IMG/VR virus record: IMGVR_UViG_3300029121_000001 | Length of the DNA stretch: 64,000 nucleotides | Strand: one strand, 5' to 3' | Source: a virus | Shown: in pieces, positions 1 to 64,000 of the stretch | How the letters are laid out: the number at the start of each line of letters is the position of its first letter | How positions within the stretch are numbered: the first letter of the stretch is position 1 | Made by a program: the position numbers and the translations under genes | Notes under the pieces: model-generated | The model's input: only the letters and a program-made list of their open reading frames with translations | Told to the model about the DNA's origin: nothing | Database searches by the model: none

Positions 1-233
1 TCGTTACAGGCTTCAATAATATTAATATTATTGATTCCCACGGTATTACCAAGCTATCCATCTGTTCTAATGGACCTTAGGCTTTCTTAGAGAGCTGCTT
101 CGTCTATGGATATAAGTGTATATCTTCTCTCGACTTCATACACTAGTCTTATTCAGCTCTTACCGTTAGCTAATGATTAAAATCATCAACCCGTGTGACG
201 AACACGAAAAGCATTTTTGGACGCTGTTAGTTC
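1..233 (-). ncRNA. group I intron, 5' portion (continues past window start), inserted in the topoisomerase gene
   Basis: Homology to GyrB/TOPRIM stops right after ...IFMTD. A 4-bp P1-like pairing GGAU|..11 nt..GUCC places a U.G wobble at the proposed splice site. The downstream sequence is structured and non-coding, like the two TerL introns. Confidence 0.55.
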
Positions 234-1763
234 ATCCGTCATAAATATTACTTTCGATACCTTAAGTTTCGAGATATCGAAGTGCTTACCATACCCGGCT
301 CCAAGAATTTGTGTAATTGCCATGACTTCATTATTCGCAGCAATTTTTTGAGGACTCGCTTGAAAAACATTTAGAATCTTACCTCGAATCGGAAAAATAC
401 CTTGAGTTTCAACATTACGTGCAGATCTTGCAGATCCCAATGCAGAATCACCCTCAACAATAAAGAGTTCAATTTTATTAGGATCTTTTGTAGAAGGTTT
501 AACATACTTTGCAGGTAGACCAGTAGTAGCACTGGTAGCATACTTTGCAGTAATTTTAACCTTCTCAGTATCTGCCTTGATTCTAGCAAGAGCAATATCT
601 TTCAGAAACTTACAAACTTTCAGAAGATCTTGAGGTTTTGCTTTAGCCCATCCATCAAGGCCATTCATAATAGTCTCTTTAGCAAAAGGCTTAAAGTCTT
701 GATTAGATAGAACTTCTTTAGCTTGACCAGTAAATTGAGGCTCCAAATGCCAAGCAGAAATCATAATCTTAAGACCCATCTTAACATCATTGGGAACAAC
801 TTTAATCTTATTCTTTTCTCGTTCTGTTAGATAAATCTTATTAATATAATTTCCAAACCAAGTAGCAATTCCATCGAGTGTACCAGTAACATGAGTATTC
901 AATGCACTACTGCTAGTAGGACACATGTTAGCATATGCAGTTACATCCTCACCACCAAGGTCTTGCTGATCAAATGTAAATGCACATTCAAGCTTCATAT
1001 GGCCATTATCATTTTTAATGATAATAGGAGAAACCAACATACTAGCACACTTACCAAGAATATTAGTGGCAATACCATCTTCATTAACCATCTTCTCATG
1101 ATAAGTTTTACCACGCTTATTGATAGAAGTATAGTCAATCGTAGCTCCGATAGGCAATAGAGATAGAGTATCTCTTACCAAAGTATATACCATTGCAGGT
1201 TCTAGAGGTGTTTCACCCATGATACTATGATCAGGAGTAAACTCAGTTCTAGTGCCTTGAAGCTTCTCAGGATTCTTAATAATTTCTTCCTTCTTCAATA
1301 CACCTTTCTTAAACAAAACATGTTTACATGTTCCATCGTATCTATAAGAACATACATCGAAGTATTCAGAAACAGCATTAACTGCTTTTGCACCAATACC
1401 ATTTAAGCCAGCAGAGTAATCTCCTTCCTTCTTTTCTGTAAGATTTTTACCAGTATGACCTTCAGTAAATACAGATATCAATTTTGCGAAAGGCACTCCA
1501 AGGCCATTATCCATAACTACAAATTTGTAATCTCTTTCATCAAAAAGTACGGAAATGAAATTACAAGGTGATTTATCATATAGAAGCTGATCGACTGAAT
1601 TCTGAAAGATCTCACGAAACATTGTCAATAGGCCTATTTCATTTTTACAGCCGAGGTACATGCCGCTTCTTGCTCTCACAGCATTAATGGTACCTTCGAT
1701 ATGTGTAATATCCTTGTCATAGGTATCGACATTCTTCATTTGCTCAGCAGTAAGTTTTGCCAT
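234..1763 (-). CDS. type IIA DNA topoisomerase ATPase+TOPRIM subunit (GyrB/ParE/T4 gp39-like), upstream exon
   Basis: GHKL motifs EIFQNSVDQ, DNGLGVP, GLNGIGAKAVNA. Transducer QAKEVL. TOPRIM ELFIVEGDSALGSA and PIRGKILNV. ORF 186..1763 loses homology after IFMTD, where DxDxDG is expected. SD GAGAGGAG. Confidence 0.9.
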
Positions 1764-2036
1764 TAATTATTATCTCCTCTCGTTTCTTTTGCAATAATAT
1801 TCATCATTTTATTATATTCTTCATATGTCAATATTAGCCTTGGAATATGAATAGGAATATATATAGACTTTTCCATAAATTGCATCCTCACTTTCTTTTC
1901 CCTATTTATGTGTACTTGTTCATTATAATTTTAATTTTTCTTTATATGAAAATAATCCATTCTATGAAATCCAAAACTGGATTATTGTGGTGTTCTAATT
2001 TATATTATTTATCAATATTAAAAATAATAAATATTA

Positions 2037-2060
2037 GGGTGGAGGATCACTCCTCCACCC
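2037..2060 (-). terminator. rho-independent terminator
   Basis: Hairpin GGGTGGAGGA-tcac-TCCTCCACCC. A U-rich run follows on the minus strand, just downstream of the 2109 stop. Confidence 0.7.
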
Positions 2061-2108
2061 CAACATTTATTGACGACGATTGTTGCTAGGAAATTTTAAC
2101 TTATTGAA

Positions 2109-3044
2109 TTACTTGGTGAATGCAGGAACCTGAACAGGAGCATTATCATTAGAAGCTGCAGGCTGTGCAGGAGCAGCGGGAGCTGCAGGTGCCTGAGGAG
2201 CAGGCTGTGCATTCTGAGGCTGGATAGGCATATTGCTGTTAACAACAGGCTGTGCAGCGCCACGAGGATCCATAACAAAGCCGCTGTAGTTAGGCTGATA
2301 GCCATTCTGAACAACCTGAGTCTGTGCAGGCTGACCATACAGAGGATTACCATAGACCATACCATTCTGCTGGACAGGCTGATTGGGTACACTGTACTGA
2401 GGATTAGCCTGAGGGTTATATCCAACAGGTGCGCCCATCGGCTGCTGACCATACTGAGGATAACCACCCATCGGAACACCATAACCATAACCAGGAATAG
2501 GAGTACCAGTCAGGCTAGCATACATCATATACGGATTATTAGCACCCATCTGGTTATTCATAATACCGTTGTTGGTATTATAATAACGGTTCAGATCAGT
2601 GCAAGCAAGTTCGTACATCTTAGGTACCTTTTCAATGAAAGGATACATCTGGAAGTAGGTACGAGCTGCTTCTGCAGGCAGAGAACGATACTGAATCTTG
2701 ATCAGGTTGATCAGATCAAGGAAACGATCGGTGATCATCTTAGCATCTTCATTGGACATGGGGGTAGGATCAAACGTAGTATGGCAGCGCTGGCAAGTCC
2801 AAGTGCCATCAGGATTCTGAGTGACAGCAGGATCACCATTCTTCCAATAGTGATTGCAGATACCACGTGCAATCTCAGCTTTTGAAACTGCGAGATTAAA
2901 CTGGCTATCACCCTTCTGCATCAGGCTATCCATATCAGGAGTCAGCCAATCCTCAGTACGAGGGATTGCGTTCTGAGGCTGCATGGTCTGACCCATACCA
3001 TTCATTGCCATGCCATTCGGATACATACCATTCATGTTAGTCAT
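2109..3044 (-). CDS. hypothetical protein with Q/P/G/Y/M/N-rich low-complexity N- and C-terminal regions
   Basis: 311-aa ORF, SD AAAGGAG. Locally high GC and C/G-ending codons. Central ordered domain with CxxC (CQRCH). Confidence 0.85.
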   Translation of the reverse strand: MTNMNGMYPNGMAMNGMGQTMQPQNAIPRTEDWLTPDMDSLMQKGDSQFNLAVSKAEIARGICNHYWKNGDPAVTQNPDGTWTCQRCHTTFDPTPMSNEDAKMITDRFLDLINLIKIQYRSLPAEAARTYFQMYPFIEKVPKMYELACTDLNRYYNTNNGIMNNQMGANNPYMMYASLTGTPIPGYGYGVPMGGYPQYGQQPMGAPVGYNPQANPQYSVPNQPVQQNGMVYGNPLYGQPAQTQVVQNGYQPNYSGFVMDPRGAAQPVVNSNMPIQPQNAQPAPQAPAAPAAPAQPAASNDNAPVQVPAFTK

Positions 3045-3063
3045 TGTTAGTTACTCCTTTGTT

Positions 3064-3093
3064 TTCTTAAATTTTTGCGCAAAAATTGAAGAA
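3064..3093. repeat. 30-bp near-perfect palindrome (perfect core AATTTTTGCGCAAAAATT, 3070-3087)
   Basis: Read directly from the sequence. Ends about 6 nt upstream of the SD of the 2109..3044 gene. Confidence 0.8.
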
Positions 3094-3225
3094 CGACAAA
3101 CATAAGCATGTGAGATTCTACTTATGTTCATTATTATAATATATGCCTAATTGCGATTTTAGCAATCGAAAATTAGGTATAACTATAACCAGTATTTTAG
3201 TGTTGTAGTGGGTGTAGTTTTATAC

Positions 3226-3732
3226 TTATTCTTTCATGATAGCATCCTTGACATTGTTAGGAACGCCCTTAATATCAGTAGACAGAATAGATCCTCTAAA
3301 CTGTCCATACATGGTACCAGGTGCAGTGTTTTCATTATCGAGATATCCTCTAGCAGATGCAGCATTATAGATGCTATCACTAGTGATCTCAGCAATAATA
3401 TCATCCTTAGATTTACTAGTTCCAACAGGAGTGAAATCAGCAAGCTGTGTTTTTGCATCACCAGGTTTAGCTGTGATGAAAGATCTAATATAAGCAATAT
3501 TATCAAAACTACAATATGTGACTTTAAAAGGTGCCTGAGACTGATGGGTATTCATAACATCATATGATCCATCAGGAGTATTCTTCTTAACCTCAATAAC
3601 ACCATCGCCTTTTAGAAAAAGCCAATGCCCTTCGATATTACCACGCATACAAGCAGCAGAATCTCCAAGGTCAATTTCAAAAGGACGATCCTTATACTTT
3701 TCAAATAGATACAAGACATCTTCACGAGTCAT
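3226..3732 (-). CDS. hypothetical protein
   Basis: 168-aa ORF, SD AAGGAGAA. Confidence 0.8.
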   Translation of the reverse strand: MTREDVLYLFEKYKDRPFEIDLGDSAACMRGNIEGHWLFLKGDGVIEVKKNTPDGSYDVMNTHQSQAPFKVTYCSFDNIAYIRSFITAKPGDAKTQLADFTPVGTSKSKDDIIAEITSDSIYNAASARGYLDNENTAPGTMYGQFRGSILSTDIKGVPNNVKDAIMKE

Positions 3733-3753
3733 TATAGTATTCTCCTTTACATT

Positions 3754-4668
3754 TTATTTTTTATAGAGCTTTCTATAATTGTTAAGATCATTAGTAAGAT
3801 TGATAAGCAGCAATGCATTACCAGTATTCTTAACAGCTTTGAACTTGTTATAGAGAATAGAGTAGATTGCAATATCTCTTTCGCACATGCTCATGGATCT
3901 TACAATATTTCTGATCATATTATCAGTAGTGCTAAGAAGGATAAATCTTTCATTATCGGACGTAGCAAACTGCATACGATTCAGATAATCACTATAGAAA
4001 TAATTCTGAGTATAGAGATTTGCACTATTAAGATTAATCTTATTAGCACAGAAATCGATAAGAGTATCGATAACAACATGGTTGATGATATATTTGCCAT
4101 ACTTAGAATAATCAACTTTACCGGCAATCATTTCATCAATGATGCGATCAGCATTTCTACTAACCTCATCAATACTCATTTTATTGCCATTCAGAAAATC
4201 TTCACCACGCTGATCAATCATACGAGAAAACCAGTTATTTACTTTTCGAGTAGGTAAAAAGCTTTCTGCAGGATTATTAATAAGTGAAGATTGTACAGGA
4301 ATAGGATCCATCTTAGGTTCTACTTTAACAGTAGTAGGATCTTCAACAGGACAAACACCAAACTTTTCAGAGATATCATTTACAACACCAGAGCAACCAA
4401 TGAGATTAGAGAAATCAGGATTAATAACTTCCTGATTTGCACTAATTTCATCTTTAGGCTGATCCGGAAGAATTGCCTTATCAAAATTAAGTGTTTCAGA
4501 AGGACCAGTTGTGTTAGGATCATCAACAGGAGTAATCTTCATCATGCCTTCAGGAATATCGATATTTACTTCGATAGGCTTAGGTGTTGTACCATTGACG
4601 ATATTCTGATAGACTGCATAGTTGGGTCCAAAATATCCATAACCATTGTATCCATTGTTATAAAACAT
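3754..4668 (-). CDS. hypothetical protein (Y/G/N-rich N-terminus)
   Basis: 304-aa ORF, SD AAAGGAG. N-terminus MFYNNGYNGYGYFGPNY. Confidence 0.8.
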   Translation of the reverse strand: MFYNNGYNGYGYFGPNYAVYQNIVNGTTPKPIEVNIDIPEGMMKITPVDDPNTTGPSETLNFDKAILPDQPKDEISANQEVINPDFSNLIGCSGVVNDISEKFGVCPVEDPTTVKVEPKMDPIPVQSSLINNPAESFLPTRKVNNWFSRMIDQRGEDFLNGNKMSIDEVSRNADRIIDEMIAGKVDYSKYGKYIINHVVIDTLIDFCANKINLNSANLYTQNYFYSDYLNRMQFATSDNERFILLSTTDNMIRNIVRSMSMCERDIAIYSILYNKFKAVKNTGNALLLINLTNDLNNYRKLYKK

Positions 4669-4694
4669 AATATAATCTCCTTTTCAAATTTATA

Positions 4695-5156
4695 TTATAA
4701 TATATCTTCGAGAATAGTTTTATCTCCTACTTGTTCAGATGGATCAAATTCATTGATATCAAATCCAATTCCATCATCAAGTACTTTATGATCTTCAAAC
4801 ATAACTTTCATAAATCTAAAGACAGTAATTGGTTTAGATTTAGGAATTACATTAGGTTTGAGTTGATTCTCATCTTGATCACAAGAGATAATGAAAGATA
4901 GATTAGGATCTATAGCCTCACCCATGATCATCGTTTTAAGATAATCATAAGTATTCTGTCTTCCCTTACTAATACTCCAATCTCTTGAAGTATCAATATC
5001 ATAGGTGGTAAGAAGTAAGATATAGATCTTCTCTTCAGGATCGTCATCGAGTGTGATAGCTGGAATAGCCATTGCTAAACTATCGCCAGTTTCGCTTTCG
5101 ATATCAGAAATTATTCTCTGTACATCCGGATCTGTCATTGCATCATAATGCTGCAT
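4695..5156 (-). CDS. hypothetical acidic protein
   Basis: 153-aa ORF, SD GAGGAG. Confidence 0.75.
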   Translation of the reverse strand: MQHYDAMTDPDVQRIISDIESETGDSLAMAIPAITLDDDPEEKIYILLLTTYDIDTSRDWSISKGRQNTYDYLKTMIMGEAIDPNLSFIISCDQDENQLKPNVIPKSKPITVFRFMKVMFEDHKVLDDGIGFDINEFDPSEQVGDKTILEDIL

Positions 5157-5620
5157 ATTTTAATCTCCTCATCTTTATATCCATTATTAAATTCATCTTC
5201 ATCTAGTAATGTAAATCCATTATATAAGCAAGATCTAATCACTAGAGAATTCAAAGCTTCTGCTTTCTTATTCTTTGGTGCATCGATACCAATTTCAACA
5301 CCAATCATAGGAAGTCTATCAATTAATTTATATCCTCTGATATCATTATATCTTACATTCATCATACGATTACCAAAGATAAATTTTACAAACTTCTTAT
5401 CATTCTTTTTAGATTGGTAAGCATACATCAAAACTCCAGAAATATTAGAACTCAATCTGTAGCTTCTATAACCAGATTTGTATTGAAGATTCATCCATAA
5501 TCCACCCATAGAATCTCTACAAAGATTACTGATCAATTCAGGATGGAGAACATTTCTTACGTTCTCCAAAGAAGGAATTGCAGTATATCCAAAAGGATTA
5601 AAAGTGTACATATCGTCCAT
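5135..5620 (-). CDS. hypothetical protein
   Basis: 161-aa ORF, SD AAGGAG. Overlaps the next gene by 22 nt. Confidence 0.75.
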   Translation of the reverse strand: MDDMYTFNPFGYTAIPSLENVRNVLHPELISNLCRDSMGGLWMNLQYKSGYRSYRLSSNISGVLMYAYQSKKNDKKFVKFIFGNRMMNVRYNDIRGYKLIDRLPMIGVEIGIDAPKNKKAEALNSLVIRSCLYNGFTLLDEDEFNNGYKDEEIKICSIMMQ

Positions 5621-5632
5621 CTTAATATCTCC

Positions 5633-6841
5633 TTAGAATCCAGCTGACCAAAATTTAGGTCTATTAATTACATAAAACATTTGTTGCTTGAATCGAGTAA
5701 TCGCTGTATAATTCAAAGCTCTGGTGATATTTGGCATATATTCTTCAATATAAGTACCACATTGGTATTCAGAGCCTTGTGCCAAATGAACTGTAGATGC
5801 ATATGCATATTCAAATCTCTCGCCTTCAAGAAATTGATCATCATCCATCTTTTTACGCTGTTTATAATCAGCATTGATATATTCATAATTTATATCAACA
5901 TTTTCAAATGGATAAGGAATTAAATCTGGTAAGAAATTGATACTTAATGTTTTGCCATTATAATTACCAGGATCAGGTTGCCTAATGACAGTTCCAGTTA
6001 GTCCATTTACTAGAGGTATATTTTCAACAACTTTATCCCAATTATTATGTCTACAAATTACCCGTTCTCCTACTGTAGGAAATCTTACTACTTTATGTAA
6101 GATTTCCTTTCTTACAATATTATTTAGATCATCTTTTGTTTTATTTCTTGCACATAAAACAATATGAGATCTAGATAAAATGTCATTATTTAATTCATCT
6201 CTGAATATAACGAATGCAGAATTACCATACATTCCAGGAATAATAGGTTCTCCATTTCTTGCTCTACTAGCAAGATAAACAATTGGAGAATCTTCTGCTT
6301 GTCTCATTAATTCTGTAAGATGATAAATAATTCCATCTTGTAAGAATGCTGGATTGCCATCAATAGGTGGTAGCTGTCCAGGATCGCCAGCAGCAAGTAC
6401 TTTAATATGAATATTATCCAACAGGTTTTTAACCCATCTAGGTGCCATCCAAGCTTCATCAAGAACAATTAATTTAATTCTAGTATCTTTAAAACTCTTA
6501 GGCTTAAAATTCCATTTAGTCTTAACAGTATTAAATTTCTTATCATAAATTAATCGTCCATTATTATCTCTCAGAGGAACTTTTTCTGGATCCATTAATC
6601 CTGCATGACAAGTACATGCATTAGCAAATCCTTTTGTTCTCATAATAGTACAAGCTTGACCAGTATATGCTATAGGAAGAATCTCTTCAGTTCTTAATCC
6701 AAGCCTTCTGATAATCTCTGCTATAACTACACTTTTACCAGTTCCAGCATATCCAGCAATAGAAAAATATTGCTCAGATGAATACTTAAACCAATATACT
6801 GCTTTAGTAGCAGCTTCTTCTTGTCCTTTATTTAAGATCAT
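5633..6841 (-). CDS. SF1 DNA helicase, Dda/RecD-like
   Basis: Walker A GYAGTGKS, Walker B VLDEAWM, AAGDPGQLPPI, STVHLAQGSEY. SD GAGGGA, ATGA overlap with the upstream gene. Confidence 0.85.
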   Translation of the reverse strand: MILNKGQEEAATKAVYWFKYSSEQYFSIAGYAGTGKSVVIAEIIRRLGLRTEEILPIAYTGQACTIMRTKGFANACTCHAGLMDPEKVPLRDNNGRLIYDKKFNTVKTKWNFKPKSFKDTRIKLIVLDEAWMAPRWVKNLLDNIHIKVLAAGDPGQLPPIDGNPAFLQDGIIYHLTELMRQAEDSPIVYLASRARNGEPIIPGMYGNSAFVIFRDELNNDILSRSHIVLCARNKTKDDLNNIVRKEILHKVVRFPTVGERVICRHNNWDKVVENIPLVNGLTGTVIRQPDPGNYNGKTLSINFLPDLIPYPFENVDINYEYINADYKQRKKMDDDQFLEGERFEYAYASTVHLAQGSEYQCGTYIEEYMPNITRALNYTAITRFKQQMFYVINRPKFWSAGF

Positions 6842-7335
6842 TCATTATTTCCCTCTTCATCTTGATCGATATCATATTTAGTAAGATCGATATCATCAAA
6901 GGTACCATTGATCAAGAAAATAGATTCTAGATAGCAAAGAATCTTATTCTTAAACCAATTGCCTACCCATTTATCTCCATTACTAAATTTAATCTCTAAA
7001 CGATACAGATGGTTATCGTCATCTTTATCAAAGAAATATGTCAAAACTTCAGGAATGTTTTGCATATCTTCAGAACTATTATCATCAAGAAACTTACCAA
7101 ACAATCTCTCAATGATTTTAGTACATTTAGGATCTAACGGATCAAGTTTTACATCATATTCAGATACATAAAGAGATTTGTTTACATCGTTATTTGCTTT
7201 AATAATCTTTCCCTCAAAACTGATAGGACTCTTAGTATCTTGATCAACCAATACGTTCGTATTAGGTTGAAGCTCCATACCAATAGCAATTAACAACTTC
7301 TTTGTGATTTCGATGCTTTCGTTTCTATCGAACAT
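6838..7335 (-). CDS. hypothetical acidic protein
   Basis: 165-aa ORF, SD GGAGG. Confidence 0.75.
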   Translation of the reverse strand: MFDRNESIEITKKLLIAIGMELQPNTNVLVDQDTKSPISFEGKIIKANNDVNKSLYVSEYDVKLDPLDPKCTKIIERLFGKFLDDNSSEDMQNIPEVLTYFFDKDDDNHLYRLEIKFSNGDKWVGNWFKNKILCYLESIFLINGTFDDIDLTKYDIDQDEEGNNE

Positions 7336-7448
7336 AATATAGCCTCCAAAAATTTAGTATGATCAATTTTTATATTGATCATTATTATAATATCTTCTCA
7401 TGGGTGAATTTGGTATATCAAAACTCATATATAAAAGGAGTGAATATT

Positions 7449-7853
7449 ATGAATGCCAATAACATGAATCCAGATTCTTATGCTAATAGCCCAGAATTGC
7501 TATATGGACCACATTACGCTATTCTGCAAGGAACAGTTACTTTTAATAATCCTAAAGGAAAATTCAAACTTGATTATGTAAATCCTAATGGAGAATCAAA
7601 AATCAAAGGTGGAGATACAATAGAACTTACAGTTCCTAAATTCTTCTTCTATATTATGCCGCATGGAGATTATATTCCTGATGGCATTAAGACTACATTC
7701 ATTCGTACACCAGATGCTGTTGGCGGTATCATGTCATGTGATCCTAAACAGTTAGTTTATAGAAGAGAATATACAGCAGGAACTAAATTTATTGTTGTAA
7801 ATATGGGTGGTAATATTGATACTCCTAGAATTATAGGTATAGATGAGGGGTGA
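7449..7853 (+). CDS. hypothetical protein
   Basis: Start moved to the ATG at 7449, which sits behind SD AAAGGAG. The listed ORF begins at 7359 with no SD. Confidence 0.7.
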   Translation: MNANNMNPDSYANSPELLYGPHYAILQGTVTFNNPKGKFKLDYVNPNGESKIKGGDTIELTVPKFFFYIMPHGDYIPDGIKTTFIRTPDAVGGIMSCDPKQLVYRREYTAGTKFIVVNMGGNIDTPRIIGIDEG

Positions 7854-7859
7854 TATTGA

Positions 7860-8333
7860 ATGGCAGACATTGGATTTGCTGGTTCTGCAGATAAGACAAC
7901 CACTGTTCAAGAATTCATAGCTATTAGAACTACAGATGATGTAACGTATTATAATTATTCTATCGTAGAATATTTGAATGGATTTGATATGTTCATTACA
8001 AATCTTTTATATGACTACGAAGATGAACTACAAAGTGTTACTACTTATATTAAACTTAGTCCTAGAGAAAAAGCAAAATATAAGTATAAGCCTTGGCTAT
8101 TTGCTTATGATGTATATGGATCTACTGAAGCTCAATTTATCGTAATGATGTTAAATGGGATCATTGATCCAAAGGAATTTGATTTCGACAGGGTAAAAGT
8201 TATTAATCCTTCTAATCTATCTACAATATTAAATAGAATTCAAGCAGTCAATGAAGATTATTTGAATAAGAATAGAACTAAATTGAAAAATGATTTTAAA
8301 AATAATAATGGAAATGAAGTCTGGGCAGTATAA
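7860..8333 (+). CDS. hypothetical protein
   Basis: 157-aa ORF, SD GAGGGGTGA. Confidence 0.75.
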   Translation: MADIGFAGSADKTTTVQEFIAIRTTDDVTYYNYSIVEYLNGFDMFITNLLYDYEDELQSVTTYIKLSPREKAKYKYKPWLFAYDVYGSTEAQFIVMMLNGIIDPKEFDFDRVKVINPSNLSTILNRIQAVNEDYLNKNRTKLKNDFKNNNGNEVWAV

Positions 8334-8341
8334 AAAATAAA

Positions 8342-8377
8342 TTTAATGTAGTAGGATTTTGTTCCTACTACATTAAA
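8342..8377. terminator. bidirectional terminator hairpin between convergent genes
   Basis: Perfect 15-bp stem TTTAATGTAGTAGGA/TCCTACTACATTAAA, A/T runs on both sides. Confidence 0.7.
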
Positions 8378-8387
8378 TTTTGTTCAA

Positions 8388-10301
8388 TTATCTCATTGCA
8401 AGAATTCCATCATGAATGACAGATCCATTATCATCAACAAAAACTATAGCAGAGTTATCTCCCATAATTTTTCTATCAAGAAGATGCTGTTCCCATTCAG
8501 ATATTCCTCTATTCATAATAAGAGTAGTCTCTACAGGAGTAGATTCTCTAAATGGAATAGCAGGAACAGAAGGTTTACCAGATACGACAAAAGAATCCTG
8601 ATTCTCATTTCTTGCTAATAGAATATTAGTTACAGGTCTATATGCTACACCTACATCTTCTACTCTCTTACCAGGTTCATTATTAGTCTCACTACCCATA
8701 ACATTTTGTCCAAAAAGATCATCGTCATCAGAATGACTAATCCTCTTAGAAATTCTTGTTCTACTAACTTGATTGTCATCTTTAAGCTGTCTCTTAAATG
8801 AAGGTACTGTAGCATAAAGATCTTCAGTCAATTTAATATTATTCATGGGAAGATAAGGCTGATAGAATAAATCTAGAGTACATTTAGTTCTTGTTTTAAT
8901 ACATTTAAATCCCATGTAATTATTATCATGAGAATCAGATTCCTTATTAATGATAATACCAAGATCACAGTTATCAATCATCAAATAAGACTCTGATACA
9001 TTAAAACTACCAAGAGATCTAATAAGATCTTTTTTATTAGCAGATGAAGAATCATCAAGAACTTTAGATGCATCTCTATTCAAATGAGAATCTGTAATAA
9101 CTGGAATATTGGTTGCATTTGCAAATGCTTTAAATTCATTTACAATTTCACCAAGATCCAATCTAATATCATTTCGTCTATTTACTGGACGAATTCTCTT
9201 AATATGATCTTGAAAGAAGCAAATTGGTTCACGACCTGATTCTCTAAGCTTATCAGTCAATGTATACAGATAATCTGTATTCACAGATAGATTAGGCTTA
9301 TAGATCATTACTAAGTCAATAGGATCTGTATCCTTATCATATCCCAAACCATTTTGTCTGAAGATATTGATAGAATCTTCCAACGAGCAATCGTTTAAAG
9401 TTTTACCACCAGAAACCATGCTCATCATACGAGCAATATTTTCATCTTCAGAGTTTTCCATAGTAAGAAATACAATAGTAGGAATCTTTGTAGGATCATG
9501 TGGAATATAGTCTTTATTATATTTCTTAATTTGCATTGCAAGATCAAGCATGGTAAATGATTTACCACCCGCTGCTTGTGCAAATAGAATATAAACACGA
9601 GTTGCTTGGAATCCACCATCAAGCATCATATTCAATCCAGTAATTCCAGTTCTAAGAATTCTAGAAGGACTATTCTGTCTAGCATGTACATCAGACAGTA
9701 CACTTTCAAACTCATTAGGCATAAGTGTAAACATCTGAGACTGACTAATAGAATCGTCCATTTTATTAAACTGCATATTTAAATCTGCAGTCATTTGTTG
9801 AATCCGATTAACTACATCAGATCTTCTAGTATAATTAGCATTATGAAGATTACTAGCTAAACTTAAAATCTCATCATATCTGTCATCGACAAAATAAGAT
9901 TTTACTAATTCATTTGCTTGTTCATTAAGATAAGCAAGAACTTCATCAGAAATTTCTTCCATAGAAGATGTATCCAGCAAAGATTTATCCATAATACCAC
10001 CATTGATATATTGGATAATCATATCTTTATTAGTCAGCTTCTTATCAATTCTTGCTTCGAGACCTCTCTTAATGAACTTGATACGATCGATTCTATCAAT
10101 ATCACTTCCATATTGATTTTCATCTACTCTATTGAATAATTCTCTGATCAGATTCAGATTACTAATCCTGATATTCTGATTCATAGAAATTACATATCTA
10201 CAATAGAAGTCGAGAGTCTTTATATCAAATAGAGGTTTGATAGTTTCATCGATTTTATCTTTCACTATGGAACGATTATTAACTTTTCTCACAATATTCA
10301 T
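8388..10301 (-). CDS. DnaB-like replicative DNA helicase
   Basis: RecA-type core: Walker A FAQAAGGKS, FLTMENSEDE, ITDSHLNRD. ATG at 10301 behind SD GAGGAACGGAG (the listed ORF starts at a TTG, 10322). Confidence 0.75.
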   Translation of the reverse strand: MNIVRKVNNRSIVKDKIDETIKPLFDIKTLDFYCRYVISMNQNIRISNLNLIRELFNRVDENQYGSDIDRIDRIKFIKRGLEARIDKKLTNKDMIIQYINGGIMDKSLLDTSSMEEISDEVLAYLNEQANELVKSYFVDDRYDEILSLASNLHNANYTRRSDVVNRIQQMTADLNMQFNKMDDSISQSQMFTLMPNEFESVLSDVHARQNSPSRILRTGITGLNMMLDGGFQATRVYILFAQAAGGKSFTMLDLAMQIKKYNKDYIPHDPTKIPTIVFLTMENSEDENIARMMSMVSGGKTLNDCSLEDSINIFRQNGLGYDKDTDPIDLVMIYKPNLSVNTDYLYTLTDKLRESGREPICFFQDHIKRIRPVNRRNDIRLDLGEIVNEFKAFANATNIPVITDSHLNRDASKVLDDSSSANKKDLIRSLGSFNVSESYLMIDNCDLGIIINKESDSHDNNYMGFKCIKTRTKCTLDLFYQPYLPMNNIKLTEDLYATVPSFKRQLKDDNQVSRTRISKRISHSDDDDLFGQNVMGSETNNEPGKRVEDVGVAYRPVTNILLARNENQDSFVVSGKPSVPAIPFRESTPVETTLIMNRGISEWEQHLLDRKIMGDNSAIVFVDDNGSVIHDGILAMR

Positions 10302-10384
10302 AGCGCATTCTCCGTTCCTCAATTATGGTTAATAATGTGTGAGATTATTAATCAAAACTGAAGAAATTATAATCTATCGAATTC

Positions 10385-10732
10385 TCAAATATAAGTATGA
10401 ATTACACTTGGATACATAGTTTGCCATTGCCTTCTAATTGTATTATTCTCATCACATTCAGGATAAGCTTTAGTACAATTAATAGCATTATTAAAATCTT
10501 GATCCATATTAATTCTACTACGAAGAGTATAATCATCTACAATATCAGTAGCATCTACTCCTACCGGAACATTGAGTGGATAAATTTTAATATTAGTGGC
10601 TTTATATGTATTTGTCAAATAAGTTCTAAAACCGATTTGCCAAGTAGGAGAAAAATCATCAGGAATTCTAAGATATCCTAAAGTATGAGTTCCATTGGAA
10701 CCGTTATCAAAATCTATCCCTACAATTCTCAT
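10385..10732 (-). CDS. hypothetical protein
   Basis: 115-aa ORF, SD AAAGGAG. Confidence 0.7.
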   Translation of the reverse strand: MRIVGIDFDNGSNGTHTLGYLRIPDDFSPTWQIGFRTYLTNTYKATNIKIYPLNVPVGVDATDIVDDYTLRSRINMDQDFNNAINCTKAYPECDENNTIRRQWQTMYPSVIHTYI

Positions 10733-10744
10733 ACTTATTCTCCT

Positions 10745-11152
10745 TTAACCGAGAATGATAGCTACAATAGCAACAATAATAGAAGCAATAGCAATAATAC
10801 TATTAAACTTAGATACTACTTTGAGAGCGGTGATTTGATTTTCGAGATTGCCGATTTTTGTATACGCTCTTTGAATGTTGCCATCTTGAATTTCAATAAT
10901 ATTAGAAACTCTATCAAGAAGAGCTTTAGTATCAGGACTAGGCTGATTCATAAGTTTATTAAGAGCTTCAGGATTAATTCCATTATTGAATCCACCATGG
11001 CTCATAAGATTTCTGATTTCATCATTCGTTAATAGTGTTCTTTCTTCATTTTCAGATGTAGAATCACTACTTCTAATCTCATTTTCTGCAAATCCATTTT
11101 CATTGGTAGTATCGTTGTTAGTTGCCATATTGTTTTCTTCATTCATCATCAC
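10745..11152 (-). CDS. hypothetical tail-anchored membrane protein
   Basis: 135-aa ORF, SD AAAGGAG. C-terminal hydrophobic helix IIAIASIIVAIVAIILG. Confidence 0.7.
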   Translation of the reverse strand: MMMNEENNMATNNDTTNENGFAENEIRSSDSTSENEERTLLTNDEIRNLMSHGGFNNGINPEALNKLMNQPSPDTKALLDRVSNIIEIQDGNIQRAYTKIGNLENQITALKVVSKFNSIIAIASIIVAIVAIILG

Positions 11153-11555
11153 TAATCTCCTTTTCTTCTTTATACTCTCTATTATTCAAAGCAAGAACGC
11201 CTTTGACAATCATATTGTCAAATCTAATATTCGTAGCTTCGATAATGGTAGTATGTCTAAAATATTGAATATCATCATCTTCAGGTTCTTTAATAGATTT
11301 CCAATATTCAAGAGCATCCATAATACAATGCTTATTGATTTCCATATAGTATGTAATATTTCTTTTTTCACTACCAGAATATATACCAAATGGCAAATAC
11401 AAATTATTTTCATCATAGCATGGATATGCCATTGTATCTTCATTCTTACAATTAGAATTATTATTAAGAATACGAATTAGTGGAAAATTATCAGGAGTTT
11501 TATGATAATCGCTTCTTGAAATTTCTATTTTACTGTCCATTGAATTCACCATCAT
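11139..11555 (-). CDS. hypothetical protein, paralogue of 11530..11760
   Basis: Shared module Y(D/E)xN(Y/N)LY(I/L)P...(I/M)(K/E)I(D/N)KHCIMDA(I/L)(K/E)(H/Y)W(E/K)S. Confidence 0.65.
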   Translation of the reverse strand: MMVNSMDSKIEISRSDYHKTPDNFPLIRILNNNSNCKNEDTMAYPCYDENNLYLPFGIYSGSEKRNITYYMEINKHCIMDALEYWKSIKEPEDDDIQYFRHTTIIEATNIRFDNMIVKGVLALNNREYKEEKEISDDE

Positions 11556-11760
11556 TCATAGATTCCCAATGTTTAATAGCATCCATAATACAATGCTTAT
11601 CTATTTTAATATAAGCAACAATCCTACCAGTAAATATTGGAATATAAAGATAATTGTCATCATACTGTGCATGTGCTTGAGGATATGAAGTTCCAGAATT
11701 ATCTGCTTGCCTCATTGTTTCAGATGCTGGATATGCATCAGGAGTTCCATAATAATTCAT
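11530..11760 (-). CDS. hypothetical protein, paralogue of 11139..11555
   Basis: 76-aa ORF carrying the same KHCIMDA..W.S module. Confidence 0.65.
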   Translation of the reverse strand: MNYYGTPDAYPASETMRQADNSGTSYPQAHAQYDDNYLYIPIFTGRIVAYIKIDKHCIMDAIKHWESMNDGEFNGQ

Positions 11761-11764
11761 ATCA

Positions 11765-12922
11765 TCACTCTTTCTTTAAAATTTCTTCTAATTCTTCTAC
11801 TGTAAGAAATTTTTCATCTTGCTTTAGATAGTTAACCCACATAACAAATTTTTGTTCGTCTGTAAGTCTCGGATCTAACAAAAATGCCACTTTTTCATTA
11901 TCTTCTTTGATTTGTTGCTCTGCTTGTCTAGCAATCTCAATCTCTTGAGAATAAAAATCAAGAGTAACAGATTCATCTCCTCTAAATCCATCATTGATAG
12001 CCATTTTATTGGAACCAATAATAGGCTTAGTAAACTTAACTTTGATAAAGTCTATTCCTTGAGTTTGCTTAAGATTCCTAATGTAGTTAATCGTTTCTAT
12101 TGGATCATTTTTGATAATATCATCAAGATAAATAGTCTTATATATATCAGAGATAATCTCTTGATAATCAAGATAATAATATCTCGTATTGATATTATAG
12201 GTCATCAAGATGAAACCTTTTTTATGATCATCATCGAATCTCCATCTATATGGAGATCCGCAATAATAGAAATGATCATCAAATACACCAGGTTTATGAA
12301 CATGGCCTGAAATAATAGGACCTTTACAATTCAAAAAATCTTCAATATGAAAAAGTCTTCCGTTACCAACATTATCTCCAAATACTGCTCCATGAATAGT
12401 ACCATGCATAATGCATAGATCATAAAATCCAGATCCAAAAAGCATATGCTGATAATATTCTTCGGGAATTCCATATAATTCAGGAATGCAAAGAATTCGA
12501 GCATTTTTAACCATTTCAAATCTAATATTAGTCACTATTCTTACATCAACATCTTTTCTTTGCATATAGTGATAATAGATTTTTATTTGGTTAGCATCGT
12601 GTGAAAGAGTTCCTTGTAAAAGAATTAAAGTAGCATTATGAGATTTACAAATTTCGACCAATCGTCCAATAAACATTGAAGCATATAAAGTTGCATCAGA
12701 TGATGTTTGTACTTTATGATCAAATAAATCTCCATTAACACATACAAGATCTAATCTAGGCATAGCTTCGATCTTTTGAAGAAATTGATCTTCCAAGAAA
12801 TTGTATTGTTTTAATGGATCCATTACAGGAAAATGTAAATCTGAAATATGAGCAGTGATTAGAGTTCCTTTATCGATTTCTGCTTTTAAGTTATATTGAG
12901 CAACTTCTTCTTCAATAGTCAT
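11765..12922 (-). CDS. Mre11/SbcD-like metallophosphoesterase nuclease (T4 gp47-like)
   Basis: Calcineurin-like motifs SDLH, NGDLFD, GTLSHD, MHGT, SGHVH. SD AAAGGA. Confidence 0.75.
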   Translation of the reverse strand: MTIEEEVAQYNLKAEIDKGTLITAHISDLHFPVMDPLKQYNFLEDQFLQKIEAMPRLDLVCVNGDLFDHKVQTSSDATLYASMFIGRLVEICKSHNATLILLQGTLSHDANQIKIYYHYMQRKDVDVRIVTNIRFEMVKNARILCIPELYGIPEEYYQHMLFGSGFYDLCIMHGTIHGAVFGDNVGNGRLFHIEDFLNCKGPIISGHVHKPGVFDDHFYYCGSPYRWRFDDDHKKGFILMTYNINTRYYYLDYQEIISDIYKTIYLDDIIKNDPIETINYIRNLKQTQGIDFIKVKFTKPIIGSNKMAINDGFRGDESVTLDFYSQEIEIARQAEQQIKEDNEKVAFLLDPRLTDEQKFVMWVNYLKQDEKFLTVEELEEILKKE

Positions 12923-12935
12923 TCTAATCTATCCT

Positions 12936-13163
12936 TTATCGAGTTTTTCTAATTTCTTTTCTAACAATATCAGAAATCATATTTCTGATATCAGGATCAC
13001 TTTTAATAAGATCCGGTAAATATGCTTTAATAGCAATATCAAATGCATATTTAGGAATTGCATATTGTTTGAAAAAATGTCCATTGAATTGAGGAATAGG
13101 TACATTGATTATAAATTTATCATGACCAATCATGTACTGTACTCTAGGTTCGATATCTTCCAT
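12936..13163 (-). CDS. hypothetical protein
   Basis: 75-aa ORF, SD AAAGGA. Confidence 0.65.
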   Translation of the reverse strand: MEDIEPRVQYMIGHDKFIINVPIPQFNGHFFKQYAIPKYAFDIAIKAYLPDLIKSDPDIRNMISDIVRKEIRKTR

Positions 13164-13181
13164 TTTATAATTATTCCTTTC

Positions 13182-13433
13182 TTAAGATGATGAATCTCCA
13201 CTATCACCGCTACTACTATGAGCTTCTACAAATGTTGTAAGAGCTTCAATAAGGTTAGGGCAAGATTCGAGATAAATAGGAAAATATGTATCAGCAATTG
13301 TTTTCATATCTTCTAATGTAATATGAAAATCCATTTGCATAAGCTTAGTGCTATCATATGATACTAGATGAACACCATCTTCTCTACATTCGATATTTCC
13401 AGTAGATGTAAATCGAATAATTTTAGGTTTCAT
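13182..13433 (-). CDS. hypothetical protein
   Basis: 83-aa ORF, SD AAAGGA. Confidence 0.65.
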   Translation of the reverse strand: MKPKIIRFTSTGNIECREDGVHLVSYDSTKLMQMDFHITLEDMKTIADTYFPIYLESCPNLIEALTTFVEAHSSSGDSGDSSS

Positions 13434-13459
13434 AATTTTAATCCTTTCTCGGATTTATA

Positions 13460-14206
13460 TTACTTTTTTAATTTACGTTTTGCTTCTTCTCTAAGAGTAT
13501 AAAAAATAGCATTGAGTAATAATGCAGTAATACTTCCTAGAGCAATAGGAATAATAAACTTAAGAAACCAATTAGTCCAAGTTATATTACTGATTCTATC
13601 AACAGGTAGCTGTGATGCTTCAATCAATGCCAGATTTGCTTGAGCATATATACACAAAGGATATATTGCAATTCTAGCAAGATCATCAATGACATTGAAG
13701 ATGTGTAAAATAGATATAAAAATAGCAGAAACTATTGTGAGTATCTTAAATTTTGTCTTTGATTCTGTAAAAAGACAGATTGCTACAATTCCTGTACAAG
13801 TATACAGAGTAGTGCCCATAATTAGTCTAAATAGACTAATATCAGTTGTAAGAATACCAGTTTTGAGTATTACAGAACCTACCCAGTAATCTTCTTTGTT
13901 AAGAAAACCACTGAAATAATTAATAGCTGGCATAACAATATAGACTATATTAAAGGATGCAATAACATCTAGAGCAGATGTCAGAGGTTTATTGCTAGAA
14001 ATACCTATGATGAGAAAAGCAATGAATGGAACCATCAATAGAATTATTTCACATAACATCATTACTGCTGTTCTGCTTTGACAATTAGCTCTGAAAATAA
14101 TATAATCTTTAGCATAATTATATATCATAGAGATTATATATCCAACAGAAAATAATGCTATACCAGCATAGAAATCATCATATGATCTTTTTGATGTACT
14201 ATTCAT
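13460..14206 (-). CDS. hypothetical multi-pass membrane protein
   Basis: 248-aa ORF with about 6-7 hydrophobic segments, SD AAAGGAG. Confidence 0.75.
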   Translation of the reverse strand: MNSTSKRSYDDFYAGIALFSVGYIISMIYNYAKDYIIFRANCQSRTAVMMLCEIILLMVPFIAFLIIGISSNKPLTSALDVIASFNIVYIVMPAINYFSGFLNKEDYWVGSVILKTGILTTDISLFRLIMGTTLYTCTGIVAICLFTESKTKFKILTIVSAIFISILHIFNVIDDLARIAIYPLCIYAQANLALIEASQLPVDRISNITWTNWFLKFIIPIALGSITALLLNAIFYTLREEAKRKLKK

Positions 14207-14207
14207 T

Positions 14208-14453
14208 TTATAATTCTCCTTTGATTAAATTTCTATTTTGATCTAATAATTTTAGATATTCATCTATATTATCAGATCTTTCATAATTCTTAATTTGCAT
14301 ATATAGATTAGCGATAATCAATCTATGATCAAATGAATGATTAATAAAATTTTTATCATTCATAATACTTTCTACTTCATTAGAAGCTTTATGCCAATCA
14401 ATAGTAAAAGCTTCAGTGTATTTAGGATTCCATTTCTTTTTAAAAGGTTTCAT
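14208..14453 (-). CDS. hypothetical protein
   Basis: 81-aa ORF, SD AAGGAGGTG. Confidence 0.7.
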   Translation of the reverse strand: MKPFKKKWNPKYTEAFTIDWHKASNEVESIMNDKNFINHSFDHRLIIANLYMQIKNYERSDNIDEYLKLLDQNRNLIKGEL

Positions 14454-14544
14454 AATTTATCACCTCCTTTATATTTTTAAAAAATAATAAAAAAGAATCA
14501 GATATTATTATCTTGAGATAATAATATAATATCTCCTTAGACTT

Positions 14545-15099
14545 TTAATATCTTTTAGCAAACTCAGTTGCTTTTTCTTCTTCTGTTAATTTATTCTCAT
14601 ATAAGAAATCTCTTAGTGTATCAATAAGAATTTCTTTACATTTATTCTCTGCTCTTCTTTGAGAAGATTGTACAGTATCTGCAGATGAAAGTTGAATTAT
14701 ATTTCTTCCAGTATTAATATCAAATATGGTGAAAGAAATATTAGTAGCAATGATTTCTATAATGATATTCGTATTTCTTTTTTCATCATAGAAATAAATA
14801 GGATAAAAATTCTTAGGATTATAATTATCAGGATCATAACTAGGAATTGTTATATTCACCATATAATCTTTAAGATCTTTATAAAAAACAAAAAACATTC
14901 TTTCAAGATCATAAAGATATTGAATATCCCATACGTCCTTATATACAATATCAGAAATAGCAGTGTTTAATTGTTCTTCCAATTCCTTTGCTTTCTTTTT
15001 TGATCTAAATCTAAACCATCCAAGAGGTTTTTCTAATTCTCTCTTTAATTCATGTAACGTATTACATGATTGAATAAGATTAATTAAATAAAAATTCAT
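14545..15099 (-). CDS. hypothetical protein
   Basis: ATG at 15099 behind SD GGAAGGAG (the listed ORF starts at a TTG, 15117). Confidence 0.7.
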   Translation of the reverse strand: MNFYLINLIQSCNTLHELKRELEKPLGWFRFRSKKKAKELEEQLNTAISDIVYKDVWDIQYLYDLERMFFVFYKDLKDYMVNITIPSYDPDNYNPKNFYPIYFYDEKRNTNIIIEIIATNISFTIFDINTGRNIIQLSSADTVQSSQRRAENKCKEILIDTLRDFLYENKLTEEEKATEFAKRY

Positions 15100-15162
15100 A
15101 TGTTCTACTCCTTCCAAAATTGATATGATTATTAAAAGAGTTTTTTACATAATGAAAATATA

Positions 15163-15190
15163 TTGAGGTATTACTGTAGTAATACCTCAA
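15163..15190 (-). terminator. terminator-like hairpin
   Basis: Perfect 12-bp stem TTGAGGTATTAC/GTAATACCTCAA, just downstream of the 15195 stop. Confidence 0.55.
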
Positions 15191-15194
15191 ATTT

Positions 15195-15956
15195 TTATTT
15201 TTTAATAATTTCTTGATATTGTATCATAGTATACATTCTCATTTTAAATGCTGTTAATAGAACCATAAAAGTTTGTTCACAATCATTGATATAATCTTTA
15301 TCTCTTTCATTTGATAGATTAAATTCTTGAGTTTCATAGCAATGATTATTTTTATCTACTCTAAGAACCATTGCTTTATTAATATCAATTCCTCTTTCAT
15401 TTTTCAAAAGATATCTATAAGCAGCTAATTGTAATGAATATTTATAATTCATATGATTAGAAGTTTTAAAGTCAATTAGCCAATATTGATTATCTACTTT
15501 AAGAAGACAATCACATGTACCTCCAAAATATTCATTAATCATAGTTTCTTCTAGATATATTACATCTATTTTCTTATATTCAGTATGTATAAATTCCCAC
15601 CATTGAATAAATCCATCTAAACATGATTCTACAGAATCTCTAATTTTCTGATTAGGAATTTGTAAATCAATATCTAAATCTACATTTCCTTTTCTTAAAA
15701 ATTTCTCTATTGCTAAATGAGAATAAGTTCCTTTATCTTGAGCATCTTTCATAAATGCCTTATAAGATATTCTTTTCCATCCTAATCCATTAGCCCAATT
15801 CATTAGACTATCTTCATGTAGCATAGATGATAGAATCTCTGTAACTCTAGGAACTCTTTTATCATCAATTTCATAATTACTTTTAGTATTATTTCTAATT
15901 TCTATATCTTTAATTTTTTCTAATATTTCTCTTATTTGATCATTAGTAAAAATCAT
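15195..15956 (-). CDS. PD-(D/E)XK nuclease (RecB/Cas4-like exonuclease fold)
   Basis: GGTCDCLL...YWLIDFKTS...QLAAYRYL matches the D...(D/E)xK...QxxxY pattern. SD AGAGAGGA. Confidence 0.65.
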   Translation of the reverse strand: MIFTNDQIREILEKIKDIEIRNNTKSNYEIDDKRVPRVTEILSSMLHEDSLMNWANGLGWKRISYKAFMKDAQDKGTYSHLAIEKFLRKGNVDLDIDLQIPNQKIRDSVESCLDGFIQWWEFIHTEYKKIDVIYLEETMINEYFGGTCDCLLKVDNQYWLIDFKTSNHMNYKYSLQLAAYRYLLKNERGIDINKAMVLRVDKNNHCYETQEFNLSNERDKDYINDCEQTFMVLLTAFKMRMYTMIQYQEIIKK

Positions 15957-16049
15957 TTAAATAAATTCCTCTCTTGAATTAATTATTTTTTACTTATCAG
16001 TTTTTCAAATTTTAAAAGGCGAAACCTTTTAAATTCCCCCATTGCATAA

Positions 16050-16067
16050 GTATTTTAATATTGTAAT
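16050..16067. repeat. left arm of an 18-bp perfect inverted repeat (partner 16302..16319)
   Basis: GTATTTTAATATTGTAAT versus ATTACAATATTAAAATAC. Confidence 0.9.
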
Positions 16068-16069
16068 GA

Positions 16070-16103
16070 GTGAATACATTTTACGTATGTGAAATGTATT
16101 CAC
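16070..16103. repeat. perfect 12-bp stem hairpin
   Basis: GTGAATACATTT-10 nt-AAATGTATTCAC. Confidence 0.9.
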
Positions 16104-16198
16104 AATACAAAATGATGTTAAATGTATTACGATATAGAGTAGGTTAAGACAAGTAGCTATTATATTTCGGAAGTATATTTATTGAAACTATCTTAGAG

Positions 16199-16270
16199 AT
16201 GATTAATGGTAATTTATGACATTAATGATTAAGGTTAAGATGATTATGATTAATATGATTTATGGTAAGA
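16199..16270. repeat. iteron-like direct repeats ATGATT(A/T)A(T/G)GGTAA and ATGATT hexamers
   Basis: ATGATT starts at 16199, 16225, 16240, 16246 and 16255. Three 14-mers are spaced 26 and 30 nt apart. Confidence 0.75.
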
Positions 16271-16301
16271 AGTACAGAAAAGTCTTTTAATATTTTTTAA
16301 T

Positions 16302-16319
16302 ATTACAATATTAAAATAC
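16302..16319. repeat. right arm of the 18-bp inverted repeat
   Basis: Reverse complement of 16050..16067. Confidence 0.9.
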
Positions 16320-16380
16320 CCAATTGAATTTTTTTTTACTTGGCAAAAAATTGGGTATTTTTGACACTTTTTGAAAATAA

Positions 16381-16411
16381 AATCTCTATGGGAATAAAAC
16401 CCATAGAGATT
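16381..16411 (-). terminator. rho-independent terminator
   Basis: AATCTCTATGGG-7 nt-CCCATAGAGATT, followed by TTATTTTC on the minus strand after the 16420 stop. Confidence 0.7.
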
Positions 16412-16419
16412 ATTTAAAA

Positions 16420-17559
16420 TTAATCTAGTTGATCAAGAGCATCATAGTCTACAAAGATACCATAAGATCTCTTATGCAGACGCTTTTTAGCAAGAATATC
16501 GCGGAGTTCTTCATACTCAGCTTTAACTTCAATCCAATGATCGATATCGGGATCATCTTGATTTTCCCTGATGTAGTCAGCAAGAATAGTAAGTCTAGCA
16601 TTAATCTGCTTAAGAGCATACATAACTTCTTGCTCACCTTCAGCATTCTTAGCACGAATCTGGAATTCGTAGAGATCATTCTCAAGATCTCTCAAACCAG
16701 TATACTTTAGATATGCTAGTAGTCCACCTTTTTCATTTAGTGCACTATTAACAGCTTCTGTTACATAAGCATCTGTATCAATTCTATTAAGAGAATTAAT
16801 CATAGCATCAATTCTCTTAATATATAGATTAGAAGCCGTAATATCCTTAGCTTTTCTCAAAAGATGAAGAGCAGCAGGACGTTCATCATTTACGTTAGAA
16901 TAAAGTCTTAGTGACCAATTCAGCATAGATAGATTTGGAGCTCTAGTAGCTTCATTTTCACATCCAGGAATTTCATTATAAAGCTTATCAATGGCAGATT
17001 TGAAAGATCCGTACTCAAAGTCAAGAGATTCAAGATAAGCATCTTCATCAATATCATCAGGAAGATATAGACAAGAAGTTATCTTACATAGAGCATCTGC
17101 GATACCAAAAGACAGAATAGTCTTATACTGAACAGAATCTCTAATAATAAGCTGAGTATTTTCATCACAGAAGAAATTATCAATATATTCTCTAATCACT
17201 TCACAGGGACGAGTACCACTGATTAGATGGAAAATATTGAATAGAAGAATTTGTGTAATCTCCTCATCTGTAAGACCATAATCAAACATTTTAGAATCAA
17301 TCTCACACTTATATTCTTTAATGGTAACTTCATCACCAGTAATTAGAAAAGCATTAACATTGATATCTGCAAGTGTAGGTAGCACAATACATCCAAAAGG
17401 AAGCTTATCTACATTATTTGTGTAAATGACTTCTTTACACTTTCCGATTGGAAGAATATAATTTAAATCTTGTCTAATAGATTCTACATCTTCCTTACTA
17501 TTAATAAGATCACGGAGTTTACCAATATCACTAATTAGATTCTCAATCTTAGCATCCAT
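16420..17559 (-). CDS. hypothetical protein, degenerate paralogue of the 21218..22384 metallopeptidase
   Basis: LTDEEITQILLFNIFHLIS aligns with YTDEELIAVMLHEIGHSF, with the HExxH motif lost. SD AAAGGAG. Confidence 0.7.
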   Translation of the reverse strand: MDAKIENLISDIGKLRDLINSKEDVESIRQDLNYILPIGKCKEVIYTNNVDKLPFGCIVLPTLADINVNAFLITGDEVTIKEYKCEIDSKMFDYGLTDEEITQILLFNIFHLISGTRPCEVIREYIDNFFCDENTQLIIRDSVQYKTILSFGIADALCKITSCLYLPDDIDEDAYLESLDFEYGSFKSAIDKLYNEIPGCENEATRAPNLSMLNWSLRLYSNVNDERPAALHLLRKAKDITASNLYIKRIDAMINSLNRIDTDAYVTEAVNSALNEKGGLLAYLKYTGLRDLENDLYEFQIRAKNAEGEQEVMYALKQINARLTILADYIRENQDDPDIDHWIEVKAEYEELRDILAKKRLHKRSYGIFVDYDALDQLD

Positions 17560-17573
17560 GAGTGTTTTCTCCT

Positions 17574-18728
17574 TTATTCATTCTTAGTATAATTTGCAAA
17601 GAATGTTACGTTACCAGTAGATCCAGAAGGAATATACTCAGGATCCCAATGATCAAATTTATATCCATCCTTTACAGGATTACCAGGATAATAATCTTCA
17701 TCTTCAATAGTATAACAATCTTTAGCAAACATTAGAGATCCATCATCAAGCATATAATTAATATCATATGCAATAGGAATATAAATAAATGTATAAATGA
17801 TATCCTTATTATTTATCTCAACAGATTCAGTTTCAGCAATATATCCAGGAACATTATTCGGATAAACAATATTTCCGGGACACTCACTAGAAATCCAATT
17901 CTTAAGCTCCTTACCAGAAGAAGACATATATACAATATTTACATTCCATTTATACCAATCAGGAGTTCTTCCAGCGTTAAATGCACTTGTACCAATAAAT
18001 GCATCTGTAATATCTTTGAACTTTCCTCCATGTCCCCAATCATTCACTGCTTGAACATCGGAAAGTAGAGTACAATCTTTAAATAGGCTATTGACATCTA
18101 CATCTTCTCCGCATACAAAAGATTGTAAAGCAGAGATATCATATAGACTTGTCATACCTTCAAATGCATGACTCATATCTTTATTACAATGAATTGCATC
18201 ATCACAATAAATAGCAATAATTCCATGAGTATAATATGCATAAATAGAGGTATGAGTACTAGAAATATCGAGGTATTCAGTAGTATTTCCAATAGAATCT
18301 ACTAGATTAATACCAATAATATTTTCTAGACCATTTGCAAGCATATTAAATGCATTATTAATCTCATTACCTGTAACAAGAATGGGAAGTTCTTTCCAAG
18401 TAGCATTAAAAGTAATATTTCCAATAGATCCAGAAGGAATAGACTTAGGCTCCCATCCATTGAAATAGAATCCTTCTTTTTCAGGAATAGGAGGAGTATA
18501 ATCTTCATCTTCAATAGTATAGGTTCTCTTAATAGATTTTTCATCAAGGGAACCACCATCCAGATTATAATCAATGGTATATTCTATTGGAGTATAAACA
18601 AATTGAAACTGTTGCCCATCTTCAGTAAGAACTTGTCCTTCAGGAGCAGTATATCCAGGAATTTTCTTAGGAAGAACAATAGTATCTTTTTCTGCCATAG
18701 AGCAGAATTCACCAATAATCTTATTCAT
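17574..18728 (-). CDS. surface/receptor-binding-type protein: two Listeria-Bacteroides (Flg_new) repeats flanking an LRR/BspA-like region
   Basis: N- and C-terminal copies of Y..I.Y.I.Y.LdgG......Yt(I)EDEDY.p..P.k.G(F/Y).F.GW.p..IPSGS.GN(I/V)TF.A.(W/Y). SD GGAGG. Confidence 0.65.
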   Translation of the reverse strand: MNKIIGEFCSMAEKDTIVLPKKIPGYTAPEGQVLTEDGQQFQFVYTPIEYTIDYNLDGGSLDEKSIKRTYTIEDEDYTPPIPEKEGFYFNGWEPKSIPSGSIGNITFNATWKELPILVTGNEINNAFNMLANGLENIIGINLVDSIGNTTEYLDISSTHTSIYAYYTHGIIAIYCDDAIHCNKDMSHAFEGMTSLYDISALQSFVCGEDVDVNSLFKDCTLLSDVQAVNDWGHGGKFKDITDAFIGTSAFNAGRTPDWYKWNVNIVYMSSSGKELKNWISSECPGNIVYPNNVPGYIAETESVEINNKDIIYTFIYIPIAYDINYMLDDGSLMFAKDCYTIEDEDYYPGNPVKDGYKFDHWDPEYIPSGSTGNVTFFANYTKNE

Positions 18729-18730
18729 TA

Positions 18731-19663
18731 TTAACCTCCAATAGATTCACCAGTAGAGGAAACACATGTAGCATAATAAGCAAGAGCAGTTTTACTATTA
18801 TTATATTCAAACCAAGCAAATAAAGTCATATTACCATTAGGCTTATATTTGGTAGGATCTATAATAGTTGCAGCAATCTTACTAGTACTCCATCCCTTAA
18901 ATGTAAATCTAGCATCTTTCCAAGAAGGATCAGCAATCTTACCGATTGTATCTCCATCTTTAATAGAGATATCTTTAGGAAGCACTAGGTCAGTAATTCC
19001 TTCTTCATTGGATTCAAAACTGATAATAAAGTTATCACTACCAGTTAGATCTAGTTTAATATTATAAGTACCTTGGTCATAATTTTTTAGTACATATACG
19101 TCATATGCGACATAGCTACCAGCTGTAGAATTCATTGCATATACACGATCTTCAATTGTATATTCAATTGCCTTATTAGTATCATTATTCTTAAAAGTCG
19201 CATTATAGTTAATAGGCACATAGAAGCAAGGATAATATCCTTCTGCGACATTCATTTTAATAACATCAGAATCTGTCGTTACATTTTGGCCAATCAATAG
19301 ATAATTCTTAGATGTATCATAAGAATCAATAAGTCCATAATAAACATAGCTGGTGGTAGACTTACTACCACCTTCTGCATCTTCAGTCGCTGTAATTACA
19401 TAATACCAATGATTCTCTTCTCTGTCTTTTACAGGAGGAATAGTCTGTTCAGTTACAATATGAATGACTGCAGATCCATCTTGAATCTCTTTAATACTTT
19501 CTCTTATATTGCCTGTGATATTAATATATCCATTATCTTTTTTGATATATAGATCTTCATTATCTATATCAACAACCAATTCATGATTTTGATGATTGTT
19601 TTTATTTTTAAATTCATCAAGCACGATTGGAATTCTGGCAATATACTTGTCATTATCAGCCAT
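18731..19663 (-). CDS. hypothetical protein with a C-terminal Flg_new-like repeat (possible fibre/adhesin)
   Basis: C-terminus DPSWKDARFTFKGWSTSK...NMTLFAWF. SD AAAGGAGG. Confidence 0.65.
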   Translation of the reverse strand: MADNDKYIARIPIVLDEFKNKNNHQNHELVVDIDNEDLYIKKDNGYINITGNIRESIKEIQDGSAVIHIVTEQTIPPVKDREENHWYYVITATEDAEGGSKSTTSYVYYGLIDSYDTSKNYLLIGQNVTTDSDVIKMNVAEGYYPCFYVPINYNATFKNNDTNKAIEYTIEDRVYAMNSTAGSYVAYDVYVLKNYDQGTYNIKLDLTGSDNFIISFESNEEGITDLVLPKDISIKDGDTIGKIADPSWKDARFTFKGWSTSKIAATIIDPTKYKPNGNMTLFAWFEYNNSKTALAYYATCVSSTGESIGG

Positions 19664-19731
19664 GTGCTTAGCCTCCTTTTATAAAAAATAAGTAGCACCA
19701 TTAATATTAAGTTTTGCAGAGCCAAATAAAA

Positions 19732-19758
19732 GGTGGAGAGGAGTCAATCCTCTCCACC
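19732..19758 (-). terminator. strong rho-independent terminator
   Basis: GGTGGAGAGGA-gtcaa-TCCTCTCCACC, then TTTTATTT on the minus strand. Confidence 0.85.
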
Positions 19759-19764
19759 AGTGTT

Positions 19765-19890
19765 TTACTCAGCAGCAGACTCTGCAACAACCTTCTGATC
19801 TTCATCGCTCAGAACATCTGCTCCAAGACCCAGATCACCCTGTTCGGTAATCACAGAATACTTTGCATCAGTAGACTTTTCAGTACACAT
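19765..19890 (-). CDS. small acidic protein, 41 aa (below the ORF-track cutoff)
   Basis: MCTEKSTDAKYSVITEQGDLGLGADVLSDEDQKVVAESAAE. SD GGAGGT 8 nt upstream. GC-rich, optimal-looking codons. Terminator immediately downstream. Confidence 0.65.
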   Translation of the reverse strand: MCTEKSTDAKYSVITEQGDLGLGADVLSDEDQKVVAESAAE

Positions 19891-19931
19891 AATATCTACC
19901 TCCATTTATAGATTATAATAAAGTGAATAGT

Positions 19932-20852
19932 TTAACTTCTCACGATATCATAAATTTTTTCAAGTTCAGATACATAGTAACGAATCTGTTCAACAAGAGT
20001 TTCGTTAATATCATTATTAAAGTCAATTGCTAGAGTAGAATAATATAGCATCTTCTTGAAGATATCATCAACAAGTTTTTTACCATACTTATCCTTGCCA
20101 TACTTAGCAATCATCTTATTATAAGCTTGATTGCACAGCTGTAGATATTGCATCTGCGTCTGAACAAGTTGATTCATATAAGCAGTATTGCTATAAATAT
20201 TAGCAATATCTTCTTTATAAACCATCAGAACAGTTTCAAGTCTCTGATTCTTATAATCCTTGCACAGAAGTACAGGCTTAGTGTGAGAAATATATTCATA
20301 GCTATGATATACATCTTCGACATCTTTCATCAAAGAATCATACATACCTTGGAAATCATGCTTCTTATTATCAGAAACATTATTAACATATTCCATAATT
20401 TTATCAATTTCATTGATAAAATATTCAGAGTTATATGCTAGCAGATCAGGAGTGATCTTATACATCTTGCGAGGATCTTTAGTATCTTTAAGAACAGCTG
20501 TCTTAGTAGTAGCATTAACCTTATCATTACGATGCTTAAAACGAGCCATCTTATCATTCTTGAGCATATCATCTACCTTAGCGTAGATATCATTAAGCTC
20601 TTTAGTTTGATCAAGAATTTTTTGTACATTAATACTATACTTATTCTTGATATAAGCCATCATCATTGTAATGATAGCAGCAACTGTCATACCAGCAAAG
20701 AGAGCAACATCAGATTCTTGAAGATACTTCTTAGTATCTTCAGACTGACAAGCTTCCTTACATGCTTGAAGAATCATATCACATTGAGTACTAGTGAGAC
20801 CATTCTCAACCATATACTCTTTCAGGGGCTCATTAGGCATACGGAATACCAT
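19932..20852 (-). CDS. hypothetical membrane-anchored protein
   Basis: 306-aa ORF, SD AAGGAGG. One hydrophobic helix ALFAGMTVAAIITMMMAYI. Confidence 0.75.
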   Translation of the reverse strand: MVFRMPNEPLKEYMVENGLTSTQCDMILQACKEACQSEDTKKYLQESDVALFAGMTVAAIITMMMAYIKNKYSINVQKILDQTKELNDIYAKVDDMLKNDKMARFKHRNDKVNATTKTAVLKDTKDPRKMYKITPDLLAYNSEYFINEIDKIMEYVNNVSDNKKHDFQGMYDSLMKDVEDVYHSYEYISHTKPVLLCKDYKNQRLETVLMVYKEDIANIYSNTAYMNQLVQTQMQYLQLCNQAYNKMIAKYGKDKYGKKLVDDIFKKMLYYSTLAIDFNNDINETLVEQIRYYVSELEKIYDIVRS

Positions 20853-20871
20853 TTATAATTCCTCCTTAAAA

Positions 20872-21201
20872 TTAAAAGTGTTTAGTTCTATAAGAACTTT
20901 TCTTTTTAATCATTTGTCTGCATTTAGTACAAATATTTTGAATATAATCAATCTCAAGTTGAGCTTTTAGACGATCATATTTATCTTTAGCAGATTTCTT
21001 TTCTTCTTTTGCTTTAGAAAGTTCATCAATCTTTTTAGATAAAGTAGATTGAAGTCTATCAATATTATAATCAGAAACAGATAGACAAAAAGCATTATAC
21101 TTTTTATCATACATGAGTTCGAGATCAGAAATGTCATCTCTTCTCTTATCATATTCTTCTATCTTATCTCTAATTCCTTCTTGTAGATAGTCAAATCTCA
21201 T
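20872..21201 (-). CDS. hypothetical coiled-coil protein
   Basis: ATG at 21201 behind SD GGAGGT (the listed ORF starts at 21246). Confidence 0.65.
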   Translation of the reverse strand: MRFDYLQEGIRDKIEEYDKRRDDISDLELMYDKKYNAFCLSVSDYNIDRLQSTLSKKIDELSKAKEEKKSAKDKYDRLKAQLEIDYIQNICTKCRQMIKKKSSYRTKHF

Positions 21202-21217
21202 AAGATATGACCTCCAA

Positions 21218-22384
21218 TTAGTTATTAAGTTCTTCATATCTATCATCTATAGCACCAAACAGAGCATCATTATCGGTGTCCTGTTCTCGTCTATCTCCAC
21301 CAAAGTTCTTATAAAGTAGCGTATAGTAGATACGAATAATTCTCATAGAATCTTGATCCTTCGGGAAATTGATATAATCATCAATAAGCTTATTAAGTTT
21401 ATTAAGCTCAGCGACAAGTTCTTTCTTAATCTTAGGATCAAGTCCTTCTTTAGCAATTTCTCGTTTTAGATAATCTACAGAAGTCTTAATACGAGCAAGA
21501 TCTCCAGGATGTTCATCTTGAACATTAAGTACATAATTTAGAAAATCATTAAAATATAAGAGATATGCTTCAGTATATTCAATGAAAGGAGGATATTGCT
21601 GTACTCCATAATATTCTCCATAGAGTTTATTAGTCATCTTCATAAGGCATCTATGAAGTTCTTCTGCATATCCGAACATCGCAGCAAATGTATCAGCAAA
21701 CTTTTCATTCGTATAATCATATCTAGATCTACGCATATTATCCTTCATAGATTCACTAAAGAATTGAGGCATTAGATCATGAAGGTTTTTACGAATACTA
21801 ATAATAGCAGAACTAAACTTACTTAGCTCTTGAGATACACTATAAGTACTAACCTTTTCTTTAGACTTAATTTTACTCATAATCATTTCATTGATTTTAG
21901 CTACAAGCAGATTAAGTCTACGAGCAGATGTATACTTACTATCTTTATTAGTAACAGCATCAAAGAAGCTATGACCAATTTCATGAAGCATAACAGCAAT
22001 CAATTCTTCATCTGTATAAAGATCATCGTCAATTAAGCCACTATTAATAGCCATAATAAAGCTAACACCAGGAAATACTTTCTTATACTTAAATCCAGTA
22101 GCATCTGCAGTAATAGAATTAAAAATTCTTTTCTTTTCATCTTCAGTATAATAAGTATCTACAGGCCAAGCATACGCATTAGGAAGATGACTAGGTTGAA
22201 TATAAAGAGCAAATGATTTGAAACCAAAAGTAACTTCTGCAATTCTATTAAATTTTAGAATTTCAGTATCTAGATTTGTATTACTAGTAACAGGTTTCAT
22301 TTTAATTTTCTTTCTTAGTTTGGTAAATTGATCCTGAAGTGTTTTGATAGAATCTTTACCAAAATATACTTCATTAAATATCAT
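21218..22384 (-). CDS. putative zinc metallopeptidase (HExxH)
   Basis: AVMLHEIGHSFFD in a 388-aa ORF. SD GAGGTGAG. Confidence 0.6.
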   Translation of the reverse strand: MIFNEVYFGKDSIKTLQDQFTKLRKKIKMKPVTSNTNLDTEILKFNRIAEVTFGFKSFALYIQPSHLPNAYAWPVDTYYTEDEKKRIFNSITADATGFKYKKVFPGVSFIMAINSGLIDDDLYTDEELIAVMLHEIGHSFFDAVTNKDSKYTSARRLNLLVAKINEMIMSKIKSKEKVSTYSVSQELSKFSSAIISIRKNLHDLMPQFFSESMKDNMRRSRYDYTNEKFADTFAAMFGYAEELHRCLMKMTNKLYGEYYGVQQYPPFIEYTEAYLLYFNDFLNYVLNVQDEHPGDLARIKTSVDYLKREIAKEGLDPKIKKELVAELNKLNKLIDDYINFPKDQDSMRIIRIYYTLLYKNFGGDRREQDTDNDALFGAIDDRYEELNN

Positions 22385-22394
22385 TTATCTCACC

Positions 22395-23138
22395 TCAAAT
22401 TGAAATCATATCTATCATGATAGAGAAAGACATATCAAGGATAGTAGATATTACATAAGCAATAGAACTCATTTTATCGACAGTAGCTGGATCATCATTT
22501 AAATGTGCAATCTTTCTAAATTCTTCAGACATAAGAATAGATTGAACAGAAATTCTAATATTATCAAATGTAATACCAGTTATAGATTTAGCTATGCTTG
22601 AAGTATTACCAGTAATTAGGAAATTAATTCCTACAATAGAAGATTTATAGATAGTAAGCACTTCTCTATATTCTTTTTCAAACCCATATTTTACTGCAAC
22701 AGACATACCGAGATTACTATTAATAGGCTCAAGTACATATTTTACAATCATATTAAAAATTGCACCCAAACCTACTTTTCTACAAATATATCTAAGAGCT
22801 ATCATAATAAGATAAGTATTTATATTATAAATACCTCCTACTAAGAACATTGCTCTTACATAATTTATAGATTTGAATTTACCTCCAGAAGGCATGAATC
22901 CTTGCAAATTAGATTTCTTATAAAGCTCTTCCATATTATCAGAAATAATCTCGTAGAGCTTCTTTCTAACATTTTCTGTTAAAGCTTTAGATCTAACAGC
23001 TTGATCAGCCATAAAGGAAGTAAATTGTTCTATAGATTTATCATGATCTATTTCTATATGAAAGAAATCTACAAGAGCTTCATTGAAATATTGTTCAGAT
23101 AGAAGTTCTTGAGAATATTCAATAGAATATATAGCCAT
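22395..23138 (-). CDS. membrane protein with an MAIYS leader, degenerate paralogue of 23638..24501
   Basis: The C-terminal half aligns with the neighbour (KYGFEKEY..., MSEEFRKI...), but the EExxK and HxxxN motifs are absent. SD GGGGGTGA. Confidence 0.7.
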   Translation of the reverse strand: MAIYSIEYSQELLSEQYFNEALVDFFHIEIDHDKSIEQFTSFMADQAVRSKALTENVRKKLYEIISDNMEELYKKSNLQGFMPSGGKFKSINYVRAMFLVGGIYNINTYLIMIALRYICRKVGLGAIFNMIVKYVLEPINSNLGMSVAVKYGFEKEYREVLTIYKSSIVGINFLITGNTSSIAKSITGITFDNIRISVQSILMSEEFRKIAHLNDDPATVDKMSSIAYVISTILDMSFSIMIDMISI

Positions 23139-23142
23139 TATA

Positions 23143-23628
23143 TCACCCCCAATTATTACTCATTCTTAATTGAAGATTTTTATTTTTATCATAATCAACA
23201 AGAGTCATGGTATTAATATATATCTTAGGCTGACTCTTTAATATAAATTTTACTCCAATTTGTCCACATGGATGAATATTTTCTGTTTTATATTCTTTAT
23301 AACATGCACGTTGGTATTCCAAATCATCTTTAACATCTTTTGGGGACTTATAATGATTATTAAATGCACCATTTATATTTTGAATTTGAATTGTATTCAT
23401 GTTTACTTTAGAAAATTTTTTGAAATATGCATTAGCTGTAAAATCAACTATCTTATTCCAATCTCTTTCTACTAAATGAATAGCCATCCATATTTTATCA
23501 TCATCAACATCACAAAATCTTGTATCTCTACTACTCAATAACATTTTTCCTTTAAGTTTAAAAGGATTGATCAAATGATAATTTTCATTTAATAATGAGC
23601 AACAATAGTCTATAGAATATATAGCCAT
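23143..23628 (-). CDS. hypothetical soluble protein with an MAIYS leader
   Basis: 161-aa ORF, SD AAGGAGG. Its first 17 nt are identical to those of 22395..23138. Confidence 0.75.
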   Translation of the reverse strand: MAIYSIDYCCSLLNENYHLINPFKLKGKMLLSSRDTRFCDVDDDKIWMAIHLVERDWNKIVDFTANAYFKKFSKVNMNTIQIQNINGAFNNHYKSPKDVKDDLEYQRACYKEYKTENIHPCGQIGVKFILKSQPKIYINTMTLVDYDKNKNLQLRMSNNWG

Positions 23629-23637
23629 ATATCCTCC

Positions 23638-24501
23638 TTATAGAACCATTGATGCTAGGCAAGCAGCAGAGTTCCAAGAAACATGAATCAATGTACCAAT
23701 AGTATATGCACATAGAGTTGCTTGGTCTTTTGCATCTTTGGTATCTTTAATCTTAAACTTCTTTCTGAATTCTTCAGTAGAGAATATTTTGTTAATATAT
23801 GTAGTAAAGTTATGCATACCAACTACTGCTCCTCTGACAAGAATGGAGTCAATAATAGGAATACCAATTGCAGTCATTTGAACAACATAAGAAGTGAATT
23901 CATAAGAATTGAATACAATCATATATTCCTTCTCAAATCCACCTTTAACAGCAATAGATTTAGATGCTTCTTCAATGATAGGAGCACCAATAATGGCATA
24001 AATAGTTCCACCAACAGCAGGCATTAAGATTGTAAGAACACTATTTACCAATACACTAATAGTAAGAACATAGATAAATAGTACTAGAGCATTTTGAGTA
24101 TTTCTCTTATCTTTACATTTCTTAAGCCCAGGATTTTGTGCAATAACAGCTGCATCGATATTATCTGCAAATTCTTGAAATAGATCAGATACAATATTAT
24201 GAATTTGCTTCTTGGTTTCAGGAGTAGCTCCATTTTTCTTAATGGTATTTGCTATTTCCTTAGAAGCTTTATTAATCATCTGAGAACTGTTCTTAATACC
24301 AAGCTTGCTAAAGTCAGATTTAGGAGCAGCTGCTTCTATAATATAATCTTCTAGCAATGATCTATTAGAATTTAGATTATTACAAATTCTCTGTATATCT
24401 TTTGCAGAAAGATAAAAATCATTTTCATTAAAAGAACTAAGCTCATTACTAAAAGCTTCATTGACAATATTAAAACAGTTTCCAGAAGAAAATATTGCCA
24501 T
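23638..24501 (-). CDS. multi-pass membrane protein with PrsW/CPBP-like motifs and an MAIFS leader
   Basis: Start moved to the ATG at 24501 behind SD GGAGGTG. Motifs GAPIIEEASKSIAV (EExxK), GMHNF, LIHVSWNS (HxxxN) lie in hydrophobic segments. Confidence 0.6.
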   Translation of the reverse strand: MAIFSSGNCFNIVNEAFSNELSSFNENDFYLSAKDIQRICNNLNSNRSLLEDYIIEAAAPKSDFSKLGIKNSSQMINKASKEIANTIKKNGATPETKKQIHNIVSDLFQEFADNIDAAVIAQNPGLKKCKDKRNTQNALVLFIYVLTISVLVNSVLTILMPAVGGTIYAIIGAPIIEEASKSIAVKGGFEKEYMIVFNSYEFTSYVVQMTAIGIPIIDSILVRGAVVGMHNFTTYINKIFSTEEFRKKFKIKDTKDAKDQATLCAYTIGTLIHVSWNSAACLASMVL

Positions 24502-24602
24502 TTGCCATACACCTCCATTAAAGTTTATTAGATTAATAAGATGTAAAATAAAAAGATCCATAGGATCTACTCCTATGGATCTCATTTTACTGAAAATTGG
24601 AG

Positions 24603-25334
24603 TTAAATCTCGTCTTCTTCAATAACCATCTGAACACCAGCACTCTCCAGAGTAGCACGGATATCCGGATCAGTGTTACCATGGATCAGGACCTTCAGAT
24701 TAGCAGCAGAGATATCATCAGCCTCATGGCAAGCAATGATACCATTCAGAGTCTCAATAACAGACTCACAATTCAGTTCTGCACACTTCTGGACATCCTC
24801 AACATCAGTGAAGAACTCATCGTCAGAACGCTTTGCAACAACAACGTTGTTGTAGTCACGCTTGACAGCATCCACAGGGTTTACAGTCTGAGGATCCTCA
24901 GCTACAGAGACCTCATTGTCATTCGGGCCAACCTGAACGTCAACGGTGACATCATCGACATCGCCCTCATGGACATAGCGAGTGCACTGAACACCATAAC
25001 TCTCCAGGCCATTGACATACTTCATGGTGCTCTCATCAATAACAACATGAATGTTATCAGCAGCAACACCCTCATTGCAAGCAATGACATTATTCAGAGT
25101 TTCCATCATATTGCAACCTTCCAGCTTGGAGAAGTTAACAATATCCTTGCAATCAACGAAGTAACCTTCATTGGTCTTAGCAACAGGAATAGTGTTAGGA
25201 TCAGACTTAGCACCAGAGACAGGGTTCTCAATTGCATCGTCACCAAAAGATGCAGTAACCTCATGATCGGGACCGACTTGAACATCGATATCGTCTAGAC
25301 CCATATCATCATTTTCGTCAAAGTAATCTAGCAT
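24603..25334 (-). CDS. very acidic protein made of two copies of an approximately 95-aa module
   Basis: DVQVGP...VAK...(Y/F)F(V/T)D..D(I/V)......C....ETLN.(V/I)IAC(N/H)E......N(I/L).V.I occurs twice. C/G-ending codon bias. SD AAAGGAAGG. Confidence 0.85.
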   Translation of the reverse strand: MLDYFDENDDMGLDDIDVQVGPDHEVTASFGDDAIENPVSGAKSDPNTIPVAKTNEGYFVDCKDIVNFSKLEGCNMMETLNNVIACNEGVAADNIHVVIDESTMKYVNGLESYGVQCTRYVHEGDVDDVTVDVQVGPNDNEVSVAEDPQTVNPVDAVKRDYNNVVVAKRSDDEFFTDVEDVQKCAELNCESVIETLNGIIACHEADDISAANLKVLIHGNTDPDIRATLESAGVQMVIEEDEI

Positions 25335-25363
25335 AAAAATATACCTTCCTTTGCAAAGAATTT

Positions 25364-25377
25364 AATATCCGGATATT
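25364..25377. repeat. 14-bp perfect palindrome AATATCCGGATATT
   Basis: Read directly from the sequence, about 30 nt upstream of the 25334 start. Confidence 0.8.
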
Positions 25378-25382
25378 TATAA

Positions 25383-25871
25383 TCAACCAAATAGATCGAA
25401 ACTAACATTAGATCTGTTAATTTCCATCTTGGTAGATTCACTCATATTATCATAATCAGAACGACGAATTGCTACTCTCATATTAGAAGGTTCAAGATCA
25501 TCATGAGCCATCATAATATTATTCATAGCAGCTTCATACTTAGTTTCCTTACATGCATCCATATAGCACTTCAAATCATTATGATCGACATAATAATTAT
25601 CACCATACTTTGCAATCATAACATTACGAGGATCCATACGAAGCTTGTCAATAGCCTCAATAGGTGTATTAGCTTCAATCGGAGGATCGTCGTCAGGAAT
25701 AGATATAGGAGTATCGCTTGAAACTCCATCTCCAGTAGGATCTTCATCATCATGAAGAACTACCTTAACATCTGCATCCATGTTATCATTCTGGGTTCTT
25801 AGATCAACAGGATTTTGAAAATATACATGACAATCTCTAGGGATTTCACACTCTTCTAGAGTATAAGACAT
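25383..25871 (-). CDS. acidic protein with one copy of the same module as 24603..25334
   Basis: VMIAKYGDNYYVDHNDLKCYMDACKETKYEAAMNNIMMAHDDLEPSNMRVAI. SD AAAGGAGGA. Confidence 0.8.
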   Translation of the reverse strand: MSYTLEECEIPRDCHVYFQNPVDLRTQNDNMDADVKVVLHDDEDPTGDGVSSDTPISIPDDDPPIEANTPIEAIDKLRMDPRNVMIAKYGDNYYVDHNDLKCYMDACKETKYEAAMNNIMMAHDDLEPSNMRVAIRRSDYDNMSESTKMEINRSNVSFDLFG

Positions 25872-25872
25872 T

Positions 25873-26700
25873 TTATTCTTCCTCCTTTATCTTAGAATCA
25901 TCAAGAAAATAAATTGCTTGAATCATCTGATTATCTTGATTCTGTGGTATCTGTTTTACTTCTTCCACAGTGGGAAGAGTATACATATTATCTCTAATCA
26001 TATCTATTCTGTTAGACATTGATTTACTAAATTGATCAAGTTGAGGAACTTGATATGCACCTTCCGGATCTAAGTAAATATTAGACTGAGATAGTAACAT
26101 ATTTTGTTCATCTGGATTAAATGACTTTTCATGAGCTTCTATTTCTTCAATAGTTTCTTTATCAGAAGGATCCATATATTGCCCATATTCTTTGATAAAT
26201 AGATCATATCTACCAAATACTTTAGATGGTGGAATAAATAAATATCCATTATGAACAAGCTCATGTTCTGTAGAAGAAAGAGGATATAATCCTACGATAC
26301 ATCTATAATGACAAGCCATTACTTCTTTAGCAACCATTTCGATAGAAAGATCTTCATGATTAGCAAGTCTTTTTTCATATACTATTCGTACAATATCTTC
26401 TAGTACAAATGGAGTATGATGAATTTCAATTTTCACATGTTTACTATCATTATTAGTAATATCAGGATTAAGTCCAGATCGATCCATTCCACAATATTCT
26501 TTAAGATATCTAACCATTGCTCTATATTCAAAAGAGCCACGTACTTCAGCCTTTATATCTTTGACGTATCTACCAAAGTCTTTAGGATTAGAAAGATCAT
26601 AATCTTCTTGATCATAATCAGGTAATTGGCCAATGTGAAATGTTTTACCAGAACTATCTCTGATATCATCAATTTTGATAAGATTAACAGGATTAATCAT
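25873..26700 (-). CDS. hypothetical protein, HH-motif family (paralogue of 50686..51552)
   Basis: VKIEIHHTPF...STEHELVHNGYLFIP aligns with ANIEMHHNFL...SETVHQLYHDTPDFYIP. SD GAGAGGGGA. Confidence 0.75.
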   Translation of the reverse strand: MINPVNLIKIDDIRDSSGKTFHIGQLPDYDQEDYDLSNPKDFGRYVKDIKAEVRGSFEYRAMVRYLKEYCGMDRSGLNPDITNNDSKHVKIEIHHTPFVLEDIVRIVYEKRLANHEDLSIEMVAKEVMACHYRCIVGLYPLSSTEHELVHNGYLFIPPSKVFGRYDLFIKEYGQYMDPSDKETIEEIEAHEKSFNPDEQNMLLSQSNIYLDPEGAYQVPQLDQFSKSMSNRIDMIRDNMYTLPTVEEVKQIPQNQDNQMIQAIYFLDDSKIKEEE

Positions 26701-26836
26701 ATGATAAATCCCCTCTCGATCATTATAATTTAGTTGATTTTGAATATAATTAATTCATGCTTTTAATTAGATATTATAAAAGTGAAGATCAATTGTATCT
26801 TCATAAAATCTTTATAAAAAGAAAGGATGTAGTATT

Positions 26837-27772
26837 ATGGAATTTACTACAACGACTGTCAAAAAGGATTTTATTTTCAAGATCATCAATGATGAGATTT
26901 GCGTTCCTTCTAAAGAGATGCGCAAGATTTTCAATGATGATTGGCCGCATGTCACATCGTATGAGATTTATAATCTCATTACATTGTCTATGCATCCCAT
27001 GGCAACTAAGATTAAGATGCTTACTAATCTGGCTAAATTTGTTAATGACGAATTTAGAACTAAGATTAAGGCATATATCACATGCCGTAAGTACGAATAT
27101 AATCTTATCAAAAATAAATCTTCTAAAGGTGTGAAGTTTGTGTATAATGTCTATTCAATGAATTATCATAAGCCTCATAGTGACCAATGCTTTGAAGAGA
27201 TGAGCAATTGTCAAGGCCAGTGCAATAGTTTTATTGGCACTGCTAACAGTGTTGATTCTGCCCGTGCTATGATCATCCTTGATCACGAATCTTATCGAGA
27301 AGATGAAGAAAGAGGATATAATCCTTACTATAACCTGTATTATATGGTCTCTAAGACATTATTGTTCGATGAAAAGTGCAAAGATATTGATTGCTCTTAT
27401 TCTTATGGAGATCTTTACTTCGATAAAAATGGTAATATGGTTGACATCTTCATTCATGATTACATGATTGATGCAGATTACAATAAATATCCTATTATCG
27501 AACTTGAAGACGATGTTGGTCCTATCCATGATGATGGAGTTTCTAAGATCAATGGCATTGATAAATTCGCAAAGGATAAAAAGGTGAAGATTCATAATAG
27601 CCTTTATACCAGAGGCCTTTGTGATGCTACTGAAAAGTATGGATATATCATTGGCTATCTTGATAAGACTATTTCCAATCCTTATTGTAGCCTTCGCGAT
27701 AGTAACAGTAAAGAAGCAAAGCATGATGCAATGCCTATTCAGTATATTGATATTGTAAGAAAGGATGATTAA
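26837..27772 (+). CDS. hypothetical protein
   Basis: 311-aa ORF, first gene after the strand switch. SD AAAGGA. Confidence 0.75.
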   Translation: MEFTTTTVKKDFIFKIINDEICVPSKEMRKIFNDDWPHVTSYEIYNLITLSMHPMATKIKMLTNLAKFVNDEFRTKIKAYITCRKYEYNLIKNKSSKGVKFVYNVYSMNYHKPHSDQCFEEMSNCQGQCNSFIGTANSVDSARAMIILDHESYREDEERGYNPYYNLYYMVSKTLLFDEKCKDIDCSYSYGDLYFDKNGNMVDIFIHDYMIDADYNKYPIIELEDDVGPIHDDGVSKINGIDKFAKDKKVKIHNSLYTRGLCDATEKYGYIIGYLDKTISNPYCSLRDSNSKEAKHDAMPIQYIDIVRKDD

Positions 27773-27775
27773 ACA

Positions 27776-28792
27776 ATGAGTGTGAGTGTTAATAGGAAGG
27801 ATTTCATCAATTCTATTATTGATAATAATAAATTGATGAGCGCTACTATGCAGCAATGGTGCATTGGTGAAAAAGGAAAGAAGATTCTTAATAGTCTGGA
27901 AAAATTTTATACCACTACTATGAATGATAGAGTGTTGTTTTATATCATTCGCTATGGTGGTATTTCTGTTGAAGAAAAAGTATCGCTTCTTAATAGACTT
28001 AAGAAATTTACCGATGATAAAGAAGTACTGAACAATATTCAGCAGTATGAAAACAATAAGAAAGAAGTTGATAAAGCAATTTGTGAAGGTCAAGCTCCTG
28101 AATTTATCTTTAATATGTATTGGGGTAATAAGTTTGAGACTAATAAATACCTCAATCATCTTCATGATTGGTATGAAGGAACTTTTATTTCTTTCGATGA
28201 AGCAGTAAAGTTTATTAAAGCATGTTCAAATGATCTTTCTAAAGATGATCATGAAGCTGCTGATAACACAATCCATATCGTTACTAAAGATAAATTGTTA
28301 GATTCAACTGCTAGTTCAAACGATTTGCTTAGATATGGATTTATAACTCTTAATGGATTTGGAGAAGTTTTATCTGTTAATGCAAGTCGTGAATGGGTAA
28401 ATCATAATCATCCATTTGATGAGTTAGGAAAGAGCGTTATTTTTCATCATCCATTTAAACCTACTATGGTTGTTAAGCCGCTTTATTGTGAACTTAATGA
28501 ACCTATCATGAATAATTCTTATATCTGCTTCGTTCGCAGAATGAATTGTAATGATATTGATAGAGATAGATTTGGAATTTATATTACAGTATATGATCGC
28601 GATAATAAAGGATTCTATGATCTTCCTGGTAGAATGAATCCTTTTATGTTTGATATCATGAGCGATTGCACATATGTAGATGATGCTAATCTATATGATT
28701 TCATCAAAAAGTATCAGGATAATAATAAATTTCAAGATCGCGAATATACTCTTACGGATCTTCTTAATGCTGCAATTGATTTGAAAGGATGA
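27776..28792 (+). CDS. hypothetical protein (N-terminal region weakly similar to 26837..27772)
   Basis: 338-aa ORF, SD AAGGATGA. Confidence 0.75.
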   Translation: MSVSVNRKDFINSIIDNNKLMSATMQQWCIGEKGKKILNSLEKFYTTTMNDRVLFYIIRYGGISVEEKVSLLNRLKKFTDDKEVLNNIQQYENNKKEVDKAICEGQAPEFIFNMYWGNKFETNKYLNHLHDWYEGTFISFDEAVKFIKACSNDLSKDDHEAADNTIHIVTKDKLLDSTASSNDLLRYGFITLNGFGEVLSVNASREWVNHNHPFDELGKSVIFHHPFKPTMVVKPLYCELNEPIMNNSYICFVRRMNCNDIDRDRFGIYITVYDRDNKGFYDLPGRMNPFMFDIMSDCTYVDDANLYDFIKKYQDNNKFQDREYTLTDLLNAAIDLKG

Positions 28793-28796
28793 TTAA

Positions 28797-29093
28797 ATGC
28801 CATCTACAGAAGAATTGCTTCAGTTGTTTGAAGCTGCGAAGCTTTGGGTTGGAACATGTGGGTTAGTAGGAAAGAAATATTCTATTGGTGTTAATATGTT
28901 TTATTATCCCAATGGAGCAAAACAGGCAGTATTTCTTGTTCCTACAAACTATAGATCTTTGCTTATTGCAAAGAATAGTTTAAATACACTACAGTCATGT
29001 ATCTATTTTAATACAGGGTATTACTATCCATTTGTAATAATCCCTGTTGATCCTGCAGAATATAGATTAGTATCTATAGAAGTTACCAAATAA
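28797..29093 (+). CDS. hypothetical protein
   Basis: 98-aa ORF, SD GAAAGGATGA. Confidence 0.7.
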   Translation: MPSTEELLQLFEAAKLWVGTCGLVGKKYSIGVNMFYYPNGAKQAVFLVPTNYRSLLIAKNSLNTLQSCIYFNTGYYYPFVIIPVDPAEYRLVSIEVTK

Positions 29094-29099
29094 GAAAGG

Positions 29100-29396
29100 A
29101 TGAATAAAATGAAAAACAAGTCTACTAATCACAAGAAGAAACTCCTTACCATCATCAAGAGTGAATGTGATGAGGGTAAGAAAGCACCTCTGACCTATCG
29201 TGATGGATACTATATCGATTATGTACCTAAGGCAAAATCTCGTCTTCGTAATGAAGTTGAGAGCTTTACCGTTGTTTTCTCTAATAAGCAGAATCGTAGC
29301 CCTATTGAAATCGTATGCAACGCTCTTTGGATTGGTAGAGGAAAGAATGCTCTCCATAGAGTAGAAGATATTGAAAACAAATGGAGTTGCAAGTAA
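29100..29396 (+). CDS. hypothetical basic protein
   Basis: 98-aa ORF, tightly packed in the plus-strand operon. Confidence 0.65.
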   Translation: MNKMKNKSTNHKKKLLTIIKSECDEGKKAPLTYRDGYYIDYVPKAKSRLRNEVESFTVVFSNKQNRSPIEIVCNALWIGRGKNALHRVEDIENKWSCK

Positions 29397-29408
29397 GGAG
29401 GATTTATT

Positions 29409-29657
29409 ATGAGCATTGCTAATTTGATTCTTTGTGCAATCGGTATCTTCCTTGGAGGATTGTTGGTCGTCCTTTTTGGCGCACATTTCCTTGCAAACTG
29501 GATTAAACCTTTGAGATACTTCGAATGCAACATTATTGGTTGGCATTGCTGGAGATCTCAGAGACAGTATACCTATAATGATGGATGCTCTAATCACTGC
29601 ATCTGCCCTTGGTGTGGTAAGGATTGCATGGAAGACAGTCAGGGTAATATCTTTTGA
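29409..29657 (+). CDS. small membrane protein with a Cys-rich C-terminus
   Basis: SD AAGGAGGA. TM helix IANLILCAIGIFLGGLLVVLFGA, then a W/C-rich tail with CPWCG. Confidence 0.7.
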   Translation: MSIANLILCAIGIFLGGLLVVLFGAHFLANWIKPLRYFECNIIGWHCWRSQRQYTYNDGCSNHCICPWCGKDCMEDSQGNIF

Positions 29658-29669
29658 GGTGTTGAATTT

Positions 29670-29885
29670 ATGTATGAGTCTCCGATGAGCATTTATATCA
29701 AGAAATATTATCTTGATACATTTGGATTTGCATTGTATCTTTTATATGCTGATAGGCTGATGAAAGAATTAGTTGATATGGGGTATCCCGAATGTTTACT
29801 GATCCCTATCAAAAAGCGTACGCAAAAAGATTATGAATATATCAAGTTTGTCTCTCAATTAGGTAAAAAGGAAGGAATGTCTTAA
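29670..29885 (+). CDS. hypothetical protein
   Basis: 71-aa ORF, SD GAGGTG. Confidence 0.65.
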   Translation: MYESPMSIYIKKYYLDTFGFALYLLYADRLMKELVDMGYPECLLIPIKKRTQKDYEYIKFVSQLGKKEGMS

Positions 29886-29887
29886 TT

Positions 29888-30175
29888 ATGATTACTGGTT
29901 CATTCTTGCTGTTCCCTACTAAGGGTAAGTCCGAAGAAGAAATTCAGAAGCGGATTGAGGAGCTTTCTAAGCTTGCTAAATACAAAGACAACATCTTCTA
30001 TACAGTTTTCAGTGATGCTTCTACTGAAGACGATTATAACAACATGATGGTTCTTTATGCAATGAATTGCAAAGATGTTGTTGTCGGCAAGGAATATAAG
30101 GATGATATGATGTGCAGAATCGCGTTTGATATCGTCCTCAATCGTGAGGACGAGCATCAGTTCGTATTCGAATAA
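29888..30175 (+). CDS. hypothetical protein
   Basis: 95-aa ORF, SD AAAGGAAGGA. Confidence 0.7.
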   Translation: MITGSFLLFPTKGKSEEEIQKRIEELSKLAKYKDNIFYTVFSDASTEDDYNNMMVLYAMNCKDVVVGKEYKDDMMCRIAFDIVLNREDEHQFVFE

Positions 30176-30182
30176 TTAAAAG

Positions 30183-30220
30183 TCCCGGTAGGAGAAAATC
30201 CTACCGGGATTTATTTTTTT
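30183..30220 (+). terminator. rho-independent terminator (between convergent genes)
   Basis: TCCCGGTAGGA-gaaaa-TCCTACCGGGA followed by TTTATTTTTTT. Confidence 0.85.
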
Positions 30221-33200
30221 ACAGTTGACTATCGTCGTAAGGAATTCCTGCTATATCTTTAATAGATCTATCGAGTTCTACCATAAGTTTAGAAGTTGCT
30301 GCAAATAGAGGAATAGAACATGTCATACGTCCAGAGATAGAACTTAGAGACATGAAACTGTCAATATGCTCATTGGGTCTGAAAGATGTATAAGGTTCTT
30401 GATCCTTAGGAATAATCTTTTTAATAATACCCTTATTTGCAGAATAGAACGTAATCTTATCACCGGCAGACATAGTATCTTTATGCTTAATATAATAAAC
30501 AACAAGAACTGCGTCATCGATATTTTTAGTTTTACCAACTTCAGGAACTTTACCAGTTTTAGGCAGAATAGCAGAATCGATATTGTATTTGTCGTATACC
30601 TTCTTAGTGGCTTTGACTTTCTTTTCATAAGTACCAACAAACTTACGAAGAGATTCAGACATTTCATCTTCACTACAAGTGCGATAAATCTGAATATCAC
30701 AGACAATTCCGGTATACTTAGATTTAACAGGGTTACGACCTAGTTCAGAAATTTCACCAGCATCCATTGCTAGGTTCTTAAGAAGAGTATTCATCGCTTC
30801 GTCATCAAAGTCAGCTTGATAAGTAAATAGAGTATCACCCTCAATAACATGATCACCGATCATTTTATAGACAGCAATATTAGATCCTTTTTCAAGCTTA
30901 GTTTCAATGCCTTGAATAACATCAGTACCCATCTTATTAGCAAAAGATTCTGTAATCATAGCAGAGTCTTCAAATCCTTCATCTGTATTAATAATAGCAA
31001 CTTTTGCAAGTGTGCCCATATTAGCAGCAAGATTACCAGATTCACCAAGAGATTTAGAGAAAGATAGTTTATCATATGCAATAACTTGACCAGCCTTAAA
31101 AGATTTACCTTCTGCAAGATCTGTATCAAGTTTCATAGGTACATAATAACCACCATCAGAGTTTTTCTTAACCTCTTCGCAGAGGTCAATATACTCATGC
31201 TTGCCACTCTTATATTCGACAACCATGTAATTTTTCTTACCAAATCCCTCTTGAACAAGTTCTACAATTTTACCATCTTCTTTTGCTTTATAAGCAAAGA
31301 TGTCAGAGGTAAGATAAGGTAGAGCTTCATCTGCACCAGTAGTAATAAGCGTAGGATCATTATTGTCACAACGAATCATATGCTTAGAAGTCTGGACATA
31401 TGTCATTAGAGATCTAGGAGGATCATCATGGGTTGTTCCAAGAGGAGTAACAGCTTCAGTGATAGTAAAGGAAGAAGCAGAAGACAATTTATCAGTATTG
31501 CCATCAATTGTTTTAACAAATCCTCTACCACCTTCAATATTAGCATTAACAGTTGCCTGACGATTAATACCAACGTTACCAGAGAATCCAGTATCCATAC
31601 CAAGGACATTTAGCATGGAATCGTCATACCCACGTGTAGCAATAGTATAACCACGAGCAACATTCATACCAACTAGACCTTTGTTAGTAACAGAGTTTGC
31701 ACACTCGACGTCATTAAGAGCATTATTAACAGAAAGGTCAGAAGTAGCAGGATCTTTAGAAACAATTAGATCAATAACAGCAGATTGTTTAATTGTCATC
31801 TTAGTTCTCTTACGAGTATGACGATTCTGGTTAGCATAATCTTGATAAGAAGTAGTAAGAGCTTTGTAGAAATAGCCAGCAATAAGCTCTTTACGACGCC
31901 ATCTACGACCTCCTTGATCAATATGACGTACATACTTATTATCTGCAAGCATATTACTTGCATGAATTAGTACACCAACGTAATCACTAGGAAGTTTAAA
32001 ACGTTCAAGAATTTCCTTAGTAATAGGATCAATCATACAGTCATAAGAGTTTTCTAGACCATCAGCATTAAGACTATTGGTATAATTTTCAAGAAATTCA
32101 AGGTACATTCTTCTATTATTTACATCCTTAATCGAATAAGAAGATGTATCATTTTCCTTGATACCATTCATAAGCATAGTAGAAGAATAGTTGACATCAT
32201 ATACAAGATATCCATCAGAAAATTCAATATAATCTTTATCCATATTATATTTCAAATCTTTATCCATATCTTGTACAAATTCATATTTGATTCCTGCTTT
32301 ATTCATAGTTTTTACTAGACCTTCTAGGTAAGCACAAACAATGACAACAGGAATTTCACAATTCAGAATACTTGCTTTAGAATAAGTACAACGAGTTCCA
32401 GTAATCTTAGTACTGTTATAGAAGTCCATATAATCTTTAGATCTATAGAATAGAATCTCAGTAATATATGCTGCTAATGTAGATCTAGTTCCATCATAAT
32501 AGATGATAGTATCTTTGCCACTCTTAGATTTTTCATCAAAGATAGTAAAGACACCAATAGGAACACCCTTAGTATCATCAACTTCATATTCACTTCTAAG
32601 CTCATCTTGGTTAAAGAATATTTTCAAACCAGTGGCTTCAATAGAGTTAAATACTTGTGCAAGATCGATATAGTCTATAGGCAATTCATACTTGGTACAA
32701 ACTTTAGTATTATCGCCAGCGACAAATGTGATATCATTATGCTTATCACAATATTTACCTAGTGTTCTAATAAGCTTATTTGTATAAGGATTAGATTGTC
32801 CCTTACGAGAACCGAATCGTCTAACAAATATCTTATTATAACCACCGGAGCCAATGATCTGACATTCTCCAAGTCCAGTCTTAATTATAGGAAGTAGCGC
32901 AGACTGAATCATCAGAGTCTTTTCATTACCACGAAGCTTTAAGAAATTAGATCCATTGATAAACTTAGGAATATCAATTTTAAGTGTAAATTTAGTTTTC
33001 TTATAATCTACACAACTAATAGTCCATAGATCCAAGACATCTTCAGAAGAAGAATTATCTTTGACATCAATATTGTCAACTGCAACAGGATAAGTCCAGT
33101 GTTGCATAGAATCTAGCATCTTGATGATATCACTATCAGGATCATAATCCTTATCAAAGTTCATAAAGGTCATATGCTCCCAATCATCATTAATAGAAGC

Positions 33201-36200
33201 AACCTTTAGTTTAGTTTCAGGAAGTTCCTTTTCTGCTATATCAACAGTTAGGAGTTCTTTAACAGATTTACCGTCAACTTCCTTTTTATGGAATTCTTCT
33301 TGTTTAGCAACAACAGTAGAAGACTGAGTCTTATCAACTCTAATATTCTCTTCAGTATCTTGTTGCACAGCAACGATCATTTCCTTAAATTCTTCTGTAT
33401 TAAGTTTATCAGTTGCAGTATCCTCACTATCAGAAGTTTCAGCTGCTTTTACAACAGCATCGACAATAGCATCTTTCTTTTCTTTATCAGAAGTACTATT
33501 GGCAGATTTGGTGCCAGATACACCAGTATCTTCCTTGTTATCTTCTTTGGTAACTTCCTTTTCTTTTACTTCAACTTTAGCTACAGTCTTCTTTGTAGAC
33601 TTAGCATAATTAGTTTGAGTAACATTAGAAGCAACCTTAGAAGGATCCGCAACTACTTTCTTTTTTACAGCAACATTTACAGATCCAGGAACTCCATCCT
33701 TATAGATATTAGCACTTGTAGAAAGTTTTTCAATCTTAGAAACGTCATTGATTTGAACATTCTGAGATTGTTCAACTTTATCAATTATAGACAATGCAAT
33801 ACCCTTAGGAGAATCTTCAAGTTCACCTTCAGGATCAGGATCTGCGGGAGAATTATATCCAAGATTAATGATTCTCTTAGTAAGTTGAAGAAACTTAGTT
33901 ACATTAGCAGACTTAGTGAAATCATCTTTTGCAAAATTAATCTTGAAATAATTCTTAGCACCGAGAAAAACAATATCCTTATCACCAAAGATCTTCTTAA
34001 GAGTTCTGACATCATTCTTCATATAATAATAGATGACAGAGATAGGATTGATATCCTGCTTATACATCCACATTTTCTGAGATTCATTATGATGCCAATC
34101 AAGAACAGGAATAAAGACAGTTTTCTTAGAATAGTTACTCAAAGAATCATCGTTGAGTAAACGTTCCATCAATTCAATATATGTCTTAAACAGACGCATG
34201 ACATTATTTCTATCATCGTCATTAATTTGAGACATATTTCTAAAGAAAGATTCATTATAGAAAGATAGATCATAGAAGAGATTACGATTATTATATCTAG
34301 AAAGTTTTACAAATGTATATCTGATAAAAGGCATATCTGCTTTTATCTTTTTATACATATTCAAGACATCTTTATCGTTTCTCATTCTGTCTTTATATAA
34401 TGCTTTACGAAGTTGAGCATCATACTTAGCAGAATCTTCAAACAGATAAACTATTCCACCTTCATTGATATAATCTTTCTGAGACCACTGATCTAATGTA
34501 TTACCAGTAAAAGACTCAGCAGTAGTTTCAGGTTCTGCATCTGGAGCAGTTTCAGGAATACCAATTTTTTGTAGAGATAAAGCTTCTCCCTTATCAGAAT
34601 CATTGGTACCACGTTCAAGATCTCTTCTAAGTTTATTGAGTTTATATATTGTCTTACTTTTAAAACGTCTTTTAAGTCTATCTCCCATAGTACTTATCCT
34701 TTTAAGACTATCAGGAGTAGGATCTGGAATAGGAATATCTTCCTCATTTAAATTACTAATGTAATCAACTTCTTCTCTAATAGCTTTCATGAAATCATTA
34801 CGACTATTAAAGAAGTCATTCATTCCATATTGCTTACCATATTCTTTTGCATATTCATAGATAGCAACAGTATCATTGTAAGCAAGAATTCTAGTAAACT
34901 GATCAATTCCATCGGTATCGATAATATACTGAAATACACGTTCTAGATTAAACTGATCATCTCTATCTCTCTTAGCGATTTCTCCATCGGCAATACCAGA
35001 TAGAAGAATAGCTGCAGGTTCAGCTAGAGTATGCATGACTCTATTATATTTACTACCAACAGGAGTTTTAATAGTATAAATAGCATAGAGTTGAAAGATA
35101 TAAGCAATATAATCTTTATAATCGAATTGAGCACCAGTTCTATAGAAAGCGCCAGGCGTATAAACTAAAAGAGATGTTTCAGTAAAAGATTCAGGTGCCT
35201 GATGATCACTACAACAAATGACATTGATTTTGTCATTAGGCATTCTCTTATTCAATCTTCTGAAACATTCTTTTACATATTTTTGATTAACAAACTTTTG
35301 AACCAGTTGAATATCTCTTTCATAGCCTGTAAATGTAATAAGAGTAAATTCCTTATTCATTTTACGATTTGCTGTAGGGAGAGCAGTTTGACTCATGAAA
35401 TTAGATACTCTAAATTCATTAAAATATTCTTCCTCAGTAAATTCTCTTAGAGTCTTTTTAGACCCTCTTACAAATATAGTATCAAAATCATCTTTATGAA
35501 TACTATATCCAGGCCCCAGAACTGCTTTTACTTCATCACAGATAGCATCAATTTGTTCTTTAGGATATTTACCAAGGCATAGATCATCTGTACCATCAAT
35601 AAATTTCTTAGATCCAAAAGGTCCATTTGCAGTAATTTTGCATGTATGAAATTTATTCTTAATAGTATCAGTAATTGCGTTAACTAGCATTTCACGATAC
35701 TTATAAGGATCCATATCTTGTTCATGAACAGCTTTAGAAGCAAGGCCAGATTTTTCCCAATATGGCTTAAATCTATTGCCATCGCCTACATGAACTTGAT
35801 CAGCCATATCATACTCTTTAATCTTCTTAATGATATTCTTTGCAAGTTCAGCCTCATATTCTTTTTCTACATGATTAAAGAATCTAATAGCAGCAAGAAC
35901 ATGTGCTTCATCATTAAGAGGATATCTACGCTGTTTAGGTAAACCAAATTCACTATCATCTAGCTGTTTTCTCTCAGAAGAAGTCAATTCAACTTCAAAT
36001 AGATATTGGCCAGGATCACCAATATCAATAACAGATTCATTTTGCTGCTTAATATATCTTGTAATACTTTTCTCTACATAATACGATTCAAAGGTTCTTC
36101 TATTAATAACATAAGGTTCAGTCATTGCAAGCATAGAAGACTGATAGTTTGGTGTCAATAGCATAATAGCAGAACCATGACGTTTGTCTTTTAGATTTAT

Positions 36201-36260
36201 AGGAAGAAAGAATTGTTTCTTATAGATCATCAAATCTTTCAGATCATTGAGTACAACCAT
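30219..36260 (-). CDS. giant protein: about 1000-aa N-terminal region of unknown function fused to a multisubunit RNA polymerase beta-like module
   Basis: The C-terminal half carries beta signatures. NALNDVECANSVTNKGLVGMN...GFSGNVGINRQ resembles NPLSE..H.RR.SALGPGGL...PEGPNIGL. THDDPPRSLMTYVQTSKHM resembles EHDDANRALMGANMQRQ. NTDEGFEDSAMITE resembles NGYNFEDSILISE. SD AAGGAGG. Confidence 0.8.
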   Translation of the reverse strand: MVVLNDLKDLMIYKKQFFLPINLKDKRHGSAIMLLTPNYQSSMLAMTEPYVINRRTFESYYVEKSITRYIKQQNESVIDIGDPGQYLFEVELTSSERKQLDDSEFGLPKQRRYPLNDEAHVLAAIRFFNHVEKEYEAELAKNIIKKIKEYDMADQVHVGDGNRFKPYWEKSGLASKAVHEQDMDPYKYREMLVNAITDTIKNKFHTCKITANGPFGSKKFIDGTDDLCLGKYPKEQIDAICDEVKAVLGPGYSIHKDDFDTIFVRGSKKTLREFTEEEYFNEFRVSNFMSQTALPTANRKMNKEFTLITFTGYERDIQLVQKFVNQKYVKECFRRLNKRMPNDKINVICCSDHQAPESFTETSLLVYTPGAFYRTGAQFDYKDYIAYIFQLYAIYTIKTPVGSKYNRVMHTLAEPAAILLSGIADGEIAKRDRDDQFNLERVFQYIIDTDGIDQFTRILAYNDTVAIYEYAKEYGKQYGMNDFFNSRNDFMKAIREEVDYISNLNEEDIPIPDPTPDSLKRISTMGDRLKRRFKSKTIYKLNKLRRDLERGTNDSDKGEALSLQKIGIPETAPDAEPETTAESFTGNTLDQWSQKDYINEGGIVYLFEDSAKYDAQLRKALYKDRMRNDKDVLNMYKKIKADMPFIRYTFVKLSRYNNRNLFYDLSFYNESFFRNMSQINDDDRNNVMRLFKTYIELMERLLNDDSLSNYSKKTVFIPVLDWHHNESQKMWMYKQDINPISVIYYYMKNDVRTLKKIFGDKDIVFLGAKNYFKINFAKDDFTKSANVTKFLQLTKRIINLGYNSPADPDPEGELEDSPKGIALSIIDKVEQSQNVQINDVSKIEKLSTSANIYKDGVPGSVNVAVKKKVVADPSKVASNVTQTNYAKSTKKTVAKVEVKEKEVTKEDNKEDTGVSGTKSANSTSDKEKKDAIVDAVVKAAETSDSEDTATDKLNTEEFKEMIVAVQQDTEENIRVDKTQSSTVVAKQEEFHKKEVDGKSVKELLTVDIAEKELPETKLKVASINDDWEHMTFMNFDKDYDPDSDIIKMLDSMQHWTYPVAVDNIDVKDNSSSEDVLDLWTISCVDYKKTKFTLKIDIPKFINGSNFLKLRGNEKTLMIQSALLPIIKTGLGECQIIGSGGYNKIFVRRFGSRKGQSNPYTNKLIRTLGKYCDKHNDITFVAGDNTKVCTKYELPIDYIDLAQVFNSIEATGLKIFFNQDELRSEYEVDDTKGVPIGVFTIFDEKSKSGKDTIIYYDGTRSTLAAYITEILFYRSKDYMDFYNSTKITGTRCTYSKASILNCEIPVVIVCAYLEGLVKTMNKAGIKYEFVQDMDKDLKYNMDKDYIEFSDGYLVYDVNYSSTMLMNGIKENDTSSYSIKDVNNRRMYLEFLENYTNSLNADGLENSYDCMIDPITKEILERFKLPSDYVGVLIHASNMLADNKYVRHIDQGGRRWRRKELIAGYFYKALTTSYQDYANQNRHTRKRTKMTIKQSAVIDLIVSKDPATSDLSVNNALNDVECANSVTNKGLVGMNVARGYTIATRGYDDSMLNVLGMDTGFSGNVGINRQATVNANIEGGRGFVKTIDGNTDKLSSASSFTITEAVTPLGTTHDDPPRSLMTYVQTSKHMIRCDNNDPTLITTGADEALPYLTSDIFAYKAKEDGKIVELVQEGFGKKNYMVVEYKSGKHEYIDLCEEVKKNSDGGYYVPMKLDTDLAEGKSFKAGQVIAYDKLSFSKSLGESGNLAANMGTLAKVAIINTDEGFEDSAMITESFANKMGTDVIQGIETKLEKGSNIAVYKMIGDHVIEGDTLFTYQADFDDEAMNTLLKNLAMDAGEISELGRNPVKSKYTGIVCDIQIYRTCSEDEMSESLRKFVGTYEKKVKATKKVYDKYNIDSAILPKTGKVPEVGKTKNIDDAVLVVYYIKHKDTMSAGDKITFYSANKGIIKKIIPKDQEPYTSFRPNEHIDSFMSLSSISGRMTCSIPLFAATSKLMVELDRSIKDIAGIPYDDSQL

Positions 36261-36377
36261 TTACATTTACCTCCTTGAATATGATTATAGTAGTGTTCAA
36301 CTTGACCATTTTTAAGGATTTTAGAGAATACTTACTTCTGAAACTTTCATATAAAACTATGAAAAGGAGAAATGAGT

Positions 36378-37589
36378 ATGGGAAAAGCATTCATTAGTAC
36401 ATTCACATATGATTGTGAATTAGCATTTAATTCTCAAGATGGTACATCTGAAGATATATTTAAACAGTGCGTAAGATATATTATTGTCAATCATGACTAT
36501 ATGAAAAATATGATGCCACTTATATATGTGAATGTGAATTTGAAACCTTCTCTATATAATAAAATGGTACCTGAGCAAGGTAAGAGTAAAGTATATCTTA
36601 AATTGTATTGTACTAGAAATAAAGGTTCTACGTCATCTACAGCTAAGAAAGTTATATATGGAGAATTCGATTATTATATGGCAGATGATCCTAATTCGTA
36701 TAAGGAATTGGATACTATCAATGAAGATCAGGGTACATCTTATAAGGTTTGTCAATTGGCACTATTTTCTCTTGATCTTCAGAAGAAAAATCAAAAGAGC
36801 TTTGGCGGAGTTATGAAAGGAAAAACTCCTCAAGATTTAGTAAAAGAATCATTAAAAGATATGAATAATCTTGTAATGCAGCCTTTTGATAATAATAGTA
36901 GTCTTGGTACATTTGTTTGCCCTAATTTAAGTTCTGTTGCAAAATTCATCGGGTATTTGAATAATAAAGCATCTTTCTATAAAGGAAATTATATGTTCTA
37001 TATGGACTTCGAGAAAACATATTTACGAAGTTACGATGGATCATATATTGATGCTGGAGATGGAGATCATAAAAATATTGCAATAGATGTTAGAGATCTT
37101 ACTCAGTATAAAGGATTAGCTTCTGGTATTGTAGAAGATCCTGATCAAGATGCGTATATTATTTATGTAAATGGATCTGATTGTACTATTAGTGTAGATA
37201 GAACTTCTAGTTCCATTGTTGGCAACATTAGCTCTGTTAACGTAGAGCAAGGAACAAAACTGCAAGCTGATGTAGTTAATACTTCTAATATTACTAATAT
37301 TAGTGATACTGGTTCTTCTATCATTACTGTTAGTGAAGATAAAAATGCCGCAAGTAATATCAAGACTAAGATTGCTGAAAATGCTAATACTCTTATCTTT
37401 AGTAAAATAGATATGGACAGTAGAATCTTTACTCCAAATAAACAATATACTCTATCCAATTATGAAGATAATCCAAAGTATACTGGCGTATATTATCTGA
37501 TAAAGAAATATGAGATCTATCTACGAAGTGGAGATCATATGAATTGTCAGATGACTAATACATTTAAAAAGACTGCAGATTTTGTATAA
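36378..37589 (+). CDS. hypothetical protein (possible virion protein)
   Basis: The ATG at 36378 has better SD spacing (AAAGGAG) than the one at 36372. Confidence 0.75.
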   Translation: MGKAFISTFTYDCELAFNSQDGTSEDIFKQCVRYIIVNHDYMKNMMPLIYVNVNLKPSLYNKMVPEQGKSKVYLKLYCTRNKGSTSSTAKKVIYGEFDYYMADDPNSYKELDTINEDQGTSYKVCQLALFSLDLQKKNQKSFGGVMKGKTPQDLVKESLKDMNNLVMQPFDNNSSLGTFVCPNLSSVAKFIGYLNNKASFYKGNYMFYMDFEKTYLRSYDGSYIDAGDGDHKNIAIDVRDLTQYKGLASGIVEDPDQDAYIIYVNGSDCTISVDRTSSSIVGNISSVNVEQGTKLQADVVNTSNITNISDTGSSIITVSEDKNAASNIKTKIAENANTLIFSKIDMDSRIFTPNKQYTLSNYEDNPKYTGVYYLIKKYEIYLRSGDHMNCQMTNTFKKTADFV

Positions 37590-37606
37590 GAAAGAAGGAA
37601 TAAACG

Positions 37607-38329
37607 ATGGAAGAATTTAATACTGATTTTACTTGGGAAAAGATGAAACTTCATCTGAAGACTATTCTTACTCATAAGAAATATGTATATATTTATTGTA
37701 ATAGATGTGGAATGCCTTGGGTAGGATTGATGCATGATATGTCAAAATTCTCTCCTGCTGAATTTATTACTAATGTAAAATATACTACAAAAGGTGTATC
37801 TCCTATTATCAAGAAAAAACAAATTTGTGGTTATTCTGAACCTTGGATGCATCATAAAGCGCATAATCCACATCATTATGAATATTGGACTGATGATCTT
37901 GATGAAGGAGGATTTTGTGTAAGAATTCCATTTAGATATACCATTGAAATGATGTGCGATTATCTCGGTGCAAATATGGCATATAATAATGGAGATAGTT
38001 CTTATCAAGCAGAATTCAATTGGTGGAAAGAAGCTCGTAATAAAAGAAACATGCATCCTGATAATGTAGAATTTCTGGATCGTGTATTTGGATATCTTGC
38101 TGCTGTAGAACGTGGAAACAGATTCACCATAAATGAATCCGTTTCTGTTCAAAAGAATAATCATTTGCAAATTAGAATTCTTCAAAAGAAAATTGCTTCT
38201 GACAACGATGTATTTAATATTGCTTTTCTAGAGTATTTATACAAATACATTGTAGATAAGAATAATAATCCTATTAAGATGAGATTTAAACTTCCTAAAG
38301 GAACTGAACCTGTATATTATAATAATTAA
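37607..38329 (+). CDS. hypothetical His-rich protein (HDMSKF...HHKAHNPHHYEYW; possibly an HD-like metal-binding fold)
   Basis: 240-aa ORF, SD GAAGGA. The motif was recognised from memory only. Confidence 0.7.
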   Translation: MEEFNTDFTWEKMKLHLKTILTHKKYVYIYCNRCGMPWVGLMHDMSKFSPAEFITNVKYTTKGVSPIIKKKQICGYSEPWMHHKAHNPHHYEYWTDDLDEGGFCVRIPFRYTIEMMCDYLGANMAYNNGDSSYQAEFNWWKEARNKRNMHPDNVEFLDRVFGYLAAVERGNRFTINESVSVQKNNHLQIRILQKKIASDNDVFNIAFLEYLYKYIVDKNNNPIKMRFKLPKGTEPVYYNN

Positions 38330-38334
38330 AAATT

Positions 38335-38364
38335 TACCCGAATAGGATAAAAGTCCTATTCGGG
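38335..38364 (+). terminator. rho-independent terminator
   Basis: ACCCGAATAGGA-6 nt-TCCTATTCGGGT. Confidence 0.7.
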
Positions 38365-38420
38365 TATTATTCCTCAACTTTTTAGTAATTAGTCTATTAA
38401 TAATAGGAGGATTTTTTGCA

Positions 38421-39284
38421 ATGAGCAAGATTGGATATATTCTAAATGAATCCAGTGTTTGCATGGAAAATGTAGACATTAGAGAAGATAAAAATGATCG
38501 CACTAGAGTTACTGGAATGGGAATTCTTCAAACCGGTAATGAAAAGAATCGTAATGGGCGTATATATCGTACTGCTGATCTAGCAAAGGAAATTGCCGCT
38601 CCTAGGCAACAAGAACTGCTTGCTGCTAAGCAAATGTGTGGTGAAGCTGGACATCCTATTGGAGCAGATGCTAGTTCTCTGGTTCGTCAGCAGACTATTG
38701 ATCCGACCAAGATTTGTGTCCGTTATCTGAAGCTATGGATGGAAGGTGATAATGTTATGGGCACCTTCCAAGGTACTAATAATGCTCTCGGTGAAGCATT
38801 CGATAAGGATCTTCGTCAAGGTGTTCTACCTGCATTTTCTCTTCGTGCACTTGGTACCATTTCTAGTACTCCTCAAGGTGCAGTTGTTGAGAATCTGAAG
38901 ATGATTACATATGACTATGTTATTTATCCTTCTCATCCTCATGCATACACTAAGGGAGTCATTAATGAGTCTGCTGGTATTGCTAGTGCAGTCAAGTCTA
39001 ATTTCACTATGAATAGTTCTATGGATGGAACTAGATCTTTCATTAAGGAATTTAGCAATAAGGATGTAGTTAATGCAATTACTTCTATGAGAGAATCTGC
39101 AGTTGATTATATTAAAGATAAGAGTCATAATTTTAAGCTTCTCCAAGAGTGCTATGATATGACTAATTATGATACCATTGATATTATTAGTCCTCATAAG
39201 ATTGCTCTAACAGAAGCTGGTAAGAATACTATCATTATGAATGTTGAAGATTATATTGCAAATGAAATTCAGAATTATGTATAA
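38421..39284 (+). CDS. prohead core protease, T4 gp21-like
   Basis: NRNGRIY..LAKEI...CGEAGHP...W.EGDNVMG...DLRQGVLPAFSLRALG aligns with T4 gp21 NRNKRLYP..LEKAV...LGELNHP...WWKGNDVYG...NIRAGWIPGVSSRGLG. SD AGGAGGA. Confidence 0.8.
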   Translation: MSKIGYILNESSVCMENVDIREDKNDRTRVTGMGILQTGNEKNRNGRIYRTADLAKEIAAPRQQELLAAKQMCGEAGHPIGADASSLVRQQTIDPTKICVRYLKLWMEGDNVMGTFQGTNNALGEAFDKDLRQGVLPAFSLRALGTISSTPQGAVVENLKMITYDYVIYPSHPHAYTKGVINESAGIASAVKSNFTMNSSMDGTRSFIKEFSNKDVVNAITSMRESAVDYIKDKSHNFKLLQECYDMTNYDTIDIISPHKIALTEAGKNTIIMNVEDYIANEIQNYV

Positions 39285-39306
39285 AATATAAAGAGGTGAA
39301 TTTACA

Positions 39307-39642
39307 ATGACAGGCCAGAAATTTACACAAGAAGATATCGATAAGCTTAATTCTGCAATTGGACCATGTATTGATGATCTAAATTGTGCAGATGAATATT
39401 CAGATCTTTGTAAAGAATCTGATACAACAAAAAAGAAACTTCATATTTGTACTACTATTTCTGATGATGGTATGCAGGTTGATGTAGCATTGACCAATGA
39501 TAATTTCTTTAATAAGTTTCTTGAACCTTTTATTTCTGGAGTTGTTATTGGAATTTTGCAAGCAGCAGTAGATGCTGTATGCCCTAATCAGTATAAGTTT
39601 GAATCTAATAATGGATCTATTGTGATTAAGAAAGTAGATTAA
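39307..39642 (+). CDS. hypothetical protein
   Basis: 111-aa ORF, SD AAGAGGTGA. Confidence 0.7.
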   Translation: MTGQKFTQEDIDKLNSAIGPCIDDLNCADEYSDLCKESDTTKKKLHICTTISDDGMQVDVALTNDNFFNKFLEPFISGVVIGILQAAVDAVCPNQYKFESNNGSIVIKKVD

Positions 39643-39648
39643 ATACAT

Positions 39649-40425
39649 ATGGCTGGATATCAAAATAATATAGCAAAATTGGTAGATAAAATAGAATGGA
39701 GACTAGGACTTATTCCATTGACTAAACATCTACCTGAAGAATTTGGAAAAGATGCTTGGGCGAATATCATAAAAGAAGATACTCTTACTACATATTCAAG
39801 ATATTGTCCTAGAAAGTTTTCATTTAAAATTACAGAACAGACAGCTCCTAAGAGAGGTGGATGGTACTATATTAATGAAGACTATATTGGAGGACAAACT
39901 ATTCTTGGTGTAGGAGATATTGACTGGACCAAGTTTGGTAATAGATCTATTGGTCTAGCACAAACATTTGGTTATGGTACTATTGATGCTGGTCTAGCAG
40001 CAAACTTTACTATGGATGATATCCTAGGAATGAAGGGAAGATCTGATTATGCTTCTATGTTTAGTAATCAGATTATTCCTGAATTTGAACCACCTAATAG
40101 AATTAGACTAGTAGCAACTGGTAACTATGATGTCAATATTGGAGAATTCAATATCATTCTTCTATTAAAGCATCTTGATAGTCTTACTAGTATTCCTGCT
40201 ACAGCGATGGAAAAGTTTGAACAACTTGCTCAAGCAGACGTTGCAGCTTTCCTTGCTAACAACTTAAAGTATTGGGATGGTCTTGAAACAGTATTCTCTA
40301 CTATTGATCTTAAGATTAGTAATCTTGAGAATGAAGCTAGTAAAAGAGATAATGTAATTGATTATCTTGAATCTAATTATGTTAGTGCTAATAATAAGAG
40401 TATCCCTATGATTATGACTGTATAA
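39649..40425 (+). CDS. hypothetical protein (head-module neighbour)
   Basis: 258-aa ORF, immediately downstream in the same operon. Confidence 0.7.
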   Translation: MAGYQNNIAKLVDKIEWRLGLIPLTKHLPEEFGKDAWANIIKEDTLTTYSRYCPRKFSFKITEQTAPKRGGWYYINEDYIGGQTILGVGDIDWTKFGNRSIGLAQTFGYGTIDAGLAANFTMDDILGMKGRSDYASMFSNQIIPEFEPPNRIRLVATGNYDVNIGEFNIILLLKHLDSLTSIPATAMEKFEQLAQADVAAFLANNLKYWDGLETVFSTIDLKISNLENEASKRDNVIDYLESNYVSANNKSIPMIMTV

Positions 40426-40431
40426 AATAAA

Positions 40432-40460
40432 ATCCCAGTAGAGATTAAATCTCTACTGGG
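40432..40460 (+). terminator. rho-independent terminator
   Basis: TCCCAGTAGAGAT-taa-ATCTCTACTGGGA, then ATATTTTT. Confidence 0.8.
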
Positions 40461-40471
40461 AATATTTTTAA

Positions 40472-40487
40472 AATAATGTAAATTCAA
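40472..40487. repeat. left arm of a 16-bp inverted repeat flanking the 71-aa gene (partner 40787..40802)
   Basis: ATAATGTAAATTCAAT versus ATTGAATTTACATTAT. Confidence 0.9.
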
Positions 40488-40571
40488 TCAGATATTATAA
40501 ATATGATAGAAAAGTAAGAGCGGCCTTACTTAAATCAAATTATAATATCATCCAAAAGGAGATTTTAAATT

Positions 40572-40787
40572 ATGAATATCACAAACGTTACGAACATTTC
40601 TATCATTGTTAATGATAATAATCATGATGATGAATATATCAATGCAATGAGGAATCAAATACGTCAGAATTCTAAAGCTATCAGAAGGGATGCAGAAGAA
40701 TTAAAACGCAAACGCTCCAAATGGAATGAGATACTAGAACATGGATCTGTGTTCCAAATAGCAGATAATTATTTGAGTATCCTTTAA
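40572..40787 (+). CDS. hypothetical small protein
   Basis: 71-aa ORF, SD AAAGGAG. Confidence 0.7.
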   Translation: MNITNVTNISIIVNDNNHDDEYINAMRNQIRQNSKAIRRDAEELKRKRSKWNEILEHGSVFQIADNYLSIL

Positions 40788-40802
40788 TTGAATTTACATT
40801 AT
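40787..40802. repeat. right arm of the 16-bp inverted repeat
   Basis: Reverse complement of 40472..40487. Overlaps the stop codon of the 71-aa gene. Confidence 0.9.
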
Positions 40803-40812
40803 ATATATGTAT

Positions 40813-40855
40813 AATGAGTGAAGGACAAAATCTTCACTCATTTTATTTTTTTTTT
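40813..40855 (+). terminator. rho-independent terminator
   Basis: AATGAGTGAAG-8 nt-CTTCACTCATT followed by a long T run. Confidence 0.85.
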
Positions 40856-40880
40856 GATAATCTGACGCTTCTACTAAAAT
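40856..40880 (+). promoter_or_regulatory. conserved cassette-leading motif, copy 1: GATAATCTGACGCTTCTACTAAAAT
   Basis: Core ATAAT(CT)GACGCTTCTA recurs at 41189 and 41534. Function unknown (a -10-like box plus a conserved start region is one option). Confidence 0.4.
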
Positions 40881-41193
40881 ATGTATAAAAAATATTATAT
40901 CGACTACTTCAACAATTATATTAAATGGGTCATCACATGGTGGTAATATATCTGGAGATCTAGATGCATATAAATATCATATCCTAGAATGTAGGCCAGA
41001 TAAGCTTGGTAGATTTATTTTACCCGGATATTTAGATAATAAGAATCCAACTGTTGATTTTCCATATGATTATACTTGGGCAGGATATATTTATATGCCT
41101 GGTGATATTATGGTAGATAGTAAAAAATATCCATCTATGATACCTGCCTATTCTGAAACTTTACATTGGAAATTCTTTTGTATTCCAAGATAA
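40861..41193 (+). pseudogene. paralogue of 41240..41524 with no ATG/GTG/TTG start (pseudogene or unconventional initiation)
   Basis: The frame is open from directly after TAA (40858-40860) to TAA at 41191. The product ...DLDAYKYHILECRPDKLGRFILPGY...FPYDYTWAGYIY...ETLHWKFFCIPR is clearly homologous to the next gene. Confidence 0.45.
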
Positions 41194-41211
41194 TGACGCT
41201 TCTATAAAAAT
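41189..41211 (+). promoter_or_regulatory. conserved cassette-leading motif, copy 2: GATAATGACGCTTCTATAAAAAT
   Basis: Same core, lacking CT. Confidence 0.4.
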
Positions 41212-41239
41212 AAAGAACTTTACATCCACTAATGCATCG

Positions 41240-41524
41240 TTGATAATCATAAATGGTAGAGAAATGAAAGAATTATCAGGCGATTATATAGATCTATATA
41301 ATTATCATATTCTAGAATGCAGATCAAATACGTTCGGCAGATTTATTTTACCAGGATATTCTTTCAATAAGCAATCTAATGATTATCCATATGATTACAT
41401 ATGGATAGGATATATATACAAAGATGGCTCATTTAAAATAGGTAATATGAGTTATCAAACTATGCAATATTGCTTTAATGAAACTTTAAATTGGAAAGCT
41501 TTTTGTATTCGTAGATATAGTTAA
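41240..41524 (+). CDS. hypothetical small protein (cassette B)
   Basis: 94-aa ORF from a TTG, or from the ATG at 41264. No clear SD. Confidence 0.6.
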   Translation: MIIINGREMKELSGDYIDLYNYHILECRSNTFGRFILPGYSFNKQSNDYPYDYIWIGYIYKDGSFKIGNMSYQTMQYCFNETLNWKAFCIRRYS

Positions 41525-41533
41525 ATATAATAT

Positions 41534-41558
41534 TATAATCTGACGCTTCTAAAAAATT
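41534..41558 (+). promoter_or_regulatory. conserved cassette-leading motif, copy 3: TATAATCTGACGCTTCTAAAAAATT
   Basis: Same core. The reading frame of the next ORF opens directly after TAA, as in copy 1. Confidence 0.4.
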
Positions 41559-41814
41559 GGTTGAAAATAGAGTTCAAACTTATTTAACTAAATTTAGCGG
41601 TATTACAAAATATTATCCTCTATCGGTAGTATTATGTGATAAACGGACTGATATAATAAGTATAGAATTATTCAGATCTAATGACAATTTTGAAGTTAAT
41701 ATATATTCTATATCTAAAACATCAACATTACACAAAACTAAATTAACTGGTGTTACATGCTTATTGTATTATGTAACAGACATATATGATGATATAGCAT
41801 TTAATCTTAATTAA
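41557..41814 (+). CDS. hypothetical small protein (cassette C)
   Basis: 85-aa ORF from a TTG, no SD. Confidence 0.5.
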   Translation: MVENRVQTYLTKFSGITKYYPLSVVLCDKRTDIISIELFRSNDNFEVNIYSISKTSTLHKTKLTGVTCLLYYVTDIYDDIAFNLN

Positions 41815-41823
41815 AATCTATAG

Positions 41824-41846
41824 TCCAAGGGATTAAATCCCTTGGA
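41824..41846 (+). terminator. rho-independent terminator
   Basis: TCCAAGGGATT-a-AATCCCTTGGA, then TTTTAATTTTT. Confidence 0.8.
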
Positions 41847-41930
41847 TTTTAATTTTTGTAATACTGAGATATTATAATATTGAAGCAAGTTAGAATTTAT
41901 TCTTGCTTTAATATATGATTAAAGAAAGGA

Positions 41931-42683
41931 ATGATGAAAATGAAAGTAGCAACAAAAGAAGAGTTTTTTAATCAAGATACAATCTGTATTTTTACAGATG
42001 CATCTTACCAACAAAAAGATTTGTATAAAATTCCTGCTGAACAGCTTACAAGCCCTGCTTATTGTGTTTATCTCAATGATCAGTGTCTTGAAAGAAATTG
42101 CATTATTCTTAATAATTGTAATTCTCAGCAAGGAGAACTTTATGCACTCTTTATGGGAGTAAATGTAGCTGTAAAGTATTATAATCTTGGCTATAGAAGG
42201 ATTAAGCTTTTTAGTGACAATCAAAATGCTGTTCTAGGAATTAGAGAATGGATCTTTAGATGGATTCGAGAAACTAATTCTGGTAGAGCAACTTTTGGTG
42301 CTAATGGTAGAATTAGTAATCAAGAATACTATATGGATATCATTTATACCATTCTTGCAAATCGTATTTTCTTGGAATTCTATCATGTAAAAGGCCATGT
42401 GGATCTTAGAAATAAAGCATCTTTGGCTCATGCTAAATATCTGTTTCTAAAATCTAATCCTTTTGTTGGAGATGATACTACTGACGATCTTATCTATTAT
42501 ATGGCAATGGGAAATAATGATGTTGACTATTATTCAACAACTATTCTCAAGAGTTTTATTTATCATAATGGATCTGGATATTGCAGTGGTACACATGCAA
42601 TCAGTTTTGAGTATGATAAATCTAAACTTAATATGAATGATTATAAAGCTTTGGTGAATAAAAATGGTAGGACAATCTTTTAA
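41931..42683 (+). CDS. ribonuclease H (RNase HI-type)
   Basis: Catalytic pattern IFTDAS (D), QGELYAL (E), LFSDNQ (D), HVKGH, NNDVD. Confidence 0.75.
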   Translation: MMKMKVATKEEFFNQDTICIFTDASYQQKDLYKIPAEQLTSPAYCVYLNDQCLERNCIILNNCNSQQGELYALFMGVNVAVKYYNLGYRRIKLFSDNQNAVLGIREWIFRWIRETNSGRATFGANGRISNQEYYMDIIYTILANRIFLEFYHVKGHVDLRNKASLAHAKYLFLKSNPFVGDDTTDDLIYYMAMGNNDVDYYSTTILKSFIYHNGSGYCSGTHAISFEYDKSKLNMNDYKALVNKNGRTIF

Positions 42684-43185
42684 TCCTTGGCAAGACAATA
42701 GCCTAATTTCAATGACTAAGCGAGTTGGCCAGTATACATTTGAGCATAAAGCATATTTAACTTCTAAGATCAGTGATTATGACTATGACACTGATAACCC
42801 TAATAGAAGATTCATATCAAATTATGTTCATAAGATTTGTATCTATGATCTCTGTGGATCTATCTTTTTCACATTCACTACCAATTCAGAACCGATGTAT
42901 AATTTAATTACATCTTTAATATTTAAATCTAAATATAACAAACAAGGAGATATTTGTTGTATTGATATTAATGATGACAATACATCTATTCCTTATAGAC
43001 TCAATGTAATTGGAGATCAGCAGATAACAAAGATTCTTATTGCGCCAACATCGATTCAATTTGACTCATATTCAAGAATGATCAGTACTCTAACACTATC
43101 AATACCAAATAAAGATCTTGATGATCTTGTTACTGTATTGAAATTTGATAAAGATGGGAAGGGATGTTTAAATGACTATGTATAA
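42664..43185 (+). CDS. hypothetical protein
   Basis: 173-aa ORF, 20-nt overlap with the upstream gene. Confidence 0.65.
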   Translation: MVGQSFNPWQDNSLISMTKRVGQYTFEHKAYLTSKISDYDYDTDNPNRRFISNYVHKICIYDLCGSIFFTFTTNSEPMYNLITSLIFKSKYNKQGDICCIDINDDNTSIPYRLNVIGDQQITKILIAPTSIQFDSYSRMISTLTLSIPNKDLDDLVTVLKFDKDGKGCLNDYV

Positions 43186-43480
43186 CTATATTCTCATTTG
43201 GGGAATTTCTATTATTGTAATTATTCTTCTTGGATTGATTGTAATTAGACTTGGAGATATTAACGATAATCTTTCCATTATTGATTATGATCTTTCTCAG
43301 AACAATAAATATATTTTCATGATCTTTATGGGAATTCGCATTATTCTGAAGAATAGTTATGGAATTAATCTTGTAGAATTCTGCGACGAATATCTTCAGA
43401 AAATTGATAATGACGAAGACATTGATTTCTCTGAAAATGAAGAAACCAATGCTGAAGATGATGATGAACTCGATAAATGA
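43172..43480 (+). CDS. small membrane protein with an acidic tail
   Basis: SD GGGAAGGGA. TM helix YILIWGISIIVIILLGLIVI. Confidence 0.7.
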   Translation: MTMYNYILIWGISIIVIILLGLIVIRLGDINDNLSIIDYDLSQNNKYIFMIFMGIRIILKNSYGINLVEFCDEYLQKIDNDEDIDFSENEETNAEDDDELDK

Positions 43481-43494
43481 AAAGGAGAGCTATT

Positions 43495-44412
43495 ATGAAT
43501 AACAATGATTCTAAGTCCCGTTCGATTATGAATGCTATTGAGAATATCCTGAAGAACTCTGGTGTAAAAAATCTTAAGATTGTTCCTCTTGACGAAGTTC
43601 CTGATACTGCAGTCCATCAGGAGCCTAAGGATATTGATCTTTATACTTGCAAGGAAGTAGAGAAAGCTGTTCCTAAGAATATTCCTGCAATTACTTTTGA
43701 CAATTCTTGGGTCTATACTACTGATGGTGCTGTTGAGATTCCCAATGACGTAAGAACAATTTTCTGCAATATGGCTTACAATAATACCAAAGATATTGTT
43801 GGTGAGAACAATGATTTCAATACTCCTATTGGAGCAGTAATGGATTACACTGTCAAAAATAATTTGTATTTCAACTGTGAAATTGTAAAGAAGAATATCT
43901 ATAATCATTTCCTTCAGGAATATTATGGCCTGTGTTATTCTCTCATCAATACTGTAAATGAACTTCTGTGTAATCTTGAATGTGATCCTATTGAAATTGA
44001 TATTTACGAGGTTGCATCTTGTAATCCGTATAATTTTGATTTTAATAGCACACTTGAAAGTATTTTCGTAAATACTCCTCAGGCTGTAACTGAGATCATT
44101 AACAGTGGTAAACTTGATAGTTATATCGCTACGATGGTTAATGTTATTGGCACTAATACCTATAATAATTTCATCAATAAATATATCATGCAGGCTGTTG
44201 CTGGAATGAATGCAAAGACAGCAGATGCTTTTGTGAGAGGATTCAATACTGTCTTTAGAATGTTTATGGGTGATCTATCTTATTCTGGTGCAGTACTTGC
44301 TGCTACAATTGCAAATGAAGTAAATGCCTCTAATATTTATACAATTTTCAATGCTAATGATACGGCACATGATGTTTTGTATAAAAAAGGAATTAATGAA
44401 GACCATAATTGA
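43495..44412 (+). CDS. hypothetical protein
   Basis: ATG at 43495 behind SD AAAGGAGAG (the listed ORF starts at 43477). Confidence 0.75.
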   Translation: MNNNDSKSRSIMNAIENILKNSGVKNLKIVPLDEVPDTAVHQEPKDIDLYTCKEVEKAVPKNIPAITFDNSWVYTTDGAVEIPNDVRTIFCNMAYNNTKDIVGENNDFNTPIGAVMDYTVKNNLYFNCEIVKKNIYNHFLQEYYGLCYSLINTVNELLCNLECDPIEIDIYEVASCNPYNFDFNSTLESIFVNTPQAVTEIINSGKLDSYIATMVNVIGTNTYNNFINKYIMQAVAGMNAKTADAFVRGFNTVFRMFMGDLSYSGAVLAATIANEVNASNIYTIFNANDTAHDVLYKKGINEDHN

Positions 44413-44488
44413 CGAATAAAAAGATATTATAAGTATGAACATCCGGAGATTGTTCATTTAAACATAATAAGAAAAGGAGAATAAATTG

Positions 44489-45961
44489 ATGATGGATATG
44501 AACATGTATCCCAACAACTTTATGTCTCCTCCTTATACTAATGGAAGTATAGGAGGGTATCCAGGATATGGATACCCTCCTTATTATCCTAACATGTATG
44601 GGATGGGACAGCAGCCTCAGATGATGGCAAATATGTACAATATCAATAGCATGCCTATCGAGGCAACCTTTAGTAACGGTAGCACCGTTACTATTCCTCC
44701 TCAGCAGCCTATGGGATCTGGTTCTAATCCTGTATCAAATCCTAGTCTTGGATATATTCAGGGTGGTGCTACTATTAATCAGGGTGGTTATGATCCTACT
44801 ACAAAAACTTTTACACCTCCTGCTGCTCAGCAAGGTTTTAATCCTTATGGAGTATCTTATCAGATGCCTTCTTATGCTCCTCCTATGCAGGGACAGATGG
44901 TAAATGGCCAGATGGTTTATCCTAATGGATTTGAACCTTATGATCCTTCCAAGAGATCTAATAATGTCTATTATTCTTCCATGATGCCTTATGGTAATTA
45001 TAATAGAGCATTATATAATAATTTTCAGAATCAAGCTAACATTGCTCTTCAGGAATATATTTACAATGAAGAAATGGTTAGTAGTGATCCTGGAATTGTT
45101 ATCAATACTTTGCTGAAGGATAAATCTCATTGTGCTCCTGGATATATTATGGGATATGATTATTATGGTAATCCTATCTATAGTAATCCTCAGTATGCCT
45201 GCGAGGTCAATAAGCAGAGACAGGAAGCTTATGAGAAAGCTAAGCATGATCGTCAAGTATTCTATACAACACTTGCTAAGATTAGAGCAGTGTATAATCA
45301 TGAAGACTTTGATGAGAAAGCTGCTATGGAATATTATGATCCTGATCGTAATATGAAACAAGCTCAGCCTAAAGCATTTAGCTATTACACTGCTACTCCT
45401 GAAGAAAGGGAGGAATATGATGAGCAGATGGAGCAAGCAAGTGTGAATGCTTTTGTGAATCGTATTGATCAAGCAGAAGCAACACTTCCTTATCGTATTG
45501 CTCAACGAAATGAAATGTTTGCTAAAATTAAGGAATCTCATGATAGACTTCTTGGCATTGAACCTGGTCAACCTTGCAGTCTTCAGCAGTTCCTTGATAA
45601 CGGATATAAACTCTGTGCTGCAAACGCTGCAAAAGAGATCAAAGCTAAACTTAAGACTGGATATGATAAATATTCCACGAATAATTTTAGACAAGCTCTT
45701 GCAAGAGAGACTCATTCCCAGATTCCTATTCAATCTAAAGATGATGAGTATGTGCCTATAGAGACTATGCTCAAAAATATCTATGAAAAGAATAGGCGAG
45801 AAAATAGTGCTTTAGCAGGACAAGCACAGATTCCTGGGTTTAGTCAACCTCAATCCCCTGGATATAGTCCCACAGAAATGGACGCTCATAATAAGTTCAT
45901 GATTGCAATGCAAAATGCAAAGGAGCAAAATGATATTAGATTAATGGCGAGAGGAGGGTGA
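44489..45961 (+). CDS. hypothetical protein with a 170-aa Y/G/P/Q/M/N-rich N-terminal low-complexity region
   Basis: SD AAAGGAGAA. N-terminus MMDMNMYPNNFMSPPYTNGSIGGYPGYGYPPYYPNMYGMGQQPQ... Confidence 0.8.
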   Translation: MMDMNMYPNNFMSPPYTNGSIGGYPGYGYPPYYPNMYGMGQQPQMMANMYNINSMPIEATFSNGSTVTIPPQQPMGSGSNPVSNPSLGYIQGGATINQGGYDPTTKTFTPPAAQQGFNPYGVSYQMPSYAPPMQGQMVNGQMVYPNGFEPYDPSKRSNNVYYSSMMPYGNYNRALYNNFQNQANIALQEYIYNEEMVSSDPGIVINTLLKDKSHCAPGYIMGYDYYGNPIYSNPQYACEVNKQRQEAYEKAKHDRQVFYTTLAKIRAVYNHEDFDEKAAMEYYDPDRNMKQAQPKAFSYYTATPEEREEYDEQMEQASVNAFVNRIDQAEATLPYRIAQRNEMFAKIKESHDRLLGIEPGQPCSLQQFLDNGYKLCAANAAKEIKAKLKTGYDKYSTNNFRQALARETHSQIPIQSKDDEYVPIETMLKNIYEKNRRENSALAGQAQIPGFSQPQSPGYSPTEMDAHNKFMIAMQNAKEQNDIRLMARGG

Positions 45962-47394
45962 TATCATTGAGAACTGATCAAGAGCGTAATTTGATTTCTG
46001 TAATGTATGGAGGCACTACAGATCTCAATTCATTTAAGTGGGATCAAATGACTACAGCTCCTATTTTAAGTTTAATGACTACTCAAGATATCGATTACAT
46101 TAGAAAGCTTATCTTGTCACCTAAGTATTCCGGAGATACTAAGTATAAACTTGATAAGATTAATGATGTAATGCATTTTAGAGGATTCACTAAATTTGCA
46201 GGCGGAACTAATAGAGTCGTTTATATCCACCCAGCAGCACCAAATGCAGTATTTAAGATTGCAATTGATTCTATAGGAATTGGAGATAATCCAGCTGAAT
46301 ATAGGAATCAAGCAATTCTTAAGCCGTACTGCTGTAAGGTGTTTGAATGCTCTCCATGTGGTACAATTGCATCATTTGAGAGAGTATATCGGATTACTAC
46401 ATTTAAAGAATTTTATGAGATTGCTGATGATTACTTTTATATTTTGTCCAGAAGAATTCTGGGTAAATATATTATGGAAGATATTGGCATCAATTATTTC
46501 ATGAATGTAGGAATTCGAATTGGATGCCATCCTGTAATTCTTGACTTCCCTTACCTGTATGAGCTGGATGGAAAGAAATTACAGTGCCAGAATCAATTAG
46601 ATGATGGTACTATTTGTGGTGGCGAAATTGATTACGATGATGGATTCAATAAGCTGATCTGTAAGAAATGCGGAAGAATCTATCGTGCAAAAGATTTAAG
46701 AAAAGATCCTGATAAGTCACGCATTGTGGTTATTGGATCTGGAGAAGAGGAGTATACTGATATGCGTAACGTTATTACTGCTGGCAACCGTGTCATTCGT
46801 GTGTTCGAGGATGGTCTGTGTGTTTATAATGCTGATAAGGCAAATGGCATGTCTTATGAACAGTATATGGAGCATATGAACAATACAAACAATACTGATG
46901 AAGATGATAGCAATGACTATACTATCAACACACAGGAATCTGAACAGATCGAGCCCAAAGAGATTTCTAAGTCTGTAAAGGCTCCGGAACCGATTGAGTC
47001 TGAGCATGTTGTCGAAGCAAACTTCGATAAGGTAAGAGATATTATTCAGAGTAATTCTTCTAATCCTGAAGATACTATTGCTAAGATTCCTGATGAGATT
47101 GAACTTGCTCCTGATGAAGAAGTTCATGAAGAATCCGATGATAGTGAACCTGAGACTACTGGAGAAGAAGCTGCTTGTAAAGAATCTGAATCTGTAGTTG
47201 AGGAGAAGGAGGATGATCATCAAACCGCATCATATGAAGGGCATTATGCAGTAGCTGGTAATGATGTAGAATCTGTTATCTCGCCTTTGGTTGGTAATAC
47301 CAGCAACCCTGTAGAGTTTAGCAACTCTATGATGGAATATATGGCGCGCAAAAAGGGATCTAAGATTGATCTTAATAATATTGATCTGATGTAA
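45958..47394 (+). CDS. hypothetical protein: possible protein-kinase-like fold, a zinc ribbon and an acidic tail
   Basis: GTG start overlapping the upstream stop (GTGA). GGTNRVVY..AVFKIA...IMEDIG..N...VILDFPY. CQNQ..CGGE...CKKCG. Confidence 0.7.
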   Translation: MISLRTDQERNLISVMYGGTTDLNSFKWDQMTTAPILSLMTTQDIDYIRKLILSPKYSGDTKYKLDKINDVMHFRGFTKFAGGTNRVVYIHPAAPNAVFKIAIDSIGIGDNPAEYRNQAILKPYCCKVFECSPCGTIASFERVYRITTFKEFYEIADDYFYILSRRILGKYIMEDIGINYFMNVGIRIGCHPVILDFPYLYELDGKKLQCQNQLDDGTICGGEIDYDDGFNKLICKKCGRIYRAKDLRKDPDKSRIVVIGSGEEEYTDMRNVITAGNRVIRVFEDGLCVYNADKANGMSYEQYMEHMNNTNNTDEDDSNDYTINTQESEQIEPKEISKSVKAPEPIESEHVVEANFDKVRDIIQSNSSNPEDTIAKIPDEIELAPDEEVHEESDDSEPETTGEEAACKESESVVEEKEDDHQTASYEGHYAVAGNDVESVISPLVGNTSNPVEFSNSMMEYMARKKGSKIDLNNIDLM

Positions 47395-47409
47395 AGGAGA
47401 TGATCTTTA

Positions 47410-48117
47410 ATGATCCTCACTGGAACAATGTTTATCATTGATGAACCTCATCTTGATATTCTAAAAGCAAATCTTTCGAGAATGCCTCCACCCGGGATTC
47501 ACGGGCCCCAGCTTGCTGCAGGTACAGCATTATGTATGGATATGGATGAAACAGATAACATGCTTGAGATGTGGTTTCCTGATCATTGTCAAAAAGCAAC
47601 TCTTCTCTGTCCTCCTCCTGCAGCAATGTATAAAGAGATAGATGGAGATATGGAAGGATTCATCAAAGAGTACAATGAATATCTTGATTATGATTCTAAT
47701 GTTCAAGAATTTATTGGAAGTATGCTGATGTATCTTCACGTTGGCGGTAATGTGATGCTATATACTCCATCTCATCTTGAAGACGATTCTTTGTGGACTA
47801 ACACTCTGATTCTATTCTTCTTTACACGATATGGTATTACTGTTGGAACATCGAATACCAATCCTTATGCTTACGATCCTAGGTATGATGGTGTCATTGC
47901 GGATTCTCTATATGGTAATGGATATATCGATATAATGGAATATCTAAATCTTAGTGATCCTAATATGCAGCATAGTCTCGAGGTCTATAATAGATTGAAA
48001 TATGATCTTACTCCTATGTGTCCTGGAGAAGATCCTATGAAGTTCTATTATACAGCAAAGAATCTTATCAACACTACAGGATCTCCTGTATTCTCTCCAG
48101 CAATTGTATTCAATTAA
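47410..48117 (+). CDS. hypothetical protein
   Basis: 235-aa ORF, SD AAAGGAG. Confidence 0.75.
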   Translation: MILTGTMFIIDEPHLDILKANLSRMPPPGIHGPQLAAGTALCMDMDETDNMLEMWFPDHCQKATLLCPPPAAMYKEIDGDMEGFIKEYNEYLDYDSNVQEFIGSMLMYLHVGGNVMLYTPSHLEDDSLWTNTLILFFFTRYGITVGTSNTNPYAYDPRYDGVIADSLYGNGYIDIMEYLNLSDPNMQHSLEVYNRLKYDLTPMCPGEDPMKFYYTAKNLINTTGSPVFSPAIVFN

Positions 48118-48128
48118 GGAGTAACACA

Positions 48129-48665
48129 ATGTTGGTATTCGGACCTTTTCATGCAGGTCCGGGGGTAGACCAGGGGTTTAGGATGTTTAATTTGTCTTCT
48201 CCGACAGAATATATTCCTAAACTTCCTGGACTATTTGTATTACCTCCGGATAAGAAGCTTTATCCTTCTATTGAAGTAGCAGAACAAGCTGAGAAGGCAT
48301 TTGATACATGGTACTATAATTATGTATTAAATGATCCTCAAGCTAGTATGTCTCTTATGGCAGTTATCGATGCTTTATATGAAGGAAATAAAGTATATGT
48401 TTGCATCGGTGGTTATGATGGATTACGCGATGATTATGTCAGCATTTTGAATGAGTCTTTTATGAAGATCATTCAAACAAGATATGATATCAAGTATTCT
48501 ATCATTAATACTCGTGATGACTTAAATTATATCTCTCAAGATGGATGTGATTTTATGTCAGTTGCAGGCATTCAGCAGTTTGATCAAGATAAGAAGAGAT
48601 TGATGATGTTGAACGTAGAAAATCAGATCATCAATAACTCTCTTCCAACTAATGATGATTATTAA
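48129..48665 (+). CDS. hypothetical protein
   Basis: ATG at 48129 behind SD TAAGGAG. The listed 48018 start overlaps the previous gene. Confidence 0.7.
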   Translation: MLVFGPFHAGPGVDQGFRMFNLSSPTEYIPKLPGLFVLPPDKKLYPSIEVAEQAEKAFDTWYYNYVLNDPQASMSLMAVIDALYEGNKVYVCIGGYDGLRDDYVSILNESFMKIIQTRYDIKYSIINTRDDLNYISQDGCDFMSVAGIQQFDQDKKRLMMLNVENQIINNSLPTNDDY

Positions 48666-48677
48666 GGAGGTGAATAT

Positions 48678-48878
48678 ATGAAAATCATCAAACATGGTCA
48701 ATCAAAAGAAATATCATTTAAATGTGCTTTTTGTGCATGCGAATGGATATCTAATCCTGGAGAAACTAAACACTATATCTGTAGCATGAATGGAAAGAAA
48801 TTTGATATTTATTCTATGGAATGCCCTGAGTGTGGTAGAGATGTTTCAGAAACTATCGAAAAAGAAACTCCAGAATAA
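48678..48878 (+). CDS. small zinc-ribbon protein
   Basis: CAFCAC...CPECG. SD AAGGAGGTG. Confidence 0.7.
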   Translation: MKIIKHGQSKEISFKCAFCACEWISNPGETKHYICSMNGKKFDIYSMECPECGRDVSETIEKETPE

Positions 48879-48903
48879 TTAACCAATAAAGGGGTTGTCA
48901 AAG

Positions 48904-49716
48904 ATGCCTACAGATTTATGGAGATCTTATAATTATAAAACACCGATAAAATACTATGTGAATACTTTTATTCGTGAATACGACTTATCCAAAGCTAATA
49001 TTAATGCTCTCTATTATATGGGACGCGTAACCCAAGAAGAACGAGAATCCTACTTAGTGATGAGTAAAGAGGAAAGAGAGACAAAGATAGGCTTATGGAT
49101 CAAGAAAGATAAATCGATATACAAAGATATTCAAACTGGTATTTTTGAAGCAAAGAGGCGATTAGTATTTGCTAATAGTGTTGAGGATTATGAGGTTATT
49201 GCTGTAAAGAACGATGCAATGTTTATTGCGGGTAGGAATCTTATGCATACAGATTTTCCACCATTTAGCTTTAAAGTGAAGAATACTTACACCGTGTACT
49301 TTGGTATAGCTGATCTTGAAGTTTATTATGGTGATACTGTAGACCCTATTAGTGGATTTGTCAGTACAAATATAGATGTAAAAGGTATTAGCGATGAAAT
49401 GCTATCCTTGCATCAAAATGGTATGCTAGATTTAATCTGTAATGTCTGCTATAAGATTCAAAGAGAGGATATAAGTGAAACTATGAAATGGATGAGTCAA
49501 ATGTATGATTTATTCATTAATAGAAAGCTTCCTAAGCAGTACTATAGAAACTTCGATTCATTTTCTGGATATACTATTCATACGTATTTCAGAAGCGCTT
49601 CATTGGGTGAGATCGATGATAGCATGGTCGAGGTAGTAGATATTAATCGCAATCTATTAATTCTAAGAGACTTAATGAGTATTGTATCTGATATATACAG
49701 ATCATCTATGCACTGA
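48904..49716 (+). CDS. hypothetical protein
   Basis: ATG at 48904 behind AAAGGGG (the listed ORF starts at a TTG, 48895). Confidence 0.7.
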   Translation: MPTDLWRSYNYKTPIKYYVNTFIREYDLSKANINALYYMGRVTQEERESYLVMSKEERETKIGLWIKKDKSIYKDIQTGIFEAKRRLVFANSVEDYEVIAVKNDAMFIAGRNLMHTDFPPFSFKVKNTYTVYFGIADLEVYYGDTVDPISGFVSTNIDVKGISDEMLSLHQNGMLDLICNVCYKIQREDISETMKWMSQMYDLFINRKLPKQYYRNFDSFSGYTIHTYFRSASLGEIDDSMVEVVDINRNLLILRDLMSIVSDIYRSSMH

Positions 49717-49722
49717 CAAATG

Positions 49723-49766
49723 AATAGAGGTAGGGACTTGAATCCCTACCTCTATTATTTTTTTTT
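49723..49766 (+). terminator. rho-independent terminator
   Basis: 14-bp stem AATAGAGGTAGGGA/TCCCTACCTCTATT followed by a T9 run. Confidence 0.85.
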
Positions 49767-49811
49767 GATTGAAAAGGAGTGAATTAAAATGGTTAGAGAT
49801 GATAGAAGAAA

Positions 49812-49887
49812 TGGAGCTGGTAATAGGACTTGAACCTACAACCTGCTGATTACAAATCAGCTGCTCTGCCAATTGAGCTATACCAGC
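49812..49887 (-). tRNA. tRNA-Thr (anticodon UGU), CCA encoded
   Basis: Manual cloverleaf: acceptor GCTGGTA/TACCAGC, D stem GCTC/GAGC, anticodon stem GCTGA/TCAGC with loop TTTGTAA, T arm GTAGG-TTCAAGT-CCTAT. Confidence 0.9.
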
Positions 49888-49895
49888 ATATTAAG

Positions 49896-49966
49896 TTGCG
49901 CCAGCAGGAGTCGAACCTACGATGGGGGAGTCAAAGTCCCCTGCCTTACCGCTTGGCGATGGCGCA
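49896..49966 (-). tRNA. tRNA-Gln (anticodon UUG)
   Basis: Acceptor TGCGCCA/TGGCGCA, anticodon stem GGGGA/TCCCC with loop CTTTGAC, T arm GTAGG-TTCGACT-CCTGC. Confidence 0.85.
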
Positions 49967-50120
49967 TTAAATCTAGCGAAGTCACGGCACCCGCTTACAA
50001 GACCTACTGCTTCAGTAGCGACTACCGAAGAGCTGGGAATAATAGGCGAAACAGAAAGGAATGCAGTACATCTCTGGTAAGATGCGAAGCGAAAGCAACA
50101 AGTTTGATGAAACGTAGTCG
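49967..50120 (-). ncRNA. candidate small structured RNA between tRNA genes (not a canonical tRNA)
   Basis: 154-nt spacer, relatively GC-rich. Long-range pairing CGACTAC(50120-50114)/GTAGTCG. Local hairpins CATCT-6-AGATG and CTACT-5-AGTAG. No credible ORF. Confidence 0.35.
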
Positions 50121-50196
50121 TGGAGCAGCTGACGAGTCTCGAACTCGCAACAACCTGCTTGGAAGGCAGGTGCTCTACCAATTGAACTACAGCTGC
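50121..50196 (-). tRNA. tRNA-Gly (anticodon UCC), CCA encoded
   Basis: Acceptor GCAGCTG/CAGCTGC, anticodon stem CCTGC/GCAGG with loop CTTCCAA, T arm GCGAG-TTCGAGA-CTCGT. Confidence 0.9.
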
Positions 50197-50201
50197 ATAG
50201 A

Positions 50202-50293
50202 ATATCTGATTAGCAAGAATTTCTTATCATGTCGTGAGGTTGAAAGAAAAACAAAGATGTGCGAGTCTTTTATGTAACCTACTAATCAGATAT
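50202..50293. repeat. 12-bp perfect inverted repeat (ATATCTGATTAG / CTAATCAGATAT) enclosing 68 nt, upstream of the tRNA cluster
   Basis: Read directly from the sequence. Confidence 0.85.
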
Positions 50294-50357
50294 ATCGAAA
50301 AGATCCACTTTGCTCAATAAATCTTTCCGAGTAATAAATTGTTATATGAATAAAATA

Positions 50358-50855
50358 TTAATTTAAATTAAAAGCATTAATATTTTTTAATGCTTCTCCT
50401 TGTTCCTTAGGAGTATTTTGATCTATAGAATAATTCAATACTGCAAATTTTGCTTTAGATTTAATAGATTCAATCATATGCTCATCTGTATCCATCGGAT
50501 ATCCAACAGATAGAATGTTCTTTTGTATAGGAGTCATTTCTATAATAATACCACTTATAATATATTGAACGCATGAGATCATATTATCTTGTGACATATA
50601 ATTTTCTGTCTCAGGATTCAAATTATAAATCTGCCATTCAGCAAGTTTTTGATTTACCAAATACTCCATTGTTTCTCTAGATTCTTTAATTGAGTATTTG
50701 CTCTGCAGTGTAAATTTGTCCGATTCCTGACGGATTTCTGAGATCCTGAGAAGGGTTTTCGACAAGCGTGTTAAACTCGAATTTAGCATTATTAGTGCTC
50801 CCATTACCGTAATTAGTAATGCTACCACAATAGTTATTATAATAACTGTATTCAT
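50358..50855 (-). CDS. hypothetical membrane-anchored protein
   Basis: ATG at 50855 behind SD GGGGAGA. N-terminal TM helix MNTVIIITIVVALLITVMGALIML. Overlaps the 3' end of the upstream gene by about 170 nt. Confidence 0.6.
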   Translation of the reverse strand: MNTVIIITIVVALLITVMGALIMLNSSLTRLSKTLLRISEIRQESDKFTLQSKYSIKESRETMEYLVNQKLAEWQIYNLNPETENYMSQDNMISCVQYIISGIIIEMTPIQKNILSVGYPMDTDEHMIESIKSKAKFAVLNYSIDQNTPKEQGEALKNINAFNLN

Positions 50856-51552
50856 TATATTCTCCCCAATTCTTAATATCATCAGATAATTTAAAAAATT
50901 CAACAGAATTTAATTCATTATTTCTCTGACAATTCTGTATATATTTTATTACTTTGTATGCTATATCAAGTGTAATTCCATATCTATATTTGATTAATAG
51001 ATCCCACCATTTACCAAATGTCATAGACAATGGAATATAGAAATCAGGAGTATCATGATAAAGCTGATGCACAGTTTCAGATAGCATTACAATAGGAATA
51101 TTATTATTTCTATGCTCTTGCATAAGAAGAGATATAATATCAAATGTAGTGCATCTGCCAACTGTATTTAATATATGCTGAGAAATTAGAATAGTAATAT
51201 CGTAGATTGTAAGAAAGTTATGATGCATTTCTATATTTGCCATTCCATCTTGTATATTACCAATAACTTGGCATCTATCAAGTCCCATACTCATTAAGTA
51301 TGATTTATAAGATTTATATGTTCTTGACTTTCTAAATCTATGAATGCAATTATCAATAAAATTCTTATATTTATCAATATCAGCAAGTGTATCTCTTGTC
51401 TGATAAAACATTAAAGGATATTCACATCTTGGAAAATATATAGTAGGAATAGGATCCTGTGTATTAATATATTCTTGAGCTAAATATATATTTATATTGC
51501 TACTATCAGCTATTTTGGTATCATTATCATATGGAATAATATCTGCACTCAT
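50686..51552 (-). CDS. hypothetical protein, HH-motif family (paralogue of 25873..26700)
   Basis: 288-aa ORF, SD TAGGAGGT. Collinear similarity to 25873..26700, including the IE(I/M)HH and H(E/Q)L(V/Y)H motifs. Confidence 0.75.
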   Translation of the reverse strand: MSADIIPYDNDTKIADSSNINIYLAQEYINTQDPIPTIYFPRCEYPLMFYQTRDTLADIDKYKNFIDNCIHRFRKSRTYKSYKSYLMSMGLDRCQVIGNIQDGMANIEMHHNFLTIYDITILISQHILNTVGRCTTFDIISLLMQEHRNNNIPIVMLSETVHQLYHDTPDFYIPLSMTFGKWWDLLIKYRYGITLDIAYKVIKYIQNCQRNNELNSVEFFKLSDDIKNWGEYNEYSYYNNYCGSITNYGNGSTNNAKFEFNTLVENPSQDLRNPSGIGQIYTAEQILN

Positions 51553-51639
51553 AATAAAATACCTCCTAAATTACTAAAATGTGGAGGATGAGATAGTTGA
51601 CATATATGTAATTATTAATGACGATTGGAGGATATGAGC

Positions 51640-54600
51640 ATGGAAAAAGTATCCTTGTCCAACAAAGTATTTTCAGAAAATCCTTTGTTGGATGAAATTG
51701 TCTATAATGCCAGACAAATTGCAACTGGTGTTATAGTAAAAGATTCAGATTTAGCAGATAAATGTGAAACAAAAGAATCTCTAATAAATGGAGATATTCT
51801 AGTAGCAATTGGTAATAATACTATTGCTTTTAGTAATTTTTATTACGATGAAGATACTCTAGGCAAATTCTATCCAAAAGCTCAAGCAAAAGCATATGCT
51901 AAAGATAATGATCTTATTCCAAAAAGAGATAGAGATGCACTTCTAAAAATGGCTATTGAAATCTTCAATGAAACATATGAAGAAAAGAATAACTATTATA
52001 GAATGCTTCATGGTCAACCTGCTTATGATGAAACAGGTGTTTGGAAAGGATTATGGATTGATACAAAATATATTGATCCTATGCGACCTACAAATATTTC
52101 TCATGTATCCCCTTATTATAAAGAAGATATCGAATATGATGAAAATGGAGACCAAGTTGTGGTCTCCGATTATGTTCCTATTAGTGAACTTAGTATATCC
52201 AATAAGAATCTTATTTATGAGAATGGAACATGTGAAAATATTTATGAAGATACTAATACACTAGCATCTTGGAATCTTACTAAGCATGATGTTCAATATA
52301 TCATGTATATTGGTGATAGAGAAGTAGATTATTATAATGCTAGAGTAGCAGAGAAATTTGCTCTTCTTTATTGTCCTAAATCTGATGCTGAAGAAGTGCA
52401 GACTAGATTTAAAGATTTATTTGAAGCAAACAGAATGTATCTTCTCTATACAATGTATCAGGAAGCTTATAAATATAGATCTGATTATTATGACAATTTT
52501 ATGATGATCTTTCTTGTTATTCAGACTATCATTGATCTGATCGTTGAACTTCCTGAATATATTATTAGACGAGATATATTTGATACTCGTACTTGTAAAT
52601 ATATTTTTGAATCTAATGGTGTTAAATATTTTAAGGATATTCCATTGAAATATCAGGTTTCTCTAGTTAAAAATCTAAATAAACTTATTAAATTTAAATC
52701 TACTGATAAATGTATAATAGATATTATTTCTATCTTTGGTATCGAAGACATTGAAGTCTTTAGATATTATATTATGAAAGATAGAAATTTGAATTCAAAA
52801 GATAATTTGGATTATTTTGATGAGAAGAAATCTAAAACAGATTCAATGGGTAATACATCAATTGTAGATGATAATGATACGAATTATGACTTAAAGTTTA
52901 TCAAAGTTCCATTGCTAGATAACTATGATAATTATATCAGAAAAGATTCTAGTGTAGAAACTTATGATTCTGTAACAGATTCTGATGCATACTGGATTGG
53001 TGATAAGCAATATAAAGAAATTAAGAAGGATATTAAAGATCTTGATTTTACTGTATTAAGATCTAAATACTATTCTATCGAAGCTGTTATAGATTTAGCA
53101 AAGCATAATTTTACAATATCTTACTTCATGAATATCTTGATGTATAATGATATTGATAAGTCTGCTTTGAAAGTGAATATACCTACTATCTCTACAACAA
53201 AGAAATTTGAATTAGTAGATATTATTATTGCTCTATATGCTTTAAGCTATATTTATTATGGGGTAGAAGATACTATTATTGATACAAGAGCTAAGTGTGC
53301 ACAGATTCTTGGATTCAATATGGAAGCAGATCTATCTAAGATAGCTAACTGGCTAGAGGAAAATCATAAAGGGCTGACTCTAAAGGATCTTCATATTGAT
53401 ACATATAAAGTTCCTGACGATCATTCTATTATGACTTTTAAAGAACTAGAAGATATCTATTTTACAAATAAAGATATTTATAAACATATTACAGAAGTAA
53501 TGAGAAATCCTCCTTCTAAGGAAATCTATGATGCATATAGATATCTTTATAAATCTCTATTGACTACAAATCTCAATATGGAGTATTTCTTAATTGGAGA
53601 GAATAATATTGTAGATCAATATAAGAGTAATGGGTATCATGGTAAATTCATTGTACTTCCTGAGAAAAACAAATATCATAATCCAGATGATTTTACTCGT
53701 GACTGGAAATGGCTAGTTGAATCTATAGAAGATAAAGATCTATGCTTTGTAGTTCCTAATACATTTTCTGAAGATCATAATCTTGATGTATATATCAAAA
53801 AGAATAATGATCTAGAAAAAGTCGGAACAGCAAAAATGGCTTATACATATAGAGAATATCTAGCACATAAAGATGGATCTATATATGCTTTCTTGACCGC
53901 AATTGCTAATATGAATAGTACTGATACTAGACAAGAAGCTTGTGTCAATGCTATACAAGCAATTGTATCTTATCTAAAAGACTATATAGATGAGAAAGAT
54001 GATCTTAAACTAGATACTGTATTCTCTGGACTACCTTCTATTTCTATTGATTTTATTAAGCGATATATAACAGAGGTTATTGACTTCTTTAAGTCTTTTA
54101 AGATCTTTACACATGATTCATCTATTATCTATACAATAGATGATAATTTTGAAAATTATGTTCAGATTATTGATCATATTCTTCTTAAGTATCTATTCGA
54201 TAAGAGTGAGATTATTAAGATAGAAGATGCTATTAATAATATTACATCTAAACTATCTCCTAAAGAGAAGTGTAGATTGATCGATAAAGTATGGTTTGAT
54301 ATTACTACTTGGCTTACCAAGAATTATAATGAGTATTATAATTCCGATAATTATAAGCAGACAGAAAAGATTATTAGAGATTATGTAGATAGATATTCTA
54401 CTCTAGTATTAAATTCTGAAGAATTTGTTGATCATTATATTGAAGAGATTGATGATTATGCTGTAGATGCTATTGTGCATATGATAGTTGATCTTGTATA
54501 TAATGAGCATGTAAATATTCTAGAATCTATTTCTACTGCTTATTCTGAAGACTTTGATGACTATTATAATGATTGGCTAGTTGATCTTGCTATTTTACTA

Positions 54601-54801
54601 GTAGATGTCAAGTATGAGAGTAGAATGAGATATCAAGATGACTATATAAGATCCGATACTTATGATTTCTATTCTGTATTAAATACGCATGATAAGAGAC
54701 AAAGTATTAAAGGATCTATAAGTAGAAAAGAAAAGTATAATCTACTTGATACGTATTATTCTATTAGCACTCAAGAATTTCCTGCTCATCAATTTGATTA
54801 A
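51640..54801 (+). CDS. large hypothetical protein (about 1050 aa; possible virion component)
   Basis: Long ORF. The ATG at 51640 lies 7 nt after GGAGGA. Confidence 0.8.
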   Translation: MEKVSLSNKVFSENPLLDEIVYNARQIATGVIVKDSDLADKCETKESLINGDILVAIGNNTIAFSNFYYDEDTLGKFYPKAQAKAYAKDNDLIPKRDRDALLKMAIEIFNETYEEKNNYYRMLHGQPAYDETGVWKGLWIDTKYIDPMRPTNISHVSPYYKEDIEYDENGDQVVVSDYVPISELSISNKNLIYENGTCENIYEDTNTLASWNLTKHDVQYIMYIGDREVDYYNARVAEKFALLYCPKSDAEEVQTRFKDLFEANRMYLLYTMYQEAYKYRSDYYDNFMMIFLVIQTIIDLIVELPEYIIRRDIFDTRTCKYIFESNGVKYFKDIPLKYQVSLVKNLNKLIKFKSTDKCIIDIISIFGIEDIEVFRYYIMKDRNLNSKDNLDYFDEKKSKTDSMGNTSIVDDNDTNYDLKFIKVPLLDNYDNYIRKDSSVETYDSVTDSDAYWIGDKQYKEIKKDIKDLDFTVLRSKYYSIEAVIDLAKHNFTISYFMNILMYNDIDKSALKVNIPTISTTKKFELVDIIIALYALSYIYYGVEDTIIDTRAKCAQILGFNMEADLSKIANWLEENHKGLTLKDLHIDTYKVPDDHSIMTFKELEDIYFTNKDIYKHITEVMRNPPSKEIYDAYRYLYKSLLTTNLNMEYFLIGENNIVDQYKSNGYHGKFIVLPEKNKYHNPDDFTRDWKWLVESIEDKDLCFVVPNTFSEDHNLDVYIKKNNDLEKVGTAKMAYTYREYLAHKDGSIYAFLTAIANMNSTDTRQEACVNAIQAIVSYLKDYIDEKDDLKLDTVFSGLPSISIDFIKRYITEVIDFFKSFKIFTHDSSIIYTIDDNFENYVQIIDHILLKYLFDKSEIIKIEDAINNITSKLSPKEKCRLIDKVWFDITTWLTKNYNEYYNSDNYKQTEKIIRDYVDRYSTLVLNSEEFVDHYIEEIDDYAVDAIVHMIVDLVYNEHVNILESISTAYSEDFDDYYNDWLVDLAILLVDVKYESRMRYQDDYIRSDTYDFYSVLNTHDKRQSIKGSISRKEKYNLLDTYYSISTQEFPAHQFD

Positions 54802-54818
54802 TAAGGAGAATTTTTATC

Positions 54819-55355
54819 ATGGCCATTTTTACTGAATCATATTGTCAAAATGTCCTTGAAGGATTTATGGATAGCTATAAAGAAAATAAAAAGAAAAAGG
54901 AAGAAGAAAAGAGAAAGAAAGAAGAGGAATATCAAGCACGCAAGAAAAAGATAGAAGCTAATAATAAAAAGAAGTTTAACTTCCAGGGCATTTCTCTTTC
55001 ATGTTATGATACTGAAGATCCTGAACGACTGATTAATCTTGCAAATAAGAATATATCAGATATTAAGGATAATGCTGCTGAAGTTATGTGGAATGATATA
55101 GACAATGAATATGATTATGGTGAATATTCAGAGCCTGCTAAACTTGATCAATTCTTCAAACAATATCCTAAATATACAGATCTTAGCTCTCAAATGATCG
55201 TAACAGATGGACAGATTTGTGATGATGGACTTGATCTTACATTTAAAATGAAATGTAAAGATCCGACTTGTCCTAAAGGACGAGAAGTATATCTGACAGT
55301 ATCTTTCGATTCTAATGATAATGCAGAATATAGCGGTATAGATGTATCTCATTAA
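54819..55355 (+). CDS. hypothetical protein with an MAIFT leader and a K/E-rich segment
   Basis: SD TAAGGAGAA. N-terminus MAIFTESYCQNVLEG resembles those of the three genes at 22395-24501. Confidence 0.75.
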   Translation: MAIFTESYCQNVLEGFMDSYKENKKKKEEEKRKKEEEYQARKKKIEANNKKKFNFQGISLSCYDTEDPERLINLANKNISDIKDNAAEVMWNDIDNEYDYGEYSEPAKLDQFFKQYPKYTDLSSQMIVTDGQICDDGLDLTFKMKCKDPTCPKGREVYLTVSFDSNDNAEYSGIDVSH

Positions 55356-55416
55356 TTGCTATATATTTATATACCGGAACATTCAAATAATTAACTAAAA
55401 TGGAGGTTTTAGAAAC

Positions 55417-56280
55417 ATGTCTGATAAGCATTTGACATTTTTCGATTCTCAGCAGAATCGTGATGAAGCAAATATTCATAAGTCGTTTCTTCGTGGTGAA
55501 GTAATCTTTAAGAGTATCGATACTGGTGAGGTTCTTCTGACAACACACAATAGAGTTGTCATTGCTGGTTCTCAGTTCGTTGCAGAAAAGTGTTTCAATC
55601 TTCCTGAGCTAGTTCATCTGCCTACTTATAACGAATCTCTAGAACTAGAGAATTCTCTAAATGGAGCAACTCCTGGTAACATTCCTAAGATTTGTCTATT
55701 CTGCTGTGGTACTAATGGATGTGGCACTGAGAATTCTCAAGTATTCCCTGTTCGTTATACTAAGAGAATTCCTGTTGACTCTCAGCAAGAGCATACGAAT
55801 CCCACAGATCCTAATAATACTCTCAGTGGTATTGTTCCTTTCCGTTATCAGCTTACTCAAAATGATTTGAGTGATGAACTTCGTCAGAAGTACTTTGGTC
55901 GTCAGGTTACTAGAGATGGTGAGCGTATTGCATATTACTTTAAGGCTTTCGAGTCTGATCCTAAGATGTATATGCGCTTTGTCGATGGTACTATCATTGA
56001 TGAAAATCTGTATGATTCTCAAAATGAAACTGATGCAGAAACTTATGTTGAGATGAATCTGAGAATCACTAAGGATGATTTCCGCGATTATTTCAGAGCT
56101 ACATCTTCTATCAATGATGCTAAGATCAATAGTATCTCCCTAGTAACTGCATGGTATAATGAGAATGGTGGATATCGTTGGTATCAGGATATTATTCCTA
56201 TGACCCAGCTGAATATTCCCAATGAGCCGCTAATTGACCTTACTAAGGGTATTGATATTACTTATCATATTTACTTCTAA
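55417..56280 (+). CDS. hypothetical protein (codon bias suggests high expression; possibly structural)
   Basis: 287-aa ORF, SD TGGAGG. Confidence 0.75.
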   Translation: MSDKHLTFFDSQQNRDEANIHKSFLRGEVIFKSIDTGEVLLTTHNRVVIAGSQFVAEKCFNLPELVHLPTYNESLELENSLNGATPGNIPKICLFCCGTNGCGTENSQVFPVRYTKRIPVDSQQEHTNPTDPNNTLSGIVPFRYQLTQNDLSDELRQKYFGRQVTRDGERIAYYFKAFESDPKMYMRFVDGTIIDENLYDSQNETDAETYVEMNLRITKDDFRDYFRATSSINDAKINSISLVTAWYNENGGYRWYQDIIPMTQLNIPNEPLIDLTKGIDITYHIYF

Positions 56281-56292
56281 TGGAGGCTAAAT

Positions 56293-57528
56293 ATGGCTAG
56301 TAACAAAAGAGAATCTAAAATAATCAAAGATCCTACTCTTAAGCAAGAGCTTCTCAATATCAAAGAAAAAGAAATCACATCTTCTTTTATTTTTGGTCTA
56401 TTTGGAAATTATAATGGACGTGCTAAATGCCATCCTTATGATATTCTAGAAGTACCTCCTGGATATTATGGTCCTGAAGGCAATAAAAATAAAAATAGTT
56501 TTATCACAACTGTAGGAATTTGGATATTCAACAAGTGGTTTATTGAAAGTGAACTATTTGATCTATTTGGATATATCAATAAGACTATCAATGGTGATCA
56601 ACTAGAAGATATGAATCAAGATCTTTCATATGCACTTATGGAAGATCGTATTTCTGTTCAAACTCTTAAGAATTATCTAATGAAAACTCAGTTTACAATG
56701 CAGTTTGTTACGGTGCTTGCACCTAATTACACAGAAGAATTGTTGACTTGTAGTGTTCAAATAGATAAGAAAAAGAATGAGCTTATTAAGCAGCATAAAA
56801 AAGAGCTTGAAGCTGGAGATACTGTTGTTGCAAAACAGATTGAGGATGAGCTTATTGCTTATGCAAAGGAACTTTTGAAAGATGATCCTGCAATGGATTC
56901 TTTCGTTTCTGGAGCAAGATCTAATATCAATAATAACTTCAAGAATATGTTTATCTGGAAAGGTGCTACTAGAGATCCTAACCCTGATTCTAAGCAAGAG
57001 TTTCGTATTGCTACTTCTAATTATATGGAAGGAATTAAAAGAGAAGAATACTCTCTATATTCTAATTCTGGTATTGAAGGTGCATACTCTCGTGGTAAGA
57101 AAACTGAGGGTGGCGGATATCTAGAGAACCTTACTACTATGGCATATCAAGACTTAGTACTTGATGAAGATGGAACAGATTGTCATACTGATAGACATAT
57201 CGAAGTTGAACTGACTCCTAAGAATGTGAATCAGTATATGTATAACAATATTATAGGAAGTAATGGTAAGCTAATTGAACTTAATTCTCAAAACCGTGAT
57301 AAGTTCATTGGTAAGAAAGTTAAGATGCGTATGGCTTATCTATGTCCTCATGAAAAACCCTGTAATGCATGTGCTGGTAACTTCTATAAGAAACTTGGAA
57401 TTAAGAATGTTGGACTTACTCTTATGCAGGTTTTCTCTATCTATAAGAATAAGTCTATGAAGGCATTCCATGACTCTACAGTTCAATTAACAGAAATCGA
57501 TACTATGAAAGCATTTGGATATAAGTAA
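56293..57528 (+). CDS. multisubunit RNA polymerase beta-prime-like fragment (central part: SGARG region, bridge helix, first trigger-loop helix)
   Basis: [11 protein letters not shown] resembles [58 protein letters not shown] resembles [67 protein letters not shown] resembles [21 protein letters not shown]. The C-terminal KSMKAFHDS resembles LTMRTFHIGG. Confidence 0.8.
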   Translation: [411 protein letters not shown]

Positions 57529-57550
57529 CATCTAAAGATAGGAGTTCTTT

Positions 57551-57949
57551 ATGGAATTCTCAATCAATAAAGATGACTACTATGATCTAACACAAAACCG
57601 AATTACAATAAGAGGATATAGAAAAACAGATAGTATAGAAGATGCTAAGACTCTCTCATATCCTAGCATTCTTCCTAATCTATATTGTATTACCAAGACT
57701 GGACAAGTATATTCTACAATTAATGATATTTACATTGCCTGGGCTTTTAAGAATAATATTCCATTTGTAAATCTTTCATGTGTTATAGATGGAAAATGGA
57801 GATTAGAACCTTTTTATATTAAAGACCTGATGGCTTGTAGCTATATTGCTAACGCAAATAGTTATTTAGAGAGGGGTTATCATGCCTCTAATATAGATGG
57901 TGATCCTAGGAATTGTAGATACAATAATATAGTATATATAAAATCTTGA
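57551..57949 (+). CDS. HNH homing endonuclease-like protein (NUMOD4-like plus HNH_3-like, short)
   Basis: LYCITKTGQVYS (the yeVSnxGxVrS type) and GYHASNIDGDPRNCRYNNIVY (the H..N.dGd..Nn...NL type). SD TAGGAG. Confidence 0.5.
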   Translation: MEFSINKDDYYDLTQNRITIRGYRKTDSIEDAKTLSYPSILPNLYCITKTGQVYSTINDIYIAWAFKNNIPFVNLSCVIDGKWRLEPFYIKDLMACSYIANANSYLERGYHASNIDGDPRNCRYNNIVYIKS

Positions 57950-57975
57950 TTGGTAATACAAAAAAAAAATAAAGC

Positions 57976-57997
57976 CCGGTAGGAGTAATCCTACCGG
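57976..57997. terminator. bidirectional terminator between convergent genes
   Basis: CCGGTAGGA-gtaa-TCCTACCGG, flanked by an A10 run and TTTTTATTT. Confidence 0.8.
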
Positions 57998-58007
57998 ACC
58001 TTTTTAT

Positions 58008-58382
58008 TTATTCATCATAGTCTTTTTCAACACTATGATCACTGATCCATTTACATGCATCAGTGCCGCATACGCTATCTTCATATGCATATTTAAAGTT
58101 GTTTCTATTAAGAGGCATGAATTTATCTTTCGGATTAACTTTGCTTTCAGTAAGATTGAAAGTATGATCAGTGATAATAGTGCCAAAGAAATTTACTACA
58201 ACCGAAGGCTCAAGAGTTCTAGGACGACTGGGATTATCTCCATGTCTAAGATCATACATTTTGATGAATCCAGGAAGTGAAGACCTATAAAGATGGCTCT
58301 CTGTAAATAGACATTTAATACCATCAATCTCTACAACCTGATAGTTGACAATAGCATCATCATAATTAAAACAATAATTCAT
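58008..58382 (-). CDS. hypothetical protein
   Basis: 124-aa ORF, SD AAAGGAAG. Confidence 0.7.
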   Translation of the reverse strand: MNYCFNYDDAIVNYQVVEIDGIKCLFTESHLYRSSLPGFIKMYDLRHGDNPSRPRTLEPSVVVNFFGTIITDHTFNLTESKVNPKDKFMPLNRNNFKYAYEDSVCGTDACKWISDHSVEKDYDE

Positions 58383-58408
58383 ATTAAACTTCCTTTCTTT
58401 TTAAATAA

Positions 58409-59431
58409 TCACATAATTGCATCTGTACTTATCCCATGAATAGAAGCAAACATGTGAATTATAGTTTCAATAGCAAATATCGGTGATACTTCATGCCTTA
58501 ATAATCTTTGATATTGCGCAATTCCATTTTCTATAGGGGTATTATTCATTGGATCATAATTATATTCTTTAGTATCATATTCAATTTGCATAGGATATAA
58601 TCCATGAACGTGATACCATAATATTTGTCCATTATGATATTCATCTATTACAACTCCACCATCTCCAGATTCTAAATCTTCAATAGGAATATTAGGTTTT
58701 CTAGATATCCTATCAGATATAAAAAATACTTTATCTGATTTTGGATCTTTTGTAAAATCTCCAATTATATTTACAATATCACCAGGCTTAAAAGGATTTG
58801 GAAATTCATAATATCTATCTTCAATTGGATTCTCAACAAGAAGCTCATCATTATATTCAGAAGACGTATGCAATACAATAGGTGTACAATATATATTATG
58901 AATCTCTAATGATTTAGGGTCTATATGCGCAATAGCATAACTTTTAGATTCTCCAGTATCTTCAATTTCACATTTTACATCTGTAAAATGTATTTTTTCA
59001 ATCTGTATACTTTGAAAAAGTTGACAATCATTTTTAGAAAATTGTTTACTATTTGACTTTATATATTCCATTGCATTATCATATGATGTGAATAATTCAT
59101 CATACTCACTACCAGATTCAGATTCTACAAAGCTAGCTTTATAGATTTCTCCTTCCTTAGCATATTTAAAATACGATAGATAAATATTTGTTCTAGTAAT
59201 AAAAGAATCTATCTGCTTGATAGTATCAATATCACATAATTCTTTACTATCTTTAAATAGATCTTTTAATTTACGTAACCCATTAATTATCTCGTATATA
59301 GATTTATTATATGCATTCACTATTATAAAATAAATCATATCAGATGGAAGATCAATTTTATTGACTTTATAATATTCTCTCATATCTTTAGAGTCAATAA
59401 AATCTATCAGACAAGTATTAGATAAAATCAT
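58409..59431 (-). CDS. hypothetical protein
   Basis: ATG at 59431 behind SD AAGAGGTG (the listed start is 59473). Confidence 0.7.
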   Translation of the reverse strand: MILSNTCLIDFIDSKDMREYYKVNKIDLPSDMIYFIIVNAYNKSIYEIINGLRKLKDLFKDSKELCDIDTIKQIDSFITRTNIYLSYFKYAKEGEIYKASFVESESGSEYDELFTSYDNAMEYIKSNSKQFSKNDCQLFQSIQIEKIHFTDVKCEIEDTGESKSYAIAHIDPKSLEIHNIYCTPIVLHTSSEYNDELLVENPIEDRYYEFPNPFKPGDIVNIIGDFTKDPKSDKVFFISDRISRKPNIPIEDLESGDGGVVIDEYHNGQILWYHVHGLYPMQIEYDTKEYNYDPMNNTPIENGIAQYQRLLRHEVSPIFAIETIIHMFASIHGISTDAIM

Positions 59432-59870
59432 CAATAACACCTCTTCTTTTATAATTGGTATTATAATCACCATTCATATGAGCATAGTCTGGAATAGAAA
59501 TGAAATCAATTTTTCCTTCATTATTTAAATCATTCCAAACTTTACAAGCATATTGATAATTTGTAAATTCTGGATATCTATAAGATTTTTTATTGAACCA
59601 GTCATATAGAATTTGCTCATCTACACTATCAAGTTTATCTTCGTATTTTCCAGCATGTGGAAAATATTTATTTGTGCAAAGACATATTGCTGTATCAATA
59701 TATACTCCTTTAATATGAAAATGAGGTATAGTTCCTTCATTTCCATTCACCATTAATTTACATTTTCCAGCATTCTTAAATTTTATAGCATTTGGCCCTG
59801 TTTCAGGAGCAATACCAACCTCATGAATAGCAACGTATTTTGATCCATCAAATTCTACTTTTACAATCAT
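59418..59870 (-). CDS. hypothetical protein
   Basis: 150-aa ORF, SD AAAGAGGT. Confidence 0.7.
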   Translation of the reverse strand: MIVKVEFDGSKYVAIHEVGIAPETGPNAIKFKNAGKCKLMVNGNEGTIPHFHIKGVYIDTAICLCTNKYFPHAGKYEDKLDSVDEQILYDWFNKKSYRYPEFTNYQYACKVWNDLNNEGKIDFISIPDYAHMNGDYNTNYKRRGVIDDFI

Positions 59871-59943
59871 TGTAAATTACCTCTTTAATTTTAATTTTAG
59901 ATAAGAATGTATCTTATCTTTCAATATTATAATATCTAATTGA

Positions 59944-59976
59944 AAAGGAAGTAGAGAGAAAATCTCTACTTCCTTT
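59944..59976 (-). terminator. terminator hairpin downstream of terL
   Basis: AAAGGAAGTAGAGA-gaaaa-TCTCTACTTCCTTT. Confidence 0.6.
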
Positions 59977-59983
59977 ATATATT

Positions 59984-60820
59984 TTAACTTAATCTATTAA
60001 ATATATCACTTAGATTTCCTACTAGTCTTGGATCTTTATTGTGACTAGATCCATCATCACCATACCAAATTTTATTCAGATCAGATCCAATGTCAGTATA
60101 TCCAACATCTTCTTGTTTATCTAGATAATCTTTGGGAATATGATATGCATTAGCGACAGCTTGTCTACCAACAGAACTTTTCTTAATTCTATTAAGGGCA
60201 GCTTCATCTTCATTAATCTGAGCAAGATGGAAATCTTCCATACTCATTCTCTTAGATTTACTTAGATATTCTAGCTGATCATTTACCATATGTGTAGTTG
60301 CATCAGTATCATCTGCAAATACACTAGGATCTAGTTTTTCTCCTTCTTCACCATATTCTTCTTCAAGACTATAAGAAGTTTCATCATAATGATCATCAGT
60401 ATAAATTTCAGTTTTCATAATATGGAATCTTGTAGCAAGATCTTCTCCATAATAGAAAACATATAGAGCCCATAGATAAGAGAACACCAAGTCATCATGT
60501 GCATCATCTGCATGTTCTACTTTACCATTAGGCTTAACAACCATTGTGCAAAGTTCATCATAAATATCTTTACTATTAAATTTATCTCTATGATGCTGAA
60601 CTCTTTGATGAAGTAGTTCAATAAGCTGATTACGCTTATTCTTTCCAGAAGTAGAACCATAAACTTTACATTTTTTAGGTCTACGTTTGACTGTCACACC
60701 ATCAAATTGCTCTTCATCAATACGATCTTTAATCTCATAGTATAGATTTTTCTTAATAGAAGTTTTAATAAGCATCTGCAGAACAGATGAACCGAAGCCA
60801 TTTAGTTTAGATATAATCGT
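59984..60820 (-). CDS. terL: large terminase subunit, exon 3 (nuclease-domain C-terminal part); 5' boundary approximate
   Basis: The frame is open upstream of the listed ATG as far as 60820. NGFGSSVLQML resembles T4 gp17 STGVSVAKSL. DDAHDDLVFS resembles T4 YHDDLVMS. Confidence 0.8.
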   Translation of the reverse strand, partial: TIISKLNGFGSSVLQMLIKTSIKKNLYYEIKDRIDEEQFDGVTVKRRPKKCKVYGSTSGKNKRNQLIELLHQRVQHHRDKFNSKDIYDELCTMVVKPNGKVEHADDAHDDLVFSYLWALYVFYYGEDLATRFHIMKTEIYTDDHYDETSYSLEEEYGEEGEKLDPSVFADDTDATTHMVNDQLEYLSKSKRMSMEDFHLAQINEDEAALNRIKKSSVGRQAVANAYHIPKDYLDKQEDVGYTDIGSDLNKIWYGDDGSSHNKDPRLVGNLSDIFNRLS

Positions 60821-61187
60821 CTACATTATATCTCTTGGTTAATTCCAAGTCACGTCCATTACAGACAGTGATCAGATCATGTGTCCACCCTATATATCTT
60901 ATAGGGGTGTATTTTTCTTCCTTCCATTATAGACTTGAAGGTTCTACCTCTCCCGTCAGGAGATGATCGTTGAGCGTTATCCCATACGGATATTTCGCGG
61001 CTATACAAGGGCTTGTTAATTCTGACTTAGGATTTGACCATATCAGAATCCTTATAATTTCTTTCTACTTTCGTAACTATCACGCACATCTTTTCAGATC
61101 ACGTTGTAGTATATAAGGTTCTTGACCCTCTTCATAGCAATTAACACAATGAAACTTGCAAATTACTCTACAAGCTGTGACAATCGC
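60821..61187 (-). ncRNA. group I intron 2 in terL (ORF-less, T4 td-like core); boundaries within about 25 nt
   Basis: Minus-strand core CAACGATCATCTCCTGACGGGAGAGGTAGAACC...ACATGATCTGATC...CTTGGAATTAACCAAG. P7 GATCAT/ATGATC covaries with the P7 of intron 1. Confidence 0.75.
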
Positions 61188-62389
61188 ACCATTGTTCTCG
61201 ATATTTATAATAGCATTCTTTGCATAAGTGGTTGTAAATTGATATATCATATCTGCCAATTCTGGCATTGTGATATAATTGCATTTAAATGTAGCAATAA
61301 CTTTAGTAGTTTGAGAATCAATGACTGTAATAGCAGACGAGTCTTTATGAATACCAGAAGAAACGTCAACACCAATAATGAAAGGATACATACTATTGAT
61401 AGGTACTGTATCCCAAATCTTCATTATAAATTGTCCAGCTTTACCGAATCTCAAAATACTCTTAGGTTCTTGTTTTACTTGAGCACCGATTATATCTAGA
61501 TCTTCTCTATTGAAAGGACTATTATCTGCAGTCTTAGCCCATTCTAGTAGAACCTCACGACGAATCTTAGTCCAGTCTTTCTGTAGATCCTTAACCATGC
61601 GATCAAAGTACTCAGTACCATTACCAAGCATTTGATATGTATATCTGATATGCATAAAGTTAGAATCTTTATTGGAATCAATAACTGCCTTTAATTCATC
61701 ATAACTTAGATCATAGAAACTTTCATTCCACTCAGTACCATTCAATCTAACATGATTAGCGAATTGACCTTCTCTAGTAGTCAGATCTCCAGGAGTAGTA
61801 GTAATTAGAACTCCATAAGGAGAACCATTAGCTTTAGCATTCTCGGATGCTTTAGAGAATGCAGGCATTGCGGCTGTATAAACGATATCATTATAAGGTA
61901 GAAAAGCAAACTCATCGTAATACTGTATAGCAACAGTAGCACCACGTCCTGCACCTTCTGCTAGAGCAGGAGTTCTAGCACCAGGCAGTGTAGTAATCAG
62001 ATTTCTATTAATAGGATTCTGTAATGTTTCTGCAGTATTAGGAACTCTAATTTGCTTTCCATCTCTATCTAATTGAGCTTCCATTCTCAGATATTCTGGC
62101 AATGCAGCTCTTAGATTTTTCATTGTTCTAAGGTTATTCTTAGAGTCATCATGCTTCTTATTAGCAAATATAATTCTAGTATTAGTAGCTCCAAAGTTAA
62201 ATACCCATAGATACCAACATAGAGCACTAACAGTTTTACCATGCTGTCGAGGGAATTCTACAAATTGGTTTATATTATATACGAACATATAAGCCATGGC
62301 TAGATTACCACGACTTAATTCGAATCTTTTACCAGCTCCAACAGATCCACCTTCTGTTGGAATGCGAATAATTTCTCTGCAGAAATTAA
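61188..62389 (-). CDS. terL: large terminase subunit, exon 2 (ATPase domain and start of the nuclease domain)
   Basis: The frame is open upstream of the listed ATG (62297) as far as 62399. Walker A FPRQHGKT, YDEFAF (Walker B-like), ITTTPG, IIGVDVSSG, INIENNG. Confidence 0.85.
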
Positions 62390-62768
62390 CGTATCTACGT
62401 TATTTTTTATATTAACGCTTGTTAATCTTATGTGTTACATAAGTTCAGACTATATCTTCATCTCTTTAGAGATGTGCTATCACTTCGAGCCTCTTTTAAG
62501 GTTCTACTTCCATTTCAGGAATAGTCGTTGATCCTATACTATATTTTATATTCGCTGTGTATAGGAAGCTGATTAAACATTGTCAATAGACTTTAGGACT
62601 TATTACAATGAGAAATTGAGAATGTAATAAGCTTTTATTTCACCATGGTCCATCTCTCTACTTGTTTCTGTCTTTCGACACCTGATTGTAGGTAAGAGAG
62701 CTTTAGCCTTTCCCAGCAATTCAATAGCATTCAACACTATGTCACCATAATGAGGGGCATTTCAGTTT
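62390..62768 (-). ncRNA. group I intron 1 in terL (ORF-less, T4 td-like core)
   Basis: Minus-strand core GATCAACGACTATTCCTGAAATGGAAGTAGAACC...GATATAGTCTGAAC...CATAAGATTAACAAGCGTTAAT. The U(-1) and terminal-G junction gives an in-frame ...VNYW|FNFCREIIRIP. Confidence 0.8.
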
Positions 62769-62997
62769 ACCAATAGTTAACCATGCATTCTCTTAGAATA
62801 CGCATCTTCATTGGTTGCGGAAGATTTGGATCTCTTGGGTCAACACCCATTAATCCTGCATCATATATCAAGAGAAAGAATTTATTATTCTTGATACCAC
62901 GAGCTTTAAGAAAATAATACATATTCATAAAGCTTTGATTGGTTGTAGAATCTTGATAATATACAGTAATTGGTGTTGCTGGATTAGTAACAACCAT
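62769..62997 (-). CDS. terL: large terminase subunit, exon 1
   Basis: 76 codons behind SD AAAGGAGAG. Continues into exon 2 after removal of intron 1. Confidence 0.8.
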
Positions 62998-63091
62998 TGT
63001 AATTACTCTCCTTTCTATATTATTAATTATAAGGTTTCAAAATTACAAAAACATTTATTTAATTTCTTAATAATATAGGAGGAATATTATT

Positions 63092-63709
63092 ATGCTTGTG
63101 AGTTTGGATAACCGTTTTAAAATTCTTGCATTGGTGGTTTTAATTGTACTATTTATTATTATCTGTATTCTTCAGTATATTTCAAAACGAGAATCTGATA
63201 AATATAAAAAGGTAATTTTAAGTCCCAATGGAGAACTATATAAATTTATAAGAGAAGAATGTGAGAATGAAGAAACTATTAGAAATGGTATCATTCTTTC
63301 TATGTCTGACTTTAGTATATTCCATGATATTGTAGATTATTATATCACAAATAAAGTAAAAGATAGGATTAAAAATGAAGGATATGGATGGCTAAATTTA
63401 GATAATAAATATATATCCATGTATGAATCTACATATCCTATTGAATTTGCTGTTTCAAAGATTAGTGGAACTACTGTAATTACTGATCTTTTATATGATA
63501 AATATATTTCTATGATCTACGATGGTATTCATTATGGGATGCAAGCAGAGCAAGAAGCAGTTCTATATTATACAAAGCATGGTGAAGATGCTGAAGGAGA
63601 TGATTTGCATCCTATTGAAAAAGCAGAATCTTCTGACAGTGAAGATAATGATCATCAAGTAGATTATGACGCATTATATCAATTTGGAACTATAGAAGAC
63701 GAAAAATAA
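63092..63709 (+). CDS. hypothetical membrane-anchored protein with an acidic C-terminus
   Basis: SD TAGGAGGA. N-terminal TM helix FKILALVVLIVLFIIICIL. Confidence 0.75.
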   Translation: MLVSLDNRFKILALVVLIVLFIIICILQYISKRESDKYKKVILSPNGELYKFIREECENEETIRNGIILSMSDFSIFHDIVDYYITNKVKDRIKNEGYGWLNLDNKYISMYESTYPIEFAVSKISGTTVITDLLYDKYISMIYDGIHYGMQAEQEAVLYYTKHGEDAEGDDLHPIEKAESSDSEDNDHQVDYDALYQFGTIEDEK

Positions 63710-63721
63710 AAAAAAATAAAA

Positions 63722-63745
63722 CCGGATGGGCTTTCACCCATCCGG
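63722..63745. terminator. bidirectional terminator between convergent genes
   Basis: CCGGATGGG-ctttca-CCCATCCGG, flanked by an A run and a T run. Confidence 0.8.
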
Positions 63746-63754
63746 CCTTGTTTT

Positions 63755-64000
63755 TTATCGAACCGAATAATTGGTTTCGATTCGAAGGTCGTACCAAATG
63801 TCTACGACCTTCTCACTCTTGTTAGTGTAAGTCAGACGGAAGCCAGTCTGACTTTCTGGAATGAAGATAGACGCCTTCAAGCATCCAGCTTCGATGAGTT
63901 TCTGAAACTCATCATGGAGTCTCTCCATTTCCATTTTGGGAGGCATCGAAGCATAGCTTCTGCAAATAACCTCCTCGCTATTGTTGATGGATTTGACCAA
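63755..64000 (-). CDS. hypothetical protein, C-terminal part (5' end outside the window)
   Basis: The ORF runs to the window edge. GC content and codon usage are richer than in the neighbours. Confidence 0.6.
   Translation of the reverse strand: MVKSINNSEEVICRSYASMPPKMEMERLHDEFQKLIEAGCLKASIFIPESQTGFRLTYTNKSEKVVDIWYDLRIETNYSVR

Follow-up and report, generated by a model that had tools for sequence, protein, structure and literature searches.

The DNA analysed here (the window) is a 64,000-nt stretch of the IMG/VR virus record IMGVR_UViG_3300029121_000001. Exactly four ORFs in the window, and no other real ORF, start with MAI[YF][ST], in agreement with the original prediction that four genes share such a leader. 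Three of them are neighbours on the minus strand, encoding proteins of 247 aa (23138..22395; N-terminus MAIYSIEYSQELLSE), 161 aa (23628..23143; MAIYSIDYCCSLLNE) and 287 aa (24501..23638; MAIFSSGNCFNIVNE), with leaders at 23094..23138, 23584..23628 and 24457..24501, respectively. The fourth gene, for a 178-aa protein (54819..55355; MAIFTESYCQNVLEG), lies 30 kb away on the plus strand, and its leader at 54819..54860 comprises 14 residues (MAIFTESYCQNVLE, before G). A degenerate leader DNA pattern gave no match in 100 shuffles. The 247-aa and 161-aa genes share their first 17 nt, as had been noticed earlier, and 23 of their 25 opening nt match (repeat D2). Strong SDs of the GGAG(G) type precede all leader genes except that of the 247-aa protein (GGGGG), which is also the sole window copy whose leader has no Cys-9.

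The ATG at 24501, proposed earlier as the start of the 287-aa gene, is correct, because an SD (GGAGG, 24516..24512) lies upstream of it, a stop codon stands immediately 5' of it in a 98% relative (L001), and the MAIF start is kept in all 12 homologue clusters of the protein. The longer ORF from 24585 is a translated terminator-like hairpin (24583..24553). This hairpin, with a 13-bp stem followed by a T-run, closes the upstream unit on the minus strand; the operon of leader genes and zincin begins past it, and the next terminator-like hairpin on the same strand is found at 19758..19732. The zincin gene (M48-like, HEIGH; 21218..22384, minus strand) is directly downstream of the leader genes and is predicted to be co-transcribed with them. 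Its product combines the HExxH motif with an above-threshold match to Pfam M48 (PF01435; 27.8 bits, cut-off 20.3), matches phrog_2767 as well, and has homologues in phiR1-37 (g204, 'phage structural protein') and AR9 (g051, 'zincin protease').

The 287-aa protein is predicted from PF13367, conserved motifs and hydropathy to be an intact PrsW-like intramembrane metalloprotease, in which ~120 residues form a helical N-terminal domain and the C-terminal part bundles four or five hydrophobic helices that bear the motifs EE..K, H and H..N. Its own PF13367 match (E 1.9e-4, 21.5 bits) falls under the gathering threshold of 23.5; the profile matches 13 of the 14 PrsW-like family members, at best with 6e-6, and at least 90% of the aligned family sequences have E177, E178, K181, H230, H273 and N277. 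The sole family sequence that lacks the catalytic motifs is the 247-aa protein, which BLASTP relates to the 287-aa protein at 3e-9 to 4e-13. Its catalytic EE, H and H..N are all substituted (alignment A2), and it is predicted to be an inactive or degenerate copy. The leader-bearing proteins had been described as four otherwise unrelated ones; since these two are paralogues, three bodies are left. The searches located the PrsW-like protein in this phage clade alone. No significant Foldseek match in PDB or BFVD was obtained for its AF2 model (pLDDT 71.6; residues 1-60 below 50), and tblastn against GenBank phages gave none.

The 161-aa product is a soluble basic protein with an alpha+beta fold in AF2, where only residues 1-15, 36-39 and 159-161 have pLDDT below 50. 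It has no known relative, its model gave no significant Foldseek match in PDB or BFVD, and both of its homologues in the related phages (P0020, 52% identity; P0022, 26%) carry the leader. The acidic 178-aa protein has a K/E-rich insert, and its gene starts 17 nt past the stop of a gene for a 1055-aa virion structural protein and is followed by a second virion structural protein gene (neighbours phrog_20751 and phrog_19418). Hydropathy agrees with the earlier division into two membrane proteins, a soluble 161-aa protein and a K/E-rich one, the latter two being soluble and charged. Pfam and PHROG searches with the other cargo bodies gave nothing useful, and the bodies are not homologous to the phrog_2497 internal head proteins; a weak match to a phrog annotated 'internal head protein' was seen for the leader-bearing protein of one relative (L140).

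The zincin gene is the conserved anchor of a locus that is syntenic in seven relatives (L001-L004, L035, L038 and L039). The cassette next to it differs in nearly every one of them and includes chimeras, a split gene and frameshifted copies. Homologues of the 178-aa protein sit within this cassette in the relatives, and leader genes remote from the zincin occur at 54819 in the window and in L066 and L140. In L006, one related MSIF.. leader gene is located directly downstream of the zincin gene. This hypervariable locus parallels the T-even internal-protein loci, whose products were described as 'highly diverse ... with only a conserved CTS' (PMC3012670).

Across 19 distinct leaders the consensus is M-A-I-[FY]-[ST]-(E)-x-x-C-x-x-Φ-Φ-x-E, with 14-15 residues. 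Column entropy is near 0 at positions 1-6, 9 and 15, positions 12-13 are hydrophobic, and from position 16 onward the entropy leaps to 2.5-3.4 bits; therefore the leader unit ends exactly at the Glu. Φ-x-E closes 17 of the 19 leaders, with L, V, I, F or M at P3 and Glu at P1. The leaders in the window do end in the predicted hydrophobic-x-Glu, whereas the assignment of the Glu to residue 15 fails for the 178-aa protein, where it is residue 14 (V-L-E). Elsewhere, Glu-15 is missing from the leaders of L066 (..YLNN), P0010 and P0011 (..LLYSQFDEE) and P0012 (MGVYSNIIDD). Cys-9 is kept in 18/19, and altogether the N-terminal half that would serve targeting (MAIF.E..C) is better conserved than the Glu of the cleavage site. 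The leader of P0020 has an internal deletion of four residues, yet F-N-E still abuts the body.

Every homologue of each body has kept the leader in about ten related gut jumbo-phage genomes. This holds for 12 PrsW-like clusters down to 33% identity, for the 161-aa family down to 26%, and for all orthologues of the 178-aa protein including a 143-aa version in L035; some protein clusters in the analysis contain 40 to 155 member sequences. Leaderless homologues in related phages, named earlier as the sign of a recent duplication of the 5' ends, did not turn up for any of the three bodies, and further unrelated bodies in these phages carry the leader as well, so this refutation fails. The codons vary synonymously among the leaders (GCT/GCA/GCC, ATA/ATT, ACT/ACA, TGT/TGC). 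Because all homologues keep the peptide while its codons differ in this way, the leader is, on the comparative evidence, maintained by selection on the protein. Three mutually unrelated bodies of the window carry it, as do at least three others from relatives (260 aa in L004, 152 aa in L140 and 155 aa in L066), which by the same comparison makes it a modular tag. In the AF2 models, pLDDT is below 50 for residues 1-15 of the 161-aa protein, whose fold begins at residue 17, and the leader of the PrsW-like protein is a detached helix inside the low-confidence residues 1-60.

A search for further leader starts was carried out with several patterns. The strict leader DNA pattern had true matches in IMG/VR only in four contigs of one sample, the rest being random non-ORF matches. 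The MAIFTE scan yielded L066, L140 and L143/L151, and among the matches listed most were noise. In the closest genome (248.6 kb), the pattern of SD, leader and Cys found only the three known leader genes; this pattern requires the Cys, so that the Cys-less 247-aa gene counts in addition. Most of its remaining matches belong to a 78-aa protein family (MAIFSKELCQKKLNTWLAAEE..), which was set aside as a case of convergence by chance over the first nine residues. Since M-A-I-F-[ST]-x-x-x-C also occurs in this unrelated phage family, the string alone is not diagnostic; likewise, Φ-x-E tripeptides are common in an AT-rich proteome and the motif alone is weak evidence. A generic Φ-x-E stands at residues 10-13 of AR9 virion proteins, for instance, and is too frequent to be taken as evidence. 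In the regions examined, the MA.F leader family is absent from AR9 and from Staphylococcus phage UFV_DC4 (in the latter, near the protease), the nearest cultured relatives considered, and this counts against the capsid-targeting reading. Inspection of the leaders ruled out a signal peptide, a lipobox and a double-glycine leader, there being no hydrophobic core, lipobox or GG. The leader data lend no support to a phage-nucleus import signal, for which, to our knowledge, no linear signal has been described.

The T4 gp21-like prohead protease that had been assigned to 38421..39284 (plus strand) is well supported by Pfam, PHROG and structural matches. The protein scores 48.6 bits with Peptidase_S77 (E 8.6e-13, cut-off 27), 2.7e-6 with S80 and 3.7e-28 with phrog_207, and in its match to the T4 gp21 structure 5JBL (E 2e-5) the catalytic His and Ser align. 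The phages with the nearest relatives of this protease are AR9/PBS1 and Staphylococcus jumbo phages, and the source is an uncultivated human-gut jumbo phage of the AR9/phiKZ-like type. No near-identical DNA was found in GenBank phages. The clade is known only from metagenomes.

We propose, with a probability of about 0.6, that the leader serves as a capsid-targeting propeptide, which the prohead protease usually removes by cutting after Φ-x-Glu. Three of the features by which a CTS is recognised are present: a short (10-20 aa) N-terminal peptide on otherwise unrelated proteins, a hydrophobic-x-Glu cleavage motif at its end, and a gp21-family protease encoded by the same phage. The proposal is supported because the leader conservation ends exactly at the cleavage Glu in a phage that has such a protease, because the leader genes sit among virion-protein genes, and because the internal head proteins of phiKZ and SPN3US have a similar architecture. 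In the proposed scheme, the invariant N-terminal half of the leader would dock the newly made protein on the core or scaffold of the prohead, and the forming shell would then enclose it. The gp21-type protease would then cut after Φ-x-Glu at residues 12-14 or 13-15 and free the mature cargo within the head, from which it could be ejected into the next host along with the DNA. The tag would be borne by interchangeable unrelated cargo (PrsW-like protease, its inactive paralogue, 161-aa basic protein and 178-aa acidic protein), whose genes would be held in a fast-turnover cassette beside a virion zincin gene. The earlier suggestion of a sorting or propeptide tag is partly supported: all computational tests agree with it, but some family members have no Glu, and two of the four proteins are related. 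The members without Glu-15 weaken the cleavage part; they are compatible with T4, where targeting survives blocked cutting.

Cys-9 has no counterpart in the leaders of T4, phiKZ and SPN3US, and the capsid-targeting model leaves it unexplained.

The same observations can be read in other ways. An uncleaved tag, by which the carriers could dock on the portal, the virion RNA polymerase, the inner body or a membrane complex or be localised elsewhere, would imply neither removal by the protease nor packaging in the head. Such a tag would account for MAIF.E..C being more conserved than the Glu, for the members that have no Glu and for the two carriers that are membrane proteins, and 42 head proteins of SPN3US are indeed never cleaved. 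We nevertheless consider it unlikely, as the Glu occurs in 17/19 distinct leaders exactly at the conservation boundary and the Φ-N-E junction survives the deletion in P0020. The soluble, highly charged cargo also speaks against a membrane signal, and the leader, as read from its sequence, has no likeness to Sec, Tat or lipoprotein signals. The tight linkage of leader genes and zincin points to another possible processing enzyme. The co-transcribed M48-like zincin or the PrsW-like protease, and not the gp21-type protease, would then use the leader as its recognition or pro-sequence; the cassette and the zincin would form a self-contained processing module, and Cys-9, otherwise unaccounted for, might act like a cysteine switch and coordinate the catalytic zinc. 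The cassette does lie directly upstream of the zincin gene within one transcription unit in the seven syntenic relatives, and Iyer et al. proposed that the conserved zincin of group-1 jumbo phages makes extra maturation cleavages (PMC7824862). This possibility appears improbable, given that leader genes exist far from the zincin (54819, L066 and L140), that L005-L007, AR9 and phiR1-37 have the zincin and no leader genes immediately upstream of it, and that the same Cys is present on non-protease cargo. Moreover, Glu at P1 and a hydrophobic P3, 11-15 residues into the protein, are the signature of gp21-, gp175- and gp245-type proteases.

Far less probable still is a reading in which the peptide has no function and the similar 5' ends arose through recent local duplication or gene conversion, or form an mRNA-level element, for instance a translation-initiation region or a recombination microhomology. 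The opening nucleotides common to the adjacent 247-aa and 161-aa genes and the strong SDs could be so explained, and the cassette recombines actively, so that leader DNA could serve as a crossover point. However, the peptide is conserved in a position-specific manner at the amino-acid level among orthologues that are only 26-70% identical and use different synonymous codons, and the fourth copy in the window is on the other strand and 30 kb off. A recombination-homology role beside CTS function has been proposed for the T-even internal-protein loci. Both roles can coexist, and this one is therefore not a true rival of the capsid-targeting propeptide.

A further step, which we regard as doubtful, is that the active PrsW-like protease and other effectors are packaged and injected with the DNA, the protease then being inserted in the host membrane. 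Host membrane regulators or defence sensors could be its substrates there at the onset of infection, and it would be the first polytopic membrane enzyme to be delivered by a virion. Cys-9 and the linked zincin would in that case point to an extra tethering or activation step absent from T4. The commonest cargo is this polytopic membrane protease, and this counts against capsid packaging. The corresponding caveat of the original prediction, that membrane proteins argue against packaging, is weakened by the SPN3US ejection protein gp47, which has a propeptide plus a transmembrane helix. Beyond this single-TM protein we know of no precedent for capsid packaging of a polytopic membrane protein.

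If the capsid-targeting propeptide is confirmed, a 15-residue string would flag, from sequence, the injected cargo of an uncultivated and abundant gut jumbo-phage clade. The flagged proteins would be candidate host take-over or anti-defence effectors that are unrecognisable by homology, and the leader would be a candidate tag for engineered protein delivery by jumbo phages. The capsid-targeting principle has been proven in T4 alone and is a suggestion for the paralogues of phiKZ and SPN3US. It would thus be extended to a truly modular tag on unrelated proteins, encoded in a hypervariable cassette, in the AR9/phiKZ supergroup. What is unexpected is the membrane-protease cargo together with the invariant Cys; the remainder extends textbook T4 biology.

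The T4 CTS reads MKTYQEFIAE, and the leader consensus shares with it only M1, the aromatic residue at position 4 and E6. Because nothing else coincides, we treat the leader as an analogue, and by sequence it is not a member, of the T4 CTS family; it is also five residues longer and has the invariant Cys. As with the CTS of IPI, IPII, IPIII and Alt (Mullaney & Black 1996; reviewed in PMC9026906 and PMC3012670), a short N-terminal peptide is common to unrelated, fast-evolving accessory proteins, ends in hydrophobic-x-Glu as in gp21-type sites, and occurs together with a gp21-family protease and hypervariable cargo loci. The lengths are comparable, with 10 residues for the CTS proper, 10-20 for T4 propeptides and 14-15 for the gut-phage leader. 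The T4 CTS has its targeting determinants in the N-terminal half and those for processing at its C-terminus, and Asp at position 10 stops cutting without stopping targeting; conservation of the gut-phage leader is split into two halves in the same way. Its P3/P1 pattern matches that of T4 gp21, whose own N-terminal site LIE-9 'conforms with its cleavage logo' (PMC9026906). In contrast to T4, the phage is of the AR9/phiKZ jumbo type, and the cargo includes a polytopic membrane protease instead of consisting of small basic DNA-associated proteins. This cargo resembles the PrsW/CPBP-type proteases (PF13367) in having EE..K, H and H..N on a hydrophobic helix bundle, to which it adds a soluble N-terminal domain of ~120 residues and the leader.

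Within the supergroup, which is marked by a virion RNAP, a gp21-like protease and a zincin, comparable leaders of 11-15 residues ending in x-x-Glu are found in phiKZ and SPN3US, whose proteases also cut after Glu. The propeptides of phiKZ gp92-97 and SPN3US gp53/gp54 have been described by Thomas et al. 2012/2013 (see also PMC5694885 and PMC10052503). In phiKZ, the internal head proteins gp92-97 have leaders of 11-13 residues ending in SLE or LLE, and gp93 is experimentally cut at SLE-13 (PMC5694885). SPN3US gp53 and gp54 share the leader MANFVKSKLARESVE, termed CTS-like by the authors, on bodies that are only 34% identical, and resemble the gut-phage leader in the MA.F start and in Glu at position 15. 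In the distant relative L143/L151, four consecutive genes start with MAIFTES, MGIFTNN, MGIFTNT and MSLFSNN, and one of these genes has a strong and another a weak match to a 'virion structural protein' family. The processed protein sp24 of phiR1-37 starts with MAMFLESANTQKVE; it was set aside as evidence on cleavage specificity, since its annotated 'mature N-terminus Asp56' is residue 60 in the translated CDS. The leaders of phiKZ and SPN3US are limited to paralogues of one family and precede propeptides of >100 residues with several cleavage sites, whereas the gut-phage leader is carried by unrelated small proteins and is apparently the whole propeptide. Finally, P3 is hydrophobic in the gut-phage leader, as in T4, and Ser, Ala or Gly in phiKZ and SPN3US.

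The six-frame search of the window (32% G+C, approximately 75 genes) gave exactly four real ORFs with an MAI[YF][ST] start, and the sharing of a 14-15-residue N-terminus (the leader) by four ORFs, as stated in the original prediction, is real. The corresponding genes encode proteins of 247 aa (23138..22395, minus strand, start MAIYSIEYSQELLSE), 161 aa (23628..23143, minus strand, start MAIYSIDYCCSLLNE), 287 aa (24501..23638, minus strand, start MAIFSSGNCFNIVNE) and 178 aa (54819..55355, plus strand, start MAIFTESYCQNVLEG). None of 100 shuffled versions of the window matched the degenerate back-translated leader; judged from sequence, such sharing is far beyond chance. The first 17 nt are identical between the 247-aa and 161-aa genes, as reported earlier, and 23 of the first 25 nt match. 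Three of the four genes have a GGAG(G) Shine-Dalgarno (SD) sequence 4-10 nt upstream, and the 247-aa gene has GGGGG. The proposed start of the 287-aa gene at 24501 is secure on four lines of evidence: it is preceded by GGAGG at 24516..24512, all 12 homologue clusters begin at this Met, a 98% relative (contig L001) has a stop codon immediately 5' of the equivalent ATG, and the longer ORF from 24585 is merely a translated terminator-like hairpin (24583..24553, 13-bp stem with a T-run). However, the four proteins are not otherwise unrelated as had been described: the two hydrophobic ones (287 and 247 aa) are paralogues (BLASTP 3e-9 to 4e-13), and the window therefore contains three unrelated bodies beyond the leader, not four. 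The terminal Glu of the leader also stands, with the correction that it is residue 14 in the 178-aa protein.

Absence of the leader from homologues in related genomes was the refuting condition put forward with the original prediction. Such homologues were inspected, and the leader is retained in all three body families. The 287-aa family (12 clusters, 33-97% identity) carries MAIF or MAVF leaders, the form MAIFNEAYCNELLYSQFDEE and, in the most distant member, MGVYSNIIDD. The 178-aa family (orthologues at 84-97%, plus 143-aa and 142-aa versions) has MAIFTES/AYC..[VIL]LE, with G, C or N as the next residue. In the 161-aa family, the 52% and 26% homologues begin with MAIFSENYFNE and MAIFTESFCKE[IV][VI][IN]E; the former has a four-residue deletion within the leader, with F-N-E still joined to the body. 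Among the relatives, the leader also precedes at least three further unrelated bodies, of 260 aa in L004 (MAIFTEYTCLNWFNE), 152 aa in L140 (MAIFTESTCLNWFNE, with a weak match to a PHROG 'internal head protein' family) and 155 aa in L066 (MAIFTEDYCNEYLNN). Leader copies differ in synonymous codons, and selection therefore acts on the peptide, not on the RNA. Among 19 distinct leaders, there is almost no column entropy at positions 1-4, 9 and 15 and little at 5-6, hydrophobic residues occupy 12-13, and the entropy rises to 2.5-3.4 bits from position 16 onward, giving the consensus M-A-I-F-T-E-x-[YT]-C-x-x-Φ-Φ-x-E. In the AlphaFold2 model of the 161-aa protein (mean pLDDT 74.7, pTM 0.75), residues 1-15 have pLDDT below 50 and the fold begins at residue 17; in that of the 287-aa protein, the leader is a detached helix inside the low-confidence residues 1-60.

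A complete SD, leader and Cys scan of IMG/VR found no further leader copies in the closest genome (248.6 kb). Shorter or looser variants were seen on a very acidic 185-aa protein (L140 11949..12506, MSIFEDLLHE|D) and on a 154-aa protein (L006 11323..11787, MSIFNVNESSLGEYLNE|N), the latter encoded directly downstream of the zincin gene in a relative with 43% identity. The IMG/VR scan also picked up 78-aa proteins of an unrelated family, widespread among other phages, that begin MAIFSKELC (MAIFSKELCQKKLNTWLAAEES.ATGQSYQIG.R; many IMG/VR contigs, L161-L224, G+C 45-61%). This is a pattern match by chance with no bearing on the leader, and the nine-residue string alone is therefore not diagnostic.

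The three clustered leader genes come first in a transcription unit that lies between hairpins at 24583..24553 and 19758..19732 and runs on into a gene for an M48-like zincin (21218..22384, minus strand; HEIGH motif, Pfam M48 above threshold). The homologous g204 of Yersinia phage phiR1-37 carries the annotation 'phage structural protein' and has other structural genes around it, and AR9 g051 is named a zincin protease. Iyer et al. (PMC7824862) list the zincin as an uncharacterised peptidase conserved in group-1 jumbo phages, with a possible part in maturation. From the gene of a conserved acidic 240-aa protein up to that of the zincin, the DNA is hypervariable between relatives. This cassette encodes the PrsW-like 287-aa protein, the 161-aa protein and the inactive PrsW-like paralogue in the window and L001, only the PrsW-like protein in L002 and L003, a 260-aa protein, a frameshifted 178-like copy and a split PrsW-like gene in L004, a 143-aa 178-like protein and the PrsW-like protein in L035, the PrsW-like protein and a leaderless 152-aa protein in L038, and a frameshifted 178-like copy and a 161-like protein in L039. 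Some N-terminal regions are chimeric past the leader, some 40 residues being common to the L004 260-aa protein and the N-terminus of the PrsW-like protein. The two frameshifted copies come from independent genomes; the shift lies within an A-rich run in L039 (9919..10429, AAAAAGAAAAAAG...) and within the leader itself in L004 (8604..9040), and could represent gene decay, homopolymer assembly error or slippage. In the window, the 178-aa gene starts 17 nt past the stop of a gene for a 1055-aa virion structural protein, with another virion structural gene downstream.

Just upstream of the cassette, two very acidic proteins of 243 aa (24603..25334, minus strand) and 162 aa (25383..25871, minus strand) have in common an internally repeated module (..ETLNGIIACHE.. 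and ..ETLNNVIACNE...; DNA repeat D1 at 24716, 25064 and 25595); both are kept in all relatives, with no family match. PHROG 12252, of unknown function, is represented by two paralogues, at 25873..26700 and 50686..51552 (both minus strand), one of them heading the gene string that runs into the cassette.

With respect to cargo, 13 of 14 members of the 287-aa family match Pfam PrsW-protease (best E 6e-6), the window protein scoring 21.5 bits, slightly below the gathering score of 23.5. E177, E178, K181, H230, H273 and N277 are kept throughout this family with the sole exception of the 247-aa paralogue, which has lost every one of them and probably has no catalytic activity. In the 161-aa protein (gene 23143..23628), residues 26-100 form a module of about 75 residues that resembles (E 8.7e-7) a unit present in at least four copies in P0021, a 709-aa bacterial protein bearing both a signal peptide and an anchor at its C-terminus; the resemblance may hint at a host-derived or surface-binding origin.

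The predicted T4 gp21-type prohead protease at 38421..39284 (plus strand) was confirmed by matches to Pfam S77 (E 8.6e-13) and S80 and to PDB 5JBL, against which its His and Ser align. Its closest relatives are from Bacillus AR9/PBS1 and Staphylococcus jumbo phages. It adjoins a 2013-aa RNA polymerase beta-like protein (30219..36260, minus strand; phrog_3148) that resembles the virion RNAP subunits of those phages, and the window also encodes a second RNAP subunit, DNA topoisomerase II, helicases and three tRNAs (49812..50196, minus strand; Thr-TGT, Gln-TTG, Gly-TCC). GenBank phages contain no near-identical DNA, and the relatives are metagenomic contigs of 160-290 kb, one from a Hadza gut sample. 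On the strength of these comparisons, the window is assigned to an uncultivated jumbo phage from the gut, a member of the AR9/phiKZ supergroup. Some 830 residues at the N-terminus of the beta-like protein lie outside the RNAP profiles, an extension that may be a long propeptide, since its AR9 counterpart g078 is annotated as proteolysed, the RNAP domain alone being found in virions. Likewise, because AR9 terminase and RNAP genes are split by an intron or intein, those of the window may be interrupted: a 405-aa ORF (61080..62297, minus strand) covers part of the large-terminase profile, and an HNH endonuclease ORF (57551..57949, plus strand) follows an RNAP subunit gene (56293..57528).

The best-supported explanation, to which we give a probability of about 60%, is that of the original prediction, in which the leader would serve as a capsid-targeting sorting or propeptide tag. 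The comparisons establish a modular peptide that is kept by purifying selection and terminates at Φ-x-Glu, together with a gp21-type protease and a virion-gene context. The N-terminal half of the leader would dock the protein onto the prohead core, the prohead protease would cleave after Glu, and the mature cargo would remain in the head and be ejected into the next host. Members without Glu-15 (L066, P0010/P0011 and P0012) would be targeted yet uncut, or cut downstream, e.g. at FDE-19. Some features fit poorly. Cys-9 is invariant in 18 of 19 distinct leaders and has no counterpart in known leaders of the T4, phiKZ or SPN3US kind, and a polytopic membrane protease is the most frequent cargo. 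Packaging of such a protein would be without precedent, since the SPN3US ejection protein gp47 has one transmembrane helix only. As a further reading, the virion may deliver an active intramembrane protease, to which we give a low probability. Alternatively, the leader might be processed by the zincin, to which the cassette is strictly linked. The P3 residue (L, V, I, F or M) is nearer to the T4 gp21 site LIE-9 than to the SPN3US A-x-E, which agrees with the higher score of the prohead protease against S77 than against S80, and cleavage by this enzyme remains our preferred reading. The combination of an M48 protease, a PrsW/CPBP-like protease and a conserved Cys recalls the two CAAX protease classes and is regarded as an unexplained coincidence.

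In T4, a 10-residue capsid-targeting sequence (CTS) sends internal proteins to the core of the prohead and is then cut off by gp21; its targeting determinants are N-terminal and its processing determinants are residues 8 and 10, and Asp at position 10 stops cutting with packaging unaffected (PMC9026906). The phiKZ internal head proteins gp92-97 have leaders of 11-13 residues ending in LLE or SLE, and gp93 is cleaved at SLE-13 (PMC5694885). In SPN3US, gp53 and gp54 share an identical 15-mer, MANFVKSKLARESVE, at just 34% overall identity, termed CTS-like by the authors, and gp47 combines a propeptide with its transmembrane helix (PMC5694885). The processed phiR1-37 protein sp24 begins with MAMFLESANTQKVE. 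For g199 of the same phage (L029 10870..11649), the GenBank note places the mature N terminus at Asp56; the translated CDS has Glu56 and Asp60, and the annotated start or numbering appears off by four residues. A distant relative (L143/L151), linked through a homologue of the window gene 36372..37589 (E 4e-30), has four consecutive large genes (L143 4530..10076; L151 4107..9653) with starts MAIFTES (MAIFTESELNDLFEE), MGIFTNN, MGIFTNT and MSLFSNN. Three of them are mutually paralogous, the MAIFTES gene matches a 'virion structural protein' PHROG (2e-28) and another matches weakly; the set seems to correspond to the phiKZ gp92-97 inner-body array. From this handful of cases, an M-[AGS]-x-F start with Glu at 11-15 seems to recur as a mark of head-internal proteins across the supergroup. 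The capsid-targeting propeptide is a known device, and what would be new here is the phage lineage and the unusual cargo.

Follow-up and report, generated by a model that had tools for sequence, protein, structure and literature searches.

A large insertion between two conserved N-terminal modules of a predicted virion RNA polymerase beta subunit from an uncultivated jumbo phage

The window analysed here, a viral DNA stretch of 64,000 nucleotides, contains a gene whose 2013-aa product places about 1000 residues ahead of an RNA polymerase (RNAP) beta-like module, which raises the question of what so long an N-terminal region does in a polymerase subunit. We propose, with a probability of about 60%, that the gene encodes the N-beta subunit of the virion RNAP (vRNAP) of an uncultivated jumbo phage of ~258 kb, that two conserved modules (A and D) act as a delivery frame, and that the sequence inserted between them is passenger cargo. 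The phage is distantly related to the group of AR9/PBS1, S6 and phiR1-37. The features on which this reading is built are as follows.

30219..36260, minus strand: whole gene for the predicted vRNAP N-beta subunit, 2013 codons and a stop (ORF listing and translation)
36270..36276, minus strand: Shine-Dalgarno sequence AAGGAGG, 9 nt 5' of the ATG at 36260 (read from the sequence)
36036..36260, minus strand: module A, aa 1-75, conserved N-terminal module (BLAST; AF2 pLDDT 92-98)
35736..35993, minus strand: module B, aa 90-175, DUF6582 domain with the FGLPKQRRYPLNDEAHV motif (Pfam PF20223, phrog_16160)
35436..35708, minus strand: module C1, aa 185-275, small alpha/beta domain (AF2 pLDDT ~90)
34746..35348, minus strand: module C2, aa 305-505, alpha/beta plus helical domain (distant homologue of domain X of a beta-less family)
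34434..34745, minus strand: aa 506-609, long helix, then a disordered acidic linker (AF2)
33711..34433, minus strand: module D, aa 610-850, N-terminal domain conserved among vRNAP N-beta proteins (family, hhalign, Foldseek)
33234..33710, minus strand: linker L, aa 851-1009, rich in K, E, D, S and T (composition; family alignment and consensus)
30222..33233, minus strand: beta-homologous module, aa 1010-2013 (PHROG 3148 and 14872, PDB profile matches, AF2/Foldseek)
30180..30212, bidirectional: hairpin terminator of 14 paired bases followed by a T-run, adjoining the stop codon (terminator scan)
38421..39284, plus strand: prohead (head maturation) protease (Pfam Peptidase_S77 and S80; phrog_207, E 3.7e-28)

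The open reading frame is real, and it is, as first described, a single uninterrupted frame of 2013 aa on the minus strand. Only its unusual length, set against the 1393-1484 aa of the known cultured homologues, would suggest an artefact, whether by chimeric assembly or by read-through from one gene into the next, and this explanation is exceedingly improbable. The identical protein occurs on at least seven contigs, drawn from two or more separate metagenome samples; they include a 258-kb JGI contig and a 161-kb ENA contig from different samples. Two uncultivated relatives are collinear orthologues: P0038 (2015 aa), 59% identical over an end-to-end alignment, and P0041 (2296 aa), with the same module order. 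A chimera was rejected on the strength of the identical copies and of P0038. The gene also has one strong ribosome-binding site, one terminator and no internal stop codons, and its GC and GC3 contents are uniform across the modules.

The first-pass annotation had identified the C-terminal half as a beta homologue of the phiKZ/AR9-type multisubunit RNAPs, and this identification is well borne out. The protein's best matches among cultured phages are vRNAP beta proteins from Staphylococcus phages S6 and DC4, Listeria phage LPJP1, Yersinia phage phiR1-37 and Bacillus phages AR9/PBS1, with 25-30% identity over aa ~1000-2003. The motif blocks reported earlier (NALNDVE..KGLVGMN..GFSGNVGINRQ, THDDPPRSLMTYVQTSKHM and NTDEGFEDSAMITESF) are present in that order, and aa 1010-2013 take in, one after another, the beta lobes, the Rif/fork region, an HDD..R..M block and the DPBB GDK..NKG motif. 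The similarity is far above chance: the PHROG 'RNA polymerase beta subunit' profiles 3148 and 14872 match with E-values of 7.6e-135 and 3.7e-119, and a seven-sequence family profile matches bacterial beta chains in the PDB with E-values down to 2e-19, aligning with residues 650-823 of E. coli beta and 17-416 of AR9 nvRNAP C-beta. GDKITFYSANKG of the protein is aligned with GDKVAGRHGNKG of plastid beta. For the AF2 model of aa 960-1660 (pLDDT 82.6, pTM 0.84), Foldseek returned AR9 nvRNAP N-beta (7s00_c, E 2.2e-10, TMt 0.61) and, in total, 208 PDB matches at E<=0.001, of which the 50 listed are chains of beta subunits. Both beta lobes (protrusion and lobe) are placed by this model and its matches in the same polypeptide within aa ~1010-1660, and the possibility that the front ~1000 aa are a divergent beta lobe/protrusion was rejected on this basis.

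The module had also been called complete, which it is not. The stretch aligned with GDKxxxxHGNKG ends at aa 1966, and the protein stops 47 residues beyond it, where the aligned plastid beta continues for ~220 more; the cultured homologues share this end point. In terms of AR9 nvRNAP, the module covers N-beta and no more than residues 17-416 of C-beta, which is 665 aa long. What is missing is the final ~200-250 residues of beta, which must therefore be encoded elsewhere; no C-beta gene was found among the scanned ORFs of the window. Such a truncated end is as expected for vRNAPs with a separate C-beta.

For the N-terminal region, the premise that beta is unextended in characterised phages does not hold. 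The cultured vRNAP N-beta proteins (S6 S6_1000/DC4 UFVDC4_00067, 1417 aa; LPJP1, 1436 aa; phiR1-37 g099, 1393 aa; Fusobacterium JD-Fnp4_5, 1484 aa) already carry a non-beta N-terminal region of ~430-450 aa, and AR9/PBS1, SPN3US gp241 and phiKZ gp178 are further cultured subunits of the same kind. The protein studied here is ~600 aa longer. Of its ~1000 residues initially reported as lacking recognisable similarity, about 475 (aa 1-75, 610-850 and 851-1009) are in fact homologous to the N-termini of other vRNAP N-beta proteins; what remains is a block of ~525 aa of extra domains between A and D.

Modules A and D and the linker are standard for the family, all three being common to 102 complete metagenomic relatives. 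By BLAST, module A lies at residue 1 in 102 complete relatives as well as in a set of beta-less proteins, and module D was found in every complete relative examined, so that the pair is present in 102 of 102. Module D, modelled with a pLDDT mostly of 95-98, is shared with the ~1400-aa N-beta proteins of LPJP1, PBS1 and phiR1-37 (hhalign probability of 92.7% against LPJP1 aa 79-210), and the extreme N-terminus of the cultured proteins is similar by eye. The best viral Foldseek matches to the model of aa 1-860 were PBS1 A0A223LD65 (E 7e-6) and phiR1-37 g099 (E 1.6e-3); the ~260 columns per match probably belong to D, judging from its length of ~240 aa and the LPJP1 match. Neither A nor D has an analogue in the PDB. 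In linker L, noted earlier for its K/E/T/S/D-rich composition, these five residues indeed make up 52% of aa 851-1009; family-wide conservation is seen in its C-terminal ~110 aa, which lead without a break into the beta module.

Rather than an N-terminal fusion or extension, as had been supposed, the additional sequence is an insertion of ~525 aa between two conserved family modules, and this insert (DUF6582, C1, C2, then a disordered spacer) is what enlarges the N-terminal region in this lineage. Comparison with the relatives shows that it occupies a hypervariable site. Uncultivated relatives of 1406-1750 aa (P0046-P0163) likewise follow the order A, variable insert, D, linker, beta, with 45-57% identity in the beta module as compared with 62-73% for P0041 and P0038; the latter is 60-66% identical in A, B and D. 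Among the 102 complete relatives the gap between A and D ranges from 24 to 792 aa (median 191), most values falling within 24-376 aa. The 525 aa seen here, rivalled or surpassed only in P0038 (513 aa) and P0041 (792 aa), stand at the extreme of a continuum across ~100 uncultivated relatives. In some relatives the gap holds GNAT, NUDIX or DUF6582 domains, and P0111 has a HAD domain at aa 25-128, with module A undetected there. C1 and C2 are restricted to a close clade (P0038, P0041, P0049); other relatives carry GNAT, NUDIX or HAD instead.

Within the insert, the motif reported near residue 100 was located as FGLPKQRRYPLNDEAHVLAAIRFF at aa 105-128, inside a match of Pfam PF20223 (DUF6582) to aa 98-153 (E 1.7e-7; 31.9 bits against a cut-off of 27.3). 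This domain stands directly behind A in 43 of the 102 relatives, and module B is 72% identical to the copy in an unrelated Q/N-rich protein (P0009); a literature search gave no mention of the DUF6582 family. C1 was found only in the closest clade, in P0038 and at residues 344-419 of P0041. C2 has no match in Pfam, NCBIfam or the PDB, and an exhaustive HMMER search with aa 161-620 recovered only 6 representative proteins among 1.84 billion. The spacer is modelled with a pLDDT below 50 at aa 551-597 and 599-609. No BLAST match to aa ~90-600 (DUF6582, C1, C2) was obtained in the cultured homologues. Since Pfam and further domain searches revealed no recognised enzyme or effector domain in the insert, the idea of effector cargo rests on the relatives, and the passengers here, in which no catalytic signature is recognisable, are more likely to be binding or regulatory modules than enzymes.

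The same frame exists apart from the polymerase. On phage contigs of 130-250 kb, ~24 beta-less proteins combine A, domain X, DUF6582, a GNAT, AAA, Nudix or DUF362 domain, and D. These proteins (P0001-P0008 and P0164-P0178; 630-1457 aa) have A, DUF6582 and D in common with the 2013-aa protein, together with domain X, which is a distant homologue of C2 (hhalign probability of 94.2%, E 1.1e-7) but precedes DUF6582, whereas C2 follows it. They lack the beta module, ending ~90 aa past D, and no beta module was present within 10 kb at the two loci examined. Unlike the insert described here, theirs include recognisable enzymes (GNAT, AAA-type kinase, Nudix or DUF362). It could equally be that A and D are RNAP-specific structural elements with which the beta-less proteins dock onto the polymerase.

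A packaging or ejection module, a propeptide and an accessory domain, as proposed initially, are all plausible roles for the N-terminal region. The comparison with cultured phages suggests that the phage most likely packs its polymerase into the head. The close homologue DC4 UFVDC4_00067 is a virion protein (PMC10638138), as is SPN3US gp241 (PMC5694885), and the record of phiR1-37 g099 is annotated 'phage structural protein'. The prohead protease gene is located three genes from the N-beta gene on the divergent strand, a linkage also known in SPN3US, phiKZ and 201phi2-1 (PMC5694885). In 201phi2-1 the vRNAP is already assembled when it enters the prohead (PMC5694885). A and D probably form a frame by which the protein, and with it the pre-assembled enzyme, gets into the prohead and later leaves through the tail. 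Between them, passenger domains would accumulate in a tolerated loop, to be delivered together with the polymerase or freed by the protease encoded nearby.

It is conceivable, although unlikely, that the N-terminal region, A, D and insert included, operates within the polymerase itself and is no delivery device: it would provide a platform for assembly, recognise promoters or confer template specificity, and its inserted domains would tune early transcription. The RNAPs of jumbo phages are devoid of alpha, omega and sigma homologues, and how they assemble and initiate is not known (PMC7598289); a 'unique N-terminal region' of the phage beta protein was pointed out by Iyer et al. (PMC7824862). 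The strong conservation and confident AF2 folds of A and D, and the continuity of the conserved end of the linker with the beta module, would fit this explanation. Yet the A/D pair also occurs in beta-less proteins with GNAT, kinase or Nudix domains, the 201phi2-1 subunit loses its first 275 residues during head maturation (PMC5694885), and a tolerance of 24-792 aa of unrelated sequence is unusual for a functional core element.

That 201phi2-1 precedent, in which the vRNAP beta sheds a 275-aa N-terminal propeptide by a cut at TFE-275 (PMC5694885), and which belongs with the T4 CTS among protease-removed propeptides and capsid-targeting sequences, also bears on a further explanation that we consider quite improbable. 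Here the first ~1000 residues would serve assembly only, guiding the polymerase into the prohead and adding scaffold or internal protein mass, and would then be degraded by the prohead protease, so that nothing reached the host. The protease gene lies close by, and two long, charged stretches of disordered linker (aa 551-609 and 851-~975) would lie open to such an enzyme. Although [LI]-P-E precedes the beta module in the 2013-aa protein, P0038 and P0041, an alignment of 118 sequences revealed no conserved cleavage motif at the linker/beta border, most having [LI]-P-K or other residues; SPN3US N-beta is unprocessed, and phiKZ gp178 probably so (PMC5694885). The lack of a conserved motif and the unprocessed SPN3US subunit also weigh against the delivery-frame reading. 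Folded enzymes such as GNAT and Nudix in this region of the relatives would be odd in material bound for degradation, and the level of identity to P0038 in A, B and D suggests constrained folded domains.

The delivery frame with passenger cargo that we favour has a functional counterpart in coliphage N4, whose vRNAP gp50 is packaged in the head and ejected, the same logic as here, where the virion location is predicted. N4 gp50 contains large non-polymerase regions for injection (the N-terminal ~998 aa) and encapsidation, and its relatives carry passenger effector domains (PMC5512222). However, gp50 is a single-subunit T7-like polymerase with a fold unrelated to the two-barrel beta/beta' enzymes, and it has no sequence or structure similarity to A, B, C or D. 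As the catalytic module here is of the two-barrel beta type, membership among the N4-like virion RNAPs was ruled out, and the resemblance is functional only. An accessory-domain precedent is the HD domain fused to C-beta in the AR9/PBS1 vRNAP (PMC7598289, PMC7824862); that fusion involves the other subunit and is a fixed HD phosphohydrolase, in contrast to the hypervariable site of the 2013-aa protein. Polyvalent proteins combine several effector or enzymatic domains in one polypeptide that is delivered with the DNA; the protein here is multi-domain and probably delivered, no recognised effector domain was found in it, and its relatives do carry GNAT, NUDIX or HAD. The description of polyvalent proteins by Iyer et al. 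in 2017 does not mention jumbo or phiKZ-type phages.

More tentatively, and with considerable doubt, A and D may represent a general cargo-delivery frame in many uncultivated jumbo phages, the inserts being encapsidated and injected at the onset of infection. If so, the cargo would travel attached to the virion RNA polymerase, as here, or on a beta-less copy of the frame, and the known inserts (GNAT, Nudix, kinase, DUF362, DUF6582 and C1/C2) would be such cargo. DUF6582 and C1/C2 would then be host-takeover or anti-defence modules of a new class, acting early and beside the transcribing polymerase.

The N-beta gene occupies a single minus-strand open reading frame (36260 to 30219), which the ORF listing and translation give as 2013 aa and which is flanked by two signals:

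Shine-Dalgarno sequence AAGGAGG, 9 nt 5' of the ATG of the N-beta gene, canonical
30180-30212, hairpin of 14 bp with a T-run, directly 3' of the N-beta stop codon

An identical 2013-aa protein is called on at least seven contigs, among them a 258-kb JGI contig, which matches the window at 100% identity over the parts compared, and a 161-kb ENA scaffold from a different sample. In the close clade, P0038 (2015 aa) aligns with the protein end to end at 59% identity, and P0041 (2296 aa) is collinear with it, having the same module order. Given these ORF signals, the recurrence of the identical protein and the shared order in P0038 and P0041, the assembly chimera named as a possibility in the first-pass annotation is rejected. 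A megablast search of the gene DNA against 50,697 phage records gave no match. As for the observations behind that annotation, they were largely correct: all of the motifs quoted are present in the translation in the order given, and the K/E/D/S/T-rich stretch is real (52% of aa 851-1009 by composition). It is their interpretation that needs correcting, with regard to which subunit is encoded, how the long ORF arose and how much of it is standard for the family.

The PHROG profiles for RNA polymerase beta subunit matched aa 832-2003 (E 7.6e-135) and aa 890-2003 (E 3.7e-119). By tblastn against the same 50,697 phage records, 310 records were matched, all of them jumbo phages, the best being Listeria LPJP1, Staphylococcus S6/DC4/PALS2, Yersinia phiR1-37, Fusobacterium JD-Fnp and Bacillus AR9/PBS1, with identities of 25-30% only over aa ~950-1060 to 2003. 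A single-sequence PDB search gave weak matches only, to the GDK..NKG region, and a 7-sequence profile was needed to match bacterial beta (at residues 650-823 in E. coli) and the C-beta of the AR9 non-virion RNA polymerase (nvRNAP; residues 17-416 of 665 aa). GDKITFYSANKG is aligned with beta GDKVAGRHGNKG, and the aligned stretch stops 47 residues short of the C-terminus; the module is thus not a complete beta, as had been thought, but the N-beta subunit of a five-polypeptide virion RNA polymerase (vRNAP). The five polypeptides of these phages are N-beta, C-beta, and N-, Mid- and C-beta' (PMC7598289), the SPN3US counterparts of the first two being gp241 (N-beta, 159 kDa) and a separate 25-kDa C-beta, gp218 (PMC5694885). 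No C-beta gene was found among the window ORFs scanned. In every feature that could be tested the protein belongs with the N-beta subunits of jumbo-phage vRNAPs, and it is not of the N4 type. Residues 960-1660 were modelled with AlphaFold2 from a 70-sequence alignment (pLDDT 82.6, pTM 0.84); Foldseek matched this model to chain 7s00_c, which is AR9 N-beta, at E 2.2e-10 with a target TM of 0.61, and among 208 PDB matches at E<=0.001 the 50 listed were beta-subunit chains. As the model places the beta lobes inside aa ~1010-1660, the first ~1000 residues are not a divergent beta N-terminus, and the earlier alternative of a divergent lobe/protrusion fails.

Beta is split at different positions in vRNAP and nvRNAP (PMC7598289, a review), and the split here lies after GDK..NKG, at the same point as in the virion homologues and unlike the AR9 non-virion split. 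Cultured homologues belong to the virion: DC4 UFVDC4_00067 (1417 aa) was detected as a packaged protein (PMC10638138), the record of phiR1-37 g099 bears the note 'phage structural protein', and SPN3US gp241 counts among the head ejection proteins (PMC5694885). The neighbouring genes and a further polymerase-like gene are as follows:

36372-37589, plus strand, 405-aa ORF between the DUF5662 gene and N-beta
37607-38329, plus strand, DUF5662 protein (Pfam E 5.3e-32), immediately 5' of the prohead protease gene
38421-39284, plus strand, prohead protease, Peptidase_S77/S80 (phrog_207, E 3.7e-28), three genes from N-beta
56293-57528, plus strand, 411-aa ORF (phrog_2962 'RNA polymerase beta subunit', E 1.9e-64)

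Linkage of N-beta and prohead protease genes was reported for SPN3US, phiKZ and 201phi2-1 (PMC5694885) and is present at this locus too. The DUF5662 and protease genes are both divergent from N-beta. The 405-aa ORF has no PHROG, Pfam or PDB match, and it was rejected as a counterpart of the RNAP-annotated 408-aa neighbour in S6/DC4, to which it shows no similarity (E 2.4). The 411-aa ORF shows a weak alignment with bacterial beta' around the bridge helix (residues 757-818 in E. coli) and resembles the 'Mid-beta'' piece; since that type has been described for the virion polymerase only, it is probably another vRNAP subunit.

Elsewhere in the window, a 388-aa protein among the genes downstream of N-beta (21218-22384, minus strand) matches Peptidase_M48 (E 2.7e-6, above the Pfam cut-off), and a replication block (186-10322, minus strand) includes the topoisomerase II large subunit (186-1763), a Dda-like helicase (5633-6841) and a DnaB-like helicase (8388-10322). 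A tRNA cluster (49812-50196, minus strand) comprises Thr-TGT, Gln-TTG and Gly-TCC, and the GC content falls to 23.7% at 14001-16000 compared with ~30-35% in other parts. For a 405-aa ORF at 61080-62297 (minus strand), the match to large-terminase profiles is confined to their C-terminal half (phrog_2, 282-535 of 807); a split or interrupted terminase gene is possible, as seen in genes of AR9-like phages invaded by introns or endonucleases.

The premise that characterised beta pieces are unextended proved wrong. The cultured homologues are 1393-1484 aa long and their beta similarity begins at residue ~435-450, and therefore a non-beta N-terminal region of ~430-450 aa is normal for the N-beta subunit. 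In the AlphaFold2 prediction for aa 1-860 (79 sequences, mean pLDDT 80.8), the protein's N-terminal portion resolves into these confident units:

aa 1-75, unit A, conserved N-terminal module
aa 90-175, unit B, DUF6582
aa 185-275, unit C1, small alpha/beta domain
aa 305-505, unit C2, alpha/beta and helical domain
aa 518-549, long helix
aa 551-609, disordered acidic linker
aa 610-850, unit D, conserved family domain

A search with aa 1010-2013 retrieved 1571 proteins, of which the best 120 were 45-77% identical and the complete ones 1406-1750 aa long. When segments of the N-beta protein were mapped onto these relatives, all 102 that were complete at both ends had the same order of A, a variable gap, D, the charged linker and the beta module, with A at residue 1 in every case and the final ~110 residues of the linker conserved. 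The gap from A to D spans 24-376 aa (median 191) in the relatives, with P0038 (513) and P0041 (792) as outliers, and 525 aa in the protein studied here. D is homologous to the N-terminal region of the cultured-phage proteins, matching LPJP1 aa 79-210 by hhalign (probability 92.7%), and the aa 1-860 model matched PBS1 A0A223LD65 (E 7e-6) and phiR1-37 g099 (E 1.6e-3) by Foldseek. Because A, gap and D keep their order in the relatives and D is shared with cultured phages, the long ORF reflects an insertion at a hypervariable site within a conserved N-terminal region rather than the N-terminal fusion initially proposed. Two ~950-aa database entries, P0068 and P0090, were considered as natural split, beta-only genes. 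The start of P0068 (locus L012, 33-2873) lies just 33 nt inside one edge of a 4.6-kb contig, which makes it a truncation; such ~950-aa forms are contig-end truncations, P0068 being the one checked.

About half of the '~1000 aa of unknown sequence' is accordingly family-standard. Unit B scores 31.9 bits against the DUF6582 cut-off of 27.3; this domain follows A directly in 43 of the 102 relatives, and no paper on it was found in the literature searched. Pfam and NCBIfam searches of aa 161-620, aa 600-840 and separate segments gave nothing beyond DUF6582, and A, C1, C2 and D had no Pfam, NCBIfam or PDB fold match; with a best Foldseek E of 0.78 for aa 1-860 against PDB, none of A, B, C1, C2 and D has a structural analogue there. 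C proved very rare: exhaustive HMMER searching of aa 161-620 against 1.84 billion representative proteins returned six proteins, all from one small clade. None of A, B, C and D is duplicated within the 64-kb window. Identity to P0038 is 33% in C compared with 66% in A, 60% in B, 63% in D, 48% in the linker and 73% in the beta part, so the insert is the fastest-evolving part. A foreign origin of the insert was not borne out, as its GC and GC3 are the same as in the remainder of the gene. Recognisable enzyme domains are found in relatives, with GNAT (aa 215-302 of P0041) and NUDIX (aa 222-344 of P0061) lying between A and D, and P0111 has a HAD domain (aa 25-128) where A was not detected. DUF6582 is also carried by Q/N-rich phage proteins of ~900 aa (P0009 at locus L011, 8001-10700, and P0010-P0034), some on ~280-kb contigs. 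Their copies share 60-78% identity with aa 73-182 of N-beta, equalling or exceeding the 60% of the P0038 module, which suggests module shuffling or concerted evolution among unrelated proteins.

The A/D frame also occurs without beta. Searches with aa 1-835 and then with P0002, a member of the family, identified ~24 clusters of beta-less proteins of 630-1457 aa on phage contigs of 130-250 kb, including P0001-P0008 and P0164-P0178, two of them at these loci:

locus L005, 10001-13306, P0007
locus L007, 10001-14293, P0006

From the N-terminus they have A, X and DUF6582, next enzymes such as GNAT, AAA-type kinase, Nudix or DUF362, and last D with a tail of ~90 aa; X is a distant homologue of C2 (hhalign probability 94.2%). 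The phages that encode them are related to the window phage, with common neighbouring genes 35-42% identical. It was considered whether these proteins are the 5' parts of intron-split N-beta genes, as in AR9/PBS1; however, tblastn found no beta module within 10 kb of the two examined loci, where the genes stand alone and the next gene is on the opposite strand.

Beyond the demonstrated identity as N-beta, module map, insertion hotspot and beta-less paralogues, we propose that A and D would form a frame for entry into the prohead and/or for ejection, and that the loop between them would take up passenger domains. Retention of A/D and cargo where beta is lost argues for this role, as do several reports from other phages: the prohead protease of 201phi2-1 cuts off the first 275 residues of the subunit as a propeptide, and the SPN3US polymerase must assemble prior to packaging (both PMC5694885); an HD domain is joined to C-beta in AR9/PBS1 (PMC7598289); and the N4 virion polymerase likewise has large non-catalytic regions for injection and encapsidation and accretes passenger domains (PMC5512222). 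The main rival explanation is that A and D are functional parts of the polymerase, an enzyme without alpha and sigma, and would serve in its assembly or in recognising promoters. Against a delivery frame, SPN3US N-beta is unprocessed (PMC5694885), the insert of the present protein contains no recognisable enzyme, and a search of the linker/beta border for [LI]-x-E and [SAG]-x-E found no cleavage motif conserved in 118 sequences; [LI]-P-E is present there in the close clade and was dropped as evidence since the 118 sequences do not keep it. The label 'polyvalent protein' is only partly justified for this N-beta.

In the literature searched, no paper was found that describes the variable insertion site, DUF6582, GNAT or Nudix fusions to N-beta, or the beta-less A/D family. 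The only papers found on vRNAP together with fused GNAT/Nudix were two surveys by Iyer et al., neither of which describes the architecture, and the nearest statement is a 'unique N-terminal region' in PMC7824862. The gene encodes an ordinary vRNAP subunit whose accessory insert is unusually large, and the broader pattern to which it belongs, cargo accretion in uncultivated jumbo phages, is apparently undescribed. The consequence for annotation is that, in giant ORFs of this type, about half of the 'unknown' sequence is family-standard. No jumbo-phage vRNAP had been purified as of a 2020 review (PMC7598289), and how a five-subunit vRNAP is packaged, passes the tail and reassembles has been posed as a question (PMC5694885). 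A and D, as a fixed frame whose intervening site can hold unrelated domains totalling 24 to ~800 residues, provide defined modules for deletion or tagging in studies of packaging and ejection, and the site between them is a candidate natural place for foreign cargo in jumbo-phage heads. DUF6582, C1 and C2/X are unstudied domains with a probable role at the very start of infection.
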